Shown: one piece after another, positions 1 through 64,000 of the stretch | How positions within the stretch are numbered: position 1 is the first letter of the stretch | Layout: each line of letters opens with the position of its first letter | IMG/VR virus record: IMGVR_UViG_3300000571_000003 | Span: 21,812 to 85,811 of that record | Reading direction: 5' to 3' (one strand) | DNA: 64,000 bases | Origin: a virus | Lineage: Duplodnaviria > Heunggongvirae > Uroviricota > Caudoviricetes | Translations under genes and position numbers: made by a program | The notes under the pieces: model-generated | Seen by the model: only the letters and a program-made list of their open reading frames with translations | Database searches by the model: none | Told to the model about the DNA's origin: nothing

Positions 1-1085
1 AATGTCGTTGCATCAAGCCTCTGATTCTTAATCTGATTAAGCATAATCTGAGGATTTTCCAATAACATTGGTATACCGTATCCCTCAAACTCATTTGGTA
101 ACTTCAAATAAGGTATTTCTATAAATGGAGCTTCCTTAAAATCATATGCAATTGGAACACTTCCGCCACTAAGAATAGGGACATAAGATCCACCAACCAT
201 TACAGCAAATTCATCATCAAATGGTCTCCACCATTCAAAAACTTCATACATTTGAAGTCTCTGGTCTCCATATATATTATATCTATCATCTCCTATTCCT
301 CTATTACTAACAATTGAAGTCTGACCTTTAATAATATATATATGATTTGACTTTACCAACTGCCTTACAGAAGCATAATCAGTTAAATCTCCTCCCCAAT
401 TTAAAAGAGCCATAGCTAAACGCTCTGGATCTGCTTGTGGATACTTTCTCTTTATTTCAGGAGCGGTTAAAACAAGACGTTTAAACCAATATTGCTTACT
501 TTTCCTATCTATATTATGCCAATCATACCAAAGACTGTAATTATCTACCCATTCACAAAATGGAGCATCATAGAAAGTCTTTTTCTTCCACTCATACTTA
601 TATTTCTTAGAAAGAAGATCTTTTGTAGATAAAAATCTATGTTCTCTTACATCTTTCTTCCAACTTGTCTGTAGATATCCAGTTCCATATATTAATGATG
701 AACGAACAGCCAATTCTGCCGTATTGTCCATTTCAGATATCTCCCATAGATAATCACACAGCATCTGTTGTTTTGGAGCCTTTAATTGATCATCTTCAGT
801 TCTGCCTTGAACGGTAAAATCAGGTCTTGCGTCAAGAATACGAGGCATTAATGTTTCAACAACAGCATTTATATATGGAACAAAAATATTTGCCTGCCAA
901 CTCTTGATCTCCTTTTGTCTATCTCCCGTATATGCAATATATAATTTATATGATCTATCTAGTCTCGGTTTTATTGTATTTAAAAAATAATTCCTAGCAT
1001 CTTCCATTTGTAAAAAGAATAATCTACGGAGTTCTAATTCATGTTCTCCATAATCACTAGGATTATAAGGTTGTTGTTGTGCCAT
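1..1085 (-). CDS. putative portal protein, truncated by window start (N-terminus MAQQQPYNPSDYGEHELELRRLFF at 1085)
   Basis: Minus-strand ORF, ATG at 1083-1085 (rc), open to nt 1 (~360 aa visible), absent from supplied track only because it is edge-truncated; lies immediately downstream of terminase large subunit in the canonical terminase-portal order; family assignment by position, not by recognised motif. Confidence 0.4.
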   Translation of the reverse strand, partial: MAQQQPYNPSDYGEHELELRRLFFLQMEDARNYFLNTIKPRLDRSYKLYIAYTGDRQKEIKSWQANIFVPYINAVVETLMPRILDARPDFTVQGRTEDDQLKAPKQQMLCDYLWEISEMDNTAELAVRSSLIYGTGYLQTSWKKDVREHRFLSTKDLLSKKYKYEWKKKTFYDAPFCEWVDNYSLWYDWHNIDRKSKQYWFKRLVLTAPEIKRKYPQADPERLAMALLNWGGDLTDYASVRQLVKSNHIYIIKGQTSIVSNRGIGDDRYNIYGDQRLQMYEVFEWWRPFDDEFAVMVGGSYVPILSGGSVPIAYDFKEAPFIEIPYLKLPNEFEGYGIPMLLENPQIMLNQIKNQRLDATT

Positions 1086-1143
1086 ATATTAATACTGAAT
1101 AGATATCCTAAGTTTATTATAACAAAATTTTTAATATCTGTAT

Positions 1144-3918
1144 CTAATAAGAAAAACCACTAGGGAGATGTGATGCATAATTGAGCTGAGTGAGTGGTTT
1201 ATCATAAAGAACTTTAAATCCTTGATATCCTATGCCGGTTGCCATAATTGTATCATCATGAAACCCTGGCTGTGGCTTCATATTATTAGATGCATCATAA
1301 ATGAACGTAGACATCTCATCTAAAATTTCCTTACTATGTATTATTAAAGTCTCATCTCTAACTGCTTGTGCAAAATCATCTATCAATAATGGCCTTGTAA
1401 GTTTTGTAGTCTTCCACCCAAGTTTTACACCCCATGCAGACGCAATCTTTTCAAAATGAGCTGGTCTGAAATACATTGATGGATATATTAATTGTTTTAA
1501 AACAGTTACTGTTGTAAGTCCATGATTATTAATTTCTGGAATCATGAGTGCATTATTATATCTTCTACCCCATGCATTTAATTTTGCTCCAAACTTATCT
1601 GGCTCTATATGTCCCTTAAAAAATGCTACCTCTTCGCCAGTCATCCTATCTAATATTACTGCAACAGAATAATCTCCACCATCTACTCCTTCTGCAACAT
1701 CTGCTCCAACAACATACAACTTACTCATTTCCGGTTCTCTATATATCCTTAGATCATCAGATATTCTAACTTTATATTCCGTTCCATCTGGTGCTTTTAC
1801 ATTATCACCAACAAGTAATACATTCTTTCTTTGTCTTCTAACAGCCATCTGATCAAATACCATTCTTCCTGATGCAAGAAATTCAAGACTATACTCTTGA
1901 GCAAACTTACTTGGATTATTCATTCTCCTTTCAATGGTCTTTATCTCCTCTTCTGTATAATCCCACCACCATCCATACTCTTTCTTTATATAATCATTAT
2001 CGTCAGCCATCCACATTCTATGATATACGTTTCCAATGCCTCTAGGGGTTTGATGACCAATAATTCCACTATAGGTTACAGTATGACCGTCATCAACCGT
2101 AAAATCATAAACATTCTCTTCTATTGGAACTATTGAAACAATATTATCATAATAATATTTTTTATCATATAATTCTTTTATATCTTCATATGTTTTTGAT
2201 TCTTTATTTCTACATATATCCAATATCATACCCAGTATCTTATATGTAATATCACCACTCTTAGAATAAAAACTTTTATTTAATCCTCTTGATATATCAG
2301 AATATTTCAATCCAAGCTCTTTCATGTACTTTTTTAATATCAATCCAACCCCCGGTATTTTTTCAAGACGACAAAAATTATATTTCCTTAATATTTTTCC
2401 ACAATCCTGTTTTCTTTTAATTCTAAATCCAATTTTTTCTAAAAATATAATACTATGACTTTCTTCAATCTCTAACTTATACCCACTAGACCAAACTTTT
2501 ACCTTTTTACTTGGTGGAGCGTTGTAAGTATACGTCCTACTTATTATTCCAAAATTCAAAAGAATAACTCTTAATACATCAATCATTTTTTTACTGGTGC
2601 TTATAAAAGAAACCGATCCGCGATCTTTTCTACAACTTCCATCAGCATCAAATAACCCCTGTAAAAATGAAACAACATTATCTCTACTCCACGATAGAAC
2701 AACCACTGGTATCTCTTTTTTAGGTGCCTTTGTTTTTTTCCATCCTATAAAAATATTTAAAAATTCAACAAAAGACTCATTTTTACATATATAGTGATAG
2801 TAATCATCACCATTTGATTGTTTAAACCTTAGACCAAAAGGTTGGTTTAACAAAAAACTAGAAACATCATCATCAATAGTAGTAACAACAACTCTTCCTT
2901 GTTTAAAATCAATATAGCCATCGCCCAATATCAACCCAAGCAAATATGCTAAATCTGAAGTTATCTCTTTCGGATTAAATAATTTTATAAAACCCTTATT
3001 AAAACCATATTGCGTTGGTTCCCAATCAATACTGTTATTATTTCCCCATATCTCTTGTCCATATTTTATCGCCAAAAAATCCCCAATACGTAAATTTTTT
3101 GATTCTATAAACTCCAATTTTTCTCCTCTTAATACATACAACTTATGCACAGATGACATCCCAAGTTCATAGCCATGCTTTGTTTTAATCCTATATCCAT
3201 TTTTTATTCCGCTATTATAATATGTTTTTGTTGGTTTTAAACCGTAGTGCCCATCAAGCAATATTTTTTTACCCTCTGAAAAACCTAAAGAATTATTTTC
3301 CCAATCATGAATATCTTCAACAAAAACAAGTCCATTTTCTGTTAATACAATAGTATCACCAGTGACACATGACTCAATTATAATCTGTCCGCCAATTGGA
3401 ACAGATGCCTCAAGTGTAGACATTTTTTCTTCTGCCTTTTCCCATGCAGAAAGTTCAGTTAAAAGAACATTGTGCAAAGTGTAGCCTCTACCTACATTTT
3501 CTGTTGAAGGAAGAACAATAATCTTAGAATCTATTGCTGGAAAACTTATTTCAGACTTAGAATTATATTGAATCTTTGGCCGTATGGATTCTGGAGTAGT
3601 TCTATGAAATGTCTTGACCTTATCTAAAAGTTCCATCGTAAGTTCAGAATTATATCCTATCAATGCCGTATTCACGCCTGGCGTTGTAATTGTTTTATGA
3701 TAGAGATATCCTGTTACAGCAGATGAAAATCCCATCTGCCGAGCCTTCAAGATTATGACACGATTATTATGTTTTAATGTATTGAAAAGATCTTTCTGAG
3801 CCTCTTTCAAGATAAATGGAGCCAAACCTCTATCTTTGGTTTTAATTTGGCAAAAATTTTCGAGATAAAATTTTGGATCTTTTATCTTTTGTATTAAATC
3901 TGTATCTTTTATATTCAT
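1144..3918 (-). CDS. terL: terminase large subunit (ATPase + RNaseH-like nuclease) carrying an in-frame intein
   Basis: N-extein ILKARQMGFSS Walker-A-like motif of terminase ATPases; C-extein EYSLEF..., acidic nuclease motifs LYVVGADVAEGVDGGDYSVAVILD and FHDDTIMATGI; residues 184-623 are an intein. Confidence 0.8.
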   Translation of the reverse strand: MNIKDTDLIQKIKDPKFYLENFCQIKTKDRGLAPFILKEAQKDLFNTLKHNNRVIILKARQMGFSSAVTGYLYHKTITTPGVNTALIGYNSELTMELLDKVKTFHRTTPESIRPKIQYNSKSEISFPAIDSKIIVLPSTENVGRGYTLHNVLLTELSAWEKAEEKMSTLEASVPIGGQIIIESCVTGDTIVLTENGLVFVEDIHDWENNSLGFSEGKKILLDGHYGLKPTKTYYNSGIKNGYRIKTKHGYELGMSSVHKLYVLRGEKLEFIESKNLRIGDFLAIKYGQEIWGNNNSIDWEPTQYGFNKGFIKLFNPKEITSDLAYLLGLILGDGYIDFKQGRVVVTTIDDDVSSFLLNQPFGLRFKQSNGDDYYHYICKNESFVEFLNIFIGWKKTKAPKKEIPVVVLSWSRDNVVSFLQGLFDADGSCRKDRGSVSFISTSKKMIDVLRVILLNFGIISRTYTYNAPPSKKVKVWSSGYKLEIEESHSIIFLEKIGFRIKRKQDCGKILRKYNFCRLEKIPGVGLILKKYMKELGLKYSDISRGLNKSFYSKSGDITYKILGMILDICRNKESKTYEDIKELYDKKYYYDNIVSIVPIEENVYDFTVDDGHTVTYSGIIGHQTPRGIGNVYHRMWMADDNDYIKKEYGWWWDYTEEEIKTIERRMNNPSKFAQEYSLEFLASGRMVFDQMAVRRQRKNVLLVGDNVKAPDGTEYKVRISDDLRIYREPEMSKLYVVGADVAEGVDGGDYSVAVILDRMTGEEVAFFKGHIEPDKFGAKLNAWGRRYNNALMIPEINNHGLTTVTVLKQLIYPSMYFRPAHFEKIASAWGVKLGWKTTKLTRPLLIDDFAQAVRDETLIIHSKEILDEMSTFIYDASNNMKPQPGFHDDTIMATGIGYQGFKVLYDKPLTQLNYASHLPSGFSY
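2050..3369 (-). mobile_element. intein (~440 aa) with LAGLIDADG homing endonuclease domain, inserted in terL
   Basis: Begins CVTGDTIVLTENG (Cys1, block A); two LAGLIDADG motifs LAYLLGLILGDGYI and FLQGLFDADGSC; ends VYDFTVDDGHTVTYSGIIGHQ followed by Thr (penultimate His, C-terminal Gln rather than Asn). Confidence 0.7.
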
Positions 3919-3920
3919 AT

Positions 3921-4457
3921 TTATTCATAAATACTTTTGCTAACATCCTCTTCTAATTCTAATTCCTTTTGCTTTCTAACACTATCAGGAATCTCTGGTG
4001 TCTTTACCTCATAGTCAACATCTATTTTTGCTGATTCCAATACGCCAATATCTCTATTTTTTTCTATAGTCTTCATTAGAACCTCCTCCCATCCAGATGT
4101 GTCACCGCCTTCATCCTCTCTATAAGAGTCTAATCCTAAAGATTTTAATAATATCTGATATCCCTTTAATCTTACATCATCTTTCTCCGCAGTATCACAA
4201 ACATTCTTAATACCGCTTGCTATGTAATCAAAGTTTATACCAAGTTTTGAAAGAGCTCTATGATATTCTTTTCTAATTGATAATTTATCAAAAGTCCTAT
4301 ATACATCAGCAACACTTCTTGCTCCTATCATATCTCTTAATTTCTTTGGGTCATTAGTGACTGCCATTGCTTTCAATAGCAAAACTTGTTGCATCGTATT
4401 CTGCGTTGTTGATTTATAGTAACCATTTACATATGTTACTGGTTTTAATTTCTTCAT
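3921..4457 (-). CDS. hypothetical protein, candidate terminase small subunit
   Basis: 178-aa ORF immediately upstream of terL with stop/start overlap; assignment by synteny only. Confidence 0.3.
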   Translation of the reverse strand: MKKLKPVTYVNGYYKSTTQNTMQQVLLLKAMAVTNDPKKLRDMIGARSVADVYRTFDKLSIRKEYHRALSKLGINFDYIASGIKNVCDTAEKDDVRLKGYQILLKSLGLDSYREDEGGDTSGWEEVLMKTIEKNRDIGVLESAKIDVDYEVKTPEIPDSVRKQKELELEEDVSKSIYE

Positions 4458-5116
4458 AGTATTTTATATCCACCCGATACGTTTTTCCTCATATTATTTC
4501 TTATATATGGAGAACATATCGCTACAGGATTAATTATTGTATACATTTTCTTATTTATTTTATCATTATGACAAAGTGCATGATTTATAACATAGTCCAT
4601 AAATACATCCCACTTCAACTTTTTATCTTCAGCCATTTGTAATAGATCCAATCTATCAGGCATCTGTGCAACTATCGTAAGAAAATCAATAGTAACGTGC
4701 TTATATGGATATTTATAATATTCAGGTTCTTCAAATGGATTATGTTTGTCAAAGTCCTTAAAAAAATCTTTAAAATATGAAACTATTTTTGAATAATAAG
4801 GATTTCTTGAAAAAACACGATAATCAATACCAATAAAATGCCTCATGTAAACACCGAATGCTCCATTTATGACAAAATAATTCGGTCCGGTCTTTCTCCT
4901 TTTATATCCTTTATATTCAAATCCAAAATGAAGCCAAGAAAATCTTACAATCATGTCAAAAATATTCTCCATTATCCTTCGTAACTCAGATTCGAAAAGA
5001 TTATTATATTCACTATTCGATATCCCATTTCCATTAGTTACATATTCTATTTTACATTTTCTTACAGCAGTTTCTCTTGTATAACAATCTTCGTATGTCT
5101 TTGGATATTCCTTCAT
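4454..5116 (-). CDS. hypothetical protein
   Basis: 220-aa ORF, 4-nt overlap with downstream gene (translational coupling). Confidence 0.5.
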   Translation of the reverse strand: MKEYPKTYEDCYTRETAVRKCKIEYVTNGNGISNSEYNNLFESELRRIMENIFDMIVRFSWLHFGFEYKGYKRRKTGPNYFVINGAFGVYMRHFIGIDYRVFSRNPYYSKIVSYFKDFFKDFDKHNPFEEPEYYKYPYKHVTIDFLTIVAQMPDRLDLLQMAEDKKLKWDVFMDYVINHALCHNDKINKKMYTIINPVAICSPYIRNNMRKNVSGGYKIL

Positions 5117-5146
5117 ATATATTTATTATATTCATAATGACTCTTA

Positions 5147-5602
5147 TTACATCTGTGGTTGCATAGGTTGTTGCATTTGATCAGTCTGTTGTTGTGGCAT
5201 CTGTTGACCTTCTTGAGCACCAGTCTGTTGATCTTGTGGTTCTCCTCCTAATAATATATTCATTGCATTTTCAAATATAGCAAGAAGATCTGGATTTCGT
5301 TCAGCGAGTTTATCCATAAAATCTTGTATCTGCTGAGGATCGTTTGGATCTATTCCCGCCTGTTGCAATAATTTTAATGCTTGTCTTAATGCAAGAACTC
5401 TCTCCTCTTCTTTCTTATTTGTTGCAACTATTCTATTCGAATTATACCTTCTGTATTCATTCTCCATCTTTGAAAACTTATCATCAAGATTTTGCTTCAT
5501 CATCGATTGATCTTGAGTTGATTGTCCTTGTACTCCTAAAGATTGTGGAGGTGTTGCACCCAATACAGATTGCAACGCTCCCTGTTGTATCATATCTGGC
5601 AT
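5147..5602 (-). CDS. hypothetical Gln-rich protein
   Basis: 151-aa ORF, Q/P-rich termini (MQQPMQPQM C-terminus). Confidence 0.45.
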   Translation of the reverse strand: MPDMIQQGALQSVLGATPPQSLGVQGQSTQDQSMMKQNLDDKFSKMENEYRRYNSNRIVATNKKEEERVLALRQALKLLQQAGIDPNDPQQIQDFMDKLAERNPDLLAIFENAMNILLGGEPQDQQTGAQEGQQMPQQQTDQMQQPMQPQM

Positions 5603-5603
5603 A

Positions 5604-8600
5604 TTATTTTTTCTTAGATAATGTATTCGCCATAAAATCTAAATCCATTTGCGATGTTGGTAAACCTGCGGTTGAAAATCCGGTTCTCATTGTTCTTGAT
5701 GCAGGATGTTCTTTTCTCTTCATTCCTTGAACATCCTCTCCACGAACTGCTCTTGCAAGACCTCTAAATCTATAACTTGGAACAGTCTCTATCGCTGCCT
5801 CTGATAATGGTGTTAAACCTGCTATTGCACCAGCTACCGCCAGAGGACCTGACGGTGTCAGAGCCTCACCTAATTGCCTTAAAGCATATCCGCTCTTCTC
5901 TAACGGTGTAGCCGTGGCTGGATATATCGGAGTACCGAATGAGCTTTGCGGTTGTTCTCCCTGAAGCAACATCGGTTGTATAATATTATCAAATATAACC
6001 TGTCCAACAGGATCCTTTAATAATGGTGAAGAATCTACCATTGATGTCATTCTATCAGGAAATTGATCTGAATACTTCCTACCGTTTTCTGTAAACATAT
6101 TAAAAGACAAATATGGAATCATATTTGTTACATTCAGATACAAAGGATTTTCTCTTGAGAATGGTAACTTAACCATTCCTGTCTGACTAAAATTTGTATA
6201 ATATCCCTGAAGCATTGCTTCCTTTTCTAATGGAGTTTTAGGACCAGATATCTCACTCATTAAAAAGTTTATTTTATTAAATACCGCAGGATTATATAAT
6301 GCAGACTCTATAGTTTTCGCACCCATACCATAGGAGAATGATGCGAACGGTGAGCCTAATATTGGCAATGATCTAAGTATCTTTACTGCAGCAGGCATAG
6401 CTGCGTAATTCATATATATAATACTAGAAAATTCTAATGCCTTTTCTGGTTTTAATCTATAGAGATATCTTCCGCCGCTCTTATATTTTTCTTCAATATC
6501 AGTATATTTCATTGGAATAGCTCTTGATATCTTAAGAAGTTCTCCCTCACTAAATCCATTTGTAATGGCATGTACGAATAGACCGAGTTTGTGAGATTGA
6601 TCTATACGCTCATATCCAGAAACTCCTTTATTTATTATTGCATCTATAGCCTTAGCGGCAAGATTTGTATTTTGATTACTCTCAGCCCAATTTTTTATTT
6701 TCAAATAATATTCACTATTACCATACATCTCTGCAGAAAAAGATGTTGGAAGTTCTTCACTTGAAATTTTACCTTCTTTTAAATCTTTTCTATATTTCTG
6801 TAACGGAGTACTCTTCATCTCACCCTTTAATTGTTTTAATTTTTTTATAAGATCTACAGCATTCAATGTAACACCTACTTCTTCGGCATTTTTCTTAGCC
6901 ATTTGTAATATTGCATCATCACTAAAACTTCTTTCATTAAGTCCTATTACTTTACCAAAAGTATTTTCATGTTCTTTTATAAAATTAAGAATATATGATG
7001 AAGAAGGGTTATCAGGTGGAAAATATTTTTTCATGAAATTAGCACCATTTCCTGTTAGGAAATCCCATGAATCTTTAATGGCGCTAAAATAAGAACGGCG
7101 TGTTATATCAACTCCAGCAAGAAACGCCATAGTAGGATTTCCTACTGCCGCATTAACAATCGCAGATGGACTCAAGGCATTAACCTTTGCACCCTTAAAG
7201 AAATTTATAAATCCAGAATATGCATCCAATGTATTCTTAACCCATGGTGTACCATTTTTTGTTTTTATCTCATTAAGCATTTTTACCTTTTCGTCATACC
7301 ACTTCAAACCAGTCTTTTCAGTATCAAAGTCTTTTGCAGCCATCCGAGCCTCATCAGTAAGTATTTTTACGAGATCCCTTTGTACATATGTTTCATTAGC
7401 CTCACCAAGCATCCTTTGTGAATTAGTTAAAGCATCTTCAGACCGTGTTATAGAAGATGGAGACTTTGCCGCCAATATACTCTCATCAACCATTTCAGAA
7501 AGTTTTCTAGCAGGAGCCTCTTGTACTCTCTGACCAAGTGGTGTATCTGGCATCATATCAGACATCGATCTTACTGGCTTATAATCTCCATAAATACCTG
7601 TTACCTCATCAAAAGCTTTTTTTACCTCTTCTTCATTCGTTGATATAACTTCACCGGTTACAGGATCTCTTACTATTTCTAATTTAGGAATCTTTTTTTC
7701 TCTTAAATTCTTTAATTTATCCTTTAATATTGCCTGTCTAAACCATACACCGGGATTCATATCAAATGCCTTTAAAAGAGACTCCCCATAAGGCAATTCC
7801 TCAACTTTTTCTCTAACTATATCCCCAAGCGAAAGATATGCCTGTTTTGCCTTATTCCAACCAGCTGGTTCTAATGATGCACGCTCATCTAATATGCCTT
7901 TAAGACTATTTTTCATTATATTTTGGTATTCATCAGTAGAAGAAATCGATTTTTCCTGCATTTGAGCTATTTTTTCCTTAAATTTACTTAATCCTAGTGC
8001 TTTTCTCTGCTCATCTGTAAGATTTCCTAACTTTAACCCTTCTTTTTCAATGGCTTTAACCGCATCATCTATGCCTTTTTGCCCAGAACCCGTTAATATA
8101 CGTGAAATAGTCGATGCTTTACCTAAAAAACCACTCTCTGCGCCCTTTAAAGCCCCTTTTGAACCTCCTTTTATCAATCCAGCCCCTATTCTAGGTATTA
8201 AAGCGCCAGTTCCTGCAGTTGCCCAGTTTACAGGGTCAAATGTAACATCCAACATAAAGCCTAAAGGAGCTGAAACATAGCCAGGAGCACCTACTTTACG
8301 TAAAACATCACCAAAATTCTCCTTAACAGTGAGGTTTCTAGACACATTCTGCCAACCTGGTACGGATCCTGTACCTGTAAGAGCCTGTACACCACCTACG
8401 ATCCCATGTAATGGAGCTGAAAGAGCCCCTAAACCCTTTTCTAATAGACCTTCATGCCGTTTACCTCCTCTTTCCTCTGGAGCCTTACCTTTTCCATACC
8501 ACTCAGCCTGTTTAACCTGGCTCTCAAGTACATCTTTTTGATTCTGTAGTTTCCTAATATTTATTTCAGATAACAAATCAGACCGTGTAGGGTTCTCAGT

Positions 8601-8720
8601 GTTTGTATATGCGGTAGGAGATTCACTTAAAGCAACTTCACTATATCCAAGACTTTTATTCAAATCAGAAATACGCTGAGACATTTGTTCAGGCGTTAAT
8701 TTTTCTTTAGATGCTGGCAT
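5604..8720 (-). CDS. large hypothetical protein (1038 aa), possibly virion/internal protein
   Basis: Long uninterrupted ORF with Gly/Ala-rich N-terminal third (GAGLIKGGSKGALKGAESGFLGKAST); upstream of terminase genes in same operon; no recognised catalytic motif. Confidence 0.55.
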   Translation of the reverse strand: MPASKEKLTPEQMSQRISDLNKSLGYSEVALSESPTAYTNTENPTRSDLLSEINIRKLQNQKDVLESQVKQAEWYGKGKAPEERGGKRHEGLLEKGLGALSAPLHGIVGGVQALTGTGSVPGWQNVSRNLTVKENFGDVLRKVGAPGYVSAPLGFMLDVTFDPVNWATAGTGALIPRIGAGLIKGGSKGALKGAESGFLGKASTISRILTGSGQKGIDDAVKAIEKEGLKLGNLTDEQRKALGLSKFKEKIAQMQEKSISSTDEYQNIMKNSLKGILDERASLEPAGWNKAKQAYLSLGDIVREKVEELPYGESLLKAFDMNPGVWFRQAILKDKLKNLREKKIPKLEIVRDPVTGEVISTNEEEVKKAFDEVTGIYGDYKPVRSMSDMMPDTPLGQRVQEAPARKLSEMVDESILAAKSPSSITRSEDALTNSQRMLGEANETYVQRDLVKILTDEARMAAKDFDTEKTGLKWYDEKVKMLNEIKTKNGTPWVKNTLDAYSGFINFFKGAKVNALSPSAIVNAAVGNPTMAFLAGVDITRRSYFSAIKDSWDFLTGNGANFMKKYFPPDNPSSSYILNFIKEHENTFGKVIGLNERSFSDDAILQMAKKNAEEVGVTLNAVDLIKKLKQLKGEMKSTPLQKYRKDLKEGKISSEELPTSFSAEMYGNSEYYLKIKNWAESNQNTNLAAKAIDAIINKGVSGYERIDQSHKLGLFVHAITNGFSEGELLKISRAIPMKYTDIEEKYKSGGRYLYRLKPEKALEFSSIIYMNYAAMPAAVKILRSLPILGSPFASFSYGMGAKTIESALYNPAVFNKINFLMSEISGPKTPLEKEAMLQGYYTNFSQTGMVKLPFSRENPLYLNVTNMIPYLSFNMFTENGRKYSDQFPDRMTSMVDSSPLLKDPVGQVIFDNIIQPMLLQGEQPQSSFGTPIYPATATPLEKSGYALRQLGEALTPSGPLAVAGAIAGLTPLSEAAIETVPSYRFRGLARAVRGEDVQGMKRKEHPASRTMRTGFSTAGLPTSQMDLDFMANTLSKKK

Positions 8721-8754
8721 AAAATTTTAAAAAAATATATTCTCATCCAATATA

Positions 8755-8783
8755 AGTATACCACAAAGGAAGAACAAGTATAA
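8755..8783 (-). promoter_or_regulatory. weak promoter-like element upstream of 5604..8720 gene
   Basis: On minus strand TGTGGTATACT extended -10 resembling the TGTGCTATACT of the strong promoter family, with a poor -35 (TTATAC) 17 nt upstream. Confidence 0.25.
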
Positions 8784-8784
8784 T

Positions 8785-8818
8785 AAAAGCGAAAAATCCA
8801 GCTCTTTTACAAGCTGGA
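8785..8818 (-). terminator. intrinsic terminator after gene 8874..9176
   Basis: Minus-strand hairpin TCCAGCT-loop-AGCTGGA followed by TTTTTCGCTTTT. Confidence 0.5.
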
Positions 8819-8873
8819 CCGCATATATAACCTAAACACTATAGCTAAATAGGTGTAGGCGACTTCTCGTTTA

Positions 8874-9176
8874 TTATACCTTACTATTCTTATTTAACAT
8901 ATTCTCTTTAAATTCAGCCCACCGCTCATCATCTTCATATCCTCTAGATACCAGATAAGAGTACATATCCTCTTGTTCAAAATTATTTAAAAGGTTCCAT
9001 GATTTATAACCAGAAAGAGCATTAAAATTATTTAATATAAACTCAAGATTCTTTTCCTTCCAACTCTCGCATAAAATAATAAATGGCAATAGAGATGTTA
9101 TTGTAACAGCATCAATATCAATTCTTTCTTCAATTTTTGTTAAAGCATCTTTTTCTTTCTTACTGTTTTTTTTCAT
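8874..9176 (-). CDS. hypothetical protein
   Basis: 100-aa ORF in minus operon. Confidence 0.4.
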   Translation of the reverse strand: MKKNSKKEKDALTKIEERIDIDAVTITSLLPFIILCESWKEKNLEFILNNFNALSGYKSWNLLNNFEQEDMYSYLVSRGYEDDERWAEFKENMLNKNSKV

Positions 9177-9188
9177 AAAGCATATATC

Positions 9189-9503
9189 TTACATATTAAA
9201 ATATTTCTTTAACTTATAATCAACCATAAACTTAATTGTTTTTTTAGAAGATATTTTTCTCAAAGAACCGGTTTTAACATCCCTCATAACCCTACCTTTA
9301 TGAACAGTTATAACAAAATCACCAAAATTAGGGAGCCTCACAACACCAGTTCTTTTAAGTTCCTGCACTATAACTTTAACCATTGAATAAAAAACATCCT
9401 TCACCAATTGTTCTTTAATATAGTTACATCTGAAAGATACAAGCTGAAAGAACTGATCAGCTTTTATATGATCCATCTTACTTGGTTTATGACTCCGTGC
9501 CAT
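9189..9503 (-). CDS. HU/IHF-family (histone-like) DNA-binding protein
   Basis: GVVRLPNFGDFVITVHKGRVMRDVKTGSLRKISSKKTIKFMV matches the HU beta-arm pattern (GFGxF...R.GRNP.TG..I.I......F). Confidence 0.55.
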   Translation of the reverse strand: MARSHKPSKMDHIKADQFFQLVSFRCNYIKEQLVKDVFYSMVKVIVQELKRTGVVRLPNFGDFVITVHKGRVMRDVKTGSLRKISSKKTIKFMVDYKLKKYFNM

Positions 9504-9533
9504 GATTGAAGTTCCTTAATTGAAGTTCCTTAT

Positions 9534-9743
9534 CTAAAGATGTGAATGTGTATTAGTAGTAACTCTCTGAGCACCATTACCAGTTACATTAGTACTATTA
9601 GTAATCCAATAAGGTTGTGCATACGTCCAGTTTGAATAACTATTACCCCATTCCTTATTGCAACTCTTACAATAAGTTTTATCACAAGAACGACAATAAG
9701 AAACATCATTGTGCTCACAATGATTATGATGTTTGTGATTCAT
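9534..9743 (-). CDS. small His/Cys-rich protein, putative metal-binding
   Basis: MNHKHHNHCEHNDVSYCRSCDKTYCKSCNKEW; first gene after promoter. Confidence 0.35.
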   Translation of the reverse strand: MNHKHHNHCEHNDVSYCRSCDKTYCKSCNKEWGNSYSNWTYAQPYWITNSTNVTGNGAQRVTTNTHSHL

Positions 9744-9880
9744 ATATGTATCACTAAAAAATAATTAAAACTACATGCCATGAAGTGGGCGAATTTTAAT
9801 TCATTGGTTTTGTCATACATAATCTTGGTAGAAAAGTAAAGAACTATTATTCGCCAACACTTCTTAGCATATTAAAATAC

Positions 9881-9909
9881 AGTATAGCACATTCTTAACC
9901 ACTTGTCAA
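9881..9909 (-). promoter_or_regulatory. sigma70-type promoter (family copy 1) driving minus operon 9743->1
   Basis: Minus strand reads TTGACA-17nt-TATACT within ggtaCTTGACAAGTggttaagaaTGTGCTATACTgta. Confidence 0.6.
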
Positions 9910-9942
9910 GTACCTTTTGAAAATGAATGTTTTACCGTAGAA

Positions 9943-10017
9943 ATAGAATATTTTTTATAGAATATTTTTTATAGTGTGCTATAAATGTTTCAAAAAAAAT
10001 AGAATATTTTTTATAGT
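9943..10017. repeat. three copies of AGAATATTTTTTATAG in divergent intergenic region
   Basis: Copies at 9943-9959, 9960-9974, 9999-10017 flanking TGTGCTATAAAT. Confidence 0.7.
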
Positions 10018-10124
10018 AGGATTAGAAAACTTCTTAAAAACTCTCTGGAAGCGGATGGGTTCCTTACCATATAATACCAGAAATTTTTACAAAGTGAAAC
10101 AACCACTCCCCCCAACCGTGTGTT

Positions 10125-10163
10125 GCGCCCCTTCGGGGCGCTTAATACTATTCTTTTGTTATT
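10125..10163 (+). promoter_or_regulatory. GC hairpin (GCGCCCC-TTC-GGGGCGC) followed by 21-bp motif TAATACTATTCTTTTGTTATT (copy 1)
   Basis: Seen directly; hairpin 10125-10141, motif 10143-10163; function unknown (terminator or regulatory element). Confidence 0.35.
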
Positions 10164-10246
10164 CTTTTATTCTTCTCTGCATCTCTGTGTGCTTCTTGGC
10201 CGACAGCCCACGGAAAATATGCGCGGGAGAAGAGATGTGTTCTTTG

Positions 10247-10267
10247 TAATACTATTCTTTTGTTATT
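10247..10267 (+). promoter_or_regulatory. 21-bp motif TAATACTATTCTTTTGTTATT (copy 2) upstream of gene 10291
   Basis: Exact repeat of 10143-10163; candidate alternative-class promoter. Confidence 0.3.
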
Positions 10268-10290
10268 ATTTATTCTTAACATACAAATGT

Positions 10291-10494
10291 ATGTCAATGA
10301 AAAAGCTAGGCGCAGGTTGGACTAAAAAGGGTAAGAGTGAAAAGGGTCAGGAGTATATCAATGTGAAAATCACGCAAGATATTCCAGCCGGTTCATTCAT
10401 CCAAATCTTTGCGAACAATCAAAAAATGTTTGCAACTCAACCTGACTACAATGTTGTGTGCTACATTCACACTGAAGAAGCTATTGCTAAGTAA
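10291..10494 (+). CDS. small hypothetical protein (MSMKKLGAGWTKKGKSEKGQEY...)
   Basis: Track ORF 10120..10494 trimmed to internal ATG after the repeat/hairpin region; followed by a clean terminator. Confidence 0.45.
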   Translation: MSMKKLGAGWTKKGKSEKGQEYINVKITQDIPAGSFIQIFANNQKMFATQPDYNVVCYIHTEEAIAK

Positions 10495-10503
10495 GAAGAA
10501 CAT

Positions 10504-10530
10504 AGCCCACTGGAAACAGTGGGCTTTTTC
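10504..10530 (+). terminator. intrinsic terminator
   Basis: AGCCCACTG-GAAA-CAGTGGGCT followed by TTTTTC. Confidence 0.65.
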
Positions 10531-10553
10531 ATTATTAATAATGTAGACATTAT

Positions 10554-10775
10554 ATGTCTCAAAAGAAACTAATTTGTAGACTCTGCGATAAACCTTCAAC
10601 AGTCTCAACACTAGGAGTTATTAATCATTGGCGATGCATTAAGAAAGCACACAGCATTGAAGATGCAGCACTTCGCAAGTTAGCTAACAAGAAAGAATTT
10701 GGCGGTCGACCAAATCTCATGTCCTTACGCAGGGCGCAAAATAAAGCGTATGACACACTATTCAATCTTAACTAG
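10554..10775 (+). CDS. hypothetical protein
   Basis: 73-aa ORF, Cys pair near N-terminus. Confidence 0.4.
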   Translation: MSQKKLICRLCDKPSTVSTLGVINHWRCIKKAHSIEDAALRKLANKKEFGGRPNLMSLRRAQNKAYDTLFNLN

Positions 10776-10783
10776 AAATTCAT

Positions 10784-10927
10784 ATGACAAAAGAAGACTT
10801 ACGCCTACTCCAAAAACTTCTTGATAGATTCTATGCACTCCATGGTCTATCAGAAAATGATGATGATACCTATTCAGACATAAGCACAATGATAAGTGAT
10901 GTATTTAAACAAATTCATAATGAATAA
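10784..10927 (+). CDS. small acidic protein (47 aa), paralog of next gene
   Basis: ATG in AATTCATATGACA context; MTKEDLRLLQKLLDRFYALHGLSENDDD resembles MTKEELQKLRKDIAKFFSIYGMSDDDD of 10932..11096; below track length cutoff. Confidence 0.4.
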   Translation: MTKEDLRLLQKLLDRFYALHGLSENDDDTYSDISTMISDVFKQIHNE

Positions 10928-10931
10928 ATAT

Positions 10932-11096
10932 ATGACAAAAGAAGAGCTACAAAAGCTACGAAAAGACATAGCTAAATTCTTTTCAATATACGGCATGTCA
11001 GATGATGATGATGCATTATTTAAAGAAATGATGAGAACAGTCAAACAAGTATTAGAAGAATGTGGTGACGAAGACTTACCAACAATCAATAACTAA
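10932..11096 (+). CDS. small acidic protein, paralog of 10784..10927
   Basis: Track ORF 10896..11096 trimmed to ATG in AAATATATGACA context. Confidence 0.45.
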   Translation: MTKEELQKLRKDIAKFFSIYGMSDDDDALFKEMMRTVKQVLEECGDEDLPTINN

Positions 11097-11102
11097 AATC
11101 AT

Positions 11103-11312
11103 ATGACAAAGACAGAGATAAAAAGACATGTTGGACATGAAATTACAATTGCAAAATATGAAGACGACATAATCCATAATTACTCACTTGAATGTGAAAC
11201 ATGTAACGAAGTCTTAGAAAGCCATGAAACTGAATATAGAGACAAGGAACCACACGATAAAACATGCGAGTGTTTGAAATGTATTGGAAATACTAAGTAC
11301 GGAACTAAATAA
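11103..11312 (+). CDS. small zinc-ribbon-like protein
   Basis: 69-aa ORF with CETCNEV...CECLKC pairs. Confidence 0.45.
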   Translation: MTKTEIKRHVGHEITIAKYEDDIIHNYSLECETCNEVLESHETEYRDKEPHDKTCECLKCIGNTKYGTK

Positions 11313-11320
11313 AAAAAGAT

Positions 11321-11521
11321 ATGACAACAACACAAGCACAAACACTCATTGGCAAAAGAGCGATGGTATTCTACAACACGCTCACCTTTGAGGTAATAAT
11401 AAAAGACACAAAACAAGCATATGGAAGAACGCTTTACTTAATAGAACCTGTTAGTGGTTGCGGAACTACATGGGTATATAGCATAGCTCTTGATGTGTTC
11501 AGCGAAGCATTTGATTCTTAA
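11321..11521 (+). CDS. hypothetical protein
   Basis: 66-aa ORF, ATG in AAGATATGACA context. Confidence 0.4.
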   Translation: MTTTQAQTLIGKRAMVFYNTLTFEVIIKDTKQAYGRTLYLIEPVSGCGTTWVYSIALDVFSEAFDS

Positions 11522-11528
11522 TACTATT

Positions 11529-11549
11529 TTTTTGTTATTTTTTATCGCC
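11529..11549 (+). promoter_or_regulatory. 21-bp motif TAATACTATTTTTTTGTTATT (copy 3) followed by CCTTGGTCGGCGGGC
   Basis: Near-exact repeat of 10143/10247 motif; downstream CTTGGYCGRC also present after copy 1 (CTTGGCCGACAGCC). Confidence 0.3.
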
Positions 11550-11594
11550 TTGGTCGGCGGGCAAGAAGTATTTTATTTATTTAATTGTACACAT

Positions 11595-11843
11595 ATGAAA
11601 GTCAACATGGAGGACATCATTGATGATGTAGACTTAAGTATTTTTGATTGTGAAAGAATATTAAATGAGTTTGATTCTGAAAGAGAATATGCAACATCAG
11701 ATTATGATGAAGACATGGAATATTATCATATGATGATGGATCCTATAAGTGAATATGAAGGACTTGATGAAAATGAAAGCCTACAGGATTGTTTTAATAA
11801 AAGTATGCACATAAGCAATGTACCTTATGAACTTTATATTTAA
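11595..11843 (+). CDS. small acidic protein
   Basis: Track ORF 11490..11843 trimmed to internal ATG after motif; D/E-rich. Confidence 0.4.
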   Translation: MKVNMEDIIDDVDLSIFDCERILNEFDSEREYATSDYDEDMEYYHMMMDPISEYEGLDENESLQDCFNKSMHISNVPYELYI

Positions 11844-11854
11844 AGAATAAATAT

Positions 11855-12304
11855 ATGCCTTTTTACTGCCCAAATAATGGCTGTCATGAAGAGATAGAAT
11901 CTCTATTATATTCTGTAGGCGTAACAGAGTTTGGAAATTATTATATAGAAAGAGAAGATTGGGATACCGATGATACAGAAACAAGTGGGGAATATCGTTA
12001 TGAATGTCCAGAATGTAATAACGAACTTGATTTAAGTGAAGTACTCACTGAAAATCCAAACGAAGAGGATGAAGATGAAGATACGGAACATCCGCAAAGA
12101 GCAATAGAGAAAGCAGAACAAAACACTGAGGTTATAAACTTCTGCAATGAAGAAGCATTCACGCAAAAAGGAAGACAGAACATAGACATTATTAAATGCG
12201 AACGGTGTAGTCATATGTTCAGTGTAGAGGATAGAGACCTCACCAATCTTATTTGCACAAATTGCTCACATGCGATAAAGACTAAATTACCAATTAAAGT
12301 CTAA
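11855..12304 (+). CDS. acidic protein with multiple CxxC zinc-ribbon pairs
   Basis: CPNNGC, CPECNN, CERCSHM, CTNCSH pairs and a DEDEDTEHP acidic tract. Confidence 0.5.
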   Translation: MPFYCPNNGCHEEIESLLYSVGVTEFGNYYIEREDWDTDDTETSGEYRYECPECNNELDLSEVLTENPNEEDEDEDTEHPQRAIEKAEQNTEVINFCNEEAFTQKGRQNIDIIKCERCSHMFSVEDRDLTNLICTNCSHAIKTKLPIKV

Positions 12305-12308
12305 CAAT

Positions 12309-14021
12309 ATGAGACCATTTCCTTTTACAATAGGAGCAGATCCTGAGCTAAACTTCATATCTCAAGGACGAAAGGTAGATGCATGTTATACCATGAGAAA
12401 TCTACTGAAGAATGATGAAAAATTTAGCACTAATAGAGGACTTGTTATTGATGGAGCAGGAGATATTGGATGGGATGGATGTACTTCAACTGGAGAGTTG
12501 CGTCCTAACCCATCTGTAAGTCCTAAGAAACTCACAGAAAATATCGGAACACTCTTTAAAGAATTCTACAATCGCATCAACCTCTTTGACATGAGTACAT
12601 TATCATTTCACTCATCAATTGGAGGTCATCTTCATTTTCTATTGCCGAGTACAAAACCTACAGATACAACCATACGAAAGTGGCATCGTATCATGGCATC
12701 ATTCTATCTTCCTATCATGATGGGAGAAAATAAGATTAATCTTGAACTGAGAGCAAAAGGAAATTATGGAAAAATCAGCGATTATCATGCGAACAATGAG
12801 TTCACTCAAGAAGATGGAAGCAAAATAAAAACATATGAGTTCCGTGTGCCATCAGCAGAATGGATCACTCATCCAAAAATTTGCGAATCAGTCATCGCAT
12901 ATATGGGAGTAGTGTGGAATGAGATTACAAATAATTCACGAAGCGTAAATAAACACAAAGAACTTATTTATAAAACAGAAAAACAAGGAGAAGCATTGCA
13001 ACAACTCTTGGTGTCAGAATACACCTCACTCACAAAGAACATCTTCAAAGATATTCAGAAAGCTATCAAAACATTTGAATATTATGAAGATTATAAAGAT
13101 CAGATAGAATATGTACTTGACATAGATCAAGTTATGAAAGATAAGAAGAAGGTAAATTATAATATAGTAGAAGGATGGAATCTTGCACCAACAAAGAAAA
13201 CTACGAAGAGAGATATATTAAGTACAAAGAAATTCACGGAAAAATCTCTTGAAAAAAATCTTGATGAGAAAAGCCGTCTTATTAACATAAGTTATAACTC
13301 AGATCCAAACTGTGAAATCTTTGCCAATACACTTGCACAACGTTCTGTTGCATTCAATTGGAAATTAAACAAAACATATTTCCTCTTTGGATTAAGAAAA
13401 GGAATCAATAAACTCATGTCATTCAATCTCAAAAGTATGCCAATCACGGGACAAGAGATTATAGAAACTTCAGAAGACTTTGAGGCTGTTTCACAACTAT
13501 ATAGAAAGATGATTGATAGATACAGTGCAAATAACAGAGGACGATCTCCTATACGATTTGATTTTAACACTGGAGAAATTATACAAGAGAAAGAGAATAC
13601 AATTCTCATTGGCATTCCATATGAGATGAGAATGAAACAAGAGACTAAAGATTTCATTGACCTCGTATATGATATTGAAACAGATTCTAAGAAACCAACT
13701 ATGTGGAGTCAGCATCCTACTGTAGATGATAATAATTTTCCAGAAGAACAGAAAGGAAAGTTTTGGAAAGTAATGAATGGCAAAACAGAAGAAGTTATCA
13801 TGGCAGAAAATACTGAAACAGCAGCAAAGAATGTAGCAGAACTTATAGAAGAAAGAATAGCATTGCAAAGAGAGGAGCAGGAAAATCCGCTTTATAAAAC
13901 ATGGCCAAACTCATACGATACCCATGAAAAATATATCGAAGGATACCGAGCTTATCTCAACAATGCCGCAATAGACCTTGGACTTATAACAAGACCCACA
14001 GAGGGAGAAGCAATATCTTAA
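12309..14021 (+). CDS. large protein with putative GS-like amidoligase N-terminal domain (inference)
   Basis: 570-aa ORF directly upstream of a class-II GATase; N-terminal motifs GELRPNP, GGHLHF and EFRVP are compatible with glutamine-synthetase-fold carboxylate-amine ligases (Amidoligase_2/GCS2-like) but cannot be confirmed by eye. Confidence 0.35.
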   Translation: MRPFPFTIGADPELNFISQGRKVDACYTMRNLLKNDEKFSTNRGLVIDGAGDIGWDGCTSTGELRPNPSVSPKKLTENIGTLFKEFYNRINLFDMSTLSFHSSIGGHLHFLLPSTKPTDTTIRKWHRIMASFYLPIMMGENKINLELRAKGNYGKISDYHANNEFTQEDGSKIKTYEFRVPSAEWITHPKICESVIAYMGVVWNEITNNSRSVNKHKELIYKTEKQGEALQQLLVSEYTSLTKNIFKDIQKAIKTFEYYEDYKDQIEYVLDIDQVMKDKKKVNYNIVEGWNLAPTKKTTKRDILSTKKFTEKSLEKNLDEKSRLINISYNSDPNCEIFANTLAQRSVAFNWKLNKTYFLFGLRKGINKLMSFNLKSMPITGQEIIETSEDFEAVSQLYRKMIDRYSANNRGRSPIRFDFNTGEIIQEKENTILIGIPYEMRMKQETKDFIDLVYDIETDSKKPTMWSQHPTVDDNNFPEEQKGKFWKVMNGKTEEVIMAENTETAAKNVAELIEERIALQREEQENPLYKTWPNSYDTHEKYIEGYRAYLNNAAIDLGLITRPTEGEAIS

Positions 14022-14041
14022 TAACATAACCATATACAAAT

Positions 14042-15160
14042 ATGTGTGGAATTATTTGTGCGATTTCTAAAGACAAGACACCCGTGAATGGTTTTGTTAT
14101 AGACCAGTTTGAGGATCAGCAGAGCAGAGGAATAAAAGGCTTTGGTATCATAGATATAGACATGGAGACAAAAGAATACAAAATAAGCAGAGCAACAGAG
14201 CCAGCTAAGTTTATGTTTGACCTTCATAAGAAAGAATCATCAGCAATGATAGTTCATCACAGATATCCAACCTCTAGTCCGAACTTCATGAGCCAGACTC
14301 ATCCTATCTCTGTAGACAACGGTTCTCTCAAACATAAATATCTTGTGATACATAACGGTTGCATCTCAAATGATAAAACTCTTAAGAAAGAACACGAAGA
14401 ACTTGGCTTCATATATACAACGGACATAGATATAGTAGACCAATGGAAGAGAGAGGAGCAGAAGTTCAACGATTCAGAATGTCTCTCAATTGAGGTAGCA
14501 CGGTTTATAGAGAAACAATCAGAAGAGGTAGGAATCCTTGGCTCAGCAGCTTTCATCGCAGTACAGATAGATAAAAAGACAGATAAAATACAGAACATCT
14601 TCTTTGGACGAAACACCAACCCTCTCCATATGAGCTTTACAAGAGGCAAGCTACGACTGTCATCAGAGGGAGAGGGAGATGATATTAAGCCTAATGTTCT
14701 TTATTCATGGGATATGAAGGCGACAAACCTCAAAAAGAGAGATATGAAGTTCAAGACTATAGCTCCTGCTACCTATCAAACATATCAGCATCAGACTGCC
14801 ATTGGCTTTCAAGACAAAGGAAATCTTACAACTCATACAAGGGAGAACGACTACGCATATCCATATAGAGATGAGTCATATTATAAAGATATGCCGTGGG
14901 AAGATAAGGTAGATGATGAGGAGATAGAACAGATAGTAGAGTTCAGACAGGAAGAAGCCCAAAAAGAACTTGAAGATTTCTTTGACTACATAGCAGATTC
15001 AGAGTTAGCAATTACTGCTGACATAGAAAACACACTAAAAGACATAAGATCTATACTTCTTATAGCTAAGAGTGAGGCTGTAAAAGCACATCAAGATAGA
15101 GAGATGAATGAGGAATTAGAAATAGAAAATTATAATAAATCATATTCTCAAAGTGTATGA
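14042..15160 (+). CDS. class-II (Ntn) glutamine amidotransferase-like protein with acidic C-terminal extension
   Basis: N-terminus MCGI (catalytic Cys2 of Gn_AT_II enzymes such as PurF/GlmS/AsnB), then SRG..GFGI, HHRYPTS, HNGCISN, TDIDIV blocks; C-terminal ~170 aa D/E-rich. Confidence 0.65.
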   Translation: MCGIICAISKDKTPVNGFVIDQFEDQQSRGIKGFGIIDIDMETKEYKISRATEPAKFMFDLHKKESSAMIVHHRYPTSSPNFMSQTHPISVDNGSLKHKYLVIHNGCISNDKTLKKEHEELGFIYTTDIDIVDQWKREEQKFNDSECLSIEVARFIEKQSEEVGILGSAAFIAVQIDKKTDKIQNIFFGRNTNPLHMSFTRGKLRLSSEGEGDDIKPNVLYSWDMKATNLKKRDMKFKTIAPATYQTYQHQTAIGFQDKGNLTTHTRENDYAYPYRDESYYKDMPWEDKVDDEEIEQIVEFRQEEAQKELEDFFDYIADSELAITADIENTLKDIRSILLIAKSEAVKAHQDREMNEELEIENYNKSYSQSV

Positions 15161-15360
15161 AAAAATATAGAGTCTGTGCGTTCCTCACAAGTATTGAATG
15201 GCAAATAGTAGAAGCAGAGAACGAAGAGGATGCCCGCGAAAGGTACTATGCGGAAGAAGGAAAAGTTGACGACATAGATGTAACAGAGAGAGATATAGAC
15301 AGCATCAGAGAACTAGACGAAAATGGTGATTTTGTAGAAGACAGTTTGTCAACCACATAG
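15157..15360 (+). CDS. small acidic protein
   Basis: 67-aa ORF overlapping upstream stop (ATGA coupling); net highly negative. Confidence 0.45.
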   Translation: MKKYRVCAFLTSIEWQIVEAENEEDARERYYAEEGKVDDIDVTERDIDSIRELDENGDFVEDSLSTT

Positions 15361-15511
15361 TTGACAGAAACACACCCTCGTAGATATAAGGAAAAGTATA
15401 AAAATCCCTGGGATATTCTTTTTATGCATTTACGAGGGTTTCAAGCGGTTAGTTGACAGTTTTAAGAGAAAAGAGCTACCAAATAAGCTTATAAATATAA
15501 CGTTTTTTCTT

Positions 15512-16003
15512 ATGCAAAACCTACAACAATATATGACTGGTTTAAGACTACCCCAATATCCACAGTACCCAACCTCCCAAGAGATCATGGAAAAGCCTAT
15601 AAAACACCGCCTAGAAGCTATAGAAGCAATCAGAGGATGGAAGATAACAGACTACCCAGGGTGGAAAGATAAAGCCACTGGAGAGAAACTTTTGGCTCTG
15701 TATAGGCTCATAACAAGCCTGTCTATCGTATATAATAAGCCTGTGTGCGTTACAAATGGACATGAATACCACTACTCACCGCTCTCATCCACCATCATAC
15801 TAGACTCCAGAAACCCTTCAATCATAAGCACTCTGCATGAATTTGCACACCATATCAAAGGACCAAGTGAATCAAAGGCATGTAAATGGTCTGTGTGGCT
15901 ATTTAAGAAGGTATTTCCGAAGGCATTTGCAAAGTTAGAGTTTATTCCTAACAGTCATATGCTATGCAAAAGAAAAGTAAAGATAACATCACAGACCTCC
16001 TAA
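15512..16003 (+). CDS. zincin-like metallopeptidase (HExxH; SprT/IrrE-like)
   Basis: HEFAHH motif preceded by a CVTNGHEYHY region typical of SprT-like/WLM zincins. Confidence 0.45.
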   Translation: MQNLQQYMTGLRLPQYPQYPTSQEIMEKPIKHRLEAIEAIRGWKITDYPGWKDKATGEKLLALYRLITSLSIVYNKPVCVTNGHEYHYSPLSSTIILDSRNPSIISTLHEFAHHIKGPSESKACKWSVWLFKKVFPKAFAKLEFIPNSHMLCKRKVKITSQTS

Positions 16004-16218
16004 ATAGAGAGGATGAGTTCATACTCCTTCAGATACCAGGAAGCAAATATATGCTTGTTTGTAAGGAAAATCCACCAAAGAAGTGGTCTATAGAGATGAT
16101 AAATCCAGAGACTAATGAACACAGAACCATATGCCATGAAGAAGATGGAGACATATTTAAGAGTTTACTGTTCAACATATGGTCAATGAATCCTACAATA
16201 AGATATAAAAGGAGATAA
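15964..16218 (+). CDS. hypothetical protein
   Basis: 84-aa ORF followed by terminator. Confidence 0.4.
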   Translation: MQKKSKDNITDLLNREDEFILLQIPGSKYMLVCKENPPKKWSIEMINPETNEHRTICHEEDGDIFKSLLFNIWSMNPTIRYKRR

Positions 16219-16221
16219 ATA

Positions 16222-16257
16222 AAAGCCTATAGTCTAAAAAACTATAGGCTTTTTTTA
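16222..16257 (+). terminator. intrinsic terminator ending plus-strand early block
   Basis: AAAGCCTATAG-loop-CTATAGGCTTT followed by TTTTTT. Confidence 0.65.
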
Positions 16258-16443
16258 TACCTATACACCGTCAACAGTCATTCGTATACAGTATTATCTG
16301 TCATTATATGATCTGTCATTTTAAGGAATACTTTACACTTTTTTCATTATAAATATAAGGATATATAGTAATATATAGTAGTATTTTGTTATAAACGGGT
16401 TTTGGACATTTCCAAAAATAGCTTCTTTTACACCCTACACTAA

Positions 16444-16549
16444 CACCGTGCACGGTGCCTCTACCCTCTACCCTCTACCCTCTACCCTCTACCCTCTACC
16501 CTCTACCCTCTACCCTCTACCCTCTATCCTCTATCCTCTATGAACTGCG
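16444..16549. repeat. 14-bp perfect palindrome CACCGTGCACGGTG followed by ~13 tandem copies of heptamer CTCTACC(/CTCTATC)
   Basis: Seen directly in the 660-bp non-coding convergent gap; track ORF 16455..16637 is merely the repeat translated (PLPSTLY x3). Confidence 0.85.
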
Positions 16550-16717
16550 CTCTATGAACCTCAAACTATCCACAATAAACAAACACTTGTTCTATAGCAC
16601 CATTCTACTATATAATAGAAAATGCCCAAAAATATAATGTTTTTTATTATTTGTCCCAAGCAAAAACTTTTTCTTGACACCCCATACACCCCATACATGG
16701 TAATATGATAAATTAAT

Positions 16718-16752
16718 AAAAAAACATCATGATATAAACAATGATGTTTTTT
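16718..16752. terminator. palindromic bidirectional terminator in convergent gap
   Basis: AAAAAAACATCAT-GATATAAACA-ATGATGTTTTTT, A-run and T-run on either side. Confidence 0.5.
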
Positions 16753-16879
16753 ATTATTTGATCCGATGAATGTATATTATTTCATAATACATAATATTTT
16801 CTCGGATGAACCAAGTAAGTCTACTCGGTTTAATATGGACTATGTCCATCTAAACTATACCACACTACATTACTTACAT

Positions 16880-17170
16880 CTAATCATCATCATCCTCATC
16901 ACTATACTCTTCCTCACTAGTATCCTCTGACATATCCCCTTCAAACTCCTTACTACCACCAGAAGAATATAAATCATCTACATCATCATTATTACTTTCA
17001 CCTTCAGGAACATTACTTAAATCATTACTAGTAAGCCCATTACCAATATCCTTACTGTCACTACCATCTATTTTCTCTTCACACTCCTCTAATACTTCCT
17101 CTACTTCCCCGCCTACCTCCTCCTCTTCCTCATCTTCCCCTACTTCTTCGTTTTTTTTATCCTCTGCCAT
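16880..17170 (-). CDS. highly acidic low-complexity protein (candidate DNA mimic)
   Basis: 96 aa, >45% D/E (EDEEEEEVGGEVEEVLEECEE ... SDEDDDD). Confidence 0.5.
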   Translation of the reverse strand: MAEDKKNEEVGEDEEEEEVGGEVEEVLEECEEKIDGSDSKDIGNGLTSNDLSNVPEGESNNDDVDDLYSSGGSKEFEGDMSEDTSEEEYSDEDDDD

Positions 17171-17253
17171 ATTTTTCTCATTATGACTTATACTTATACT
17201 TATATTAGAATTAGATTAATCATTCACTTTCATTCACTCACATTAGTGAATAA

Positions 17254-17778
17254 CTATGACGTGACACCTGTCACTTTAATCTCTCCATCAACCATATCAA
17301 TAATAGCATACAAACTACTTATACCAAGAAACTCAGGTACATCGCTTACTAGAACCTTATGAATATTCACCTCAACCTCTAACTCCAATAGCTTCTCATA
17401 CTCCTGCATACTCCTATCTCTCTCTTTCAATACCTCATCATACTCCTTCTTCAACTCCATAAATTCTTCTTCCGCCTTTTTCTCATCAACAAATACAAAT
17501 AACCCGTCACGCTGTACTGGATTACCACTCTCATCCTTCTCTGCGTTCTTTCTTCCTAACTCCAATGATTTCTTCTTAAAATTACCGTACTCAACGCTTT
17601 CTTCGCTCGCCTTCGATAACGCCTGTACCTCTGGCAACAATACTCTCAAATTCTTTGCTACCGCATACTTAAACTTAATACTCAATTGCTCTCCCTCCTT
17701 ATTAACATCTGGATTCTCCAATACATTCAATGTATTAAATAGTGCTAAAATATCTTTTCTTTTCATACATTCATACAT
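17254..17778 (-). CDS. hypothetical protein (coiled-coil, K/E-rich)
   Basis: 174-aa ORF. Confidence 0.5.
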   Translation of the reverse strand: MYECMKRKDILALFNTLNVLENPDVNKEGEQLSIKFKYAVAKNLRVLLPEVQALSKASEESVEYGNFKKKSLELGRKNAEKDESGNPVQRDGLFVFVDEKKAEEEFMELKKEYDEVLKERDRSMQEYEKLLELEVEVNIHKVLVSDVPEFLGISSLYAIIDMVDGEIKVTGVTS

Positions 17779-17790
17779 TACATTAAATAA

Positions 17791-18792
17791 TTATAAATCC
17801 CAAATATTATCATTTCCAAATGCCCCCCACTCTGATGTTTTCCTGTATATTGGCTTCTTCAAATCCAAAAACTCTATAATTCCTTTTGGTGTGAGGTCAT
17901 ATTTACCATCAGCTCTACCCAAAACATTATAAGTACTTAACGATTCATCTTCATACCTCAAAACTGCCACTGCCTGCAATGGCTCTTTCTTCCCTATCGC
18001 ATAAGCAAGATGCACCGTACATTCCTTTGCCTCATAAAACTTCAAATAATCCACCGCAAGCTTACGTGCCATATATGCTCCACTGCGATCTACTTTAGAG
18101 GCATCTTTTCCAGATTGACATCCGCCTCCCACCTGCACTCTAGGCCCATAGGCATCTACCACAATCTTTCTTCCTGTAAGCCCTGTGTCTGCGTCAAATC
18201 CCCCTATATCCCATTTTCCTGCAGGATTTACATACCTGTAGCAATCATCTGCTATTCTTTTCTTTAACAGCCATCCATCTACAATTCCCAATAATTCACT
18301 TGAAACTACTCCGCACCATGAAGCTACAACCGCAACTATTTCTCCTTTTTTATTCACTGTTACCTGTGTTTTTCCATCATTCTCATGTATCGCATAAATA
18401 TATCTACATAAATCTCTGGCGAACACATATTCCAACGGCATGAGCTCTGGAGTGTCATTACAGGCATAACCTACCATGATACCTTGATCTCCAGCACCCC
18501 CTGTGTCAACGCCAGAAGCTATCTCAGGGCTTTGACGTGATAAGTTGACTTGCACACCATATTTCTCTCCAACGACGCTGTGGACGAGCTGTGGCACGTC
18601 TACGTAAGCCTTAGTGGTGAGCTCACCTGTCACCGTGATGATGCCGTGTCCGCCCATTGTCTCAACAGCAACACGAGAATCTGGATCTTGTCTTAAGCAC
18701 TCATCAAGGATTGCATCAGATATTTGGTCACAAATTTTGTCCGGATGTGCGGGAGAACAAAATTCCGCTGTTCTTAGCATATATTTTTCCAT
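17791..18792 (-). CDS. metK: S-adenosylmethionine synthetase (MetK homolog, short form)
   Basis: Signature blocks AHPDKICDQISDAILD, GGAGDQGIMVGYA, DTGLTGRKIVVDAYG, GGGCQSGKDASKVDRSGAYMAR, YAIG, KPIYRKTSEWGAFG match bacterial MetK motifs (GHPDK, GAGDQG, GGGAFSGKD). Confidence 0.85.
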   Translation of the reverse strand: MEKYMLRTAEFCSPAHPDKICDQISDAILDECLRQDPDSRVAVETMGGHGIITVTGELTTKAYVDVPQLVHSVVGEKYGVQVNLSRQSPEIASGVDTGGAGDQGIMVGYACNDTPELMPLEYVFARDLCRYIYAIHENDGKTQVTVNKKGEIVAVVASWCGVVSSELLGIVDGWLLKKRIADDCYRYVNPAGKWDIGGFDADTGLTGRKIVVDAYGPRVQVGGGCQSGKDASKVDRSGAYMARKLAVDYLKFYEAKECTVHLAYAIGKKEPLQAVAVLRYEDESLSTYNVLGRADGKYDLTPKGIIEFLDLKKPIYRKTSEWGAFGNDNIWDL

Positions 18793-19340
18793 TTAGTTTT
18801 AATAATTTTTCCTATTTCCTTCATCTCTTCAAATGTAAATATATTACTTTTGAAGGTATTGCAGAGACCGCAAGCCAATACTATATTGTTAATTTCATAA
18901 AAGAAATCACCGTTCATCCTATCTATCGTTAGTCTCTTGCCGTGCTTTCCATCATTCATTAATGAGACTTTTTCCTCTGGTACTCCACAATACACACATA
19001 TTTTTTCTTGAGCTTTATACCATAAGACAAACTCATCTCTAGATATAATAACATTTTTAACTCCACGCTTTATTAGACCCCGGTAAACCCCCCTGGGTGA
19101 TGCCGAGTATTTTTGTCTTATCTGCTTTCTCCTTACAGAATTTTTTGCAGTCCATTCTCTATTATACTTCGCATACTTTTCCTTATTATTTTTTCTATTT
19201 TTTACAGAAGCAGAATAGCAACACTCCCTACAAACAGTAGCAATACCATCCGTATTCTTTCTTGGATTCTTATAGACCCTAGAGGTCTTATAAAATTCCG
19301 TATTTTCTTTTTCTTTTAAACATTTTGTGCAAGTTCTCAT
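18774..19340 (-). CDS. HNH homing-endonuclease-like protein
   Basis: LTIDRMNGDFFYEINNIVLACGLCNTFK HNH core plus N-terminal Cys cluster. Confidence 0.5.
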   Translation of the reverse strand: MRTCTKCLKEKENTEFYKTSRVYKNPRKNTDGIATVCRECCYSASVKNRKNNKEKYAKYNREWTAKNSVRRKQIRQKYSASPRGVYRGLIKRGVKNVIISRDEFVLWYKAQEKICVYCGVPEEKVSLMNDGKHGKRLTIDRMNGDFFYEINNIVLACGLCNTFKSNIFTFEEMKEIGKIIKTKWKNIC

Positions 19341-19372
19341 ATATTATATTATACAAGAACAGACAAATTGTG

Positions 19373-19612
19373 TCAAATCTTCTCCCTTGGTAAAAACTCA
19401 TTCAATATCGCTATGTTCTCCTCCGTATGCTTCAGATTCCGAACGAACTTCCCGCACTTCGCACAATACGCCTGAATATGAAACGTGTAGAGCGGGACGA
19501 AGCTGTTTTGTTCGTGCAACCTCCGCATATTCTCACTCGTGAAGAACTTCACCTTTATGGCAAAGTCATTCATGCCTTCAGCGTCTCGGTAGTGGCAGGT
19601 ATCACATGTCAT
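19373..19612 (-). CDS. small Cys-containing hypothetical protein
   Basis: 79-aa ORF, CDTCH ... CAKCGK. Confidence 0.35.
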   Translation of the reverse strand: MTCDTCHYRDAEGMNDFAIKVKFFTSENMRRLHEQNSFVPLYTFHIQAYCAKCGKFVRNLKHTEENIAILNEFLPREKI

Positions 19613-19783
19613 AGGCTTTTACTCCTCGATAATAAAAGTTTTGTTATAGCCGAAGTAAAAAACATTCTACAGCTTCCACACTGACTGCGCCCATGGCCTT
19701 GCGACATAATACTTTTATGTTGGCATCTTTCAAAAATACCTCCCCTTTTTAGATCCTCTATGGTTATTTTTTTAAACATATTT

Positions 19784-20104
19784 TTATAAGTCCTTATTAT
19801 TATTATTTAATATTTCCCATAGGTCGTCGTAATCTTTCAATGGAATCTCCTTCCCATTCTTTGACGTTATCGTTCCCTTCTTCCACTTCTCGCCCCAATC
19901 AAGTTCCCACAAATAATAACCAATCCAATCACTATCATCATTCACCGCATCTTTCAATAAATCAACTACCATTTCTGTATATTTATCTATATGAAATCCT
20001 CCAAAATCAGTTGAAAACTTCTTTAAAGCAATATCAACCTCTTTCTCCGCATCTAATAGTTCCCTTAAATCTTTTAATGTCTTTATAAACAATTCTTTTT
20101 TCAT
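19784..20104 (-). CDS. hypothetical protein
   Basis: 106-aa ORF, stop/start overlap with neighbour. Confidence 0.45.
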   Translation of the reverse strand: MKKELFIKTLKDLRELLDAEKEVDIALKKFSTDFGGFHIDKYTEMVVDLLKDAVNDDSDWIGYYLWELDWGEKWKKGTITSKNGKEIPLKDYDDLWEILNNNNKDL

Positions 20105-20316
20105 ATATTAAATAATTTTTCTATTTTATTTACAAGCCACTTATAATTCATTCCACAGTTTTTGCAAAGAGGAACACCATTCACTTCTTCTAAATCCTCC
20201 TGAATACCTAATAAATAATCCTTTAACATAGCCCATGTCCAAAGAGATTCTTTATGACATTCACACATGCACCCTATTAATATGCAATCCTGATCACATA
20301 TCCTGCAAATGCCCAT
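20101..20316 (-). CDS. small Cys-rich protein
   Basis: CRICDQDCILIGCMCECH, CKNCG. Confidence 0.4.
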   Translation of the reverse strand: MGICRICDQDCILIGCMCECHKESLWTWAMLKDYLLGIQEDLEEVNGVPLCKNCGMNYKWLVNKIEKLFNI

Positions 20317-20322
20317 AGTAAT

Positions 20323-20517
20323 TTATTCCTCAATTATTATAAAAACGTCTTCAGACCACACTTCTTCAAACTTACCGTCTCTCTCTATCAAATACTTCTT
20401 TCCCTTAACATAATCACAATAGCCGTCTGGGAATTTTCCTTCTGTTGCCCCTATTATTGAAACAAGTTCATATTTATCCTCTCCGTCTTTTTTTACTCTT
20501 AGATATCCTTTCTTCAT
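20323..20517 (-). CDS. hypothetical protein
   Basis: 64-aa ORF. Confidence 0.4.
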   Translation of the reverse strand: MKKGYLRVKKDGEDKYELVSIIGATEGKFPDGYCDYVKGKKYLIERDGKFEEVWSEDVFIIIEE

Positions 20518-20699
20518 AAATTAATCATTGTATGGATTATCTTTAACCGTCTTTTTTATTCTACTAACTCTTTTATTCCCAAGAAAATTCTCAAATCTTT
20601 TCTTTATCTTATCACAAACTAAACAACCTTCTTGAAAATTCTCTAACGCAAGCTCATATATATGATCTGCATCATAAATAGATAAAGATATTCTCATGG

Positions 20700-21008
20700 C
20701 TATTTACCTTTATTCTTTATTTTTCCCTTTTTCTTTATCTCCTTCTTTTTCTTCTTTAAATCAACAACAAGTTCTTCCTCCTTTTTCTTCTCATCTCCAA
20801 CCTTTACTTCTTCACGCTCACTACTAGCCAATACAACACCAAAATTAAGGCTATTAAAGTCATAATTAAACCCTATAACACCATATTTATCCTGACACTG
20901 AAGTAAAAACGCTCTGAAACTCTCATCAATCCTATAAAATGCCGTTCCATCAGTCTTTATATACTTCGCAGGTATTGTAATATCAATGGCTATTAATTCT
21001 TTTTCCAT
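20700..21008 (-). CDS. hypothetical protein with Lys-rich tail
   Basis: C-terminus KKKKKEIKKKGKIKNKGK. Confidence 0.45.
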   Translation of the reverse strand: MEKELIAIDITIPAKYIKTDGTAFYRIDESFRAFLLQCQDKYGVIGFNYDFNSLNFGVVLASSEREEVKVGDEKKKEEELVVDLKKKKKEIKKKGKIKNKGK

Positions 21009-21017
21009 ATATTTTAT

Positions 21018-21230
21018 TTATTCTATCTTATGTCCTTTTTTAGAAAATGTTATATTTAAATTATCTTCTTTAAATTTATCATACGTTTCACCAAAATACT
21101 CTGCAACTTCAGTAAGAAGAATTTTCATAGCCTCACGTTCATCATCGTCGTATATAACGCTCTTAGTATTACCTTCACTGTGTTTTTGAAGAATAAAACC
21201 ATTATCACAAGACTCTATTGTTAATTTCAT
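21018..21230 (-). CDS. hypothetical protein
   Basis: 70-aa ORF. Confidence 0.45.
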   Translation of the reverse strand: MKLTIESCDNGFILQKHSEGNTKSVIYDDDEREAMKILLTEVAEYFGETYDKFKEDNLNITFSKKGHKIE

Positions 21231-21234
21231 ATAT

Positions 21235-21645
21235 TTATTTATAAAAATTTTTTATCCAATCAATAAATGATTCTTTTGTTAATTCAACATCATTATATAC
21301 TCCTTTTGTATCACCTCTTGTATCACCTCCTACTCCACCTACTTCTGAAAGCTTTCTACTTAAATCACTATTCTTTTTATTTTCCTCTTTTATTTTTATC
21401 TCCTCTTCTTGTTTTCTCTTATTCTCAATTATTTTTTTATTTAATTTATCTTCAAGATCTGCTAATGATATACCGACTTTCATATAAAATAAAACCCTAT
21501 CGCAAATAAATTTTTCATGAGCATAATATCTGACAACAAAATTAGAATTACTCAAACCATTATTAACTAACCGTATATCAATACCGTTGTCTCTATGTAA
21601 TCTTCTTACAATCTTTTCATATTTTTCTAATTCATATATGTTCAT
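21235..21645 (-). CDS. hypothetical protein
   Basis: 136-aa ORF overlapping helicase stop. Confidence 0.5.
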   Translation of the reverse strand: MNIYELEKYEKIVRRLHRDNGIDIRLVNNGLSNSNFVVRYYAHEKFICDRVLFYMKVGISLADLEDKLNKKIIENKRKQEEEIKIKEENKKNSDLSRKLSEVGGVGGDTRGDTKGVYNDVELTKESFIDWIKNFYK

Positions 21646-24407
21646 AATTTCCTTTTTTTAGATTCTTCTTTCATAAGTTTAAGAAGATCTGACATTACAC
21701 TTGTTTGTTTCTTTTTAATAATCTTACCATCTATTAATTGATCAAAAATATCTTGCTTTTTTACTAATAGTTCCCTTATAACATTATCAATTGTGTTATT
21801 AACATAAAGCTGATAAATGGCTATAGATTCTGAGGTTGACCCAATTCTATGAATCCTATCTATGGCTTGAGCATGATCACTTGGAAGAAAACTGTAATCA
21901 AGAAATACAACATTTGTAGCCGCAGTTAATGTTATACCAATACCAGCACTTTTAATACCTCCAAAGAATATCTTCTTATTTGGATTTAATTGAAAGTCCT
22001 CAACAATACTCTGTCTTTCTTTTGCATCAACAGAACCAATAAGTAAAACAGATTCATTCTTAAATATATTATGCAACTGTTCTAATGGTTCATTATAGCA
22101 AGAAAACACAACAACCTTCTCACCGCTATCAACTATATCCCTTATAAGATCTTCTGACTCCTGTTTCTTTCCTCTCGTTGTTATCTGTCTTAAATATCCA
22201 AGCTTTACCAATCCTTCTGCTCTCATTGATTTTTCTACACCTTCTTCGTCTTTTCCTTGTACATCATAGAGATAATCAATGAAATCATTTTCAGCCATAT
22301 TATATTCCTGTCTCATTTGATCTGATAATTTCACGGGAATATTTATAAATCTCTTTTCCGGAAGTTCTTTGAGAACCTGTGCCTTTGTTCTTCTAAGAAA
22401 ATATCTCGATATCCTTCCCTGTAACTCCTCCATGTTTGATGCTCCCTTATCGTTCCATCCAAATCTATCATTAAAAGCGGCACAATATTTTGTCGCATAC
22501 ATATAATAATTATTCCATACATTCGCATCCATCATAGCAAGACCATTGAATAACTCATTTGGTCTAGATAGAAGTGGAGTTCCTGACAAAAGAATGTTTG
22601 ATTTAATATTCTTTGCTAAAAGTTTTGTGAGTTTTGATCTCCGTGCCCGGGAATTTTTAATACAATTCGAAACTAAAACTCCTTCTGCAAAATAATTATT
22701 ATTACTGTCTATTTCAAGGTTATAAACGAATTTATTTTCTGTACTATTAAATCTGGATTCTCCAGAATCTCCTCGTTCCAAAATCTCAATACTGACCACC
22801 CTAGATATTCTAATACCTCCGTTTTTCTTCTGTCTAAGTATTTCCATTTCTTTGTCTTGTGAGTTAAGCCATCCACCTCTATTGCTACTTTTTTCTCTAC
22901 ATAAGCTAAATCTACAGAATAATGATTTGGCAAGCATTCGAATACTTTCTTTGCATCTCCTGTTGGTATTGAATATTCCATCTTTAGACCAGTTAGTTCC
23001 ATTAACATTCTTTGTGGTTTTGTTATCGTACCATTTCCTCCACGTTTTAAAAATGAAGGATGTTCGCCCCACCATCTTTTTTGTCCAGCTCTTAATTTTT
23101 TTATAAACTCCGGATCTTTGTTCATTCTTTTCATTCTCTCCGAGGCTTTTGGTTTTTTTGTTCCAATATTCGCTTTCTGTGCTATTTTTATTATTTCTCG
23201 TTGTCTCTCCTTTATATGTGGAAGATTCGTTCTCCATTTTGCTGAACAAGATGTTCCACAAAAACGTCTTTTTTCCGATACTATACCTTGTGATTTTATA
23301 TAAAAATCCACAGAACAAATTAGACATCTTTTTTTTACTAAAGGTTTCCTGTTCCTTTGAAGAGCTGCTATTGTTTGAGGAAGCGTATTTACATATTTCC
23401 CATTGCAAGAAAGACAACAAAGTTTTGCGGTTGTCTTTCCCTTCTTTCTCGTAAGAAACATCTTCTTGCAAAATAGACAATTCCTCTCCACTAGATAAAT
23501 GTATTGCTTCTTTAAATCCGGAGGTGGTCCATATTTTATGATTCTCTGTACAAATGATTTCTCCATATTCATGAATTATTTTTACCATTTTAAATGGAGA
23601 TAAATTTTTAAAATAATTATTTATCTTCTTATATTCTAATTCATTATTAGATAAATTACAAGACAACACGGACAAAGACATTTTTCCCTCAACTATGTCT
23701 CCTATTTTTAATAATCCAATATTTGTCATTACCTCTGTTTCATATGGAAAGCAATGAAACTCGTCTATTATCAAGCATTCAAACTTAATCTTGCTTAGAC
23801 CATCAAAAAACTTATGCAATAAATCATAATTAATTATTACTACATCAATACTCTTGGGGATATCTTTTAATTTTGAATCCCCGTCTATGACAAAAGAAGA
23901 TAAGTGTGTCCACTTCTTAACTTCATTTTCCCAGTTATATTTTACAGACGCAGGACATATAACTAATGTTTTTTTTACCTCCTCATGGGCTACATAGGCC
24001 AATGCCTGTACCGATTTTCCAATTCCCATCTGATCAGCCAGTATAGCCCTACCCTTATTATTCACAAAAAACTGAACACCAACCTTCTGATACGGAAACA
24101 ATTCCCCGGCATCATGCTTTATATTCTTTACCTCAAAATCAGTATTCATCATCGCCTTTATCATTATTGCCGTATCAGCTATCCTTTTATTCTCCTCAAG
24201 TTCTTTTGGAATTTCAGTATACGGATACTTCTTCTTTATCTCAAAAGCTATTCTGTCATCATGAAATCTCCATTTATTCTCATTCCAAGCAAACTCCTTC
24301 CATCCATATTTCTCCTTTAATGAGCGACAAAACTCTAAAACATCTGTGTTAAATTTAAAAGTAAAGGCATACGAGTGATAAGTTGTCTTCTCTATCTCAA
24401 CTTTCAT
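21642..24407 (-). CDS. SNF2-family DNA helicase/translocase interrupted by an intein
   Basis: ILADQMGIGKSVQA (motif I), LIIDEFH (motif II) split from IKNSRARRSKL...ILLSGTPL (motif III) by 363 aa; C-terminal helicase motifs SAGIGITLTAATNVVFLD and QAIDRIHRIGS. Confidence 0.8.
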   Translation of the reverse strand: MKVEIEKTTYHSYAFTFKFNTDVLEFCRSLKEKYGWKEFAWNENKWRFHDDRIAFEIKKKYPYTEIPKELEENKRIADTAIMIKAMMNTDFEVKNIKHDAGELFPYQKVGVQFFVNNKGRAILADQMGIGKSVQALAYVAHEEVKKTLVICPASVKYNWENEVKKWTHLSSFVIDGDSKLKDIPKSIDVVIINYDLLHKFFDGLSKIKFECLIIDEFHCFPYETEVMTNIGLLKIGDIVEGKMSLSVLSCNLSNNELEYKKINNYFKNLSPFKMVKIIHEYGEIICTENHKIWTTSGFKEAIHLSSGEELSILQEDVSYEKEGKDNRKTLLSFLQWEICKYASSNNSSSSKEQETFSKKKMSNLFCGFLYKITRYSIGKKTFLWNILFSKMENESSTYKGETTRNNKNSTESEYWNKKTKSLGENEKNEQRSGVYKKIKSWTKKMVGRTSFIFKTWRKWYDNKTTKNVNGTNWSKDGIFNTNRRCKESIRMLAKSLFCRFSLCREKSSNRGGWLNSQDKEMEILRQKKNGGIRISRVVSIEILERGDSGESRFNSTENKFVYNLEIDSNNNYFAEGVLVSNCIKNSRARRSKLTKLLAKNIKSNILLSGTPLLSRPNELFNGLAMMDANVWNNYYMYATKYCAAFNDRFGWNDKGASNMEELQGRISRYFLRRTKAQVLKELPEKRFINIPVKLSDQMRQEYNMAENDFIDYLYDVQGKDEEGVEKSMRAEGLVKLGYLRQITTRGKKQESEDLIRDIVDSGEKVVVFSCYNEPLEQLHNIFKNESVLLIGSVDAKERQSIVEDFQLNPNKKIFFGGIKSAGIGITLTAATNVVFLDYSFLPSDHAQAIDRIHRIGSTSESIAIYQLYVNNTIDNVIRELLVKKQDIFDQLIDGKIIKKKQTSVMSDLLKLMKEESKKRKL
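22665..23753 (-). mobile_element. intein (363 aa) in SNF2 helicase DExH box, with low-complexity linker instead of in-frame endonuclease
   Basis: Begins CFPYETEVMTNIGLLKIGDIVEG (block A), block B ICTENHKIWT, ends KFVYNLEIDSNNNYFAEGVLVSN followed by Cys; central region in frame 0 is K/N/S-rich filler. Confidence 0.65.
22709..23572 (-). CDS. DUF559/Vsr-like endonuclease with zinc-ribbon N-terminus, encoded out of frame entirely inside the helicase intein
   Basis: 287-aa ORF in +1 frame relative to host gene; CLFCKK..CCLSCNG and CLICS..CGTSC pairs; C-terminus VDLAYVEKKVAIEVDGLTHKTKKWKYLDRRKTEVLEYLGWSVLRFWNEEI is the hallmark of DUF559 (EVDG.H ... GW.VLRFWN.E). Confidence 0.55.
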   Translation of the reverse strand: MNMEKSFVQRIIKYGPPPDLKKQYIYLVERNCLFCKKMFLTRKKGKTTAKLCCLSCNGKYVNTLPQTIAALQRNRKPLVKKRCLICSVDFYIKSQGIVSEKRRFCGTSCSAKWRTNLPHIKERQREIIKIAQKANIGTKKPKASERMKRMNKDPEFIKKLRAGQKRWWGEHPSFLKRGGNGTITKPQRMLMELTGLKMEYSIPTGDAKKVFECLPNHYSVDLAYVEKKVAIEVDGLTHKTKKWKYLDRRKTEVLEYLGWSVLRFWNEEILENPDLIVQKINSFITLK

Positions 24408-24410
24408 AAT

Positions 24411-24635
24411 TTATAATATTTCTAATATATCTTTTATCTTTTTTCCTTCTTTCTTAAATGCAATTATTTTCTTAATATCCTTCAATGCCTCTGACCTTTT
24501 AAAGACCTTCATCTTACCAACAAGGTATTCTGGATTTAATAATCCCTGATTACAATAATAATTGAGCATGCTTTTATTTATGCCCAATTCTATCGCAAGA
24601 TCACCTAATGACGCTACGTCTTCACCTTTTTTCAT
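24411..24635 (-). CDS. MerR-like HTH DNA-binding protein
   Basis: LGDLAIELGINKSMLNYYCNQGLL helix-turn-helix; first gene after promoter copy 2. Confidence 0.45.
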   Translation of the reverse strand: MKKGEDVASLGDLAIELGINKSMLNYYCNQGLLNPEYLVGKMKVFKRSEALKDIKKIIAFKKEGKKIKDILEIL

Positions 24636-24681
24636 ACTCCATTAATTAATGTTTAAAAAAAGTATATCGCTATCTTTAAAT

Positions 24682-24710
24682 AGTATAGCATATTTATCAT
24701 CACTTGTCAA
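24682..24710 (-). promoter_or_regulatory. sigma70-type promoter (family copy 2) driving minus operon 24635->16880
   Basis: Minus strand aCTTGACAAGTgatgataaatATGCTATACTatt: TTGACA-17-TATACT. Confidence 0.6.
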
Positions 24711-24794
24711 GTATAATTATTGCCATATCATTTATTATTTAAATATATATGGTATAATATAGAATATAATATATTTATTTATTCTAAATAACAT

Positions 24795-25076
24795 ATGGAA
24801 AAAAAATTATTCTCCACAAGAGACATATATTTAGCATCAACACTTATAACACTTAAATTTTACATGATTAACATAGACTATCAGATCGAAGGTGATAGAA
24901 ACAGACCAGTAGGATACTTCAGTTTTGAAGAAACAGCTATATTAAAGGATGCATGCCAGAAATACCTACAAGGCTTACTTTCAGTTGAACCAAAGGCTTT
25001 TGTGACAAATCTACATAGTTTAAAATCAACAATTACCAATGTTTATCATAATCCAAACAATATTACAGAGAAATAG
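24795..25076 (+). CDS. hypothetical protein
   Basis: 93-aa ORF divergent from MerR-like gene. Confidence 0.4.
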   Translation: MEKKLFSTRDIYLASTLITLKFYMINIDYQIEGDRNRPVGYFSFEETAILKDACQKYLQGLLSVEPKAFVTNLHSLKSTITNVYHNPNNITEK

Positions 25077-25079
25077 AGC

Positions 25080-25108
25080 TTGACAAGTATTCAAAAATAT
25101 GCTATACT
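25080..25108 (+). promoter_or_regulatory. sigma70-type promoter (family copy 3)
   Basis: cTTGACAagtattcaaaaatatgcTATACTga, 17-nt spacer. Confidence 0.65.
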
Positions 25109-25117
25109 GATTTCAAG

Positions 25118-25247
25118 ATGAACTTTTCAATAAAATATCGATAGAACCGTATACATAATATGGTTTATGGGTGTGTTGCGGCACCTTAAGATGACTCTCT
25201 TAAAGAGTATACGGCGCAACCCGTATACTCTTTCAGAGAGTTTTTTT
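25118..25247 (+). ncRNA. candidate ~130-nt small RNA or leader/attenuator bracketed by promoter and terminator
   Basis: No ORF >9 codons between promoter copy 3 and a 20-bp-stem terminator; contains GTTGCGGCACC that can alternatively pair with GGCGCAAC in the terminator loop region. Confidence 0.3.
25195..25247 (+). terminator. strong intrinsic terminator
   Basis: CTCTCTTAAAGAGTATACGG-CGCAAC-CCGTATACTCTTTCAGAGAG (20-bp stem, 1 mismatch) followed by TTTTTTT. Confidence 0.7.
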
Positions 25248-25272
25248 ATATAAATTATCTTATTAAATATAT

Positions 25273-26202
25273 ATGAAGGAATCATTCTACTTCTCACATG
25301 ATTACAACGCAAGAAATGACCAAAAAATATTAATGATAAGAAGTAAATTTGGACTAGCCGGATATGCCCTTTTTTGGATGTGTATAGAGAGCATGGCAGA
25401 GGACACAAATGGGTACATAAATAGAGATGCGATAGGTGGTCTTTCTGTGGCTTATGGCCTCCCCAATGGCCACCCTATAGGCCTCCCCAATGGCCACCCG
25501 TATGGCCTAAAACAGGAGGCCATTTTTACACTCGAAAATTTCATAGATTACTGTATAGAAATAAAAATTTTTTCAGAAATAACAGACGAAAAGGGCAATA
25601 AAAATATACTCTCAAAAAGATTATTAAAGCATAAAGAATTTCGTTCTATTTTAAGCACTTCTGGAAAAAAGGGAGCAATTGCTAGATGGGAAGAAAATAG
25701 CCACCCTATAAGCCACCCTAATGGGGAGGCCTATGGCAAAGAGAGTAAAGTAAAGAAGAGTATAGTAAAGAAAACTAAAGTAGGGAATCCGAGCGAGGGC
25801 TCGGTTTCAGATCAGAAAGAAGAAACTACCAATGACTCTCTACTCTCACTTCTTGATTCAGACCCCCCCTCTGGTAATCCTGAAGATTCATACACTACCC
25901 CAACTGGTGAATTTGATTACGGAAAATATATTGATGACATGATAAAAAATGATAAGAATTTTCATGTCAGAATAATCGCCTGTTATCTTCAAATGAAAGA
26001 TCTGAAATTCTTCTCAAAGGAAGATGTGAGTAAAGCGATAATAAGAAATTCAAGAATTGCCATGAAACTGACTAGTTATCCAATAGACGCAATTGATCTG
26101 ACAGCTGAATTCCTCTGCAACGATAAATACTGGAAAAATGAATGGACATTAGAGACCATCCAAAAATACATAAATGACCCAAGAGTTTATCAGAAGAAAT
26201 AA
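25273..26202 (+). CDS. putative replication initiation protein (Lin1244/DUF4373-like N-terminal domain)
   Basis: N-terminus FYFSHDYNARNDQKILMIRSKFGLAGYALFWMCIE matches the YF.HD.NA.ND.K...L....G..GYG.FW pattern of phage replisome organiser N-domains; internal PNGHP repeats. Confidence 0.45.
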   Translation: MKESFYFSHDYNARNDQKILMIRSKFGLAGYALFWMCIESMAEDTNGYINRDAIGGLSVAYGLPNGHPIGLPNGHPYGLKQEAIFTLENFIDYCIEIKIFSEITDEKGNKNILSKRLLKHKEFRSILSTSGKKGAIARWEENSHPISHPNGEAYGKESKVKKSIVKKTKVGNPSEGSVSDQKEETTNDSLLSLLDSDPPSGNPEDSYTTPTGEFDYGKYIDDMIKNDKNFHVRIIACYLQMKDLKFFSKEDVSKAIIRNSRIAMKLTSYPIDAIDLTAEFLCNDKYWKNEWTLETIQKYINDPRVYQKK

Positions 26203-26356
26203 AACATTAATAAAAATAGGGGTATGAAGAAGCTCTCTGATATGGCAAATCTCCTAATAGGTGCCCCGCACAGTAGTTTTACAGCGATTTTTGATACATA
26301 GGCCATATCACGCATCTGGAAGCCCTTAAAACGCAATTTTAGCCTCAAAAAACTTT

Positions 26357-27241
26357 ATGAATAAAAAAATAATAGGAATAACCTTTGATAGATTTAGGGG
26401 AAAGTGGGTAGCGCAAGTAGGAAATAAGTTTTTTCGTAAACGCTTCAATACGAGAAAAGAGGCTATTATAGCTCGTATAACAGCAGAAAGAGAATATAAT
26501 AAAATTTTAGTAGAAAAAGAAAAACTTAGATTACAAAACAGAATTATTAAAAAATGTTACATATGTAGTGTTTCTGGAGTTGACTGGAGATCAAAAGACT
26601 TTGTAAATAGAGTTATATTCTCTAAAAGACATAATGGATTTTTTTGTACCAAACACCTTCATCACATGGATAGACACGGTAAAATACTGGAAAGAACTAT
26701 TTATGACCGTAATGATTATGTGATAGACGGTGATATCTGTAGGATGAATCTTTATTCTAGAAATGGAAAAAAATCAGGAGTTACTACGTTTAATAAAATA
26801 CATATACCATTGATTTTAAAACATAAATGGTTTTTAAAACATGGAAGAAATACTAAATATGCAAATACAATGCTTCCGAAAGAAAGAAAACATATTGGAC
26901 TTCACTTATTAATCCTTTGTAAAAAGGAAGGATTTGAAATAGACCATATTGACGGAAATGGACTTAATAACACAGATGAAAATCTTAGATATGCAAGTCG
27001 TTCTGAAAATTCATGCCATCTAACATTCCTTAAAAAAAATAATACAAGCGGGGCAATAGGAATCTATCGTGATAAAAGATCTGGCAACTGGGTTGCTTTT
27101 ATTACTGTCAATAAAAAAAGATATTATTCCGGAAGGGTATTTAAAAATAAAGAAGATGCAATAAGTGCCAGAATAGAGCTAGAAGAAAAATATCATGGAG
27201 TGTTCGCAAATAATATAAACAAAAACCTTTATGTCTCATAA
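26357..27241 (+). CDS. HNH homing endonuclease with two AP2-type DNA-binding domains
   Basis: FRGKWVAQVGNKFFRKRFNTRKEAIIARITAEREY and GNWVAFITVNKKRYYSGRVFKNKEDAISARIELEEKY AP2 domains; EIDHIDGNGLNNTDENLRYASRSENSCH HNH core. Confidence 0.65.
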   Translation: MNKKIIGITFDRFRGKWVAQVGNKFFRKRFNTRKEAIIARITAEREYNKILVEKEKLRLQNRIIKKCYICSVSGVDWRSKDFVNRVIFSKRHNGFFCTKHLHHMDRHGKILERTIYDRNDYVIDGDICRMNLYSRNGKKSGVTTFNKIHIPLILKHKWFLKHGRNTKYANTMLPKERKHIGLHLLILCKKEGFEIDHIDGNGLNNTDENLRYASRSENSCHLTFLKKNNTSGAIGIYRDKRSGNWVAFITVNKKRYYSGRVFKNKEDAISARIELEEKYHGVFANNINKNLYVS

Positions 27242-28964
27242 CGATCTCTTAAAAAAAACCGCCCTTGAATATATATCCCGTGGTGTGTCCGTGCTAGTAG
27301 CCGGTAAAAATAAAATACCACTTATCGCATGGAAGGAGTTCACCCAACGCATACCTACGAAAGAAGAGGTAATTTCATGGTTTGACATGTTCCCCGAGGG
27401 CCAGTTAGGGATAATTACCGGTAGGATCTCAAACCTTACTGTAGTAGATATAGAGAAAGGTGGTGACCCATCTTTTCTGCCACAAAATACACCAATCGTA
27501 AAAACAGGTGGAGGAGGATGGCATTATTTTTTTCTTTACGAGCAGGGTGTAATGAACTCTGCCAGGATACGGCCACTGACAGATATTCGCAGTGAAAATG
27601 GATATATTATGGCTCCTCCTTCTTTTTCAGATAAAGGACAATATTCAGTCATCAAAAGTGTTCCACTTCTCCCATTTCCAAAAGAACTCTTTGGATTAAA
27701 GAATCGTTTAAATTTAAACGAAAATAACACAAATAGCAAAATAGAAGTAGAGGAATATCCCGGCTATGGAAAGGGTCAAAGAAATGACATGATGACCAGA
27801 TATATCGGCAGTGTATTAACACGTATACATCCGTCTGACTGGGATAAATTGGCATGGCCTATCGTACAAACTGCTAATACGAAAAATAATCCTCCTCTTC
27901 CTGAATATGAGCTAAAGAATACGTTTAATAGTATCTTACAGGCAGAAAAGAGAAATTCACCAGAGAGGTGGAAAAATAAGACAAACTCTGTTTCAGTGCG
28001 TCCAGAGTGGGATTCTGCAACTGGAGATGACATTGTTTTGATGTCAGAGGTTGCCGCTTCACAATCTATAAATATTGATGATGTTCACCCTCTTGGTTAC
28101 GATGTGTTTGATAAAGCGATCCTTGGTGGTAGCACTCCCGGAGATTTAATTGTAGTCTCTGGTCAAACATCTCATGGGAAAACTTCATTTTGTCAATCTC
28201 TCACATATAACTTCATAAAACGTGGCGAGAAAGTTCTTTGGTTCTCATATGAGGTTCTCATGTCATACCTTTGGAAAAAGTTCGAGACAATGGGTATGAA
28301 CGCAGAAGATTTTATTTTTGCTCCATTTAAAAATACAACAGGAAATGTTGGATGGGTTGAGAAAAAAATAAAAGAGGCAAAGCAGAAGTATGGAATAAAA
28401 ATGGTTGTTATAGATCATCTTGGATTTCTTATGCCAAAAATGAGTCAGAATGATATCTCTAGAAATTATGCAGCATACATTGGACAAATAGTTCGTGAGA
28501 TTAAAACATTGGCAATACAAGAGGAAATAATTATTGTGCTTCCTGTCCATATGAGGAAGACAGAGGATCCAAACATTAATGATCTTAGGGATTCTAGTTC
28601 TATCGGACAAGAATCAGATTTAGTTTTTGTAATGGACAGAATTAAAGCAGAAGGAAATGAAGCACTGACAGAATACTATACAATGTTTACAAAAATATCT
28701 TTGATGAAAAATAGAAAGACTGGAAAATCTGTTGTTGGAAAATTTAAGATGCTTGATGAAAGATTTTGGTACGATGAATCAGAGACGATGAAACCTGAAC
28801 AAAAATATGTAGCGGTAAGAGGATTTAAAAAAACCAGTTCCGTGAACATAGACGAACGCATAGAAGGAAAAAAGAAAAATGCTTTTGATAATATTGTTGA
28901 TGGTAAAAATGCAGATGGAACAAAATTAAAAAAATTAGCAACTCAAGAAGAGGTGCCATTTTAA
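27231..28964 (+). CDS. bifunctional primase-polymerase (Prim-Pol) fused to RecA-fold DnaB-like helicase
   Basis: N-terminal VVDIEKGGDP ... KTGGGGWHYFF archaeo-eukaryotic primase motifs; C-terminal Walker A GQTSHGKTS and Walker B VVIDHLGF. Confidence 0.7.
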   Translation: MSHNDLLKKTALEYISRGVSVLVAGKNKIPLIAWKEFTQRIPTKEEVISWFDMFPEGQLGIITGRISNLTVVDIEKGGDPSFLPQNTPIVKTGGGGWHYFFLYEQGVMNSARIRPLTDIRSENGYIMAPPSFSDKGQYSVIKSVPLLPFPKELFGLKNRLNLNENNTNSKIEVEEYPGYGKGQRNDMMTRYIGSVLTRIHPSDWDKLAWPIVQTANTKNNPPLPEYELKNTFNSILQAEKRNSPERWKNKTNSVSVRPEWDSATGDDIVLMSEVAASQSINIDDVHPLGYDVFDKAILGGSTPGDLIVVSGQTSHGKTSFCQSLTYNFIKRGEKVLWFSYEVLMSYLWKKFETMGMNAEDFIFAPFKNTTGNVGWVEKKIKEAKQKYGIKMVVIDHLGFLMPKMSQNDISRNYAAYIGQIVREIKTLAIQEEIIIVLPVHMRKTEDPNINDLRDSSSIGQESDLVFVMDRIKAEGNEALTEYYTMFTKISLMKNRKTGKSVVGKFKMLDERFWYDESETMKPEQKYVAVRGFKKTSSVNIDERIEGKKKNAFDNIVDGKNADGTKLKKLATQEEVPF

Positions 28965-28974
28965 TAAAAAATAT

Positions 28975-29199
28975 ATGACAATAGACGAAGTAAGAATGTT
29001 AATGGAGGAGTCAGGTATTGAAGAAGAAAAGATAAATGAATTCCTTGTGTCGTTAGAAAAGAATGAAAGTGAAAGTAAAGAAAAAGCATATGACAGAATA
29101 ACAGCAGAATGGGAGATGAAAAATCAAATGGATAACGAAATTGACTGGAGAAAAAAAGCTCAAATCGCAGCTAGAATAATAAGTCTAAATTTAGAATAA
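28975..29199 (+). CDS. hypothetical protein
   Basis: 74-aa ORF, E/K-rich. Confidence 0.4.
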   Translation: MTIDEVRMLMEESGIEEEKINEFLVSLEKNESESKEKAYDRITAEWEMKNQMDNEIDWRKKAQIAARIISLNLE

Positions 29200-29206
29200 A
29201 TAATAT

Positions 29207-29341
29207 ATGACAGAAACAATAATAGTGGCATCAATAGTACTTTGGTTCTTGGGAGAAGTTACATCTAATACATTTGGAGGACTTATAATTATTCTTCCAG
29301 TAATAGCATCAATAGCGATAATTATGAAAATCTGTAAATAA
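29207..29341 (+). CDS. 44-aa hydrophobic membrane peptide
   Basis: MTETIIVASIVLWFLGEVTSNTFGGLIIILPVIASIAIIMKICK; ATG in TAAATAATATATGACA context; below track cutoff. Confidence 0.35.
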   Translation: MTETIIVASIVLWFLGEVTSNTFGGLIIILPVIASIAIIMKICK

Positions 29342-29354
29342 AAAGTTATTAACA

Positions 29355-29383
29355 CTTGACAAGTAAAGAGAAATGTGCTATAC
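29355..29383 (+). promoter_or_regulatory. sigma70-type promoter (family copy 4)
   Basis: cacTTGACAagtaaagagaaatgtgcTATACTgta, 17-nt spacer. Confidence 0.65.
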
Positions 29384-29389
29384 TGTATG

Positions 29390-29590
29390 CAGAAGATAAG
29401 AGTGGTTGAGTAATAAGCGGAAGCTCATCAAATCGATTCCGGTCTTGCAAATAGTGGTCACGCATGGGTGCGCCACACGTAAACGCTACGTTGAGTCACT
29501 CCGTAGTATGAGCAAGTATAAACAGCGCCACCTTATCTTTAATAAAGCGCCTGTAGAGAACTGGCATCTCATTATGAAATAAATAATATC
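29390..29590 (+). ncRNA. candidate ~200-nt structured non-coding RNA
   Basis: No ORF in any frame; local GC well above genome average; long-range complementary segments (GCTCAT...ATGAGC, CTACG...CGTAG, GTGCGCCAC/GCGCCACC); directly downstream of a consensus promoter. Confidence 0.3.
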
Positions 29591-29599
29591 TATAAAAAT

Positions 29600-29815
29600 A
29601 TGGCTTTCAAAAAATATATATCAAGACATAGTAAAAAACCACTTACGATTAGTAATTTCATTGAAGTAATTTCATGGGAGTCAATTAAGATCGAGATGTA
29701 TGCAAAAGATTATAAAAAGTTTTGTAAATGGATGAATGGGCAGACAACCACTTATGGTGGCGTATACAAATGTGATCTTGAGAGATTCTTAAATGGCTTA
29801 GATTGTATTGATTAA
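29600..29815 (+). CDS. hypothetical protein
   Basis: 71-aa ORF. Confidence 0.4.
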   Translation: MAFKKYISRHSKKPLTISNFIEVISWESIKIEMYAKDYKKFCKWMNGQTTTYGGVYKCDLERFLNGLDCID

Positions 29816-29820
29816 AAAAT

Positions 29821-30006
29821 ATGAAATATAGAATAATAAGATTCTACAAAGAAGAAAAAAAACATAGAAGAAAATTAATTAAAGATGGACTTACACTTAA
29901 AGAAGCACAGAAACATTGTAAAGATCCAAAGACAAGAAAGGAAGGAATATATTTTGATGGATATGAAAAAGATTTATGTACTAACTGTGGGCAACAATTA
30001 AAATAA
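29821..30006 (+). CDS. hypothetical basic protein
   Basis: 61-aa ORF, CxxC near C-terminus. Confidence 0.4.
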   Translation: MKYRIIRFYKEEKKHRRKLIKDGLTLKEAQKHCKDPKTRKEGIYFDGYEKDLCTNCGQQLK

Positions 30007-30011
30007 TATAT

Positions 30012-30350
30012 ATGAAAATATTATCACAAGCAGAAGCAAAAAATTTAGAGTTGTTAAATTCTTTTACTCATAAACCATCACAACAGTTTTTGGAGTTTAG
30101 AAAAATTATAGAAGAAATGTATGATCTTCATATGAGGAAGAATTCAGATTATGGAAGCGGAAATATTGGAGACCTTGGCGAGAAAGGAATCTATGTCAGA
30201 ATGTGGGATAAAATATCAAGATTAAAGGAGTTAGTTTGGAATAGAAAAGAGCAAAAAGTTTTAGATGAAAGTATAGATGATACAATCATGGATTTGGGGG
30301 TTTATTCGATAATTATGCTGATATATAGAAGGGGAAAGTGGGGGATATGA
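30012..30350 (+). CDS. hypothetical protein (possible DUF1599-like all-alpha domain)
   Basis: HMRKNSDYGSGNIGDLGEKGIYVRMWDKISRLKEL resembles the KN.DYG...G..G...R..DK..RL motif of a phage-associated DUF; uncertain. Confidence 0.4.
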   Translation: MKILSQAEAKNLELLNSFTHKPSQQFLEFRKIIEEMYDLHMRKNSDYGSGNIGDLGEKGIYVRMWDKISRLKELVWNRKEQKVLDESIDDTIMDLGVYSIIMLIYRRGKWGI

Positions 30351-30703
30351 TCCCCTATATACCTCCAGACCCATGCACGCTTTCCTATGTATATTGTCCA
30401 TATGAAATAGTAGAAGATTATACAGAGATTGAGTCAGTTGTAACAGCATACGTTTTAAAAGGGATCATGGCATCTGGTGAACAAGTTTATGATGGATCTA
30501 TAGCTTGTCCAAGATACATTCCACTAGAAACGAAAATAGAGATCTTTGAAAAAAAATATATCTGCAAAGATAGAATGAATAAAAGATTTCCAGACAGATT
30601 TGATATATGGATGAAAAATAAAAAAGATGCAATTGAATTTGGAAAACAAAAAATAAAATTAAGAATTTTTCATAAAAAAAATAATCTATATGTTAAAGGT
30701 TGA
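30338..30703 (+). CDS. hypothetical protein
   Basis: 121-aa ORF overlapping neighbours. Confidence 0.4.
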   Translation: MGDMIPYIPPDPCTLSYVYCPYEIVEDYTEIESVVTAYVLKGIMASGEQVYDGSIACPRYIPLETKIEIFEKKYICKDRMNKRFPDRFDIWMKNKKDAIEFGKQKIKLRIFHKKNNLYVKG

Positions 30704-30965
30704 GGTAGAAAGAAATGCAATATCTGAATTTAATTTTATATCTGCAACAATGATATGCAACTGGTGTGATAAAGCGATTACAAGGAGTGGCCCATCTAAA
30801 AATGTTGTTAGTATATGTGGAGAAAAAGGATGGAGAATGAGGGTATCTTTAAATGGAAAAGAATGGATGGTTGCATGTAATAATAATGAATGTTTGAAAG
30901 GAATAAATTCATATAATAATATAATATATGAATATGATAAAAGAAATACACTAAACAGGCTTTAA
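30690..30965 (+). CDS. small Cys-containing protein
   Basis: 91-aa ORF, CNWCDK ... CGEKG. Confidence 0.4.
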   Translation: MLKVEVERNAISEFNFISATMICNWCDKAITRSGPSKNVVSICGEKGWRMRVSLNGKEWMVACNNNECLKGINSYNNIIYEYDKRNTLNRL

Positions 30966-31005
30966 AGATATTATTATTATGCAAAGAAAGACGCATTTAT
31001 AACAT

Positions 31006-31461
31006 ATGACTTATGAAGAGTTTAAAAAGCAACTAGAAATAGATAGGGAATCTACTTGGTATAAAATCTCATACCCTCTTTATCGTACATTCTATTGGCT
31101 ATGCGACTTCCGATATCACCTTCGCTGTATACGATGGTATTTCGTGAGGGGATGGAGAGGCTGGGCAGAATGTGATATGTGGAGCTTTGACAGCTATTTG
31201 ACCTCTTGGGTAGGTGATGCGTTGCGCCACCTCAATAAGCATCGGAATGGTTGTTATCCATCATACCTTGCATCAGAAGAAGAGTGGACAGAAATTATTG
31301 AAAAGATAGCAATCGGTTTCGATATTCCTGCGATTCAAGATGAACTTACACTTGAAGAAGGGGGATACGAAGAATATAAAAAGAAATGGGACGAACTTGA
31401 AGAACGAAGGATTGAAGGAATGACCCTTTTTGTTAAGCACTACCATGGTCTATGGGATTGA
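31006..31461 (+). CDS. hypothetical protein (Trp/Arg-rich)
   Basis: 151-aa ORF. Confidence 0.45.
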   Translation: MTYEEFKKQLEIDRESTWYKISYPLYRTFYWLCDFRYHLRCIRWYFVRGWRGWAECDMWSFDSYLTSWVGDALRHLNKHRNGCYPSYLASEEEWTEIIEKIAIGFDIPAIQDELTLEEGGYEEYKKKWDELEERRIEGMTLFVKHYHGLWD

Positions 31462-31588
31462 TGGGAAAATATAATAAATCATAAAGTATTAAGTATGAGA
31501 GTCATCTTTGAAATACTATTCGCTCTTATCTTGGTCGGGATATGGGCGATCATTATGAAAAAACTATTTATGAATAAGAAAAAATAAT

Positions 31589-32431
31589 ATGACAGAAACT
31601 TCATACGAGAGAGAAGAAAAAAGGAAATTAAAGCTTATTATCGGTGGCGTAATAGCGTTCCTGCTTATAGTGTTGTTTATCGCCATGAATCCGTTTGTTT
31701 TTGTGACAGCTGGACAGCGAGGTGTGGTGATGAATTGGGGTGCTGTGTCTGATACCGTGTTGGGTGAGGGTGTGCACTGGCGAACACCAATAGTGCAGAG
31801 CGTGAAGACGATCGACGTGCGAACACAGAAGGAGCAGGTAGACAGCTCTGCGGCATCAAAGGACATGCAGACGGTTAGTGCTAAAGTTGCGCTTAATTAT
31901 CACGTAATGCCGGAAAAGGTAAATCTCTTATGGCAAAAGATTGGAGCTGATTATAAAGACAGAATTATTGATCCCGCCGTACAGGAAGCGGTTAAGTCTA
32001 CAACAGCGAAGTACACGGCAGAGGAGCTCATTACGAAGCGCGAGAGTGTGAAAGAAGAGATTAAGACAGCTCTTATGACACGGCTTAGTAATGAATATAT
32101 TGCAGTAGATGAGTTCTCGATTGTAGACTTTAATTTCTCTGAGTCGTTTAATAAGGCGATTGAAGCAAAGCAGACTGCCGTGCAACAAGCATTACAGGCA
32201 GAGAACGACTTAAGGCGCATTAAGGTTGAGGCAGAGCAGACGGTCGCCACTGCAAGGGCAAGTGCTGAAGCAATAAAAATACAGGCAGAAGCAATAAATA
32301 GTACAGGTGGTGCTGATTATGTTGCCCTCCAATGGGTTGATGCTTGGAAATCAGGGGGAGCAAGGGTTCCTGAATTTATTACAAGTGAACAGTCCGGTGG
32401 GTTTATTATGAACTTACCAAATAAGAAGTAA
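31589..32431 (+). CDS. SPFH/Band-7 (prohibitin/HflC-like) membrane protein
   Basis: N-terminal TM helix (LIIGGVIAFLLIVLFIAM), then band-7 core (VQSVKTIDVRTQKEQVDSSAASKDMQTVSAKVALNYHV ... AEELITKRESV) and A/E/Q-rich coiled coil; coding GC visibly higher than surroundings. Confidence 0.7.
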   Translation: MTETSYEREEKRKLKLIIGGVIAFLLIVLFIAMNPFVFVTAGQRGVVMNWGAVSDTVLGEGVHWRTPIVQSVKTIDVRTQKEQVDSSAASKDMQTVSAKVALNYHVMPEKVNLLWQKIGADYKDRIIDPAVQEAVKSTTAKYTAEELITKRESVKEEIKTALMTRLSNEYIAVDEFSIVDFNFSESFNKAIEAKQTAVQQALQAENDLRRIKVEAEQTVATARASAEAIKIQAEAINSTGGADYVALQWVDAWKSGGARVPEFITSEQSGGFIMNLPNKK

Positions 32432-32437
32432 AGTCGA

Positions 32438-32465
32438 TTGACAATAGTTTCATATCGTCTATAAT
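32438..32465 (+). promoter_or_regulatory. promoter-like TTGACA-16-TATAAT placed 7 nt before the ATG of the HNH gene (possible leaderless mRNA)
   Basis: TTGACAatagtttcatatcgtcTATAATtagacatATG. Confidence 0.4.
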
Positions 32466-32472
32466 TAGACAT

Positions 32473-33054
32473 ATGATTACAAAAGAACAATTAAGTAAAA
32501 TTAGAAGTGACGCAGCAAAGCTTTCATATCTTAATGGAAGGATTCATCCAAATTTAGGGAAGCATCTTTCGGCTATAACAAAAAAAAGACAAAGTAGAGC
32601 TCGTTTAAAGTTCTATAAAAACGGTGGTATTCATCCTAACACTGGGAAAAAATTCTCTGAAAAAAGAAAAAAGGAAATGAGTGTATTAAATTCAGGAGAT
32701 AAGAACCCAAATTGGAATGGGGGGGTGGTAAAGACAAAAATAGGCTATTTGTTTGAATATTGCCCAAACAGTAAAAGGTCCAATGGGGGGACTATAAACC
32801 ATGTATTGCAACACCGCCTAGTAATGGCTAGACATATTGGAAGAGACTTGTTGTCTTCAGAGGTTGTTCATCACATAAATGGGATTAAGGATGACAATAG
32901 GATAGAAAATCTTGTCATTACGACCGCCTCTAAGCATGTTTCTGGACATAACTCGGAAAGAGTATGGAAAGAAAGTAGTAAGAATAAGCAGCGGATAAAA
33001 GCAGAAAAAATGAGGGATAAAAATAGTGGACGTTTTATCAATCTTACTAAATAA
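32473..33054 (+). CDS. HNH homing endonuclease
   Basis: VVHHINGIKDDNRIENLVITTASKHVSGH HNH core. Confidence 0.6.
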   Translation: MITKEQLSKIRSDAAKLSYLNGRIHPNLGKHLSAITKKRQSRARLKFYKNGGIHPNTGKKFSEKRKKEMSVLNSGDKNPNWNGGVVKTKIGYLFEYCPNSKRSNGGTINHVLQHRLVMARHIGRDLLSSEVVHHINGIKDDNRIENLVITTASKHVSGHNSERVWKESSKNKQRIKAEKMRDKNSGRFINLTK

Positions 33055-33111
33055 TATGTACGAAAAATCAAACTGCTGTGGCGCAATAGCATTGAACATA
33101 CTTATAAATCT

Positions 33112-33195
33112 ATGACCACCCCAATCTGCGCCTGCAACAACCCCCTCTCCCTCAAGAAGCTCTCAGAGCTGACGGAGATAATTAATAAGATGTGA
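33112..33195 (+). CDS. 27-codon leader ORF in GC-rich repeat copy A (MTTPICACNNPLSLKKLSELTEIINKM)
   Basis: ATG in consensus start context; ends ATGTGA 5 nt before next ATG; paralogous to 33653..33724 and 34153..34233. Confidence 0.3.
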   Translation: MTTPICACNNPLSLKKLSELTEIINKM

Positions 33196-33200
33196 ATTAT

Positions 33201-33341
33201 ATGGAAAAGTTTTTAGAAAAGTTTGATACTCTAGCAGAAACAATTTTTAATGAATTTGAGAAGAAGCCACTCTCAACATCGGTAAAAGCACTCATTATCT
33301 ACTGGATATTTCTTAAGATTAAGAATCTTTCACGACGATAA
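33201..33341 (+). CDS. small hypothetical protein (46 aa)
   Basis: MEKFLEKFDTLAETIFNEFEKK...; follows leader ORF A. Confidence 0.3.
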   Translation: MEKFLEKFDTLAETIFNEFEKKPLSTSVKALIIYWIFLKIKNLSRR

Positions 33342-33342
33342 T

Positions 33343-33651
33343 ATGCAAAATGAAATATACATAGCGTTCGGTCTAATCTTCCTTTGCATTATAGGATTAT
33401 TTTACAGCCACACTGACGGTTGGATGAAAAAAATCATTGCAGTATTCATAGCGTTCGTGCTGTTTTCTCTTGGAACAAATCTAACATCGTTAATAAAACC
33501 GATTGTCATTGAAAAAGAAAAAGCAGTTTACTTAACTGATATGAACGAAGGAAGTACAGTACGATGGAATGGTAAAGATTACTGTATTGTTGAAGTTGGT
33601 GATTATGACAGTATCGGAAAGATGACCTTATATCTAAATAAGTGTAAATAA
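33343..33651 (+). CDS. small membrane protein
   Basis: Two predicted TM helices (IYIAFGLIFLCIIGLFY; IIAVFIAFVLFSLG). Confidence 0.45.
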   Translation: MQNEIYIAFGLIFLCIIGLFYSHTDGWMKKIIAVFIAFVLFSLGTNLTSLIKPIVIEKEKAVYLTDMNEGSTVRWNGKDYCIVEVGDYDSIGKMTLYLNKCK

Positions 33652-33652
33652 T

Positions 33653-33724
33653 ATGAACCCCAACAACACCCCCCTCTCCCCAGAGAAGCTCTCAGAGCTG
33701 ACGGAGATTATAAATAAGATGTGA
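33653..33724 (+). CDS. 23-codon leader ORF in GC-rich repeat copy B (MNPNNTPLSPEKLSELTEIINKM)
   Basis: Stop TGA 2 nt before ATG of 33726 gene. Confidence 0.3.
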   Translation: MNPNNTPLSPEKLSELTEIINKM

Positions 33725-33725
33725 T

Positions 33726-34151
33726 ATGAACTACGCTAATTTAAATGAAGATAAAGAAAATAATACTATGAAAGCAGTATTGATTGTTTTTGGTTCTCTA
33801 TTTGCAGCGATTCTAGTGGCTCTTTTATTTTGGGGGATTCCACAGTATGGACTGTACGCACAAGGCTTGAAAGGAGAGGCGAACTTACGCCAGCAGGAAT
33901 GGGAACGAAAGATTCTTGTTCAGCAAGCTACAGCAGAAAGAGATTCGGCAAGTCTCAAGGCAGAAGCAGAAGTTGCGCGTGCAAAAGGTGTGGCTCAGGC
34001 GAATAAAATTATTGCAGAAGGACTTAAAGGAAATGAAGAGTACCTACGCTATCTCTGGATAAATAATCTTGAGCATGTTCAGGGAGCACAGGTTATTTAT
34101 GTCCCAACGGAAGCAGGACTGCCTATTCTTGAAGCGAATAGACTGAAATAA
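33726..34151 (+). CDS. SPFH/Band-7-like protein, short form
   Basis: TM helix (AVLIVFGSLFAAILVALLFWGI) then QQATAERDSASLKAEAEVARAKGVAQANKIIAEGLKGNEEYLRYLWINNLE resembling prohibitin/YqiK C-terminal region. Confidence 0.45.
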   Translation: MNYANLNEDKENNTMKAVLIVFGSLFAAILVALLFWGIPQYGLYAQGLKGEANLRQQEWERKILVQQATAERDSASLKAEAEVARAKGVAQANKIIAEGLKGNEEYLRYLWINNLEHVQGAQVIYVPTEAGLPILEANRLK

Positions 34152-34152
34152 T

Positions 34153-34233
34153 ATGACCACCCCCAACAACATCCCCCTCTCCCCCGAGAAGCTCGCTGAG
34201 ATAGAATCGTATTTCAAGCAAAAACGAATATGA
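34153..34233 (+). CDS. 26-codon leader ORF in GC-rich repeat copy C (MTTPNNIPLSPEKLAEIESYFKQKRI)
   Basis: Stop overlaps start of 34230 gene (ATATGA). Confidence 0.3.
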   Translation: MTTPNNIPLSPEKLAEIESYFKQKRI

Positions 34234-34577
34234 GAAAGTTATATTATGAAGAAGAAAATGGCGAATTTTACTGGGTGAAGGAAACACTAAAGACCTTCAC
34301 TATTGAATGGGTGGCGAAGTTTAATTGTGATAGCGAAAAAACACCGCTTGACCAAAATGTAAAATGGGGGAATATCCTAAAAGTTTCAAAAGAGAAAAAC
34401 AAAAAGCATTGTTTGAGTAGTTATGACGATGAGCATATTTGTATTTATCCATTTCAAAACGGGCAACCTTTCTATTTAGAGCCAGCTACTAAAACTCATA
34501 TTACAAGTGAAATATCAAATTGTGTAAAATGGGGAGTATCAAGTCAGTATTATCAAGATTTAATGCAATTTGTATGA
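34230..34577 (+). CDS. hypothetical protein
   Basis: 115-aa ORF. Confidence 0.45.
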   Translation: MRKLYYEEENGEFYWVKETLKTFTIEWVAKFNCDSEKTPLDQNVKWGNILKVSKEKNKKHCLSSYDDEHICIYPFQNGQPFYLEPATKTHITSEISNCVKWGVSSQYYQDLMQFV

Positions 34578-34777
34578 AAAGAGATACGAAGTGGAGGGAG
34601 GAGTTTGAAGCAAATATGCTTGACGGTGATAGTGTTTATGATTGTGGTGGAGCAACGCTTTCTGCTGAGGATGTATATGAGTATGTTTCTGAATACATCA
34701 CCTCCCTCCTCCAACAGAAGCACGAGGAGAGCTATAAGCTGGGATTCGATGATGGCGTTAAGAGTATGTATAAATAA
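34520..34777 (+). CDS. hypothetical protein
   Basis: 85-aa ORF. Confidence 0.4.
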   Translation: MCKMGSIKSVLSRFNAICMKRDTKWREEFEANMLDGDSVYDCGGATLSAEDVYEYVSEYITSLLQQKHEESYKLGFDDGVKSMYK

Positions 34778-34778
34778 T

Positions 34779-35063
34779 ATGAAAAGAGAAAAAACAAAAC
34801 GTGGTTTTGGATTGATACAGTTTACTGACTATAACGGTGTTGAGTGTTCTCTTCAAAAATCTTCTATAGCCACAGATGATCTTATATGGCTCGGATGCGA
34901 TGATGCTGATCCGCAGTACTTTGTACCCAATGGTAATCCATCATGGCGCAAGCTTGAAGTTCCAGCAGAGACAGTTTTTAATACCCGTATGCACCTCACC
35001 AGATCACAGGTGAAGAAACTAATGCCACATCTTCAAAAATTCATAGATGAAGGAGAAATATGA
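34779..35063 (+). CDS. hypothetical protein
   Basis: Track ORF 34605..35063 trimmed to ATG in TAAATAATATG context (MKREKTKRGFGLIQFTDYNG...). Confidence 0.45.
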   Translation: MKREKTKRGFGLIQFTDYNGVECSLQKSSIATDDLIWLGCDDADPQYFVPNGNPSWRKLEVPAETVFNTRMHLTRSQVKKLMPHLQKFIDEGEI

Positions 35064-35581
35064 CACAAAACCCTAACAGCTCGCTGGAGAGGCTGGTGGA
35101 GAAAGCAGACATTAATTTTGATGCGTGTTTGGACTATCACAAAATACCGTTCCTTCCAGTTGAGTTTCATGAGCTTATTCGAGAGGAACTACGAGTCGCC
35201 TACACCACAGGCTACAACGCAGGACTCGCAGACGAGCGGAAGGCACGAGAGCTTGATAAGAACGAATCATTGGCTGAGTTCAAATCCAGGGAGCAGGATG
35301 AGCTTGATAAATTAAAGAAGAAGATTTTTAATACAAATCTTTGTGAGGAAGAAACATTAAAAAAAATAAAAATAGAACCTTTTCAGAAATCGTCTTGTTG
35401 TGGTGTGAAAGTAATTAAACGAACAAAAGAAGATATGAATAATAGATGGAAAAAATGGCTAGATGGTATATGCATAAATTGTGAAGAAAATTGTGCAGTC
35501 ATCACCGAATCAGCTGATTCCATCCCCCAGACAATGCAGGACTCGCAGACGAGCGGAAGGCACGAGAGCTTGAGTGGGTAA
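35060..35581 (+). CDS. hypothetical protein containing an internal 36-bp direct repeat
   Basis: 173-aa ORF; CAGGACTCGCAGACGAGCGGAAGGCACGAGAGCTTGA occurs at ~35217 and ~35536, read in two different frames. Confidence 0.45.
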   Translation: MTQNPNSSLERLVEKADINFDACLDYHKIPFLPVEFHELIREELRVAYTTGYNAGLADERKARELDKNESLAEFKSREQDELDKLKKKIFNTNLCEEETLKKIKIEPFQKSSCCGVKVIKRTKEDMNNRWKKWLDGICINCEENCAVITESADSIPQTMQDSQTSGRHESLSG

Positions 35582-35898
35582 TGAAAGATGTATGAAACAA
35601 GAAATACTAAGAAGACAAGATATATTCAAATCTTTTTTAGAAAAGGAATTATACAACAACTCTGCTGTTGAGATGTATCAGGAAGACATAAAATCAATAG
35701 TAGAAAATGTAATGACTTTATATCGTGCTGATATTGAGAAAGTAATTGAACTATTAAAAGAACTATGAAACACACACCATTGATTATTGTAGTAGTTTTT
35801 TTGGTTGGTATTTCTTTACTTATATACCTAACACCTTTATGTGAACGTCCTTCCAATTATTTATCAGGGAATGATATGGCTAAGTGTATTTTAAAATG

Positions 35899-35918
35899 AC
35901 CCCCCAGAGATAACATTA
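35899..35918 (+). repeat. 20-bp direct repeat ACCCCCCAGAGATAACATTA (left copy)
   Basis: Identical to 36191-36210; flanks ORF 35939..36205. Confidence 0.8.
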
Positions 35919-35938
35919 ACAAGTAATAAATAAACGAT

Positions 35939-36205
35939 ATGAAAGAAGAAATACATAAAGATATTAAAATAGAACTTCTAAACCCCAAACAAGTTATGGA
36001 AGCATTTTTGGCAGGCGAACGGCTTATAAACTCCAAGTATTGCAATGGGTGGGATAATGATTTATCCAAAGAACCTGAACATTATTTATATTTAGATGAT
36101 GGTGGATATATTGCAGAAGAAGATGGAGCGACTGCAAAGGGAGATAGAATCCCAATCTCATTTAGAGGAAATGAAAGATGGTTTATAATTACCCCCCAGA
36201 GATAA
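35939..36205 (+). CDS. hypothetical protein bounded by 20-bp direct repeats (candidate inserted moron)
   Basis: 88-aa ORF whose stop codon lies inside the right repeat copy. Confidence 0.45.
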   Translation: MKEEIHKDIKIELLNPKQVMEAFLAGERLINSKYCNGWDNDLSKEPEHYLYLDDGGYIAEEDGATAKGDRIPISFRGNERWFIITPQR

Positions 36206-36210
36206 CATTA
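36191..36210 (+). repeat. 20-bp direct repeat ACCCCCCAGAGATAACATTA (right copy)
   Basis: Identical to 35899-35918. Confidence 0.8.
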
Positions 36211-36239
36211 CCCCCAACAGATTAAAATAACTTGGCTAT

Positions 36240-37080
36240 GATATACTATATATGTATGGCACGCTACGTGGGACTGTCTGTATTCCTCCAGGCTTCCAGA
36301 TGGTTTCTTTCTGCAATGAGAGACGTGCCACTCGTTCTTTCACATGGAGGGATAAATGGCTAAGCAAAGCCGTAAGCAAAGTGAGGCTGTTATGCTCTTT
36401 TTCACAGAGGCAGGCATCACGGAGGGCTTCTGGGTTGTATCATGGAATCACAAGTTTATCAGCTTCGGAAAGAAAGGAGGCACAAGTCTTCTCAGAGTGA
36501 GTGCTGACTGGGTATGGAGGTAGAAATGCACTACTGCACTATTTGTAATTCGATGCAAAATAACTGCATCAGTATAGGAGCCGTAGCTATATGTTTGTCT
36601 TGCTGTGAAAAAATAAGCAAGAAAGCAGATGACTATCTTCTCCTACACACAAAGACATGGCATCCACAGATTCACGAACACAGGAAACATATATCCCCGG
36701 ATGAAGCCTCTGACAAACAGCTATGAGCAACGAGACGAGAGATTCAATTCTGTTCACAGCATCCATTGTCATTCTCTGCATCGCTATAGGAGCGAGGATA
36801 CTTCTGAAAGGAGTACTATGAAAAAAATGAAATGCAGTAAATGTCCATTTAAGGGTAACGAGTTCCAGTTCGCTTGGCTCGACACTCGGAAGATGAACGA
36901 ACCAGTCTGCATACCATGCTTCTTGAAGCAGAAAGGAGTGCTATGAGAGTTGAGGTCTGTGCAAATTGCGGAGGTAAGGATATTACAGGAGGTAAGATCA
37001 TTAAAGATCAATCTTATTGTAGAATTTGTAGTCGTACAATTACGGCAACACTTTCAAAAGGTAACTCCTGAATAGAATAC
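36240..37080 (+). other. GC-enriched segment with several short overlapping Cys-rich ORFs in different frames; coding status unclear
   Basis: Track ORFs 36252..36500, 36514..36726, 36629..36946, 36874..37071 (+) and 36587..36781, 36784..37011 (-) overlap; base composition departs from AT-rich background. Confidence 0.3.
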
Positions 37081-37285
37081 GGGGGATTGCAACTGCCTTC
37101 CCCCTCTAAGTTCTAATATATGTGCTACATCAATGCTTTTAACTTCTCAGTTTTACTTATCATCATTCTTGTGTGGAGTATTATAATTTATTTGATAGTA
37201 AAAGGTTGACAATAGGTTTACGATGTGAGTACACCATATAATATGGTAATAGACATTATAAAATATATTAAGAGTTCAGAATAAT

Positions 37286-37528
37286 ATGAAGGCATGTACG
37301 CATATAAAATGTCCTGAAAGAATAGGAAAAAAATGTAATGAAAAAAATCCTAAGATTCCAAAAAAAGATTTAAGAGATGCTGCAATGTGTGCTAATTTCA
37401 TGCAGGGATTTAAGATTGAGATATGGGATTTATTTTTTAAGATACGTAATGATGGATTTAAGTTTATCGACGGTAATCTTCTTGATGATATAGCTATGCG
37501 TTTATATGATAAGTATATAAAGAAATAA
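37286..37528 (+). CDS. hypothetical protein
   Basis: 80-aa ORF. Confidence 0.45.
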   Translation: MKACTHIKCPERIGKKCNEKNPKIPKKDLRDAAMCANFMQGFKIEIWDLFFKIRNDGFKFIDGNLLDDIAMRLYDKYIKK

Positions 37529-37597
37529 TATATGCATGTGGTAAATGAATTACCAATAAGGATATTATAAATACCCTTCCTTTTCTTATAAATGCAC

Positions 37598-37626
37598 TTG
37601 ACAAAACGCTAAAAATGTGCTATACT
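37598..37626 (+). promoter_or_regulatory. sigma70-type promoter (family copy 5) upstream of recA
   Basis: cacTTGACAaaacgctaaaaatgtgcTATACTgta. Confidence 0.65.
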
Positions 37627-37749
37627 GTACAGTAGCGATATACCGTAAATAACCTTTATTAAACTTTTTTCATTGGAGAGTATGTCGCTATACAAAACCA
37701 GTGAAAAAAGTATAATAAGGGTTTTTTAAATAATAGATAATATAATAAT

Positions 37750-38781
37750 ATGAAGGAAAAGGAAAAATCAGAAGCAGAAGAAAAAGAACATGCAGTTGAA
37801 GATGCTATATTACAACTTCAAAAAAAATACGGTAAGGCTGCTGTATTACAGATGAATGAAGATGTACGATTTGAAGTTGAAGCAATCTCTACTGGATGTT
37901 TTTCTTTAGATGATGTTTTTGATTGTGGTGGAATGCCGAGAGGGAGGATAATTGAGCTCTTCGGGCCTGAGTCAGGGGGTAAAAGTACAATAGCAACATA
38001 TCTTATGGCAGAAGTTCAGAGACAGGGTGGTAGGGCAGCCCTTATAGATGCAGAACACGCTTTTGATCAAGAATACTCAAAGAGAATAGGTTTAGATGTA
38101 ACAAAGCTTATTGTATCTCAACCAGATACGCTTGAGGAAGCTATAGACGTGGTTAGCAAGCTTGTAGCAAGTCAAGGGGTAGATATTATAGTCGTTGATT
38201 CTGTTGCCGCAATGGTTCCTAAAGCAGAACTTGAGGGAGATGAAATGTTAAAAAGTACAATGGCTCTCCAGGCTCGTCTTATGGGTCAGGCATTAAGAAT
38301 ACTCACAGGATCTGTTTCAAAGAGTAATACTATTGTCATATTTATTAATCAATTAAGAGAAAAAATAGGTGTATTCTATGGTCAGAAAGAAGTAACACCG
38401 GGAGGTAAGGCATTAAAATTTTATGCTTCTGTAAGACTTGAAGTCAAGAAGGGGGATAAAATAGAAGGAAAAGATAAAGAACAGATAGGAAATGAATTAC
38501 GTATAACAGTGGTAAAGAATAAGGTTGGTTATCCATGGAAAAAAACTACATTGAATCTTTATTATGGATCAGGAATAGATCTTTATACAGATGTTATAGA
38601 CTATGGTGAGAAACTTAGGATAATAACAAAAACCGGTCATAGTTATTTATATGGAGATACAAAATTAGGAATTGGAAAAGACAATGCAAAGATATTTCTA
38701 AAAAATAATAATGATATATATGAAAAAATCAGAAACGAAATTAAAGGAAAAGAATCAAAAGAAAGAAAAAATAAGAAATAA
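37750..38781 (+). CDS. recA: RecA recombinase
   Basis: GRIIELFGPESGGKSTIATYLMAEVQRQGGRAALIDAEHAFDQEYSKRIGLDVTKLIVSQPDTLEEAI, IIVVDSVAAMVPKAELEGD, TIVIFINQLREKIGVFYG, GGKALKFYASVRLEV align block-for-block with bacterial RecA. Confidence 0.9.
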   Translation: MKEKEKSEAEEKEHAVEDAILQLQKKYGKAAVLQMNEDVRFEVEAISTGCFSLDDVFDCGGMPRGRIIELFGPESGGKSTIATYLMAEVQRQGGRAALIDAEHAFDQEYSKRIGLDVTKLIVSQPDTLEEAIDVVSKLVASQGVDIIVVDSVAAMVPKAELEGDEMLKSTMALQARLMGQALRILTGSVSKSNTIVIFINQLREKIGVFYGQKEVTPGGKALKFYASVRLEVKKGDKIEGKDKEQIGNELRITVVKNKVGYPWKKTTLNLYYGSGIDLYTDVIDYGEKLRIITKTGHSYLYGDTKLGIGKDNAKIFLKNNNDIYEKIRNEIKGKESKERKNKK

Positions 38782-39232
38782 ACCTAATAAAAAAATAACA
38801 GATATATATGATGCTGTAGTTAAGTCTACATGTGAAGATATAAAAAATAAAAAAGATGTAGAATGTCATGTTCTTTTGATTTCAAATAATAACAAGATAG
38901 TTGTTGCGCAATTAGGAGATTGTAATAACTTTAATGAAAGAAGCGATGTACTTTCATTATTGGCTAAAAACCTTATAAAAGAAAAGATATCGATTAATGC
39001 GGCAATATCAATATCAGAAGCATATATGACCTTAATTAATAAAGATGAAGTGAAAAAAGATAAAGATGAGGTTTTGTTCTTTACTGCAATTGATGAATTT
39101 GGTAATCAAATGGAGTCAGTATATAAGATTATTAGAGATAAAGATGATATAGATTTAGAAAATATTATGAATGATGATGGGCTAAAGCTGAAAAACAATC
39201 TTTTACAGTCATTTTGGGTATCTTATAAATAA
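38720..39232 (+). CDS. hypothetical protein
   Basis: Track ORF 38711..39232; overlaps recA 3' end in another frame so true start may be further downstream. Confidence 0.4.
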   Translation: MKKSETKLKEKNQKKEKIRNKPNKKITDIYDAVVKSTCEDIKNKKDVECHVLLISNNNKIVVAQLGDCNNFNERSDVLSLLAKNLIKEKISINAAISISEAYMTLINKDEVKKDKDEVLFFTAIDEFGNQMESVYKIIRDKDDIDLENIMNDDGLKLKNNLLQSFWVSYK

Positions 39233-39246
39233 ATAGTTATTAACAC

Positions 39247-39275
39247 TTGACAAGTATTAAAAAGTATGCTATACT
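39247..39275 (+). promoter_or_regulatory. sigma70-type promoter (family copy 6)
   Basis: cacTTGACAagtattaaaaagtatgcTATACTata. Confidence 0.65.
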
Positions 39276-39340
39276 ATATTCAAGATGATTAAAAAGGTCG
39301 ATTTAGAAAGTAAATTAAATATTATTAAATTAAAAAAAAT

Positions 39341-39982
39341 ATGAATATTTTTGAACAAGGACGAGAAATGAAAGCAGGATGGGCATCATTTAAGAACATT
39401 GGAGATGGCACACAAGGTACGTATGTAGGTAAAAAAGCAGCTATTGATAGCTATAATAACAAACAAACAGTCTATGAGCTTATGGATGAGTTTGGAAACA
39501 TCGTACTTGTTGGTATTAAGGACACTAATACTCCATTTCATGACCAGATGAAGCATGTGAGATTAGGGCAAATTATTGGTGTAAAATACGTAAAAGATAT
39601 TCCAGGAGACAGGGGGAATCCATTTAAACTACTTTCTGTATGGTCAGATCCTAAGATTGTAAATAAAGAGTGGTTAGAGTCATATTCTAACGTACAAACA
39701 GAGATGCCAGTACAACTACAACAGAATCAAGTCTTCTCAAGTCAACCATCTGCTGACGAAGGATCTGGCTCACATAAGAATAATATTTCACAGAATGTTG
39801 ATCCTTTATTTGGTGACGTTCCATTTATTACAGAAGAAGACAAAATTAAAAAGATCATTGAAATTGCAGGTACAAAATTTAATCTCACAGATGCTAATGA
39901 TATTAAAAACAAGGTGATGGAAGAGACAAAACTTGCATTTATCGTTTCAAATTTAGATGCAATTATAACTGCACTCATCTAA
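39341..39982 (+). CDS. hypothetical protein (first gene after promoter copy 6)
   Basis: 213-aa ORF; position in recombination module suggests a DNA-binding role but no motif recognised. Confidence 0.5.
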   Translation: MNIFEQGREMKAGWASFKNIGDGTQGTYVGKKAAIDSYNNKQTVYELMDEFGNIVLVGIKDTNTPFHDQMKHVRLGQIIGVKYVKDIPGDRGNPFKLLSVWSDPKIVNKEWLESYSNVQTEMPVQLQQNQVFSSQPSADEGSGSHKNNISQNVDPLFGDVPFITEEDKIKKIIEIAGTKFNLTDANDIKNKVMEETKLAFIVSNLDAIITALI

Positions 39983-39997
39983 ATAATATATAAACAT

Positions 39998-40261
39998 ATG
40001 AAGATTATATCACAAGAAGAACTTCTTAAATTTGAACTTAAGGTTAATCCACGTTCATTAAAGAAAACAAACTTATTGAGAGATGAATTAGATAAGATTG
40101 AAGTAGGACAAATATTATTTATTGGAAGTACTGAATGGGATATTAAGTCATCTCCATCATGTATGATTAATAGTTGGTATGTTAAAAATAAAACAGGAAA
40201 GGTATTCTCTCAGAGAACTCTTGTAGATGACAGTGGATGGATTATAACTAGATTAAAATAA
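39998..40261 (+). CDS. small protein, tandem paralog A
   Basis: MKIISQEELLKFELK...DELDKIEVGQILFI...SGWIITRLK. Confidence 0.5.
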   Translation: MKIISQEELLKFELKVNPRSLKKTNLLRDELDKIEVGQILFIGSTEWDIKSSPSCMINSWYVKNKTGKVFSQRTLVDDSGWIITRLK

Positions 40262-40272
40262 TATATAAATAT

Positions 40273-40539
40273 ATGAAGATTATATCACAAGAAGAACTGC
40301 AATGTTTAAGTCTAAAAACCATTGGAAATCTAAAACAAATCGGAAGAAATTTAGTGAAAGACGAGCTAGATAAAATGGATATTGGACAGACTCTTCTTAT
40401 TGAAAAAGAAGATTGGACACGAAAATCTCCACCTCCGTCATGTATTAATGGGTGGTATACAAATCATGGTAATAAAAAACTATTTTCTTCACGAACACTT
40501 AAGGATGAATCTGGATGGGTCATTAGGAGAATTAGATAA
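40273..40539 (+). CDS. small protein, tandem paralog B
   Basis: MKIISQEELQCLSLK...DELDKMDIGQTLLI...SGWVIRRIR; upstream 40 nt also duplicated. Confidence 0.5.
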   Translation: MKIISQEELQCLSLKTIGNLKQIGRNLVKDELDKMDIGQTLLIEKEDWTRKSPPPSCINGWYTNHGNKKLFSSRTLKDESGWVIRRIR

Positions 40540-40545
40540 AATAAT

Positions 40546-40770
40546 ATGAAAAATCTTTGTGGAAAAATGAGACCAAAAGATGATCCATATGAGATATGGG
40601 AAAATGAGTCTATTGGTTGGGTGTGGAAGGTTTTAAAGAAGTGGCAATCCAACGATTATGCTCAAAATGCAAGATGGTTCTGTCTTGTAGAAACACCAAT
40701 AGTTCCTCAAGGAGAACTTGGGGATTGCTACGTTTCAGATATAATAAAAAATTCTGAAAGGATAAAATAA
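40546..40770 (+). CDS. hypothetical protein
   Basis: 74-aa ORF. Confidence 0.4.
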   Translation: MKNLCGKMRPKDDPYEIWENESIGWVWKVLKKWQSNDYAQNARWFCLVETPIVPQGELGDCYVSDIIKNSERIK

Positions 40771-40771
40771 T

Positions 40772-41788
40772 ATGGGTAAAATATTATGCATCGGTGATCT
40801 GCACTTTAGAGAATCTCTCGGATATTCATCATATATAGAAGATGGACGTGAAGGAGAGAAGAAAGAAATACTAGACTTCATTGTAAGTGAGGTAAAAGAT
40901 TGTGAGAAGGTTGTCATGCTTGGTGACCAACTAAATGCACGGAACAATACATCAGAGGTTATAAGGGCTTTCGTAGAGTTTATTGAGAGGTTTAAAGATA
41001 AAGAACTCTATATCCTTGGTGGAAATCATGAAAAAAGAGGCAACGGTAAAAGCGCCATAGACTTTCTTGAAGAAATTAAACGACCAAATCTACATGTCAT
41101 TATCAGAGAGATTAAAAAAATTGGTAAGATGGTATTTTGCCCGTACTTTACGAAAACAGAACTGGATGCAAAAGATACAGACGAAGGACTTAGGAAGGTA
41201 TTGGAACAAATGCCTGAAGGAGAGATGTTATTCTGCCACCATGCGATATCAGATACTCTTGTCCAATCTGGCATCTCAACAAACATCTTTGATGAAATCG
41301 TCTTACCGAAAGAAGAACTCGAAAAAAGGTTCAGGTTAGTGGTAGGTGGTCATATCCATAAACCAGATGCTTATGATCGTACAATCGTAACGGGGAGCAT
41401 CTTTAATAATGAGGTTGGAGAAGATGGTAAATGTATCTGGAAAATAAACGAAGAAACGCTCGTATATGAATGCATTAAACTCCCTGGTAGAAAAATAATG
41501 AAAATAGAGAATCCTACAAAAGAATATCTTGAAACGATAGACGGAAAAGGAACTATAGTAAAGATTATTCTGACCGATAAAAAAATAGATATAGCAGATA
41601 TTAAGAAAACAGGTAAAAGGTTTGATGCATGTATTATAAGTGAACAATATAATACAGAAAGAAAGAAGAATAAAGAATATGAATTACTTGATTTCAGTAT
41701 AGAAAATCTACTGATTGCATATTCAAAAGAAAAAAAGGTCGATATAAAGAAACTTACGGAAGGTTTTAATCTTATAAAGAATATATGA
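40772..41788 (+). CDS. sbcD: SbcD/Mre11-family calcineurin-like phosphoesterase nuclease
   Basis: GDLHF, MLGDQLN, LGGNHE, GGHIHKP metallophosphatase motifs. Confidence 0.75.
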   Translation: MGKILCIGDLHFRESLGYSSYIEDGREGEKKEILDFIVSEVKDCEKVVMLGDQLNARNNTSEVIRAFVEFIERFKDKELYILGGNHEKRGNGKSAIDFLEEIKRPNLHVIIREIKKIGKMVFCPYFTKTELDAKDTDEGLRKVLEQMPEGEMLFCHHAISDTLVQSGISTNIFDEIVLPKEELEKRFRLVVGGHIHKPDAYDRTIVTGSIFNNEVGEDGKCIWKINEETLVYECIKLPGRKIMKIENPTKEYLETIDGKGTIVKIILTDKKIDIADIKKTGKRFDACIISEQYNTERKKNKEYELLDFSIENLLIAYSKEKKVDIKKLTEGFNLIKNI

Positions 41789-42111
41789 CAACAGATGTAT
41801 TTAGAAGATTGAAAGAAAAATCCAAAAGCCCTAAAGAGCTCAGAGATGAAGTAGCAAAAGATATAGATAGCATAATGAACAATGATGAGAGTTTTTTTGA
41901 TGCATTACTCCAATTTGGAGAGGCATTAAGATTTACTCTTCATAAGGGAAAAGAACAGACGGAAGACGAGATGAGAGAGGCACAGTTCGTATATATTAAT
42001 ATGGTATATACAATGCTCAAGGCATTTGATGCGTCTGGTTTTGTTAAGATTATTCCAAAGGTTGATAGGATTGTGGATAATGCCATAGAAGATTATAAAA
42101 GAAGTTTATGA
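41785..42111 (+). CDS. hypothetical protein
   Basis: 108-aa ORF. Confidence 0.45.
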   Translation: MTTDVFRRLKEKSKSPKELRDEVAKDIDSIMNNDESFFDALLQFGEALRFTLHKGKEQTEDEMREAQFVYINMVYTMLKAFDASGFVKIIPKVDRIVDNAIEDYKRSL

Positions 42112-42635
42112 AAACAGTTGGGCTCGATCTATCATTGGTTGCGACAGGGTGTGTAGTCCTTGAAGACGGCAAGATACACACAAAACTATTAATAAAAACA
42201 AAACCTGATGTAAATAAAACACACCTTAACGAGCTTAAGAGACTCATACAGATTCTAGAAAAGATTGAGGAAGTTATCAGTGAGGATGAAATAACTCTTG
42301 TTGCAATTGAAGGACTGGCGTTCATGGCGAGAAATACAACATCACTGGTTCAATTATCTGGACTTAATTACTTGGTGAGAAAACTTCTTTATGATTACAA
42401 TATACCGTTCGTGATTGTTGTACCGACAAGTTTGAAACGTTTTGCAACAGGTAAAGGAAATAGTCCAAAGGATAATGTAATGATGAGCGTATATAAAAAA
42501 TATGGAGTCACGTTAACAGATAATAATTTATGTGATGCCTATGTACTCAGTCGTATAGCAGAGGCAATGAAAAAAGAAATGAAACTTACAGTCCCACAGA
42601 AAGAGGTAATAGCTTTATTAAATAAGAATAAATAA
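42108..42635 (+). CDS. ruvC: RuvC-like Holliday junction resolvase
   Basis: MKTVGLDLSLVATG (Asp7), VAIEGLAF (Glu), NIPFVIVVPTSLKRF, LCDAYVLSRIA (terminal Asp). Confidence 0.6.
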   Translation: MKTVGLDLSLVATGCVVLEDGKIHTKLLIKTKPDVNKTHLNELKRLIQILEKIEEVISEDEITLVAIEGLAFMARNTTSLVQLSGLNYLVRKLLYDYNIPFVIVVPTSLKRFATGKGNSPKDNVMMSVYKKYGVTLTDNNLCDAYVLSRIAEAMKKEMKLTVPQKEVIALLNKNK

Positions 42636-42636
42636 T

Positions 42637-42834
42637 ATGAAATCACAAAAAATAGAACAAGTCACAAAAGAACAGATTCAAATTATACTAGGAGCACTAT
42701 TTCTTCTTCTTTCTGGAAACATGAAAGATATTAGTGGTGGAATTTTAAAGGATGTCAATAAACAGATCATGTTTAGAAACACACAAACTGAAATTATCAA
42801 TGATAATAAAAAATCAAAGAAATCTAAAAAATAA
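42637..42834 (+). CDS. hypothetical protein
   Basis: 65-aa ORF. Confidence 0.4.
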   Translation: MKSQKIEQVTKEQIQIILGALFLLLSGNMKDISGGILKDVNKQIMFRNTQTEIINDNKKSKKSKK

Positions 42835-42839
42835 ACAAT

Positions 42840-43115
42840 ATGGAAAATGATAATATAATAAAATCTATTATTCCATATATATGTCCACATTGTACTAAGG
42901 ATTTCTTTATTGAACTTCAGACCATTCCTACTATGGTAAGTGGGATATTGACGCAAAACGACATTAAGGAAGCGAAAGAACTTGTATTGAAAAAAATTGC
43001 TGATCTTAATATGAGCTTTGAAGAAACAGAAGAATCAATAAAATGGGTCAGAAATGAAGAAACCATTTTCGGTCCGGCTGATGTTGATGGGATTATAGAT
43101 AATATTAGAAAATAA
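42840..43115 (+). CDS. hypothetical protein
   Basis: 91-aa ORF, CPHC pair. Confidence 0.4.
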   Translation: MENDNIIKSIIPYICPHCTKDFFIELQTIPTMVSGILTQNDIKEAKELVLKKIADLNMSFEETEESIKWVRNEETIFGPADVDGIIDNIRK

Positions 43116-43116
43116 T

Positions 43117-43377
43117 ATGAAATCAAAAATTAATATTCTGGAACGGTTTAAAATTGAAGATGATCGTGTCTTTTGTAAGATGTGTGGTGCTGAAATTGAA
43201 AAAAATTATGGAAGAATAAAAATATGTACAACTGATACATCACATTGTTATAAGGCAAGTAAACGACCGTTCAGGAATAACTATAGTCTATTGTGTTGTC
43301 CATCATGCTTTAAGCATATGGTAGAAAGTATCAATAATGCGATTATGAATAATTATGATAACTCTAAAAAATCTTAA
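43117..43377 (+). CDS. small zinc-ribbon protein
   Basis: CKMCGAE ... CCPSC. Confidence 0.4.
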   Translation: MKSKINILERFKIEDDRVFCKMCGAEIEKNYGRIKICTTDTSHCYKASKRPFRNNYSLLCCPSCFKHMVESINNAIMNNYDNSKKS

Positions 43378-45457
43378 AATTGAAAATTTCCTTTCTCATG
43401 AAAGTAGTGAGTTGTCTTTTAGAGAAGATGAAAAGCTACTTATAGGGGGGCGGTCTGGAACGGGAAAATCGACGATATGTGAGGCAATACTTTTCGCTCT
43501 TTATGGTAAGGGGAGAGTGGATAACCGGAATATCATTAGAAAAGGAGCCAAAAACGCCTCTGTAGAGCTCACATTGAAGGAAGATGACCTTTGCTACAAA
43601 ATAGAGAGAAAGACCTCTGAAAAAGGCAAACAGACCCTGAATATGGTGCTCCTCAACGATGATTTAAGTGAAGAAGTTATCAAGGTAGAGGGTTTAAAGG
43701 AAAAACAAGACTGGATTGAGAAAACACTCATAAAATCGTCATATACTCTCTTCACGAACTCTATTCTGTATCTTCAAGATAATGTTGATACGTTTGTAAA
43801 ACAGACAGCCTCAAAACGCAAAGATCTTCTTCTTGAGATTGCCAATATTGAAGACTATGAAATGTATTACAATAGAGCAAAAGAAGAACTGAAATTGGCA
43901 ACAGAAGAACGTGTTAGGATTGAAACATTAACCAATGAGAAAAAAAGAATAATAGATTTTAATATAAATCCATTGAACACCATTGAGGATCTTGAGAAAA
44001 AAGAAACAGATATAAAAGATTCCATTAAGACATTGAACCTTCAATTAGAAAATGCAAGAGCTAACAGTGAGAAACAAAAAGAAACACAGAGAGATATTGT
44101 AATATTAGAATCAACATTATCTAATTTAAAGAGACAAGAAGAATCATATTTTTCTAATATCAAAATAAAAGAATCAAGCATAGAATTTCTTAAGAAGGTT
44201 GATGTAAATGCAATACAAGAAGGTCTGAAAAAACTCAAGGATTCAAAAGAAAAACTTCTTATAGTAGAAAAGAAGGAGAAGGAAGATATAGAGCATAATG
44301 ACAAAATACGTTATCTCATTGCACAGAAGCCATCAGAATATGATTATGAGGTAGATATAACATCATTGAATAAACAGCTTATTTCTATAATGACAAGTAA
44401 GGATAATTACTGTGAATATTTAAAAAGTAATTGTCCGAAACTTCAAGAACGATCGAAGGGTCAGATATCATATATTGAAGATCAGATAAAAGATAAGCAA
44501 GAGAAATTTACATTTCAGATTGCAGCAACAGAAGCGTATATTGCAAGACTGAATGCCCTTGGATTACAGAGAGTCATAGATAATGGAGCGCAGATTCTCA
44601 GAGAAGAAATAAAAATCCTTGAACATTGGGAAAGGGATAGTATACAGAACTCTTACGCTGAAGAAAAAGTAAAAGATTTTATAAAAGAGATAGAAGAAAT
44701 AAAAGAAAAAATAAAAGAAATAAAAAATAATCTAACAGATAGAAATATTGAGATATTAATTTTGAAAAAAGCTCTTGCAGAGAATAACGTTGACTGGGTT
44801 AAGGTTGAACAGACAACTAATAATCTACTGATAGGAAAACAGTCATCACTTATGACTGTCACACAGGAACTCACACTCGCAAGATATGCAAAGAAAATTG
44901 TTGAAGATACTGAAAAGGAACTTATACTATTAAAAGAAAAGCTTTCTGATATCTTAAACAAAATAGATCTTCTTGAAATAGTAAAAGAAGCATTCAGTTC
45001 TAAAGGTATAAAGACATTGGTAATAGATCATATCGTACCGCTTCTTGAGACAAAGATTAATGAGATCCTCAGTCAACTGTCTGATTTTCGTATACGTCTT
45101 GATACACAGAGGCAGAGTGCTGATGGAGAGAGTATGGTAGAAGGTTTATTTATTAATATTAATAACGACATTGGTGAGGAGCATGATTTCGACGCATTCT
45201 CTGGTGGGGAGCGTGTTAAGATAACGGTAGCTATATCAGAGGCACTGGCATCATTACAGAAGTGTAGTTTTAGAGTGTTAGACGAGGCGATCCAGGCGCT
45301 TGACGAAGAATCTACAGAATCATTTATTGATGTATTGAACCAACTAAAAGATAGGTTTAAACAAATAATTTGCATTAGTCATATTCAACAAGTTAAAGAC
45401 ACGTTCGACGATAGTATTGAGGTAATAAAAGAAAATGGTATAAGTAGAATTATATGA
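43355..45457 (+). CDS. sbcC: SbcC/Rad50-family SMC-like ATPase
   Basis: N-terminal Walker A GGRSGTGKST, long coiled-coil middle, C-terminal signature FSGGERVKITVAISEAL and Walker B FRVLDEA. Confidence 0.8.
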   Translation: MITLKNLKIENFLSHESSELSFREDEKLLIGGRSGTGKSTICEAILFALYGKGRVDNRNIIRKGAKNASVELTLKEDDLCYKIERKTSEKGKQTLNMVLLNDDLSEEVIKVEGLKEKQDWIEKTLIKSSYTLFTNSILYLQDNVDTFVKQTASKRKDLLLEIANIEDYEMYYNRAKEELKLATEERVRIETLTNEKKRIIDFNINPLNTIEDLEKKETDIKDSIKTLNLQLENARANSEKQKETQRDIVILESTLSNLKRQEESYFSNIKIKESSIEFLKKVDVNAIQEGLKKLKDSKEKLLIVEKKEKEDIEHNDKIRYLIAQKPSEYDYEVDITSLNKQLISIMTSKDNYCEYLKSNCPKLQERSKGQISYIEDQIKDKQEKFTFQIAATEAYIARLNALGLQRVIDNGAQILREEIKILEHWERDSIQNSYAEEKVKDFIKEIEEIKEKIKEIKNNLTDRNIEILILKKALAENNVDWVKVEQTTNNLLIGKQSSLMTVTQELTLARYAKKIVEDTEKELILLKEKLSDILNKIDLLEIVKEAFSSKGIKTLVIDHIVPLLETKINEILSQLSDFRIRLDTQRQSADGESMVEGLFININNDIGEEHDFDAFSGGERVKITVAISEALASLQKCSFRVLDEAIQALDEESTESFIDVLNQLKDRFKQIICISHIQQVKDTFDDSIEVIKENGISRII

Positions 45458-46071
45458 AAAAAATTTCTCTGAATTTAGGATGTGGCATAGGTTTTGTAAA
45501 GAATTTTATTAATGTAGACAATTTCATTGATGAGAAAAAGACAAGAAAAAAAACGGGTGAATACGTTGATTCAGAAATAGGAGAAAATGCAATCTTTGTT
45601 AAGGGTGATATGAGAGCATTACCATTTAAAGATAACTATGCTGATTATATAGAGTCTGTAGATGCCATAGAGCACATATCACACATTGATATAGGTAAAG
45701 TATTTAGTGAAATGTATCGTGTTCTGAAACCAGGTGGTGAGCTTGTTCTCTTTACTACAGACTTTGATGAGCTTGCACGTTTGTGGAGTGGATATATAGC
45801 TGATAAACCATTTGATTTTGAGAAATATCACGATCTAATGGAAGTTATTTATGGGAACCAACATCATGATGGGGAATATCATAAAATACCTTTTAATAAA
45901 GATTTTCTTTCAAAGTGTCTCATTGTAGTTGGATTTAAAGCTGAAGATATAAAGATGATTATATATCCTACCAACTGTGCAACGTGGCCACCCCTTAAGA
46001 CATGGCCAAAAAAGAAAGATCAGGTAATACGAACTCAAATGATTTATGTGTCAGTTAAGAAGCAAAAATAA
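45454..46071 (+). CDS. class I SAM-dependent methyltransferase (Methyltransf_11-like)
   Basis: LNLGCGIG (motif I), GDMRALPFKDNYADYIES (post-I/II), LKPGGELVL (motif III); lacks DPPY/NPPY of DNA amino-MTases. Confidence 0.65.
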   Translation: MKKISLNLGCGIGFVKNFINVDNFIDEKKTRKKTGEYVDSEIGENAIFVKGDMRALPFKDNYADYIESVDAIEHISHIDIGKVFSEMYRVLKPGGELVLFTTDFDELARLWSGYIADKPFDFEKYHDLMEVIYGNQHHDGEYHKIPFNKDFLSKCLIVVGFKAEDIKMIIYPTNCATWPPLKTWPKKKDQVIRTQMIYVSVKKQK

Positions 46072-46074
46072 TAT

Positions 46075-46632
46075 ATGACAAAAGGACTCTATAAAATAGA
46101 GATCAGAAAAACGTGTAAGGTGTGCACCGCCAAAATAGAAGGCAAGCGCATGCGTTCATATTGCTCAAAGAAATGCAGGGAGAAATTCTTTAATAAAAAG
46201 AATCAACCATACAGTACAGAATGGCAAAGAAGGGCACGGGCAAAGATAGCAATACTACCAGATGAAGAAAAGATCCAGTGTCAGATATGCCTTCTACGCT
46301 ACCATAAGATAGCTGGTCATGTACGTTACGTTCATAAGATGACCGCAAGACAATATAAACAGGAATTTGGTTATGATGTAAAGAGAGGAATTCTATCTGA
46401 CAAAGCCCGAAAGAATATTAGAGATAGAACACTGGAAAATGGTACGATGGAAAATCTAAAAGCGGGTAAAAGATATTGGTTCAAAGAGGGACAACAGGAA
46501 GAGACATATGAACGGTCAGAACAGACAGAAAGAAGATTAAAGGATGTTCATATCTTTAGAACACGAGATGTAAGAAAAATAAGAAATGCTTTAGAATCTA
46601 AATTTAAATCAGTAAGACAATATATTGTATGA
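46075..46632 (+). CDS. MucR/Ros-family zinc-finger transcriptional regulator
   Basis: IQCQICLLRYHKIAGHVRYVHKMTARQYKQEFGYD fits the Ros/MucR C2H2-like motif (C..C...H..H...tp.eYr..wg). Confidence 0.5.
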   Translation: MTKGLYKIEIRKTCKVCTAKIEGKRMRSYCSKKCREKFFNKKNQPYSTEWQRRARAKIAILPDEEKIQCQICLLRYHKIAGHVRYVHKMTARQYKQEFGYDVKRGILSDKARKNIRDRTLENGTMENLKAGKRYWFKEGQQEETYERSEQTERRLKDVHIFRTRDVRKIRNALESKFKSVRQYIV

Positions 46633-47003
46633 ATGACACAAAACATCAATACCTAGAGGACTATAATGACTTTCTCAAGACCTACCACCGTGGTCAGGTA
46701 TCGGCGGAGGAGGTTGGCGAGTTGATTGTAAAGATGGCAAGCTACTTTGCACAGTATAATATGGCAATGGTACTTGCTGATAGAGCATTGGCAATGGTCG
46801 CACGTGATATTGAAAGTAGAACTGACGAGAATGGTAAAGCTATTAGTTCATCTAAAGCAAAAATCTTTACTGATGCAACGGATGAATCAATGGAATATAA
46901 TATGGCAAAGGCACATATACAAAACATTGAACAATTTCTTAATGCGTGTAAGTCATTACAAAAGGGAGTTTTAAATGAATATTCTCATATGGGAAATACG
47001 TAA
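46629..47003 (+). CDS. hypothetical protein
   Basis: 124-aa ORF. Confidence 0.45.
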   Translation: MNDTKHQYLEDYNDFLKTYHRGQVSAEEVGELIVKMASYFAQYNMAMVLADRALAMVARDIESRTDENGKAISSSKAKIFTDATDESMEYNMAKAHIQNIEQFLNACKSLQKGVLNEYSHMGNT

Positions 47004-47021
47004 CCTATAAAAAAATAATAT

Positions 47022-47279
47022 ATGCTAAAGTCTATAACATATATGAATATAAAGTGTGTAAATTGCGAAACTGAATTTTTACATAATAAGAAACATCACA
47101 AATTCTGCAGTGAAGAGTGTGCAGAAGAACATAAACGTGTAGATAAACATACATTTCCTAAATACATATGTACAAAGTGTAGATTTGAAGTTCAATTATG
47201 CTTCTCTCCAGTAGAAGATAAAAGAAGGTTCATGGAGTATAAGTGTGAGAAATGTGGAAGTAAAAATATAGAGAATTAA
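47022..47279 (+). CDS. small zinc-ribbon protein
   Basis: CVNCETEF..HKFCSEEC..CTKCRFE..CEKCGSK. Confidence 0.45.
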   Translation: MLKSITYMNIKCVNCETEFLHNKKHHKFCSEECAEEHKRVDKHTFPKYICTKCRFEVQLCFSPVEDKRRFMEYKCEKCGSKNIEN

Positions 47280-47282
47280 AAG

Positions 47283-47307
47283 AAGCCCCTTAAGTGGGGC
47301 TCTTTTT
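47283..47307. terminator. intrinsic terminator between convergent blocks
   Basis: AGCCCC-TTAAGT-GGGGCT followed by CTTTTTATT. Confidence 0.55.
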
Positions 47308-47308
47308 A

Positions 47309-50300
47309 TTACTTTTTCTCACCCATCTTCCCAACTGCACCAGAGATGTTTTCCAATATTCTTTTTCTCTTTGCTGCATCTTGTTCATTTTGTGTAGGTT
47401 TTGATTCTTTATTCTGAACAGCAATATATTTTCCAGCCTTTTCTGATTCCATCTTTATACCTTCTTCTATCTTGTTAAAAGTTTTTCCATTTTTATCATA
47501 TTTAGCCAATGGTTTGTTTTGTTTATACTTTTCATTAGACCATTCTGTGTTTTTATTATGAATAGTCATAATTTTTATAGCAAGATTTCTAGCATCTCTA
47601 GCAGCCTCTATTGCTGTATATGATAATCCAATCTCACCGCCTAGTCTTCCAAAAGACATTTCATCAAATTTAGTCAAATCTGTAGCATTAAGCTGTGCCC
47701 CTTGTTCTTCTCCTTGAATGCGAAATCCTTGTTCAAGAGCATCCTTTATCTTTATATCTTCTTCATTAGGTTTATGTTTTCCCTCAGAACTCTTCTGTTC
47801 AGATGATCTCTCTTCAGATTTCTTAGATGCTTCAGCAGCTCTCTTTCCATATATATATTCTTTATCCTTATCTGTAAGTTGATCATATGGTTTTCCTATC
47901 TCACTAAATCTTTTAAGTACGTCTTTTGGTTGAGATATAAAATGTCCCTGTTTATTTAATACCTTATAAAGATTATAATCAGAATATAGATTTTTCCCTT
48001 TTACTGTAGACATTCCAAAATATGAATCTAGAGTTCCTTTCCATTTCCATCCAAATATATGTTTAAGATCTTCCATTAATGCCTTATTAAATCCATATTG
48101 TGGTGAGTTTTTTGGATATGTTTTAATTACATCTTCCATTCTTTCAACAGCTGGTTTAGATGCTACCATATAAAGTTCATCGGCTCTTTTTTTTGCGTCA
48201 ATTTTATTCTCATTCTTTTTCATTCCTTTAAGAAAATTCCTCATTTCGTAATAATCTTTGAGATTTTTAACCCTTTCTTTAGGAGAAAGATTCTCTTCTC
48301 TAATATTATGTTCTTCTTTACCGAGAATACGATAATTCATCAGTGCATCAACCTCTTCTTTTGAAAGACCTTTTATGTCTTCATCTGTTAGCTTTGGCTG
48401 TTCTTCTCCCTTTACTTTTTCTTTGAAAACGCCAAGAAGTCTTTCATTTTCTGAACGTATTTTATCAATTTCTTTATTTAGAACATCTTGATCTGTTGAT
48501 GCTTTTCCTCCACTCTTAAATCTTATTTCTTCTTTTATTGGAAATTTTGTTTCAACACCATCTAATACTTTAGCATTCAGATCATCTATTGCATTCTTCT
48601 TTATGGCTAAATATTCCTTATCCATTATATTTGGAAAAGACTTCCTATTAAAAGAAATATCAATATTATGAAGAGTACTTGATATTCTTCTTAGATACAA
48701 TCTTCTATCTTTACCTGGATTCTCTTCTATCTTACTTATCTCATCTTTTCCAATAGAGTACACCTGTTTATATATATCATCTTCACTTCTCTTCTTATTC
48801 TCAATAGCTTCCTTACCCTTTGTTTTTATAATCTTTTGTTTTTCTTTATCTTTAGGTGTAAGTTCATAACCATAAGAACGTTCTAATTTTGTAACATCAG
48901 CACCTTGTTTTTTAGTCTCTAACTGAGGCTCTTTAATATCAGGTTCAATAATACCTTTATCCTCTGTTAAAATTTCCTTAGGCTTAAATTCTTTTTTTCC
49001 AACTCCAACAACCGGAATACCTCTAAAAAGTGAGCTGACAGGATTACTCTGAAAGTCACCACTAGGTCCAAAAAATTTATCAAATTCAGCATTTATCATT
49101 ACTGTATATTGATTTGCTTTTCCATCTTGTACTCCTTTTGATAGAATATCTCCTATTTCTACTGTTGTAATTATTTTTCTATTATCAAATAAATTTTGAG
49201 CTTGAGCATCATCTATAATATCTCCATGCACTGCGTTTATTTTTTCTTTTATTGCTTGAGCACTATTTTCTTTTTTTAACACCTCTCCAAATATTTCATA
49301 TGTTCTTTCTACCGCCAATCTTTCAGGAGTTACAGGAAGACCGGATTCTCTTAATGCTACAACAGGATCAACATATGTTTTTTCAGCAACAGCATTCACC
49401 AATCTTGTTGCGTTTTCTTTATTAGGTATATTGTTTGCATCAGAAATAACCTGTCCCTCTGGAACAGTAGAATGTACACCCTGTTTTGCTTTGGAAACAC
49501 CTGTTGGTTCTTCATAATACTGTTTCCAGTCTTTGCCTCTTATAGAATCTTCTTCTTTTATTACTAATTCTACATACGGTCTTTTACTTTCTGTTTCTGC
49601 TCCAGACTTATAACTGTTTATACGCCCTGTTGATATTTTTATACCCAATTTACCTTTTAACTCTCCTAATGTATTTGCATTATGATTAAGATCATATTCA
49701 GGAAAATTATTTTTTCTCATCTGTTCATTAACACTATTTTCTACCCCTTCCATTCTACTTGGTTTCCCTATCCATCCAAGAGGAATATATTGTATGATAT
49801 CTTTTCCATCTTTTTTCATTTTTACCACACCATAAACTTGTTCATTATACCAAGGGTTTTCATCTGGAAGATGTTTTTTATTCGCTATTTCTTCTTTTGT
49901 TATACTATTATTTTTCATTCTTTGAAATCTTTCTACTTCAGGTACAGATACTATAATTACTTGATGAGATGCTATTCCATTGTTTATATCTTTACTATCC
50001 AAACCACTAATATATGAATCCATGTTTTCCTTTTCTTTAGGAGATCCACTAATCCATACTCTCATGTCAGTTTTTGGATTATATTCAATCTTTGCATCAA
50101 AAGAAGGAAAAAATGTTTCATTCTTAATATTATCAGGAACCCTATCGATTGTCTTTCCTATTATATCTGGATCTCTATAATTATATGTTTGATATCTATC
50201 CTTTGTTTTCTTAAATAACGTAACAATATCATCTTTATTCATTTTTTGTTTTACAATTTCACTTTCACCACCTTTAATAAGCTGGCGTTCAGACATATCT

Positions 50301-52357
50301 ATCATGTCACTATGAAGTTTCATCTCACTTGGGCTTAACATCTCATTCTTGCCTTCTTCGGCAATAAGCTGTTTCATCCTATCACTATCTTCTTTTAATT
50401 TTATAGGATCTCTCATTTCTAAAGGAAAAGCTTCTCCTTTTTTTGCATATGTTAAATACGGGTTATGTTCACCCGGTTTGTTTGATAATATTTTACTTCT
50501 CATTTCTGTAACAAGTATATCTGAAAGCTTATTTTGGTCATCAGCCAGTGACTTAATTGACTTTTGCATTTCTGTAAGACTTCTTTCAGATTGTCCTGTT
50601 CCTACAAATCCATGTTCTCCTGAAGGTAGATACCACTTTGTTTTTGCTTTTGCAATCTCTGTTGGAATTTTATGTAACATCATCATCGTCAAAGCATTTG
50701 CAATTGCTTCTGAAGCATCAGGTTCTCCTTCTGCAAGATATTGTTCTGCCATACTTGCAGACCATACTGCAGCACCAAGTCCAAAGGTCTGAGGTAAACT
50801 TTTTGAAAAGAAACCAAGACCACCTCCATAAGCAGTATCAAAAATAAACTGTTTTGTACGTTCAGCTAGACCTGGATCTGGATCACCAAACATTGTTGGC
50901 ATTGTTGTTCTTAATTGACCATATGCTGCCATGCCTACAGCATTTTTCACCATATTCTTTGCCAATGTCTCACCAATCTTATCTTTTCTTTCTATAAGTA
51001 TTTTTCCTGTACCTTTATATGGTTGAGACATTACCCTATAGCCTGGTCTTTCTATTACACTTCCACCACCTATTAATTTTTTTACTTCTGCTAATTTCTC
51101 TGCACCTTTAACAACACCTGTAGCACCTTTAAATAAACCGGTTGCCACTCCTATACCTTTTACAATCTTCGTTGCTGCAGAAAATGGAATCATAAAACCA
51201 AGACCAGAACCTAAACCATATCCTAATGTTCCAGCAAAAGTCTCTGGTGGTTTTTCCATCGTTGGAATAACACCCATTGATGCCTCTTGTACAAATCCTT
51301 TTTGCATATTAGCCCAAAATGGAGGCAACTTATCCGCCTGTTCTGCTATAGATTTTCCTATTACTTTTCTAGATTCAGGAATACCTTTTAGATAATCCAT
51401 GAAACTTTGTTCTTTCGGTTTGCTCCACTCATCAGCAAACTTTTTAGCAACATTCAAATCAAGTTCTCCAGACATTTCTCCAGTCTTTGGATCACTCTTT
51501 AAAAATGGATTAGGAACACTGTCTACATTATAATTCTTTGCTATATCTTGCCACCCTTGAGCCATTATTTTAGCTTGATCTTTACTTATAATTCCATTAG
51601 TTAATAAAGTAAACGGAACAGCTTGAATCTTTGTTTTTATTGTATGTTGATCATGTCTTATAGGTTGTAAATTTTCTAATGTATCAACTCCACCAGCCCA
51701 GAGCGGTGTTATATGATCTATCTGTATATTCTTATTTCCACCAGTCATCATTAACTTCATCTGTGCTATATTAGCCTGTTCATTCGGAGGAAGAGCGGCA
51801 AATTTATTTGGATCTGTTAAGGCACTTCTTTCTGATTTTATTAATTTCCCAGGTTGTGATGGATCTGATATATATTGTCCGCCACCTAGAAATTTAGGAA
51901 TTGTTGATATTCTTGCAGTTTCTGTTGGAATTACCCATCTACCCTGTTCATCTGCTTTCCATGTCTGATATTCTTGACCAGCGGTGTCTTGTTTAGGAAT
52001 AGGTGTAGACTTTCTATCTTTTGGTTGAACAAACGGTTCGTTCAGCGGGTAATCTACGTTCTGTTGTTCATGAACCTTAGAACCTAAACTAGAAGAACCA
52101 GAAGCTATTTCTTCTGGTGTCATTGCCTGTTGCGTCTGTCCACTCTGTCTCGCTATAAGTTTTTGTTGTAATTGAGCTATCAATTGACGTATATATTCTG
52201 AATTTGTACCTATCTGACTCGGTATTTCTCTTTTTGTACTTAGACCTTGAGGCAATTGTTTTTTATACAAATTAGAACCGCTTGAAAGAGCTTTTCCAAT
52301 AGATGCTGTAGATTCTTGTGGAGAATATTGTGTGTTCTCAGGATATAGTGTTGGCAT
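47309..52357 (-). CDS. giant (1682 aa) virion/internal protein with embedded HNH motif
   Basis: Single long ORF last in structural operon; Q-rich N-terminus, Gly-rich segments, K/E-rich C-terminal half; no RNAP DxDGD motif found. Confidence 0.6.
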   Translation of the reverse strand: MPTLYPENTQYSPQESTASIGKALSSGSNLYKKQLPQGLSTKREIPSQIGTNSEYIRQLIAQLQQKLIARQSGQTQQAMTPEEIASGSSSLGSKVHEQQNVDYPLNEPFVQPKDRKSTPIPKQDTAGQEYQTWKADEQGRWVIPTETARISTIPKFLGGGQYISDPSQPGKLIKSERSALTDPNKFAALPPNEQANIAQMKLMMTGGNKNIQIDHITPLWAGGVDTLENLQPIRHDQHTIKTKIQAVPFTLLTNGIISKDQAKIMAQGWQDIAKNYNVDSVPNPFLKSDPKTGEMSGELDLNVAKKFADEWSKPKEQSFMDYLKGIPESRKVIGKSIAEQADKLPPFWANMQKGFVQEASMGVIPTMEKPPETFAGTLGYGLGSGLGFMIPFSAATKIVKGIGVATGLFKGATGVVKGAEKLAEVKKLIGGGSVIERPGYRVMSQPYKGTGKILIERKDKIGETLAKNMVKNAVGMAAYGQLRTTMPTMFGDPDPGLAERTKQFIFDTAYGGGLGFFSKSLPQTFGLGAAVWSASMAEQYLAEGEPDASEAIANALTMMMLHKIPTEIAKAKTKWYLPSGEHGFVGTGQSERSLTEMQKSIKSLADDQNKLSDILVTEMRSKILSNKPGEHNPYLTYAKKGEAFPLEMRDPIKLKEDSDRMKQLIAEEGKNEMLSPSEMKLHSDMIDMSERQLIKGGESEIVKQKMNKDDIVTLFKKTKDRYQTYNYRDPDIIGKTIDRVPDNIKNETFFPSFDAKIEYNPKTDMRVWISGSPKEKENMDSYISGLDSKDINNGIASHQVIIVSVPEVERFQRMKNNSITKEEIANKKHLPDENPWYNEQVYGVVKMKKDGKDIIQYIPLGWIGKPSRMEGVENSVNEQMRKNNFPEYDLNHNANTLGELKGKLGIKISTGRINSYKSGAETESKRPYVELVIKEEDSIRGKDWKQYYEEPTGVSKAKQGVHSTVPEGQVISDANNIPNKENATRLVNAVAEKTYVDPVVALRESGLPVTPERLAVERTYEIFGEVLKKENSAQAIKEKINAVHGDIIDDAQAQNLFDNRKIITTVEIGDILSKGVQDGKANQYTVMINAEFDKFFGPSGDFQSNPVSSLFRGIPVVGVGKKEFKPKEILTEDKGIIEPDIKEPQLETKKQGADVTKLERSYGYELTPKDKEKQKIIKTKGKEAIENKKRSEDDIYKQVYSIGKDEISKIEENPGKDRRLYLRRISSTLHNIDISFNRKSFPNIMDKEYLAIKKNAIDDLNAKVLDGVETKFPIKEEIRFKSGGKASTDQDVLNKEIDKIRSENERLLGVFKEKVKGEEQPKLTDEDIKGLSKEEVDALMNYRILGKEEHNIREENLSPKERVKNLKDYYEMRNFLKGMKKNENKIDAKKRADELYMVASKPAVERMEDVIKTYPKNSPQYGFNKALMEDLKHIFGWKWKGTLDSYFGMSTVKGKNLYSDYNLYKVLNKQGHFISQPKDVLKRFSEIGKPYDQLTDKDKEYIYGKRAAEASKKSEERSSEQKSSEGKHKPNEEDIKIKDALEQGFRIQGEEQGAQLNATDLTKFDEMSFGRLGGEIGLSYTAIEAARDARNLAIKIMTIHNKNTEWSNEKYKQNKPLAKYDKNGKTFNKIEEGIKMESEKAGKYIAVQNKESKPTQNEQDAAKRKRILENISGAVGKMGEKK
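51644..51718 (-). other. HNH nuclease motif inside giant protein (residues 214-238)
   Basis: IDHITPLWAGGVDTLENLQPIRHDQH matches DH..P...GG.D...NL......H core of HNH nucleases (zinc Cys pair absent). Confidence 0.45.
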
Positions 52358-52358
52358 A

Positions 52359-54590
52359 TTATTTTATTAGAGAAGGATCATAACCGAGTCTTTTTAAGTT
52401 ATAATATTTTATAACATAAACAACATTATTTATAACATTTTCTATGTTACTGTTATCTATTGTTTTAATAATATGTCCATTACCGTCATCTCCTGTAAAG
52501 ACTCCTCTTGCGTTTTCTGGATCATCTCCAAAATCAATAACTTTCGCTGTTTGATAGTTATCATAAATATCACCTAATAGAGAACTGTCTATTGAGTCTT
52601 TATATTTCTTTATCCAAGATTCTTTATCCATTTGTCCTCTTCCAAATGATCCAGGTGTTATATCTTTTAATGCCTCTATAAACTTATCTTTATTTTCACT
52701 AAGATAATTCTTTATATAGGGATCTGCTACATCATACATTCCAGATGTAAGCTGTTGAGAAACACCTTTTGCGTTCTGAAGTTTCTTGCTTCCGCTAAGA
52801 TTAAACAATTGATTACTTCTTAGTTTAAGTTCTTTATATAATTGCGGAATATTAGATTTATGTTTATCCATTGTTACACTAAGACCACGGCCTATTTGAT
52901 CTATAATACCTGCTTGTTTTTTTCCGTTATCAATAAGAAGATCAACCTCATAAGGTATATTTACACTAGGATGAAGTATACTATCTTTATCCACAAATCT
53001 ATCACTATAATCTTTCTGTTCCGATATAAAATTACTATTATTATTATTTAAATCAATAATTGATTTAATAGTATTCAATTGTGATTTATTATAATTATCA
53101 AGTTTTATTTCCCAGTCTAATATTTTCTCTTTATCATTAGCATCATGTATCTGTTTCCATTTCTCATCAAGTTTCTTAGACCAATTATTATAATCTTCAG
53201 TTTTAATAGTGGATTTTCTTTGGAATGTTTCATTATAGTCATCTCTTGCCTTTGTATATTCATAATTTATACGATCTGATTCTCTATTATACGCTTCAAT
53301 ATTTGCGTTTAAAAATGCAGTGTAACTTTGATTTTGTCTACCTTTAAGAGTATTTAGATAATCAACATAATCATTAAGATGTTTGATATCGTCTGGATTA
53401 AATGTATCTATGAGTTTATGTTCTGTATCATTGATCATCTTATCTATGCCAGATATATATTCATCTCGTTCACGTATATATTTCTGTGTATCTGGAATAA
53501 TTGTTTTTCCTAATTTTGCTTGTTCTATACTTTTTTCTTCCCAATATTTTAATCCTTTTTCTTTTTTAAGTGTCTCTGAAAGAGCATCTAGTTGCCTGCT
53601 TAGACTTGCGCCTATAGGTAGATATTCATCTGATGTACCTGGAAACATTTTCCTTAATTCTTCTATTGGTAATGAGCGAATATTTGATTTGAATACTTCT
53701 TCACCGGGGGATTCCATTGCAATCTTTTCTATATCATTTATTGGAGTTGTAGTTTTTTGTTCTGTTTCTTCATGTGTTGTCGGAGATAATCCATTATAAT
53801 TTTGTTTCACTACATTTACAGCCGTTTTAGAATCAATACCGGCAGAGATAAGTCCATTATATAATTCATTTGCTCCTTCTTGTTGTATAGATATGCCTTT
53901 TATTTCTTCCGTCGTAATACCGTATTTTTGTGTAACCGGCTTTTGTACTACCTGTTGTTTTGATTGATTTATATTTGTTACATTTTTTGCAAACTGAGAA
54001 CTATCATATGATTTATTGAGAGGAGGAAATGGTTCACGGGGTCTATTTTCAATAGATTTATTTTGTTTACCTAAAAGTTCTGCCTGTATTTCAAAATCGC
54101 TTTTTTGTTGTATTGGTTTATTTAAATTTAATAATGGAGCACCAGTATAAGAGGTACTACCAGTAGTAGATAAACTACCATTTTGTATATTCTGTTGAGG
54201 ATTTTGTAAATTTTTTTGTCCTTGTTCATATAGATCCATTCCAGGAGTTCTAACAACCGAACCACTTTGATCAATATTAATCATTGGAGGAGCAGGAGGT
54301 AACACTGTTAATTTACTATATGGAGTATTTGTCTGTGGTGTATAAGGAAGATAATTAGTTTTTGTAGGAGCACTTTGACCCCATTTTGGTGTTACCGTTG
54401 TTGGACCACCTTGTCCATCTTCACGAAACTTTCTATCATATATTTTATCTATAGAATTAATGATAGATAAAGCCTGTTTTCTTTTCGTACTTCCAATAGG
54501 AGCATCAAAAGCAGCACCTATTATTTTAGAAAGTTTAGGATGGCTCATTATGGAATTAAATGCATCTATCTTATTTCTATGTTCTAACAT
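52359..54590 (-). CDS. large N/Q-rich structural protein (743 aa)
   Basis: Long ORF in structural operon, stop/start adjacency with neighbours. Confidence 0.55.
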   Translation of the reverse strand: MLEHRNKIDAFNSIMSHPKLSKIIGAAFDAPIGSTKRKQALSIINSIDKIYDRKFREDGQGGPTTVTPKWGQSAPTKTNYLPYTPQTNTPYSKLTVLPPAPPMINIDQSGSVVRTPGMDLYEQGQKNLQNPQQNIQNGSLSTTGSTSYTGAPLLNLNKPIQQKSDFEIQAELLGKQNKSIENRPREPFPPLNKSYDSSQFAKNVTNINQSKQQVVQKPVTQKYGITTEEIKGISIQQEGANELYNGLISAGIDSKTAVNVVKQNYNGLSPTTHEETEQKTTTPINDIEKIAMESPGEEVFKSNIRSLPIEELRKMFPGTSDEYLPIGASLSRQLDALSETLKKEKGLKYWEEKSIEQAKLGKTIIPDTQKYIRERDEYISGIDKMINDTEHKLIDTFNPDDIKHLNDYVDYLNTLKGRQNQSYTAFLNANIEAYNRESDRINYEYTKARDDYNETFQRKSTIKTEDYNNWSKKLDEKWKQIHDANDKEKILDWEIKLDNYNKSQLNTIKSIIDLNNNNSNFISEQKDYSDRFVDKDSILHPSVNIPYEVDLLIDNGKKQAGIIDQIGRGLSVTMDKHKSNIPQLYKELKLRSNQLFNLSGSKKLQNAKGVSQQLTSGMYDVADPYIKNYLSENKDKFIEALKDITPGSFGRGQMDKESWIKKYKDSIDSSLLGDIYDNYQTAKVIDFGDDPENARGVFTGDDGNGHIIKTIDNSNIENVINNVVYVIKYYNLKRLGYDPSLIK

Positions 54591-54593
54591 ATT

Positions 54594-55184
54594 TTATGAA
54601 TTTAAAAATTTCGCAAGATAACTATATGGATTTAAATATATTCCGGCAGCATCACGTATACGATAATCAAGATGACTTCCAGTCCCTCCTGTAGTAGAAT
54701 ATGTATTTCCAGTAGCACCCATTGAGGCTATATCATCACCTGCATTTATTCTATCTCCAACGCGTACATATGATTGTGATAAATGACTGTATCTATGTTT
54801 CGCTCCATATGGATCTTCTACGACAACATAATTACCATATGCTTTGTCTCCTTGTTTCTTTCCCGTTACAACCTCCTTTACTACTCCAGGAGCAAATGCT
54901 TTAATCGCTGTTCCTATTTTATTAGCTATATCTATTCCTGGATGCTCCGCTTCAGAACGGGTTGACCCCATAAAAGGTGTTGTAATTGTTCCCATATCAG
55001 ATATGAACTGTTCTATATTACCGTACGTTTTCGGTGAGCGTTTTTGAATATTAGAACCCTGTGGCTGTATTTGATTTCTTATTCTTAGTGGTATAGAAAG
55101 AGCGGATGCAATATTTTGAAAATTAGCATTCTCATCTTGATTGGCACCAAATTGTTGACCACGTAATTCTTCTGTTAAAGGCAT
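54594..55184 (-). CDS. M23-family (LytM-like) peptidoglycan metallo-endopeptidase
   Basis: HPGIDIA (HxxxD) and GSHLDYRI (HxH) motifs. Confidence 0.7.
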   Translation of the reverse strand: MPLTEELRGQQFGANQDENANFQNIASALSIPLRIRNQIQPQGSNIQKRSPKTYGNIEQFISDMGTITTPFMGSTRSEAEHPGIDIANKIGTAIKAFAPGVVKEVVTGKKQGDKAYGNYVVVEDPYGAKHRYSHLSQSYVRVGDRINAGDDIASMGATGNTYSTTGGTGSHLDYRIRDAAGIYLNPYSYLAKFLNS

Positions 55185-55190
55185 ATGATT

Positions 55191-57992
55191 TTAATAAGAT
55201 GATTTTACAAGATTTGGAAATGAAACTTTTGGATTATTCTTTTTCTTTCTTTTACCTTTTCCAGCACCTCCTTGTCCAAAAGATGGAAGTTTACTTATAT
55301 CAATATTCTGACCCTGCAATGATATTTTTACGGCATCATTTTGTAGATCAGATTTAGAAAGATCTTTTGCCCATTGTGGAATAATGCTTTTGTTTGGTGT
55401 TATATCTGGAGTTTTAATCTGCTCTGTAGGAAATTTTTCAAAGTTTCCTGTAGCATTAATACCCCATCCAGCAGGAGCACTATCTGATTTCCTTATGGTT
55501 GGTTGTGGTGTTGTATCAACAGGTTTTATAGGAGCCTGTTGTTGCGGCTGTGGCGTAATAGGAGCCTGTTGTTTTACAGGAGAAGGTGGTTGATAATATC
55601 CTGAAAATTGATTCTCAACTGTTCTTTGATTAAGATCAGCTTGATCTCGTGCAACCTTCTCTTTCTCTGCTAAAATATCTTTCTTTTTTTCTGCAGCAAC
55701 TCTTGCATCTGTAGACTCTTTATTTATCGCATCTAATCCCTCATATTTTTTAGCATATATAATACTTCTAAGATTTCCATTCTCATCTAATATCTTATTT
55801 CTGTAATTATTTATCTGTTCATCAGATAGATTAGGATATTTAGATTTTAATGTTGCAACACTCATACTATTAACCAAATCTTGACTTGGTTTTATTCCCC
55901 ACTTAACACTTCTATAGTCATTAGGATTTAAACCTTTAGACGCATCTTCTGCATCTAATTTTTTTATTTGATCAGGTGAGGCATAATTCTGATAGTATTT
56001 TGATTGTGCTTCTTCTTCTGTTGTCTTCTTTACATCTCTATTGCGCTGATCGTTCAACCTAACCGCTTTTAGATAATCATCTATCTGTTCACTTTCAATT
56101 CCACTACCAACCAGTCCTGATTCAGATGATTTATTTAGAATATCTTGCAATTGTCCCCAAGCCTGTTGTGCATTATCACTCAATCTTATTCCGATTTTAC
56201 GTTCAACATCTTTTACAAAATTATTATAATCACGATCAGCAACTATTTTCTCTGATTCTGTTTGAGCGTTTAATTGTGCTGTTTTAAAATAAGCAAGATC
56301 TGTGAGTGTTTTATCTGCATCTGCCTTTAATTGCTCATCAGTTCTTGGTTTAAAACCGGGGGTTGCCTTAAAAGCATCTGCAGGAAGATTATTAACTGGT
56401 GTATCCCAAAGATCCTTATTATCAGACATCACAGATTTTGGTAACGAAATTCTTATATCACTACCTGCAGCTTTACCTTCTGGTGTAGAAGAATATTGTG
56501 TTTTGTCTTTTGCATCATCTATGAACCGAGAATTATCATATTGTGTATCACCTTTTTCTTGAGCTTGTCTTTTTATTAAATCTTTATAAATATCAGTTAA
56601 TGTATATCCACCATGAATTGCCGCATTTACATAAAATGCCAATAAATCTTTATTCTTTGGATCCTGTGTAATTCTTGTTATAAATGCAGAATCAAGACCA
56701 GATTGTGGATCATTCTTTAATCTCTCTAATGCATTACTTATTTTTATACCATTTTTAATAACATCACCTTGCGGTGCTTCTTGCTGTCCGTAATGTTTAT
56801 TTATATTATTAACTCTAAATTCTGGATCAGTTGTTTTTGCATAATCTGAATAACCATATTTTGCATCTAATGTATGAAAATCACTTAATGCACCACCTGG
56901 CATTGTATGTTCAGATGATGGAAGTGTTGTTATTGCTTTTTTTGCTGCTTCAGGATCATTATACGATGTTAAAAAAGCATTCCATGAAAGAAATGGTCTG
57001 AGTTCTTTGTTTTTTAAATCAACAACAAATACAGTAGAATCATTATCAAATTTAACCAAAGAATAATCACCTAATGGATATAATTTAGATCCTCCACCTA
57101 ACGTTGATTCAAGAATTCCACTTGTAGATTTATTATTATTAGATATATCTTGAGGTGAAGAACCTTGAGGTGAAGAACGTTGTGTATCTGTAGCTCCAGT
57201 ACTAGTAGATCCTTGTACTGAATTATTTTGAGTTGCAATATTTTCATTCTTCTTTGTCTGTGCCTCTAATTTACTTTTTTGAGAATTTACAATTGATTCA
57301 GTATTTTTTTTTCTTCTTGCGTCCAAATTAGAAGATAATTTTGTAAACTCAGAATTAGGTTGAGAAGCCCACCATTTCAATTCACTCTCAGATGCCTGAT
57401 ATCCGTAATCTGAAAATGTTTTTGCTATTTGATCTTTATCAAGATTAGGCGTTTTATTAAAAGAATCAGACTGTGTCTTTGTAAAAGATGTTGGTTTACT
57501 GGGAGTAGTTGGAGTAGGTGAAGAAGTTTTTACAGTTGGAGTTGTCGTAGAAGATGTTTTATTTTTTAACTGATTGATATCAATACCCTGACTCTGTAGT
57601 GAAATTTGAACAGCTGGATTTTTCAAATCTTCTGCAGATAAGTTTTGAACCCATGTAGGAATATTTTGTTGTGGCATTCCAGCTGCAGTTACTTTACTAT
57701 AATCAGCTTGTGCCAATGCATTTCTACTCGCAAGTTCTTGGGGGGTTATGTCTCTTGCTCCAGTATACCCTGGCTGTTGTTGTTGCATCAGGTTTTGATA
57801 TGTTTGTTTTGGCATAAATACACCATCAGCAATAACATAAGGAGTGTCTGTCAATTCAGAAGGAACGTCAATAAAATTACCACTTAATCTTGTTCCACCA
57901 GGATAGTTACCAGTACCTCCTTTTTCTCTAAGAAAGCGGTTTAGGTCTCCTGCCCTTCTTTCTTGGTCTGATGATGTTAATGCGTATGGCAT
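55191..57992 (-). CDS. large structural protein (933 aa) with terminal ~35-aa repeated module
   Basis: IPTWVQNLSAEDLKNPAVQISLQSQGIDINQL near N-terminus and IPQWAKDLSKSDLQNDAVKISLQGQNIDISKL near C-terminus; S/T/P-rich linkers. Confidence 0.55.
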   Translation of the reverse strand: MPYALTSSDQERRAGDLNRFLREKGGTGNYPGGTRLSGNFIDVPSELTDTPYVIADGVFMPKQTYQNLMQQQQPGYTGARDITPQELASRNALAQADYSKVTAAGMPQQNIPTWVQNLSAEDLKNPAVQISLQSQGIDINQLKNKTSSTTTPTVKTSSPTPTTPSKPTSFTKTQSDSFNKTPNLDKDQIAKTFSDYGYQASESELKWWASQPNSEFTKLSSNLDARRKKNTESIVNSQKSKLEAQTKKNENIATQNNSVQGSTSTGATDTQRSSPQGSSPQDISNNNKSTSGILESTLGGGSKLYPLGDYSLVKFDNDSTVFVVDLKNKELRPFLSWNAFLTSYNDPEAAKKAITTLPSSEHTMPGGALSDFHTLDAKYGYSDYAKTTDPEFRVNNINKHYGQQEAPQGDVIKNGIKISNALERLKNDPQSGLDSAFITRITQDPKNKDLLAFYVNAAIHGGYTLTDIYKDLIKRQAQEKGDTQYDNSRFIDDAKDKTQYSSTPEGKAAGSDIRISLPKSVMSDNKDLWDTPVNNLPADAFKATPGFKPRTDEQLKADADKTLTDLAYFKTAQLNAQTESEKIVADRDYNNFVKDVERKIGIRLSDNAQQAWGQLQDILNKSSESGLVGSGIESEQIDDYLKAVRLNDQRNRDVKKTTEEEAQSKYYQNYASPDQIKKLDAEDASKGLNPNDYRSVKWGIKPSQDLVNSMSVATLKSKYPNLSDEQINNYRNKILDENGNLRSIIYAKKYEGLDAINKESTDARVAAEKKKDILAEKEKVARDQADLNQRTVENQFSGYYQPPSPVKQQAPITPQPQQQAPIKPVDTTPQPTIRKSDSAPAGWGINATGNFEKFPTEQIKTPDITPNKSIIPQWAKDLSKSDLQNDAVKISLQGQNIDISKLPSFGQGGAGKGKRKKKNNPKVSFPNLVKSSY

Positions 57993-58032
57993 ATTGTTAT
58001 TATTTATATCGCGTTAGATTGTGTAGACATTT

Positions 58033-59958
58033 TTAAACAGAATATATTCTAATCTCTCCCCGAGCACCATCAGCACCAACGGCACCTAAATTACCCCCCC
58101 CACCGCCTCCGCCGCCTGCACCTGGAACTCCACCAGCACCACCAGCACCACCAGTACCAGATGTTCCACCACTTCCGCCACCGCCGCCGCCTGTTCCAAT
58201 ATCTCCATTTGTTCCTGCCGTCCCAGCACCTCCATTCCCAGATCCTCCTACTCCTCCAGCACCACCAGCACCACCACCTCCTGCAGAGTATGATTGAATG
58301 TTTCCACCAGCACCGCCAGGACCAGGAGTTGTTGCTCCACTACCTCCACCAGGTGCTCCAAAAAGTGAACTTCCTCCGGCTGGACCAGGTGTCCCTTGTC
58401 CACCTCCAGATCCCCCACCCCATTCTGCTGATTTTCCATCTGAAGTAACAGCACTTCCTGCTCCTTGCCCACTTAATCCATTCGATCCAGCAGTTATTGC
58501 AGTTGAACCTCCAAGTGAACTTGCACCAACCTGACCTAATTGACCAGCACCTGCCCATCCTCCTCCTCCGCCGCCTGAATATGTTCCACCTTGTCCTCTT
58601 ATTCCACCATTACCACCATATGCAGATATATAAGAACCGAATGAAGATGTTGCACCTCCAGAGGCATCTCCACCGACAGCTCCTGCCGCTCCACCTGCTC
58701 CTATCGTTATTGCTACAGTCGCAGATAAATCTGAAGCCTTAAAAACTTTTTGTATAACAGCACCGCCTCCACCGCCAGTACCACCTCCGAAAGAACCTGC
58801 GTTCTGTCCTCCTCCACCACCACCTCCTCCTGCGATGACTACAACTACAACTAATGAAGCTCCGGCTGGTTTTGTCCATATTCCATTCGCTGTGAATATT
58901 TGAAGATTTCCAACATTTGAACCAGTTATTATCGCGCCAGACATAGTTACAACCCCAGATTGTGTAACTGTGAAAGTAGGACTTCCTGTAGGACCAGCAG
59001 CTATTGCTGTTGCGCTTCCTGGAGTCAAAGCTACGGTATTTCCTCCAGTTACAACAGTGATACTTCCTGCAGTTATAGTCCCTATATTAGCACTTATAGC
59101 CGAGAGTTGTGAGACATTCATTAATGCCGCTGTAATCGAGTTTGCTACTATTGCATTAGTAGCAAGTATCTTTAATCCTCCTATACCTCCAAATACCTCA
59201 AATTCAGCCTCTGTTGCTCCGTTTATAGCCGTAGCGACTAATACCTTACCAGAACCTACTGCTGTAGTCGCAGTCGTTGTTACTTGATATGCGATTATTG
59301 AAACGGCTATATCTAAATATATATACGTCCGTGCCGCCATATTCCCTGTATTGCCTGCTCCTATAGCGTATGAAGTGCCTCCTGCAGTTGTAAATGTACC
59401 TACTCCCCATGAAACAGTATCTAAATCAGTAGAAGAGAATGCAGATGTCTGTGTCCATCCTTGGGCGGCTATATTAATGTTAGATAGGGCTACAAGACCA
59501 GATAATGTAGAAGTAGCAACAGAACCGCCAGTGATAGTTATATTTGAAAATGTACCGACTCCTGCATTACTTATCTTAGCTATTGCCGCTGCAAACGTAC
59601 CAGCTCCAAGCCACATGTTACCATCAACATCTACATGGAATGACGTTGCGTCTGAACCGCCTATGTCTATGGATGATGCCTCAATACTTCCAGAGAAGAA
59701 ACCGTTCATCGCCTCAATGTTTCCTGTACGACCATCTATAATAAATCCCTGTTTTCTCGGTAAATAATTACGTGACTTTATCCATGTACTTATAATTATA
59801 TCATTAAGTGTCTTTCCCGTCTCTACCGTATTTTCACCCTGATTTTGATTATAGTCAGATGGATTTACCGTACCAGAAAGTGGCACAGGTGTTTCAGAAG
59901 TTCTATTTAGTGAACTACTGTATGGTCTATCAATTGTTGTATAATCTAAATCAGGCAT
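58033..59958 (-). CDS. Gly-rich tail-fibre-like protein (641 aa)
   Basis: N-terminal globular region then ~400 aa of GGxGG/GxG runs; GC-rich GGN codons produce spurious antisense ORFs. Confidence 0.55.
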   Translation of the reverse strand: MPDLDYTTIDRPYSSSLNRTSETPVPLSGTVNPSDYNQNQGENTVETGKTLNDIIISTWIKSRNYLPRKQGFIIDGRTGNIEAMNGFFSGSIEASSIDIGGSDATSFHVDVDGNMWLGAGTFAAAIAKISNAGVGTFSNITITGGSVATSTLSGLVALSNINIAAQGWTQTSAFSSTDLDTVSWGVGTFTTAGGTSYAIGAGNTGNMAARTYIYLDIAVSIIAYQVTTTATTAVGSGKVLVATAINGATEAEFEVFGGIGGLKILATNAIVANSITAALMNVSQLSAISANIGTITAGSITVVTGGNTVALTPGSATAIAAGPTGSPTFTVTQSGVVTMSGAIITGSNVGNLQIFTANGIWTKPAGASLVVVVVIAGGGGGGGGQNAGSFGGGTGGGGGAVIQKVFKASDLSATVAITIGAGGAAGAVGGDASGGATSSFGSYISAYGGNGGIRGQGGTYSGGGGGGWAGAGQLGQVGASSLGGSTAITAGSNGLSGQGAGSAVTSDGKSAEWGGGSGGGQGTPGPAGGSSLFGAPGGGSGATTPGPGGAGGNIQSYSAGGGGAGGAGGVGGSGNGGAGTAGTNGDIGTGGGGGGSGGTSGTGGAGGAGGVPGAGGGGGGGGNLGAVGADGARGEIRIYSV

Positions 59959-59961
59959 ATT

Positions 59962-61959
59962 TTACTCATAATCAGTTTGTATTGCATCCTCTTCATTCGA
60001 AATTAAGTAGTTTATTGCCATCTTACTTACCTTACATACTCTTTTCGAATTTTCTCGTAATGATAGTCTTATATTTCTACATCTAGGAGGATTTCCAACA
60101 GCACCATCAATTCCTACTACCTTTAATAATGTACATCCCTTTGCTGACTCACCATCTATCTCATACCATTGTCCCATATCTGTAGATATAAAAGTCTTAA
60201 GTCCACTTCCGCGTTCTGTTTCTATTACTATTTCTAATGGCTTTGATGATCTTTCAAATGTTGTTCCAAGCATTAAATTTGATGTATCAGCCCTCATCGG
60301 TATCTCTCTACTATTATCAGTATTACCAGATAAAAACTCTAATACAGACATATCAAGTGATCCTCCTGCCAACATGCATCTATCAACATTTGTTTCCTCT
60401 ACCCATGTAGTCATATCTACAGCACTTATTCCTGTATGTATGTACCAGTTATCCTGTAATATGTTATGTTCAACCATTACATTACTCAACGTTTTATCTG
60501 TAGATCCATCTGGATTATAAAGAGTTACAGTTCCTAATGTAAAAAATACACTCTTACCTTTCTTTCCAGCTACAGAGTTTTCAAGACCACTTTTAGTTGA
60601 TCCATCAAAATATTTCTGAACTTTGTCAGATATTTTTTGTGGCATTTCAGCACCCGTTGTTTTAAAAATTCCTGTGTAATGTATGAAATATAATGAACCA
60701 CTATTCTTAACATAACCCTTCCTAGATATACAACCATAATCAGTTTCTATATTCTGAAGTACAACATCATTCCATACAGATAAACCACTGTTACTTGCTA
60801 TTAGCATTACATTCCCTATATTTACCATCATTTTTATCTCTTCATTCCCTGGTCCACCTATTCTGAACATATCGTAATCTTTCGCATTTATACCGCTTGC
60901 AGATGGATTATTAACCCATCTAAATTGTTTTGCACCGGAAAATGTTCCATTAGCCCATAATTCATCTGAAGCTAATATCGTAGTAAAACCAACTTCATAT
61001 GTCGCTCCCCCAGTTAGGATTATAGTACTTTCTTGCACTGAAGAAACAGTTATAGTTGCGACTTTATTTGGTCCCCTATATACCTCTAGATTTCTATTGC
61101 TCGCATCAGTATAAATGTACTTATTATCTGTTATAGATATTGTCGTATCTGCAGGAGCTGCAAGATCTGCGCTCACCAAAGCAACTATACCTAACGGTGG
61201 TGATGATCTTAAAACGCTTGTTCTATAACGAATATTCGTATATGTAAAATCTGCAACGTATAGTTTTCCTTTATAATAATTTATTACATTTGCCTTAGGA
61301 CAATTAAATAAATGACCGGTTGAGTTAGATGATGTAACAACAGTAGTACCATTAGACGTTATATATCTACTGGCATTATTATAGTTTACCAAGAAGAAAC
61401 ATTCTTCTGCTATTGTATAATCAAATGCGTCTAAAATATAAGTATCTAACGCACCACTATTATATCCTTCTTTTATAAAAACCCTATCAAATATATTTAT
61501 ATCAAAATTATGATTATTAGGAATCACATCTTCTACTATTGGAACAAAATCTTCTACGTTTATTAAATAATTCATGAAAATATCTACACCAACTACAAGA
61601 TTTGTTCCTCCACTAGTTAACGCAGTCCAAACATTAGAAGAATTTAGGTAATATATTGATGTTGTACTTCCTACCTTTGATATCCTATATAACCCCCTTC
61701 CGGTTGATGATGGTATAGCAAAACTAAATACACCATAATTCTTTATAGGTGTTATACCACTTCCAAACGCAGTTTCTCCCTCTCTTTTCTCTATTGTACC
61801 TATCGTTCTAGATCGTACATTCTCAGCATGCATCAATTCAGTCTTTTTCGCTATATTAGAAGCAACAGCACCGTTCACGCCATCAAAATAATCTATATTA
61901 ATTCTAGATATTTTACTATTTTTTACCATATACAGGGATATTAAAGGCAGTATTAACAT
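59962..61959 (-). CDS. large structural/tail protein (665 aa)
   Basis: Long ORF, T/S/N/V-rich beta-like composition. Confidence 0.55.
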   Translation of the reverse strand: MLILPLISLYMVKNSKISRINIDYFDGVNGAVASNIAKKTELMHAENVRSRTIGTIEKREGETAFGSGITPIKNYGVFSFAIPSSTGRGLYRISKVGSTTSIYYLNSSNVWTALTSGGTNLVVGVDIFMNYLINVEDFVPIVEDVIPNNHNFDINIFDRVFIKEGYNSGALDTYILDAFDYTIAEECFFLVNYNNASRYITSNGTTVVTSSNSTGHLFNCPKANVINYYKGKLYVADFTYTNIRYRTSVLRSSPPLGIVALVSADLAAPADTTISITDNKYIYTDASNRNLEVYRGPNKVATITVSSVQESTIILTGGATYEVGFTTILASDELWANGTFSGAKQFRWVNNPSASGINAKDYDMFRIGGPGNEEIKMMVNIGNVMLIASNSGLSVWNDVVLQNIETDYGCISRKGYVKNSGSLYFIHYTGIFKTTGAEMPQKISDKVQKYFDGSTKSGLENSVAGKKGKSVFFTLGTVTLYNPDGSTDKTLSNVMVEHNILQDNWYIHTGISAVDMTTWVEETNVDRCMLAGGSLDMSVLEFLSGNTDNSREIPMRADTSNLMLGTTFERSSKPLEIVIETERGSGLKTFISTDMGQWYEIDGESAKGCTLLKVVGIDGAVGNPPRCRNIRLSLRENSKRVCKVSKMAINYLISNEEDAIQTDYE

Positions 61960-62590
61960 TCCATCTATATTTAAATATTCTATTGTGTAATGTTCCAGAT
62001 TTAAAATTTAAATATTTTTCCCATTCATTTATATTTAATCTCTTACCATTATATTCTATAATCTTAACACAATTTCTATTATTATTTTGTTCTTTAATGG
62101 TAACCCATCTACAATTTTCTTTATAATAATGATTTAATCCATTTATTCTATCTATTTGAGTATTTTTTTCTCCATATTCTATACAATGTTTAATATAAGA
62201 TTCATACATATCATTTTTAAAATTCTTAAAAGACTTCCATAAACACCTTATTCCAATATTTCCATATCTGACATAACTAATATTATTTTTATTATTACAT
62301 CTTTGTTTAATACCCCTCCAAATTTTACAAAATCTCGAATGACTAAGGCCGTGTGAATATCTTAATCCTTTTTTTAATTTTTCTTTTATTAGACATCCGC
62401 AAGATGTCGTATGATTTTTTTTACTAATATTCTCTGCATAAACTATAACTATATTCCCACAACTACATATACATTTTAATATCTTTCTTTTTCTTTTACT
62501 TGTTATACCGAAAATTTTAGATCCCAAGTCTTCAATTACTCTTAATCTACCTGACTTTTTATTTATATAATTTATTCTTTTTATATACAT
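61916..62590 (-). CDS. free-standing HNH homing endonuclease inserted among structural genes
   Basis: QIDRINGLNHYYKENCRWVTIKEQNNN (IDRIdn...Y...NCRW...eQ..N) plus Cys cluster CICSCG...CGC. Confidence 0.55.
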   Translation of the reverse strand: MYIKRINYINKKSGRLRVIEDLGSKIFGITSKRKRKILKCICSCGNIVIVYAENISKKNHTTSCGCLIKEKLKKGLRYSHGLSHSRFCKIWRGIKQRCNNKNNISYVRYGNIGIRCLWKSFKNFKNDMYESYIKHCIEYGEKNTQIDRINGLNHYYKENCRWVTIKEQNNNRNCVKIIEYNGKRLNINEWEKYLNFKSGTLHNRIFKYRWNVNTAFNIPVYGKK

Positions 62591-62593
62591 ATG

Positions 62594-63691
62594 TTATATA
62601 TTAGCCGAAGATATAATACTCCAACTATCTTTATTAGCATCTCTCTTAATAGCAAATATCTTCATATTGTTAGTACCCTCACCGAATATCTTATAATAAT
62701 TAGCCGCATTAGGATTATTAGTCTTAAGACATGCCCTGTACATTACAAAATCTTTAAGACAATAAAACCCTCCATTCGGTAGATCTATAACATCCTCATA
62801 TGAATCTAAAACAGGTGCTCTATTAACGTAATTATATGTATATGTAGTAGAGGCAGTTGGTGCCGGAACAAATCCTACATATTTACCTCTAATATAATAT
62901 TTCGTTACATTACCGTCATACTGTAATGTTTTATTAAGTGATATAAATGGTATTTCAAGATCTTGTTGATCTGTAATATTTATAAGATTCCCAAAGTCTG
63001 TAGCCAATAGATATTCACTTGTTCCAGATACCACTGAGATTGGCTGACTTATCTGAGCCCCATATTCTTGATTAACCATATTCAGGCTATTCCTGAGCAT
63101 CTCATATCCCTCATTTGACCATATATACAGGTCATCTGTAGTAACTATCTTTAATTCTTTGTTATTTAAGAGACTTAATACTCCATCAAACAATTGTTTT
63201 ATAGTATCCCTTGCAAATCCAGTATATGGTATTGGATTTGATGCGGCAGACATTAATGTTGATACAGAATTATATAATTTAAACCAACCATAACCAGTAC
63301 TATTTGTATCATCATCAAATGTAGTGAACCAACTGTTTGCTTGAATACTATTAAATCCAGTCAATGGAGCAGAGGCACTGAATGTTGTCGTTGTTGTACG
63401 ATAAAATATTATCTGATTATAAGGAATAATAGATATCTTTGTACTTTCATTATGAGCGAATGTTGTTGCTGCAGTAAATGTAATTGTCTGTGTTGTGTTA
63501 TTTGTAGATAAAACACGTCTTATTTCACTATTCTCAGATCCAAAATTACCTAAAAGTACAAATTTATCAGCAGAAAAATCAGATGCATTCGTCACCACAA
63601 CTGATGTTGAAGCAGATGAATAATTATCTACTAAAAACGCATATTTAGCATTAGTGAGTAGTTCTCTATTGTCTGCCTTTAATGTTGTCAT
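62594..63691 (-). CDS. structural protein (365 aa), possibly capsid or tail component
   Basis: Long ORF in structural operon; T/S/N-rich. Confidence 0.5.
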   Translation of the reverse strand: MTTLKADNRELLTNAKYAFLVDNYSSASTSVVVTNASDFSADKFVLLGNFGSENSEIRRVLSTNNTTQTITFTAATTFAHNESTKISIIPYNQIIFYRTTTTTFSASAPLTGFNSIQANSWFTTFDDDTNSTGYGWFKLYNSVSTLMSAASNPIPYTGFARDTIKQLFDGVLSLLNNKELKIVTTDDLYIWSNEGYEMLRNSLNMVNQEYGAQISQPISVVSGTSEYLLATDFGNLINITDQQDLEIPFISLNKTLQYDGNVTKYYIRGKYVGFVPAPTASTTYTYNYVNRAPVLDSYEDVIDLPNGGFYCLKDFVMYRACLKTNNPNAANYYKIFGEGTNNMKIFAIKRDANKDSWSIISSANI

Positions 63692-63705
63692 ATTGTTATT
63701 TTTTA

Positions 63706-64000
63706 TTATGAACCCATGATTTTTCCAGAAGAATTACCTCCAAAAGGTCCAGCGGATTGAGAGTATATTGCCAGATAAATATTGGTAATTGCTTCAGTTA
63801 TTGTAAATGTATCATTTATATTTATTACTCCGAATAATGTTATAGAAGAACTTTCGGTTATTGTATCTACGTCATTTACATTTATATTAAGGATATCTTC
63901 AGGATCTACACTATCTGATATGGTTATCTGATCATTTACGTTCAAATAGTTATCAATACTCATTATAACGTTCTCAGTTATACTAACACTTTCACTGAGA
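63706..64000 (-). CDS. structural protein fragment, N-terminus likely beyond window end
   Basis: Frame stays open upstream of the ATG at 63963 to nt 64000 with the same (V/I)S.T.(E/D) periodic composition. Confidence 0.35.
   Translation of the reverse strand, partial: LSESVSITENVIMSIDNYLNVNDQITISDSVDPEDILNINVNDVDTITESSSITLFGVININDTFTITEAITNIYLAIYSQSAGPFGGNSSGKIMGS

Follow-up and report, generated by a model that had tools for sequence, protein, structure and literature searches.

Gene content of the locus

The window analysed here, a 64,000-nucleotide stretch of the IMG/VR virus record IMGVR_UViG_3300000571_000003, carries a compact gene block on its + strand. A carboxylate-amine ligase ORF of 570 aa (12309-14021) is followed, after a gap of 20 nt, by an ORF of 372 aa with the N-terminus MCGIICA, encoding a class-II glutamine-amidotransferase-type protein (GAT-II; 14042-15160), then by an acidic ORF of 67 aa (15157-15360) and by a small, basic zincin-like metallopeptidase of 163 aa (15512-16003), with HEFAHH at residues 109-114. 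Upstream of the ligase lies an acidic, double zinc-ribbon protein of 149 aa (11855..12304, + strand), with an acidic linker between its two CxxC...CxxC ribbons, and the zincin gene is followed by that of an 84-aa protein to which no function was assigned (15964..16218, + strand). A consensus scan placed a terminator-like hairpin with a 15-bp stem (16221..16253, no strand) 3 nt past the stop codon of the 84-aa ORF, where it closes the + strand gene block. A sigma-70 promoter scan performed no better than on shuffled sequence, and no Rfam families or tRNAs were found in the window. For the ligase, GAT-II, the 67-aa ORF and the zincin, the coordinates, the + strand and the motifs quoted in a first-pass annotation were confirmed, with the ligase motifs falling on invariant columns of a 95-sequence family alignment.

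The carboxylate-amine ligase

The 570-aa protein matched PF14395 (COOH-NH2_lig) in Pfam over residues 60-272 (43.3 bits, cutoff 25; E 3.4e-11), in line with its initial description as a glutamine-synthetase-fold amidoligase, and PF14395 was present in all 120 ligase homologues among the matches listed. The catalytic domain (residues 1-285; 12309..13163, + strand) is GS/GCL/PafA-like and has the glutamine-synthetase/glutamate-cysteine-ligase fold. E13, E63, R65, H107, H109, E177 and R179 are invariant in the 95-sequence family alignment, by which these putative catalytic residues were placed; the motif GELRPNP contains E63/R65, GGHLHF contains G105/G106/H107/H109 and EFRVP contains E177/R179/P181. 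The ligase-family profile had no significant match among solved-structure sequences, and tblastn of the ligase, a short-form ligase and the zincin against 50,697 deposited phage genomes gave no match.

The remainder of the ligase (13164..14021, + strand) comprises a C-terminal alpha/beta domain (residues about 286-500) and an acidic tail. This domain is probably a fused copy of a stand-alone ORF of ~150 aa that follows short-form PF14395 ligases in other phages; LUZ24 gp17 did not match it. A mention of an amidoligase in the Klebsiella fimbriae literature concerns an ATP-grasp enzyme and was set aside as irrelevant. PADLOC gave no match for any of the four cassette-region proteins, and a viral fold library returned a single, uncharacterised match.

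The class-II glutamine amidotransferase-type protein

Residues 1-228 of GAT-II (14042..14725, + strand) form a class-II (Ntn) glutamine-amidotransferase-type domain that starts with MCGI, and residues 229-372 (14726..15160, + strand) form an acidic tail; no synthase domain is fused to the protein. The class had been proposed from the N-terminus, and the similarity reaches past it: the NCBIfam GlmS model NF001484 matches residues 1-211 (E 8.7e-12), the PurF model matches with E 1.6e-6, and the GAT-II family profile recovered solved structures of PurF (E 4.9e-8, residues 1-128, aligned from Cys1) and GlmS (E about 7e-5 to 3e-4), while Pfam GATase_6 scored 23.1 bits, under its cutoff of 27. The nearest relatives are the glutaminase domains of the true amidotransferases GlmS, PurF and AsnB, not proteins of the GATase_4 type. 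A tblastn search of the 50,697 deposited phage genomes with GAT-II yielded only one distant glmS match.

M1, C2 and G3 are invariant in the alignment of 38 homologues, as are R74 (HHR.PT), N105-G106 (HNG) and D144 (NDSE), and the HxR.PT and HNG blocks align with PurF. From GlmS and PurF, we take C2 to be the nucleophile, R74 the alpha-carboxylate ligand, N105-G106 the oxyanion hole and D144 the alpha-amino ligand; retention of all these residues implies that the substrate presents a free glutamyl head group. The tail is acidic, as annotated at the outset (net charge -15 in the window; family median -14), and consists of a variable Tyr/Asp/Glu-rich linker and a conserved segment near the C-terminus (L..F.D.L.D ... 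I...L).

These features bear on the possibility that the ligase and GAT-II are the two subunits of a glutamine-dependent amidotransferase, in which GAT-II would channel ammonia from glutamine to the ligase (R-COOH -> R-CONH2). The substrate could be a Glu, Asp or mDAP carboxylate in a peptidoglycan precursor or a protein, prepared or trimmed by the zincin. Amidotransferases of class II or class I are well known to amidate peptidoglycan (LtsA/AsnB1, MurT/GatD). Invariance of all glutaminase residues, the closeness in sequence to the GlmS, PurF and AsnB glutaminase domains and the 1:1 pairing of strictly adjacent ligase and GAT genes favor this arrangement, and the conserved tail segment and the extra ligase domain could form a docking interface. 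To our knowledge, however, no GS/GCL-fold ligase takes ammonia from a GATase partner.

A zincin of an undescribed family

The 163-aa protein contains HExxH at residues 109-113, Glu120, Cys124 and an N-terminal YPT. The zincin motif is HEFAHHIKGPSE, with an invariant E120 at +7 and no conserved His at +6, whereas SprT and WLM proteins are recognised by HExxH and a third His six residues past the second His. Thus, of the SprT/IrrE-like zincin proposed earlier, the HExxH zincin stands, and the affiliation is not supported by sequence: neither the +6 His nor a profile match to SprT/WLM or to IrrE/ImmA (Peptidase_M78) was found. Searches of Pfam at E up to 1 produced no zincin or peptidase family, the sole match (Lyx_isomer, E 0.27) being noise; PHROGs, NCBIfam and PADLOC gave no match, and the zincin-family profile had no significant match among solved-structure sequences. 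The protein is a member of an undescribed family, which is large (832 clusters at 50% identity) and whose diverse alignment was too divergent to serve as the seed for a metagenome scan. In its HExxH helix after a three-stranded sheet, its second helix with an acidic ligand candidate, its small size and its basic charge, the zincin appears to resemble the minimal zincins SprT/Spartan, Wss1/WLM, minigluzincins, HtpX and CapP.

Conservation of the cassette and its companions

The order ligase, GAT-II, zincin on one strand was found in all 10 ligase-anchored loci, down to 29% ligase identity, and zincin-anchored metagenome loci contained GAT-II in 47 of 51 cases and the ligase in 33 of 35. Altogether, the cassette is kept in nearly all of the about 90 related metagenomic loci examined. 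Two neighbors named in the first-pass annotation do not belong to it. The small acidic protein exists as the 67-aa ORF, but this ORF recurs in only one of 90 related loci (L030, the closest relative) and the GAT-II ORF is directly followed by the zincin ORF in other relatives; it is a lineage-specific insertion outside the conserved cassette. Likewise, a phage MetK is indeed encoded nearby (17791-18792), but on the opposite, convergent strand, and it is neither conserved near the cassette in relatives nor linked to it.

Of 44 loci in which 600 bp or more precede the ligase, 36 encode a homologue of the zinc-ribbon protein, mostly directly or within about 1 kb upstream of the ligase gene and in two loci (L009, L074) directly downstream of the zincin. 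This family has a median net charge of -18, and the Pfam zinc-ribbon matches of the 149-aa protein were all sub-threshold. The acidic zinc-ribbon protein is a possible cassette partner or substrate. A LysW-like carrier role was dropped, given that the C-terminus is neither conserved nor acidic; the LysW Pfam match (E 0.35) was noise. Homologues of the 84-aa protein directly follow the zincin in 50 of the 74 related loci with enough downstream DNA, and neither this protein nor two of its homologues matched a Pfam family.

The window phage is a metagenome-only relative of SU10/phiEco32-type podophages. The only matches in the genome collection were contigs of phage type that had been placed in MAGs of CPR, DPANN and Marinimicrobia, and we therefore assign no host. 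Part of the linkage is shared descent, because the loci come largely from one phage family. Conceivably, the genes adjoin only for this reason and have no joint function: most loci represent one lineage, relatives share a large 1038-aa protein and HU upstream of the cassette, and the window phage carries SU10-type structural genes. Nevertheless, the order persists at ligase identities as low as 29% although the early region is otherwise plastic, the pairing of ligase and GAT-II recurs in unrelated phages (such as LUZ24 and the classical loci), and in phages of 57-68% GC the zincin is found next to another ligase family. We consider the lack of any joint function highly improbable.

Exchange of partners around the zincin

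Where PF14395 and the GlmS-like GAT are lacking, the zincin family has other partners, namely, Amidoligase_2 and GGACT (L054), Amidoligase_2 and GATase_4 (L057), Amidoligase_2 (L119/L120) or GGACT alone (L068). GAT-II and gamma-glutamyl cyclotransferase appear to be interchangeable. Given that GGACT cleaves only gamma-glutamyl-amines and cannot donate ammonia, this interchange points to cleavage of gamma-glutamyl amides, and the peptidase, as the constant third partner, points to a peptide-like substrate. In high-GC phages, the association of the zincin with Amidoligase_2 and either GATase_4 or a gamma-glutamyl cyclotransferase suggests that the chemistry concerns gamma-glutamyl amides of a peptide-like target and not the transfer of ammonia.

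For the two-subunit amidotransferase, occupation of the GAT-II slot in the zincin sister systems by a gamma-glutamyl cyclotransferase, which supplies no ammonia, is difficult to accommodate, and the RimK-like and GGCT enzymes of LUZ24 point to glutamyl peptides. Conversely, peptidoglycan amidation by such an amidotransferase would fit the published prediction for phage amidoligase systems, cell-wall modification that excludes superinfection (cited in PMC10580990 and PMC11318856); peptide and metabolite synthesis has also been predicted. All considered, we regard the amidotransferase as a serious but rather unlikely alternative.

DNA base modification

Covalent modification of phage DNA bases had been raised as plausible at first pass; a modified base would then carry a side chain assembled or amidated by the ligase and GAT-II. 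In viral metagenomes, thymidine-hypermodification clusters are reported to co-occur with domains of amidoligases and glutamine amidotransferases (Lee et al. 2021, PMC8989533), a MetK and a class I methyltransferase are encoded in the window, and the ligase domains and the zincin are basic. Against this, no dUMP/dCMP hydroxymethylase, 5-HMUDK, aGPT-Pplase, DpdA/TGT or TET/JBP was found in the precomputed Pfam hits for about 73 of 87 kb (positions about 12.8-86.3 kb of the identical 87.4-kb contig), where divergent enzymes could escape because many genes have no Pfam match. The reading is therefore not supported. Furthermore, MetK is encoded on the opposite strand and is not kept beside the cassette in relatives, the partner that stays constant is a peptidase, and the sister systems have GGACT or RimK-like enzymes instead of nucleotide enzymes. 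We accordingly judge DNA hypermodification to be very unlikely.

Proposed function

The folds, the conservation of the catalytic residues and the gene linkage are directly supported. We tentatively favor, as the best current reading, a minimal conserved module of SU10/phiEco32-like podophages that makes and processes gamma-glutamyl-type amide links on a peptide-like target; its glutamyl chemistry, its target and the direction in which each reaction runs are what we infer. The ligase would convert a carboxylate into an acyl-phosphate at the expense of ATP and then join it to an amine. The carboxylate would most likely be the gamma-carboxylate of glutamate, by analogy with all characterised members of the fold (GS, GCL/YbdK, PafA and gamma-glutamyl-amine synthetases). 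GAT-II, which keeps the ligands for a free glutamyl group, would handle the same moiety, either hydrolysing gamma-glutamyl-X or drawing on glutamine, and the zincin would cleave the peptide or protein part of the substrate for maturation or release. The target could be a protein of the host or of the phage, with the acidic zinc-ribbon protein among the candidates, or a stem peptide of peptidoglycan. Against the gamma-glutamyl reading, GAT-II, with GlmS, PurF and AsnB as its nearest relatives, could be an ammonia donor, and if one and the same bond were made by the ligase and broken by the hydrolase, a futile cycle would result unless the zincin step intervenes.

A more specific version, which we put forward as an unlikely idea, is a new type of tag-free protein modification, in which amines of a host or phage protein would be reversibly gamma-glutamylated with free glutamate and the mark erased or processed by the zincin and the Ntn hydrolase (GGACT in the sister systems), with the zinc-ribbon protein as adaptor or substrate. 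If true, this would be an analogue of pupylation used early in infection for host takeover or counter-defence. Alternatively, the ligase could gamma-glutamylate a free amine, such as a polyamine or an amino acid, with GAT-II later removing the glutamyl group, so that host metabolite pools would be rewired; the zincin would then have a function of its own or a small peptide as its substrate. PuuA, GmaS and GCL gamma-glutamylate free amines in this way. However, the module includes no intervening modifying enzyme, and the linkage of the zincin, as tight as that of GAT and maintained across ligase families, is hard to explain by such a small-molecule route, which seems to us decidedly unlikely.

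Many phages, among them LUZ24-like phages of Pseudomonas as well as marine and gut phages, encode an amidoligase together with GAT-II, and such pairs have been annotated since 2009, the usual explanation by the cell wall and superinfection being a prediction repeated by citation. The window contains the simplest version seen here, in which a single ligase is joined by a single Ntn hydrolase and a small zincin. The comparison adds two constraints, the constancy of an undescribed zincin family across two ligase families and the apparent interchangeability of GAT-II and gamma-glutamyl cyclotransferase, and both suggest that gamma-glutamyl amides of a peptide-like substrate are involved. If confirmed, the cassette would define an enzymatic activity not previously described, which phages employ early in infection and which, should it act on a protein or the cell wall, would amount to a new way of manipulating the host.

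Comparison with known systems

In 2009, Iyer, Abhiman, Burroughs and Aravind reportedly predicted the amidoligase systems (PF14395, PF12224) of phages such as phiEco32 and LUZ24. The cassette is a variant of the system predicted in 2009, and its original link to amidoligase and GAT-II neighborhoods of comparative genomics was correct. As in the window, the PF14395 ligase of phiEco32/LUZ24-type systems adjoins a class-II Ntn GATase in the phage early/replication region, and the GAT domain of LUZ24 gp19 is homologous to the window GAT-II (hhalign probability 94%). These systems add Amidoligase_2, a RimK-like ATP-grasp enzyme, a gamma-glutamyl cyclotransferase and, often, a second Ntn protein (GATase_4). 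LUZ24 combines the PF14395 ligase, an amidoligase, GAT-II, a RimK-like ATP-grasp enzyme and a gamma-glutamyl cyclotransferase; Amidoligase_2, ATP-grasp and/or gamma-glutamyl cyclotransferase occur in the LUZ24 and L017 blocks, whereas the block in the window includes no second ligase, second Ntn protein, ATP-grasp enzyme or gamma-glutamyl cyclotransferase, and the precomputed Pfam hits for the window show no second ligase, ATP-grasp enzyme or gamma-glutamyl cyclotransferase. Amidoligases are also paired with gamma-glutamyl cyclotransferase in Clostridium prophages (PMC11318856). The window differs by its long ligase with a fused domain, its GlmS/PurF-like GAT with an acidic tail and its zincin, which was found neither in the LUZ24 region (A2 profile) nor in a scan of eight classical loci with short-form ligases (L013-L017, L019-L021). 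Our literature search found no biochemical characterisation of any member of the ligase, GAT-II or zincin families.

Compared with pupylation (PafA/Dop), the cassette has no Pup-like tag, and its hydrolytic partner is an Ntn GAT-II and not a Dop paralogue. The sole small acidic ORF (67 aa) ends in STT, without a C-terminal Gln/Glu, and is not conserved, and the zinc-ribbon protein has no conserved acidic C-terminus. Moreover, the alpha-amino and alpha-carboxylate ligands of GAT-II suggest a free glutamyl group and not a protein C-terminus. In the gamma-glutamylation pathways of EgtA/EgtC and PuuA/PuuD, as in the cassette, a ligase of the same superfamily is coupled to an amidohydrolase that recognises a glutamyl head group; EgtC is a class-II Ntn protein. 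Those pathways act on small molecules and employ enzymes between ligation and hydrolysis, whereas the only other enzyme of the cassette is a peptidase-like zincin and its GAT-II is not of the GATase_4/EgtC type.

Genomic context of the cassette

The cassette lies in a run of plus-strand genes spanning positions 10554 to 16218, bordered on the 5′ side by a divergent intergenic region and closed by a hairpin whose stem measures 15 bp (16221-16253). All four ORFs that the first-pass annotation had grouped into one module are present on this strand: the ligase (12309-14021; 570 aa), the class-II Ntn glutamine-amidotransferase-type protein (GAT-II; 14042-15160; 372 aa; N-terminus MCGIICA), an acidic ORF whose start overlaps the GAT-II stop codon (15157-15360; 67 aa) and the zincin (15512-16003; 163 aa; HEFAHH at residues 109-114). 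Also on the plus strand, the run includes an acidic double zinc-ribbon protein (11855-12304) and, directly 3′ of the zincin, a member of a family of ~84-100-aa proteins (15964-16218). The convergent intergenic region between the plus- and minus-strand blocks contains a heptamer microsatellite, (CCTCTAC) x 11.9 with 98% matches (16458-16540), of which a spurious “PLPSTLY” ORF (16455-16637) is the product.

An 87.4-kb metagenomic contig contains the identical sequence of the window, and our gene-content survey covers about 73 of the 87 kb. Its genes for the portal, major capsid and adaptor give matches to Pfam families of the SU10 type, which makes the phage distantly related to the phiEco32/SU10 podophages, from whose group Pfam family PF14395 takes its name. 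No close counterparts of the ligase, GAT-II or zincin were found in deposited phage genomes. Four phage-like, cassette-bearing contigs (L112-L115) had been binned into MAGs named Neomarinimicrobiota, Shapirobacteria, Paceibacterota and Aenigmatarchaeota; the probable explanation is that phage DNA was co-binned with small genomes of low GC, and the bins provide no host evidence.

MetK (17791-18792; SAM synthetase, phrog_1569, E 9.5e-96), the proximity of which had been considered meaningful, is located together with an HNH/endonuclease VII gene on the minus strand, past the convergent gap, and these two genes are not conserved near the cassette in the ligase-anchored loci compared. The accompanying proposal of DNA-base hypermodification has a single point in its favor, a general remark in PMC8989533, and no companion pathway genes were found among the Pfam matches for the about 73 of 87 kb examined; we consider this explanation highly improbable.

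Elsewhere in the window, a class I SAM methyltransferase (Methyltransf_11/25; 45454-46071, plus strand) is, like MetK, unlinked to the cassette, and a Band_7 (SPFH/stomatin-like) protein (31589-32431, plus strand) is encoded among the replication-region genes. Intein signatures were detected in a 924-aa protein adjoining the SU10-type portal gene (1144-3918, minus strand; weak Intein_splicing and LAGLIDADG_3 matches) and in a 921-aa SNF2 helicase (21642-24407, minus strand), where an Intein_splicing match splits the SNF2 domain. Homing-endonuclease-type genes are unusually dense, with several LAGLIDADG_1/2/3 ORFs that separate the portal gene from the major capsid gene, in contig DNA immediately left of the window (17422-21641 of the fetched locus L110), and HNH/endonuclease VII and HNH_3/AP2 ORFs at 18774-19340, 26357-27241 and 32473-33054. 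A GC spike (0.457 vs about 0.33 elsewhere; 58001-60000) coincides with a 641-aa tail-associated gene (58033-59958; weak Gly_rich_2 match; phrog_863, tail fibre assembly).

Conserved linkage of the ligase, GAT-II and zincin genes

In ligase-anchored loci, down to 29% ligase identity, the ligase, GAT-II and zincin are encoded on one strand, with the order kept in 8 of 10, the other two being circularly permuted contigs with the zincin at the contig start. Among 80 zincin-anchored metagenome loci, GAT-II is directly upstream of the zincin in 47 of the 51 with enough upstream DNA (38 by automatic count and 9 in which its stop-to-stop segment overlaps that of the zincin), and a long ligase precedes GAT-II in 33 of 35. 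The 67-aa acidic ORF was found again only in the closest relative and, on this ground, does not belong to the module to which it had been assigned.

Three further companions, none with a Pfam family, recur around the cassette. Homologs of the zinc-ribbon protein are present in 36 of the 44 related loci with enough upstream DNA, usually immediately 5′ of the ligase and in two loci immediately 3′ of the zincin. The ~84-100-aa protein directly follows the zincin in 50 loci. Next in order comes a ~150-aa coiled-coil protein, which occurs in 56 loci but is missing from the window; two database proteins are fusions of it with the zincin. The charges are complementary, with pI values of about 9 for the ligase domains and 9.5 for the zincin, against net charges of -14 for the GAT-II tail and -18 for the zinc-ribbon protein.

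Farther upstream, an HU-like DNA-binding protein (9189-9503, minus strand; weak HU-HIG match) and a 1038-aa protein (5604-8720) are conserved together in three related loci (L007, L009 and L012). In two contigs with 27% GC (L064, 729-1905; L112, 1960-3139), a ~208-aa ligase fragment is followed directly by the zincin without GAT-II; the second ligase fragment that L064 carries in a different frame points to a frameshift or to decay.

The ligase

The amidoligase assignment held: residues 60-272 match PF14395 (phage phiEco32-like COOH-NH2 ligase type 2) with 43.3 bits, where the cutoff is 25 bits. A large protein collection yielded 198 relatives; among the matches listed, PF14395 was detected in every one, and most are 530-600 aa long, share 37-57% identity and, in many cases, come from 85-102 kb contigs. 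In an alignment of 95 sequences, D11, P12, E13, E63, R65, H107, H109, E177, R179, P181, E184 and W185 are invariant, positions with which the motifs quoted in the first-pass annotation coincide, and so are N330, D332, Y357, G361, P437, Y438 and R441 in the C-terminal half.

Aligned lengths of 210-274 residues approximate the size of the N-terminal domain, and the C-terminal alpha/beta domain (about residues 286-500) had no clear match by structure or by sequence. Short PF14395 ligases of distant phages (about 285-320 aa) are in every case followed by a ~150-aa ORF, the profile of which could be aligned to long-form residues 327-459 (hhalign E 2.8e-4, probability 41%), with the FN..Y.FGLR and I.IG...R motifs in register. 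This alignment moderately supports the reading of the long ligase as a fusion of the short ligase with the ~150-aa ORF.

The GAT-II protein

Similarity of GAT-II to glutamine amidotransferases extends well past the N-terminus. NCBIfam gave matches to GlmS (E 8.7e-12, residues 1-211), PurF (1.6e-6) and AsnB (4.5e-4), and the family profile retrieved PurF and GlmS glutaminase domains among solved-structure sequences (4.9e-8 to 3e-4), aligned from Cys1; Pfam GATase_6 by itself stayed slightly below threshold (23.1 vs 27 bits). Among 38 homologs, C2, R74, N105, G106, D144 and several more residues are invariant; by analogy with GlmS and PurF, we take C2 to be the nucleophile, R74 the alpha-carboxylate ligand, N105-G106 the oxyanion hole and D144 the alpha-amino ligand for glutamine. 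With these ligands retained, the substrate should carry a free glutamyl head group, as in glutamine or a gamma-glutamyl-X compound. In the acidic tail described earlier (residues 229-372; net charge -15 in the window, family median -14), a variable Tyr/Asp/Glu-rich linker is followed by a conserved acidic segment.

The ligase and GAT-II could together form a two-subunit glutamine-dependent amidotransferase that converts a carboxylate to a carboxamide. This possibility, the main alternative to the mechanism preferred below, is favored by how close the window GAT-II is to genuine amidotransferases, by its strictly one-to-one pairing with the ligase and by the tail as a possible docking element; it also agrees with peptidoglycan amidation precedents and a published cell-wall prediction found in passages of PMC10580990 and PMC11318856.

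The zincin

Searches of Pfam, PHROGs, NCBIfam and PADLOC, and of 50,697 deposited phage genomes, gave no match for this 163-aa protein. Its family comprises 832 clusters at 50% identity (E up to 1e-3), 552 of these below 1e-10, and nearly all members are 130-170 aa long. In 57 diverse members, S103, H109, E110, H113, E120, A123 and S127 are invariant, and C124 and the N-terminal motif (M)YPT[KR]EEIL nearly so. The HExxH zincin-like character noted at first was retained; in sequence the protein matches neither SprT nor IrrE, and it appears to represent a separate, undescribed family. Gamma-glutamylation of a small molecule, which would give no account of the zincin, seems to us quite unlikely.

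Predicted function and comparison with known amidoligase systems

Zincin loci lacking the PF14395 ligase and the GlmS-like GAT have 57-68% GC and encode other amidoligase machinery beside the zincin: Amidoligase_2 (121 bits) and a gamma-glutamyl cyclotransferase (GGACT/AIG2) in L054, Amidoligase_2 (132 bits) and a GATase_4 Ntn protein in L057, GGACT directly upstream of the zincin in L068, and Amidoligase_2 (67 bits) in L119/L120. In phage LUZ24, the PF14395 ligase occurs together with an Amidoligase_2 protein, a RimK-like ATP-grasp protein, a gamma-glutamyl cyclotransferase and a GAT-II that is a homolog of the one in the window (hhalign probability 94%), and locus L017 carries two Amidoligase_2, two GATase_4, a PF14395 ligase and the ~150-aa ORF. 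In Clostridium prophages, amidoligases are paired with gamma-glutamyl cyclotransferase (PMC11318856). From these combinations we conclude that phage amidoligase systems have the zincin as a third partner even where the ligase and glutamyl-handling enzyme types are both swapped, with GAT-II and GGACT apparently occupying one slot.

GGACT cleaves gamma-glutamyl-amines and cannot supply ammonia. Its interchange with GAT-II argues against the two-subunit amidotransferase, which we regard as somewhat unlikely. To our knowledge, every characterized enzyme with the ligase fold activates glutamate, free or at the Pup C-terminus, at its gamma-carboxylate, which is then linked to an amine or to ammonia. 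The folds, residue conservation and linkage were observed here; that the chemistry is glutamyl, which way each step runs and what kind of target is modified are inferred. In the mechanism that we tentatively prefer, the ligase would use an amine of a peptide-like target to form an amide of the gamma-glutamyl type, GAT-II would hydrolyze such a bond or otherwise handle the glutamyl moiety, and the zincin would cut the peptide part, resulting in maturation or release.

Systems of this kind were predicted by comparative genomics in 2009, as cited in passages of PMC10580990 and PMC11318856, and no characterization was found in the literature searched. The classical multi-ligase system of LUZ24 uses the same enzyme vocabulary as the exceptional zincin loci; the novel elements are a minimal architecture of three enzymes, the fusion in the ligase, a GlmS-like GAT that ends in an acidic tail, and a large zincin family as the constant partner.

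Follow-up and report, generated by a model that had tools for sequence, protein, structure and literature searches.

A gene on the minus strand of the 64,000-nucleotide stretch of phage DNA analyzed here (hereafter, the window) encodes a genuine and apparently working S-adenosylmethionine (SAM) synthetase (MetK/MAT; EC 2.5.1.6) of a short form, which is about 50 residues shorter than bacterial MetK. As judged from sequence comparisons, this short form is common to housekeeping MetKs of Patescibacteria (CPR) and to many uncultured phages. On balance, we consider it probable that the protein is a catalytically competent minimal SAM synthetase keeping SAM levels high for phage-directed methylation, with a class I methyltransferase encoded elsewhere in the window as the probable consumer. 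The gene is located as follows:

17791..18792, minus strand: short-form S-adenosylmethionine synthetase (MetK/MAT), a 333-aa ATG-initiated ORF with three MetK Pfam domains

The presence of a phage-encoded MetK of 333 aa at this position, as proposed earlier from the letters of the DNA alone (hereafter, the sequence-only reading), is confirmed by concordant matches to Pfam, PHROG and solved MAT structures. The ORF matches the Pfam domains S-AdoMet_synt_N (3e-24), _M (2.7e-15), and _C (8.9e-40) in that order, with 85.9, 57.0, and 136.3 bits, all above the respective gathering cutoffs of 33.1 (PF00438), 29 (PF02772), and 25 (PF02773). It also aligns to profile positions 1-340 of 346 of phrog_1569 (9.6e-96), which is labeled “unknown function” in PHROG, and matches 45 distinct solved MAT sequences in the PDB (best match 7r3b, 4e-64). 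The central domain aligns to just positions 3-61 of 120 of its Pfam profile, due to loops that are deleted relative to Escherichia coli MetK. Such loop deletions also explain why the score against the TIGR01034 metK profile (287.5 bits, E = 1.4e-85, profile positions 2-362 of 377) lies just under the equivalog cutoff of 309.4 bits. This cutoff is an annotation threshold; a score below it bars the automatic naming of the protein as an equivalog and is no argument against MAT chemistry. Homologs of the protein begin at the position of its Met5, and the public gene call comprises 329 aa. Accordingly, the real start codon is probably that of Met5 at 18780, which would give a protein of 329 aa.

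The window protein was aligned with E. coli MetK (sequence identical to PDB entry 7ll3; mature E. coli numbering). All 14 residues compared, which we take from the MetK literature to be catalytic or ligand-binding, are kept in the window protein, namely His14, Asp16, Glu42, Glu55, Gln98, Asp118, Asp163, Lys165, Asp238, Arg244, Lys245, Lys265, Lys269, and Asp271. The same 14 positions are invariant across 173 short MetKs with ~48-78% identity to the window protein, which argues for purifying selection on catalysis. The adenine-stacking Phe230 of E. coli is replaced by Trp. The two MetK signatures of PROSITE are GAGDQGx3GY and G-[GA]-G-[ASC]-F-S-x-K-[DE]. Of the full set of signature blocks claimed by the sequence-only reading, motif 1 is indeed present as GAGDQGIMVGY, whereas motif 2 deviates at Q226 and reads GGGCQSGKD instead of the usual GGGAFSGKD. 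At this position, 170 of the 173 short MetKs contain an aromatic residue (F in 153, Y in 17), and a glutamine is found in the MetK of this phage alone. The location of Q226 in the triphosphate loop GGGAFSGKD might imply that the activity of the enzyme is lowered.

The AlphaFold model of the protein (51 homologs; pLDDT 84.9, pTM 0.86) has the three-domain MAT fold, and a Foldseek comparison with MATs in the PDB yielded E-values of ~1e-32 and query-normalised TM-scores of 0.81-0.90. Absent in comparison to E. coli MetK are residues 74-86, 111-115, 156-163, and 193-203 as well as the C-terminal 14 residues. No solved MAT shorter than 377 aa was among the PDB matches, and the literature search retrieved neither an enzyme assay of any short-form MetK nor a paper on the short MetK of CPR bacteria. 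In its sequence, the window MetK looks catalytically intact.

Protein searches revealed hundreds of proteins of 316-335 aa with 57-78% identity to the window MetK. Leaving aside this phage's own contigs, the best uncultured matches show 76-78% identity, and the best match in a cultured phage 45%. In GTDB (one genome per species), the closest named relatives, with 50-57% identity, belong to the Patescibacteria, including Saccharibacteria, Gracilibacteria, and Peribacteria, and canonical MetKs of 378-400 aa rank after them with 38-44% identity. The short MetK of Candidatus Doudnabacteria (P0071) is ~60% identical to the window protein and is the sole MetK seen at its locus, next to genes for a Mur ligase, SecA, and polyamine-related proteins (arginine/ornithine decarboxylase, deoxyhypusine-synthase-like, and agmatinase/arginase-family genes). 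In Doudnabacteria, the short MetK thus appears to be a housekeeping enzyme, and its occurrence as the only MetK of the locus suggests that the short form is enzymatically functional. Identical gaps were found in the aligned sequences of the window MetK, P0071, P0005, P0038, P0058, P0010, and P0022, the last two of which sit in phage-like contexts. In a neighbor-joining tree calculated without bootstrap support, the short MetKs (~310-345 aa, lacking the same loops of canonical MetK) group in one clade that includes the window protein, in which Patescibacteria and viral sequences interleave, and which adjoins a clade of streptococcal-phage proteins of 347-392 aa. The rarity of SAM synthesis in phages that the sequence-only reading had implied is not supported by these searches. 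IMG/VR contains 445 stretches with MetK relatives, with the short form present in 53 of the best 79 loci, and MetK homologs occur in 154 GenBank phage records, 96 of them from Streptococcus (pro)phages and annotated as SAM synthetase (42-45% identity). In line with this, viral metK has been described as an abundant auxiliary metabolic gene (AMG; 10.1101/2021.01.05.425418).

In the window, MetK occupies the second position in a compact gene unit running leftward, in and around which the following features were found:

18774..19340, minus strand: endonuclease VII/HNH-like nuclease of 188 aa, matching phrog_1035 (2.8e-19) and several HNH PHROGs; its 3′ end overlaps the MetK start
19348..19376, minus strand: putative promoter, a sigma-70-type match TTGACA-17-TATAAT (12/12 in a consensus scan) just upstream of the nuclease-MetK pair
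17254..17778, minus strand: 174-aa protein, 12 nt downstream of MetK
16880..17170, minus strand: 96-aa hyper-acidic protein, last gene of the unit
16221..16253, no strand assigned: hairpin with a 15-bp stem flanked by an A-run and a T-run (terminator scan), at the junction of converging operons

The 188-aa protein is probably a free-standing homing-type nuclease, with D-R in its sequence where canonical HNH nucleases have D-H. In two viral loci with otherwise unrelated contexts, L089 and L007, MetK is immediately preceded by a homolog of it (48 and 43% identity). This conserved pairing amid unrelated genes suggests that nuclease and MetK may travel together as a cassette. The candidate promoter is the sole 12/12 match within 16000-25500, and the total of promoter-like sites in this region is not above shuffled expectation. 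The 174-aa protein is probably co-transcribed with MetK; it has no notable Pfam or PHROG match and no homolog adjoining MetK in other loci. Profile scans assigned no family to the 96-aa hyper-acidic protein either, and a role as, e.g., a DNA mimic would be speculation. The hairpin likely acts as a bidirectional terminator. Neither a SAM riboswitch nor any other family was detected in an Rfam scan of the window, which also contains no tRNAs. Base composition was considered as an indicator of recent horizontal transfer of MetK (GC content of 0.43 vs. 0.34 for the window) and dropped, since the GC3 of 0.35 is inside the range of the neighboring genes and therefore not informative.

Several genes identify the window as phage DNA, namely those for an intein-bearing large terminase, an SU10-type adaptor, an M23 peptidase, and a tail protein. 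Further window genes encode an intein-bearing SNF2 helicase, a primase-helicase, SbcC/SbcD-like proteins, RecA, and RuvC. The same sequence is present on metagenomic contigs of 87.4-89.5 kb, and the window corresponds to positions 21665..85664 of an 87,436-bp record, which to the left of the window additionally encodes an SU10/P22-type portal, several LAGLIDADG proteins, and an SU10-type capsid protein (MCP). Homing elements abound in the genome: besides the two inteins mentioned above (terminase and SNF2 helicase), it has several LAGLIDADG genes as well as HNH_3 genes. Near-identical DNA was not found among 50,697 phage records, and the portal shows just 23-26% identity to portals of N4-like phages; the phage thus belongs to an uncultured, deeply divergent lineage with a genome of ~88 kb. 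With regard to its host, the nearest named relatives of MetK are from Patescibacteria, a related phage contig was binned as Dojkabacteria, and the nearest named cellular relatives of RecA are from Clostridia (51-54%). As these clues disagree, they do not settle on one host.

The genomic neighborhoods of 79 viral MetK genes (53 short-type, 26 long-type) were compared with those of 69 cellular ones, with flanks of up to 8 kb on each side. For this, ORFs were called in all fetched loci and clustered by all-against-all BLASTP. The gene families recurring next to viral MetK on the same strand encode ParB-fused N6/N4 DNA methyltransferases (36 of the 79 loci), Dcm-type C5 methyltransferases (17/79), NAD-dependent epimerases/dehydratases (12/79), adenine phosphoribosyltransferase (APRT; 11/79, typically directly adjacent), MTA/SAH nucleosidase (MtnN; 10/79), and QueF-like proteins (10/79). 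A DNA methyltransferase gene is present in 21 of the 26 long-type and in 18 of the 53 short-type viral loci, and 29 of the latter contain a DNA methyltransferase, MtnN, or APRT, compared with 21 of the 26 long-type loci. None of the 69 cellular loci contains any of these three families. The presence of SAM-consuming and SAM-recycling neighbors in viral loci and their absence from cellular ones suggest that phage MetK usually belongs to a module for methylation and SAM recycling. This linkage is not seen in the window phage within the ~73 kb examined of its ~87-kb genome, which contain no gene for a DNA methyltransferase, MtnN, APRT, QueF, or other SAM enzyme apart from the class I methyltransferase described below. 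Searches by tblastn with representatives of DNA methyltransferases, Dcm, MtnN, APRT, and QueF had no hit with E < 1 in either the window or L168, and when the main window ORFs of at least 90 aa that do not overlap were scanned against Pfam and PHROG, this methyltransferase emerged as the only SAM-dependent enzyme. It is listed here together with two further genes that the sequence-only reading had named:

45454..46071, plus strand: class I SAM-dependent methyltransferase (Methyltransf_11/25) of 205 aa (Pfam 1.8e-12, 48.2 bits vs. a cutoff of 21.2)
12309..14021, opposite strand to MetK: phiEco32-type amidoligase (COOH-NH2_lig, 3.4e-11)
14042..15160, opposite strand to MetK: weak GATase match (GATase_6, 23.1 bits, below the cutoff of 27)

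The methyltransferase and the amidoligase thus proved to be real, with the GATase match being weaker. The translation of the methyltransferase gene contains motif I (LNLGCGIG) and an acidic motif II (INVD), and its AlphaFold model has a pLDDT of 96.3. Fold matches in the PDB are generic class I methyltransferases acting on small molecules or tRNA (TM ~0.5-0.6), with no DNA methyltransferase among the listed ones; given this generic character, no substrate was called from the fold. The protein lies outside the DNA methyltransferase families and is the sole recognizable SAM consumer in the window. Its family comprises 233 homologs at E <= 1e-5 (~40-55% identity among the 120 listed); records of cultured phages gave no match to it. 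Three related contigs of 78-102 kb, one of them with an SU10-type portal, carry the gene as well and, among them, share genes for RecA, SbcCD-type proteins, Band_7, primase-helicase, and amidoligase with the window phage. On one of these contigs, L171, the methyltransferase gene follows genes for an NAD-dependent epimerase and a glycosyltransferase.

As to whether MetK supplies this enzyme, the two genes are 27 kb apart and on opposite strands in the window, and no MetK was found within 10 kb of the methyltransferase gene in the three related contigs. On another related viral contig (L096), MetK is followed by a homolog of the methyltransferase (45% identity, E = 2e-44), an HU-like gene, and a gene for a 1063-aa protein, the latter two being homologs of window genes 9189..9503 and 5604..8720 (1038 aa). 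On L134, two weaker paralogs of the methyltransferase (28-29% identity) are encoded 2.4-3.7 kb from MetK. The adjacency on L096 lends real but limited, and thus partial, support to MetK feeding the methyltransferase. The sequence-only reading had suggested that the phage boosts the SAM supply for its own modification chemistry, in which it included the amidoligase/GATase genes. The first part of this suggestion gains from L096, whereas the second finds no backing, as these genes are encoded on the strand opposite to MetK, within a converging operon, and are absent from its recurrent neighbors. They appear to be a lineage trait.

All these observations are consistent with the following scenario. 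The short MetK would probably be transcribed together with the upstream EndoVII/HNH-like nuclease gene from a strong host-type promoter of its own, as part of a leftward block in which replication genes are located as well. During infection, it would produce SAM from methionine and ATP and thereby keep up the methyl-donor supply for phage-directed methylation. The most likely consumer of this SAM would be the lineage-conserved class I methyltransferase encoded at 45454..46071.

The pairing of MetK with a nuclease gene raises the question of whether it is mainly the passenger of a selfish element, i.e., whether gene conversion by the homing nuclease drags MetK and its promoter between phages with little specific benefit to them. 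That the two genes directly adjoin each other in the window, in L089, and in L007, whose surroundings otherwise differ, and that the cassette apparently has its own consensus promoter would fit this explanation, as would the abundance of homing elements (inteins, LAGLIDADG genes, and HNH_3 genes) in this genome and the interleaving of viral and Patescibacteria MetKs in the tree, which suggests frequent transfer. However, the pairing is restricted to three of the 54 short-type loci (53 viral ones and the window), with most phage MetKs lacking such a nuclease next to them, and the D-R motif makes nuclease activity uncertain. Moreover, catalytic residues that are invariant across the clade point to selection for enzyme function rather than mere hitchhiking, and we regard a passenger role as unlikely. 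Much the same holds for the possibility that MetK serves counter-defense or host manipulation, be it by sustaining SAM against depletion, by driving host DNA methyltransferases on phage DNA, or by feeding polyamine synthesis for packaging. With no phage DNA methyltransferase in the sequence examined, a protection of the DNA would need host enzymes, and the short MetK of Doudnabacteria adjoins polyamine-related genes. BREX and type I restriction are known to be influenced by the SAM level (10.1101/2023.02.27.530186), and a prophage metK changes aggregation and biofilm formation of S. agalactiae (PMC8223999). Nevertheless, no speD, speE, or other polyamine genes are among the window ORFs scanned, and known SAM-dependent defenses are evaded through the destruction of SAM and not through its synthesis. 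To our knowledge, no defense system works by depleting SAM, which is a further argument against such a role. An interference with SAM-sensing host defenses, offered as an alternative by the sequence-only reading, is not supported, since nothing that was found bears on it. We consider counter-defense or host manipulation improbable.

Since the active sites of MATs lie at the dimer interface, the short MetK could also be imagined as a decoy that assembles with host MetK into inactive mixed oligomers and thereby lowers SAM, reaching the outcome of T3 SAM lyase by another route. The exchange at Q226 in the triphosphate loop, which is specific to this protein, might be seen in this light, as might the report that T3 SAMase inhibits MetK in addition to cleaving SAM (10.1101/2023.02.27.530186). 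However, the window protein has kept all catalytic residues, which do not vary within the clade, and Patescibacteria appear to use this short form for housekeeping. Furthermore, the co-occurrence of phage MetKs with SAM consumers and SAH-recycling genes is sensible only if SAM is produced. A decoy function is thus highly improbable, and the supply of SAM by a competent enzyme remains the explanation that we favor. A more far-reaching version of it, which we consider quite unlikely in its entirety, would be that the short MetK, its EndoVII/HNH-like partner, and the promoter constitute a mobile SAM-supply cassette exchanged between CPR bacteria and their phages. The ~88-kb podovirus-like phage would then be a phage of CPR bacteria, its MetK a minimal MAT devoid of loops that are possibly part of the tetramer interface, and the SAM produced would feed a lineage-specific class I methyltransferase modifying a glycan or nucleotide instead of carrying out the usual DNA-base modification.

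When a phage controls the methyl-donor pool, this has consequences for DNA modification, the evasion of restriction, and the physiology of the host. In this context, the MetK described here is a divergent addition to a known class of viral auxiliary metabolic genes. Three leads arise from the analysis: a short MetK clade common to CPR bacteria and phages, the PHROG of which still lacks a functional label; the possibility that MetK travels paired with a nuclease gene; and a class I methyltransferase family that is absent from cultured phages and linked to MetK in a relative. The Q226 substitution is a further point of modest interest. Unless followed up experimentally, the three leads leave the current understanding unchanged.

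Published viral metK genes and the cases from Lake Baikal and S. agalactiae demonstrate that this class of gene is already known. Viral metK genes keep their substrate-binding motifs, have a dN/dS below 1, are transcribed in Lake Mendota metatranscriptomes, and co-occur with dcm (Kieft et al., 10.1101/2021.01.05.425418), and the Lake Baikal phage VP_139 encodes a MAT along with MtnN and three methyltransferases (PMC7678222). Like these AMGs, the window MetK is a phage-encoded MAT that has kept its substrate-binding motifs and is under purifying selection (10.1101/2021.01.05.425418; PMC7678222). They are, however, often located beside dcm or other methyltransferase genes and MtnN, whereas the window phage has no DNA methyltransferase, MtnN, or APRT in ~73 kb, and its MetK is instead paired with an EndoVII/HNH-like nuclease gene. 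The MetKs of Streptococcus prophages (Javan phages; 12/111phiA) are similarly shortened and share 42-45% identity with the window protein, and in 12/111phiA, as in the window, an endonuclease gene adjoins metK; the shortened gene of this S. agalactiae prophage is the one that alters aggregation and biofilm formation (PMC8223999). In contrast to the window protein, which is shorter and groups with the short clade of Patescibacteria and phages, they comprise 347-392 aa, form a separate clade, and belong to temperate phages, with DNA methyltransferases present at 21 of 26 such loci.

Among cellular enzymes, the housekeeping MetKs of Patescibacteria (e.g., P0071 of Doudnabacteria) are similar in length (~316-337 aa), share the same loop deletions, and are 50-57% (named genomes) or ~60% (P0071) identical to the window MetK. 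They differ in their surroundings, which in Doudnabacteria consist of housekeeping and polyamine genes, whereas the window gene lies behind a nuclease gene in a phage. With canonical MATs such as E. coli MetK and human MAT2A, the window protein has the three-domain fold (query-normalised TM-score 0.81-0.90) and the catalytic residues in common. In comparison to E. coli MetK, its identity is ~41%, several loops and the C-terminal 14 residues are missing, and it scores under the TIGR01034 cutoff. The SAM lyase (SAMase) of phage T3 is comparable in that it, too, is phage-encoded and targets the SAM pool of the host at an early stage of infection. It belongs to an unrelated protein family and has the opposite effect, as SAM is destroyed and MetK reportedly inhibited.

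The protein encoded by the S-adenosylmethionine synthetase (MetK) gene (17791-18792, minus strand) has phrog_1569 as its best PHROG match (9.6e-96), a family carrying the database label 'unknown function'. This family is clearly the short MetK family, and the label constitutes an annotation gap, by which PHROG-based phage annotation would miss such metK genes. Signature 2 of the phage protein reads GGGCQSGKD, with Gln at residue 226; this residue is Phe or Tyr in 170 of the 173 short MetKs compared, and Gln was found there only in this phage.

Further features on either side of the gene are:
16458-16540: tandem repeat CCTCTAC, 7-nt unit, 11.9 copies, 98% matches
16880-17170, minus strand: 96-aa protein, mostly Asp and Glu, final gene of the MetK transcription unit
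30012-30350, plus strand: 112-aa ORF, near-threshold DUF1599 match

No family match was obtained for the 96-aa protein, which might conceivably be a DNA-mimic anti-restriction protein. The repeat sits within the ~660-nt non-coding gap separating the converging operons, close to a bidirectional hairpin with a 15-bp stem (16221-16253). The 112-aa ORF scored 23.9 bits against DUF1599 ('nucleotide modification associated domain 1'), under the cutoff of 25; four viral loci (L094, L095, L099, and L102) have a homolog of this ORF at a distance of 1-2 kb upstream of MetK.

Four very large ORFs gave no match in Pfam or PHROG:
5604-8720, minus strand: 1038-aa ORF
47309-52357, minus strand: 1682-aa ORF
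52359-54590, minus strand: 743-aa ORF
55191-57992, minus strand: 933-aa ORF

A homolog of the 1038-aa protein (29% identity) is encoded by the related viral contig L096, directly downstream of MetK, methyltransferase and HU-like genes, in that order.

Homing elements are unusually abundant in this phage genome, and the tail-fibre-related gene is a compositional outlier:
1144-3918 and 21642-24407, minus strand: intein-bearing large terminase and SNF2 helicase genes, from domain matches
58033-59958, minus strand: tail-fibre-related gene (phrog_863)

The terminase is split by an intein with Intein_splicing and LAGLIDADG_3 matches, the helicase by one matching Intein_splicing (residues 233-581). 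Additionally, immediately outside the left edge of the window, 4-5 free-standing LAGLIDADG genes are grouped next to the SU10-type capsid gene (17422-21641 of L168, the adjoining stretch of the same genome). The GC content of the tail-fibre-related gene is 0.46 versus 0.34 for the window, its GC3 just 0.20; this deviation possibly stems from amino-acid bias or from a recently swapped-in receptor-binding module.

Two genes were found again in the related 78-102 kb contigs, which carry homologs of the methyltransferase:
31589-32431, plus strand: SPFH/Band_7 protein
37750-38781, plus strand: RecA, full bacterial type (5.3e-103)

The closest named cellular relatives of the phage RecA are from Clostridia (51-54%), an affinity at odds with that of MetK to Patescibacteria.

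Follow-up and report, generated by a model that had tools for sequence, protein, structure and literature searches.

Can one stretch of phage DNA encode an intein in one reading frame and a homing endonuclease in another, or does such an arrangement betray errors of assembly? The question is raised by a helicase gene in the window (the whole 64,000-nucleotide stretch of a Caudoviricetes genome analysed here, from IMG/VR record IMGVR_UViG_3300000571_000003). The locus very likely holds a composite mobile element, which consists of a class-1 intein inserted in motif II of an SNF2 helicase and a separate homing endonuclease gene in the +1 frame.

The helicase gene and its intein

The helicase precursor matches the Pfam families SNF2-rel_dom (5.6e-34) and Helicase_C (1.6e-13), and also Intein_splicing. 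The GC content is 33% in the gene and 34% in the whole window. The gene is organized as follows (basis of each assignment in brackets):

21642..24407, minus strand: gene of the SNF2-family helicase precursor, 921 residues (ORF list, Pfam matches)
23754..24407, minus strand: N-extein, whose last residues are those of motif II, ...LIIDEFH (ORF list and sequence)
22665..23753, minus strand: class-1 intein of 363 residues in frame 0, precursor residues 219-581 (Pfam, boundaries, homologous inteins at the same motif)
23469..23753, minus strand: N-terminal splicing domain, intein residues 1-95, block B included (motifs, frame-0 conservation in relatives)
22809..23468, minus strand: frame-0 linker, intein residues 96-315, stop-free and hydrophilic (identity, composition; lowest pLDDT, which is weak evidence)
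22665..22808, minus strand: C-terminal splicing domain, intein residues 316-363, with the SRVVSIEILERG strand, block F, block G and the terminal Asn (frame-0 motif kept across relatives; junctions)
21642..22664, minus strand: C-extein, first residues CIKNSRARRSK... (ORF list and sequence)

As the original prediction had it, the intein splits the helicase at motif II (Walker B), with the junctions LIIDEFH/CFPYETEV...GVLVSN/CIKNS (slashes mark the splice sites). Motif II reads DEFHFIKNSRARRSK in the intein-less homologues of the helicase. The predicted spliced helicase has 558 residues, 99% of which are covered by the alignment with these homologues (554-570 residues), so that excision of the element leaves a colinear host helicase.

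The splicing blocks are all recognizable: the class-1 nucleophile C1 (in CFPYETEV), block B (CTENH), block F (FVYNLEID) and the final VSN, followed by the +1 Cys; relatives have the same blocks. The C-terminal Asn is preceded by Ser, a position usually occupied by His, and the inteins of the relatives end in HN, SN, KN or GN. The PF14890 profile is matched at precursor residues 233-581 with E=7.7e-9 and 36.0 bits, a small margin over the cut-off of 35.8, and its positions 10-155 are covered in a match that is split around the insert. Judged from these motifs, the element is a class-1 intein whose splicing motifs are intact and which is predicted to splice.

The middle of the intein in frame 0 had been described as K/N/S-rich filler devoid of endonuclease motifs. 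Its composition is indeed rich in K, S, E, N and R, and no endonuclease family is detected by Pfam in this frame. The AF2 model of the frame-0 intein, built on a 7-sequence alignment, has a mean pLDDT of 38 and contains strands in the terminal parts only, including the β strands of the N-terminal splicing domain, modelled with low confidence. The model is too poor to speak for disorder, and it is the missing conservation and the composition which suggest that the linker is a disordered filler.

Other types of elements were considered. A group I or group II intron encoding the endonuclease was rejected: no Rfam intron is matched at E≤1 between positions 21600 and 24700, and an intron has no need of a stop-free frame 0. 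A split intein in a fractured gene is ruled out by the continuity of frame 0, in the window and in 79 of the 80 IMG/VR loci. The Dra Snf2 intein, which we take to be a class-3 intein, was set aside as unrelated, being cited in papers on class-3 inteins.

The nested endonuclease

The gene nested in the intein, and the domains of its product, are located as follows:

22709..23572, minus strand: homing endonuclease gene, 287 residues, in the +1 frame relative to the helicase, with the stop codon TAG at 22709-22711 (ORF list, Pfam)
23402..23479, minus strand: first zinc ribbon, C32-x2-C35 ... C53/C54-x2-C57 (sequence; AF2 β hairpins E25-31/E38-42)
23246..23326, minus strand: second zinc ribbon, C83, C86, C105 and C109 (invariant columns of alignment A1)
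22712..23020, minus strand: Vsr-like/DUF559 (EDxHD-type) nuclease domain, endonuclease residues ~185-287 (Pfam, profiles, Foldseek)

The zinc-ribbon and DUF559 content announced for this ORF is borne out by a Pfam match to DUF559 at E=2.4e-15 and by the two zinc ribbons, of which the first is missing from some relatives and the second weakly matches zinc fingers of the YacG, MYM and FCS types. The protein database holds 83 homologues of the nested ORF; the exact protein is absent from a collection of 15 billion proteins. The nuclease matches the sequence profiles of 3HRL (2.8e-14) and 3R3P (2.6e-3). The AF2 model of the endonuclease has a pLDDT of 89.5, and its first match by Foldseek in the PDB is 3r3p_B (I-Bth0305I), with a probability of 1.00 and a target-normalised TM score of 0.66, followed by 3hrl. 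In an alignment of 33 sequences, D221, E232, D234, H238 and four cysteines are invariant, while conservation reaches at least 90% at D247 and K250; the four acidic and histidine residues are named here as conserved columns of this alignment. The protein is composed of a pair of zinc ribbons and a nuclease, Vsr-like/DUF559 and of the "EDxHD" type of I-Bth0305I, with a helical linker between them, and it is predicted to cleave DNA.

The endonuclease gene is not confined to the linker. Its first codons overlap block B, and its last ~45 codons (~135 bp) overlap the C-terminal splicing strand and block F. The +1 ORF opens two codons past a +1-frame stop, within block B, and closes within block F. 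Thus, the proposal of an overlapping endonuclease gene in a mini-intein stands as regards the gene, which genuinely overlaps, but the element is not simply a mini-intein with a passenger.

Two reading frames kept open

Elsewhere in the helicase gene, the +1 frame meets a stop codon about every 30 nt, versus none over the 867 nt of the nested ORF. None of the 288 overlapped codons of frame 0 is a stop, compared to 22.4 expected when the endonuclease gene is resampled synonymously (0 of 5000 resamples were stop-free) and 37.8 expected from the density derived from the exteins. At nine other loci, 7-52 frame-0 stops are expected, and no locus gave more than 3 stop-free resamples out of 5000. Both frames are open well beyond chance, in agreement with the original prediction.

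The codons of the endonuclease gene reveal how this is achieved. Codons ending in T are found at 0 of 98 positions where the T would create a stop in frame 0, versus 72 of 189 elsewhere, and the complete avoidance of these dangerous codons is common to all 10 loci. Frame 0 is kept stop-free by selection, through the codon choice of the endonuclease gene. This codon-pair signature (no NNT before AA, AG or GA) is simple and could serve to find further overlaps of this kind.

The nuclease could also be in truth an in-frame domain of the intein, displaced by two compensating indels near 23570 and 22710. Such errors occur in metagenome assemblies, and a single sequence alone could not exclude them. 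However, errors of this kind would not require an open frame 0, whose middle would then be non-coding and contain 22-38 stops instead of none. Moreover, the +1 ORF has its limits within blocks B and F, where an in-frame join would not fit, the sequence is matched exactly over 4766 nt by an independent Logan assembly made from another run, and the same +1 offset is found in ~110 other loci, including independently sequenced isolate phages. The assembly artefact is refuted by these observations, and we give it virtually no credence.

Conservation of the two frames

Conservation by codon position, named in advance as a means to tell the two frames apart, was compared among relatives. Identity in the endonuclease frame is about twice that of frame 0, and nucleotide identity is lowest at codon position 3 of the endonuclease frame. 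The conservation profile calculated per block from 75 sequences agrees with the conservation of the endonuclease frame. Over the central ~220 codons, the identity of frame 0 equals that of the non-coding, stop-containing third frame, and frame 0 is conserved at both ends of the overlap, which are the known splicing blocks. Selection on both frames was judged by sequence identity; on this measure, conservation at the protein level appears in the +1 frame only, and the in-frame linker seems to be under relaxed selection. The locus is a case of overlapping genes in which one frame is selected as a protein and the other only for staying open.

Alternatively, the filler might be a functional domain, such as a regulatory or DNA-binding linker, with selection acting on both proteins throughout the overlap. 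The conserved ends of frame 0 and its consistently hydrophilic composition would fit this proposal. But the ends are accounted for by the splicing blocks, the central codons are no more identical than those of the third frame, and neither Pfam nor PHROG gives a match, which makes a functional filler highly improbable.

Recurrence in phages and bacteria

The same nesting was observed in five isolate phages, including CP-T1, phi673, MR14 and Vibrio phages; the five isolate phage records that were inspected carry the annotation "helicase" only. It was found in all of the first 10 loci, in 5 of 5 and then in all of the 80 best IMG/VR loci (one of which has a single frame-0 stop), and in 32 of 35 loci from bacterial genomes. 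Overall, the layout was seen in ~110 other phage and bacterial loci examined, and the offset is always +1. The junctions are always DE/C, DExH/C or DExHx/C, at Walker B, and the host genes of the relatives encode SNF2/SF2 helicases, helicase-methylase fusions and DnaX-like clamp loaders. P0006 is evidently the gene present in loci L015 and L094.

Locus L036 has one stop in frame 0 and locus L101 is decayed, which shows that decay of the element does happen. A blastn search of GenBank phages with the helicase gene gave no match. As a query against the protein database, the frame-0 intein retrieved nothing at E≤1e-5, its own precursor included, and this search is therefore uninformative on the size of the family.

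Translation of the endonuclease

The ribosomes would read the helicase frame straight across the filler, after which the intein would splice and join DEFH to CIKN, giving an active helicase. The endonuclease would be made independently by internal initiation, at ATG 23572 or 23566 in the window and at an ATG preceded by a Shine-Dalgarno (SD) motif in relatives. One of these two ATGs is probably the start of the endonuclease, GTG 23491 being the alternative.

An ATG lies upstream of the first CxxC in 75 of 76 endonuclease ORFs. SD-like motifs are present at 40% of the loci, compared to 6% in the background, an enrichment of 6- to 9-fold. In Vibrio and Pseudomonas phages, the D-E-V codons of frame 0 would supply the GAGG of the endonuclease ribosome-binding site. 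The SD and ATG position used by many relatives is lost in the window, where TTA is found. The candidate ATGs of the window have no SD, and none of the genes of this phage has one. The region upstream of the nested start is AT-rich, as upstream of all neighbouring genes. When promoters were searched for, a single weak sigma-70-like site appeared, 60 nt upstream of the ATG of the endonuclease; such sites are not enriched relative to shuffled sequences (16 versus 10.3±3.5). The RNA around the start is predicted to be unstructured (z=0.23), with no regulatory hairpin like those of the loci of Dassa et al.

Could ribosomes instead leave the helicase/intein frame by a programmed +1 frameshift and make the nuclease as a fusion of N-extein, N-intein and nuclease, with no start of its own? 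The +1 ORF does open inside the N-terminal domain of the intein, the candidate ATGs of the window lack an SD, and close relatives do not strictly share the position of the start. On the contrary, a frameshift would have no need of the nearly universal ATG upstream of the first zinc ribbon, nor of the SD enrichment; no Rfam frameshift or other RNA element was detected in this unstructured region, and the free-standing relatives of the endonuclease are ordinary genes. Frameshifting is very unlikely on these grounds.

Mobility and origin

The nearest homologues of the helicase (56-61% identity) lack this intein, and the nearest four lack any intein. Among the 120 best helicase homologues, the intein is found only in P0160 and in P0084, the protein of the window itself. 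The distribution of the intein among helicase alleles is sporadic, as far as these sequences indicate. A near-identical phage allele without the intein was not found, and a degenerate search for the same flanks returned distant helicases, with 28% and 46% identity; homing in recent times, and the precise site that is targeted, are therefore putative.

In co-infections, the endonuclease would cut intein-less helicase alleles near motif II, and repair would copy the intein and the endonuclease gene together. The insert might also be a relic: the endonuclease would have lost its expression or its activity, and the intein would be inherited vertically with an inert insert. The window has neither an SD nor a demonstrable promoter, ongoing homing is not seen since the near-identical empty allele was not found, and decay is known in L036 and L101. 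However, the ORF is of full length, with all the invariant catalytic and zinc-binding residues and a confidently predicted fold, whereas a dead +1 ORF at 33% GC would gain stops about every 30 nt, and purifying selection acts on the +1 frame throughout the family. We consider a relic unlikely.

Free-standing relatives of the endonuclease, which are ordinary genes, adjoin intein-less helicase genes. They are plausible precursors and support the idea that the splicing element came first and was invaded later by the endonuclease. The composite element may have originated once, when a free-standing endonuclease gene targeting helicase motif II inserted itself into a mini-intein and left the frame of the latter unbroken, and may then have spread among the Walker-B "DE../C" sites of different ATPases.

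Comparison with known systems

Out-of-frame intein endonucleases are already known, and the concept is not new (10.1101/2025.01.02.630785; 10.64898/2026.09.14.751524). Gosselin, Arsenault and Gogarten described non-canonical actinobacteriophage inteins whose endonuclease is in a separate reading frame (10.1101/2025.01.02.630785). As in the window, the splicing blocks flank an endonuclease ORF that is out of the intein frame, the host frame is open, and VSR-like/EDxHD nucleases are among the reported types. The VSR-like endonucleases of the actinobacteriophages are antisense, however, and the sense-strand case is endonuclease VII-like and in "frame 3", whereas the VSR-like enzyme of the window is encoded in the sense direction in +1. 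The hosts also differ (DNA polymerase, minor capsid, terminase and thymidylate synthase genes, versus Walker-B sites of helicases and clamp loaders), and the lineage of the window is found outside actinophages, at hundreds of loci.

A 2026 preprint on a cyanobacterial dnaX intein reports an overlapping sense-strand ORF in the linker (10.64898/2026.09.14.751524). It shares with the family of the window the frame-dependent selection, an upstream SD, a low-confidence linker and a sporadic distribution, and its host gene is echoed by some relatives in DnaX-like clamp loaders. Its endonuclease is LAGLIDADG-like and encoded in a "+2 ORF", unlike the zinc-ribbon DUF559/Vsr-like enzyme in +1.

Dassa et al. 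(2009) described "fractured genes", in which split inteins are parted by a free-standing Vsr-like endonuclease gene (PMC2677866). Here too, such a gene lies within the intein of a phage gene for replication or repair, and its 3' end overlaps the coding sequence of the C-terminal intein, by 6-69 bp in the fractured genes and by ~135 bp in the window. In fractured genes the host frame is broken and the two products trans-splice; frame 0 of the window is continuous, so that its intein is predicted to splice in cis. The host genes (gp41, NrdA/J and IMPDH in the fractured genes) and the insertion sites differ.

I-Bth0305I, the prototypic EDxHD homing endonuclease (Taylor et al. 2011, PMC3239194; PDB 3R3P), matches the nuclease domain best in structure and is also matched by sequence profile. 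Both have a Vsr-like fold in which acidic and His residues are conserved, but in sequence DUF559 (3HRL) is closer to the nuclease of the window. The gene of I-Bth0305I lies in a group I intron of recA, and the enzyme has NUMOD-like N-terminal modules; the gene of the window is nested in an intein, and its product has two zinc ribbons. Lastly, the ShiLan insertion hides an HNH endonuclease that is encoded out of frame in a phage methylase (Arsenault et al. 2025, PMC11855218). It resembles the window in that an endonuclease gene overprints an insertion which is stop-free and in frame with its host gene, but it has no splicing domain and its nuclease is HNH rather than Vsr-like.

A possible Walker-B intein lineage

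We lean slightly towards a broader reading, in which the element belongs to an old and very large lineage of Walker-B inteins. The endonuclease would have been a separate, overprinted +1 gene through the whole traceable history of this lineage, and the composite would have hopped among SNF2 helicases, other SF2 helicases, helicase-methylase fusions and clamp loaders. As parts of the same reading, the ribosome-binding site and start codon of the endonuclease would be built from intein codons, the most conserved nuclease motif, GW.V.RF.N.E, would overprint the C-terminal splicing strand of the intein, and the insertion register would shift by 0, +2 or +3 codons within motif II. No description of a very large lineage of this kind was found in the literature searched. 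If this reading is true, the lineage is the unbroken counterpart of the fractured genes, and it exemplifies dual coding that has stayed stable in nature over the long term, held only by stop-codon avoidance in one frame.

The element of the window is in itself a predicted cis-splicing counterpart of the split-intein fractured genes. Gene callers miss the nuclease, which hides a class of putatively active homing endonucleases and makes the inteins look like endonuclease-less "long mini-inteins". The zinc-ribbon Vsr-type endonucleases of this family probably recognize helicase and ATPase Walker-B DNA. In practical terms, these loci offer such endonucleases, together with many inteins which naturally tolerate inserts.

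Helicase precursor, intein and nested gene

The window is phage DNA, with genes for a PrimPol-DnaB protein, an SbcC-like ATPase, a phiEco32-type ligase and the terminase large subunit. The element studied here consists of three superimposed features:

21642..24407, minus strand: ORF of an SNF2 helicase precursor of 921 aa (SNF2-rel_dom, E=5.6e-34; Helicase_C, 1.6e-13)
23753..22665, minus strand: intein of 363 aa (precursor aa 219-581), with the junctions LIIDEFH|CFPYETEV...GVLVSN|CIKNS
22709..23572, minus strand, as the helicase: nested endonuclease ORF of 287 aa, in the +1 frame relative to the precursor and its intein (frame 0), matching DUF559 (E=2.4e-15) and REase_MTES_1575

The Intein_splicing match is split across the precursor (E=7.7e-9, 36.0 bits against a cut-off of 35.8). 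The intein blocks can be read in the sequence: Cys1, block B (CTENH), block F (FVYNLEID), the terminal Asn and the +1 Cys; the penultimate residue is Ser, not His. The original prediction had placed an intein splitting DEFH|C at 22665-23753, which the reading of splicing blocks and junctions matches exactly, and the ORF and its domain match bear out the 287-aa DUF559 frame that it described.

A small MerR-like gene (24411..24635, minus strand) lies directly upstream of the helicase, and the same gene order is seen in the contigs of P0160, a database helicase allele with the same intein. A canonical intein, whose LAGLIDADG_3 domain is in frame, splits the gene of the terminase large subunit (1144..3918, minus strand, PHROG matches), so that this phage has two inteins, one canonical and the other non-canonical.

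Identity of the nested protein

The protein database contains 83 homologues of the nested protein, all with DUF559. An alignment of 33 sequences shows no variation at the four cysteines of the second zinc ribbon or at D221, E232, D234 and H238, in agreement with the zinc-ribbon plus DUF559 content first proposed. The alignment profile matches the DUF559 structure 3HRL (2.8e-14) and I-Bth0305I (3R3P, 2.6e-3), while the N-terminal part gives weak profile matches to zinc fingers of the YacG/MYM/FCS type. The AF2 model is confident (pLDDT 89.5), and the PDB structure that it matches best is that of the I-Bth0305I homing endonuclease (catalytic domain), followed by 3HRL. Based on these profile and fold matches and on the invariant residues, the nested protein is a predicted homing endonuclease of the Vsr-like/EDxHD type. 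It shares the Vsr-like nuclease with the EDxHD enzymes (Taylor 2011, PMC3239194), with zinc ribbons in place of NUMOD-like modules.

Two open frames, one conserved protein

In the +1 frame, the helicase gene contains 63 stops over the roughly 1900 nt that lie outside the nested ORF and none over the 867 nt inside. Conversely, frame 0 is stop-free across all 288 overlapped codons. When the synonymous codons of the nested protein were redrawn from the gene's own codon usage (5000 resamples), frame 0 acquired 22.4 stops on average and was never stop-free (0/5000); from the density of stops in the corresponding extein frame, 37.8 would be expected. The ten loci tested all have zero frame-0 stops, against 7-52 expected. 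The mechanism of stop avoidance is visible in the codon choice of the nested gene. Indeed, a frame-0 stop requires a T-ending nested codon before a codon starting with AA, AG or GA, and T-ending codons occupy 0 of 98 such stop-prone positions, versus 72 of 189 (38%) elsewhere. The stop counts, the resampling and the codon choice thus uphold the initial view that two long open frames are not expected by chance.

Codon-position conservation was examined by threading the nested-protein alignment onto codons and comparing identity frame by frame. The nested frame has roughly double the amino-acid identity of frame 0 (e.g., 0.43 vs 0.23 and 0.56 vs 0.31), the reverse of what a spurious +1 ORF over a conserved frame 0 would give. 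Frame-0 identity is not above that of the third, stop-filled frame, and the third position of the nested codons has the lowest nucleotide identity. Block by block across 75 unique sequences, conservation is higher in the nested frame everywhere but in the first aligned block (nested codons 13-24); there, frame 0 codes for block B and the strand that flanks it. Conserved motifs occur in both frames over about 45 codons at the 3' end: the nuclease motif LGWSVLRFWNEE... is overprinted on the intein SRVVSIEILERG strand, and the nuclease C-terminus on block F. Since conservation favors the nested frame in between, the central ~220 frame-0 codons appear to be a spacer selected only for readability. 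This spacer is rich in K/S/E/N/R and less hydrophobic than either real protein; the AF2 model of the frame-0 intein is of too low quality to be informative (mean pLDDT 38).

Recurrence of the nested arrangement

A tblastn search of GenBank phages with the nested protein returned 40 records, and each match lies under an annotated helicase-type CDS. In the five records inspected (Vibrio phage CP-T1, Corynebacterium phage phi673, Pseudomonas phage MR14 and two Vibrio phage groups), the match is always in +1 relative to a CDS that is open throughout, the intein sits at DE|CHH, and the helicase is the sole annotation at the locus. The arrangement is also found in 5/5 IMG/VR loci from a single-protein search, in all of the best 80 of 331 IMG/VR loci confirmed by family alignment, and in 32 of 35 full-length relatives in bacterial genomes and MAGs.

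The original prediction had left room for an assembly artefact, in which two compensating frameshift errors moved an in-frame nuclease out of frame. Such errors would leave the middle of frame 0 non-coding, and its openness would then be unexplained. Moreover, the same +1 nesting recurs in the phages, IMG/VR loci, bacterial genomes and MAGs, and the window agrees base for base with the Logan assembly of run ERR2108712 across 4766 nt. The artefact is therefore refuted, and recurrence and frame-wise conservation support the other reading, a genuinely overlapping endonuclease gene nested in the intein. Judging from sequence, this is a genuine non-canonical intein on which a homing-endonuclease gene is overprinted; its splicing, +1 translation and cleavage are predicted.

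The precursor is on record from six contigs of an assembly collection. The exact 287-aa nested sequence is absent from a collection of ~15 billion predicted proteins, which does contain the enclosing helicase, from several sources. The nested gene is annotated in at least one NCBI MAG record (P0006, a nested-gene homologue present in L015/L094), as "endonuclease domain-containing protein". The window element belongs to a large lineage of overprinted endonucleases overlooked by annotation.

Two loci depart from the intact form. L036, one of the 80 IMG/VR loci, has a single stop in the frame-0 linker (about 3503-3505), with the other host-frame sequence and the nested gene intact; possible explanations are a naturally split ("fractured") form, an allele that died recently and a sequencing error. 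In the Polaromonas glacialis chromosome (L101, about 3444-4118), the endonuclease ORF looks intact, the former frame-0 linker is decayed and stop-ridden, and no C-terminal splicing block is recognisable; this appears to be a remnant of the composite element.

Probable expression of the nested gene

An ATG precedes the first CxxC in 75 of 76 unique nested ORFs, and in 40% of loci such an ATG is preceded, at a distance of 4-18 nt, by GGAG/GAGG, versus 6% for background ATG trinucleotides of the same genes. In the Vibrio and Pseudomonas phages, this Shine-Dalgarno (SD) motif is formed by the intein frame-0 codons D-E-V (gacGAGGtt...ATG), at the end of the N-terminal splicing domain. The retained ATGs and the SD enrichment point to production of the endonuclease by internal initiation rather than frameshifting. 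In the Vibrio and Pseudomonas phage loci L001 (about 2560-2585) and, at equivalent sites, L003, L004 and L005, the same DNA serves as intein codons and ribosome-binding site.

The candidate starts in the window are ATG 23572 and 23566, with GTG 23491 as an alternative; the start sequence MNME occurs at the same place in the relative L017. The start region is unstructured according to RNA folding, and it has no upstream SD, being AT-rich like the region upstream of every neighboring gene. No intron or known RNA element was found at this locus.

Relation to known systems

Gosselin et al. (bioRxiv 10.1101/2025.01.02.630785) described actinophage inteins whose endonucleases are LAGLIDADG or VSR-like on the antisense strand, or endonuclease VII-like in the sense "frame 3", and proposed that they originate by invasion of free-standing genes. 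The window element differs by its sense-strand +1 VSR-like gene and its other host genes. A cyanobacterial dnaX intein has a sense-strand "+2 ORF" endonuclease, described as LAGLIDADG-like (Phillips et al., bioRxiv 10.64898/2026.09.14.751524), whereas the present nuclease is DUF559/Vsr-like and in +1; that preprint cites Gorbalenya 1998 as precedent. Vsr-like endonuclease genes also sit between split-intein halves (Dassa et al. 2009). The 3' overlap of the endonuclease gene onto the C-intein is common to both, but frame 0 is continuous in the window, so the intein would splice in cis. The hidden out-of-frame HNH gene of Arsenault et al. (2025) lies in a non-splicing insertion, unlike the present element, which has a splicing domain and another nuclease.

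Because of these four reports, the general kind is already known; it has been recognised recently, and the window element adds a new member. In the literature searched, whose coverage is incomplete, no description was found of a DUF559/EDxHD gene overprinted on the sense strand of Walker-B inteins in helicases or clamp loaders, nor of the size of this lineage, a weak indication of novelty.

Host genes, probable mobility and insertion register

All four of the closest helicase homologues (56-61% identity) are free of inteins, and their site reads DECHYCK(S/N) or DEFHFIK(N/S)S. Among the best 120 helicase matches, P0160 alone has the same intein; other alleles have unrelated inteins at other ATPase motifs.

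The nested form is hosted by SNF2 helicases, ResIII/DEAD-type helicases, helicase-N6-methylase fusions, giant SNF2-type ORFs and DnaX-like clamp loaders, and it is inserted at the Walker-B Asp-Glu in every host. This fits extein switching through a shared nucleotide-binding motif. Across the lineage, the register moves by 2-3 codons within motif II: most loci have DE|C, the window (23742..23753 / 22653..22664) and the giant ORFs have DExH|C or DExH|S, and P0160 has DExHx|C, as do several IMG/VR loci. The shift was noted in the window, P0160, L012, L013, L017, L023, L025, L026, L028 and L052.

The free-standing endonuclease relatives found all directly adjoin intein-less helicase genes:

L011, 4001-4837: downstream of an SNF2 gene with DEAHYLK
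L114, about 3363-4004: upstream of an SF2 helicase with DESHH
L121, about 1558-2202: upstream of an SF2 helicase with DECHH

This arrangement resembles that of free-standing homing endonucleases beside their targets, and would be expected of the ancestor of a gene invading an intein at that motif. A free-standing gene targeting the helicase motif may have invaded an intein located there.

Some helicases have two inteins (L008/L032, with the L008 ORF at 1879-5880, and L075, 1430-5344). Besides the Walker-B intein with its overprinted gene, a second one occupies the P-loop, LAGLIDADG-like by its motifs in L008 and matching Pfam HNH_3 in L075. L011 also contains a Thy1 (ThyX) gene (5794-7653, 619 aa), seemingly with a small intein-like insert (GHS|CYDDKTEVL...).
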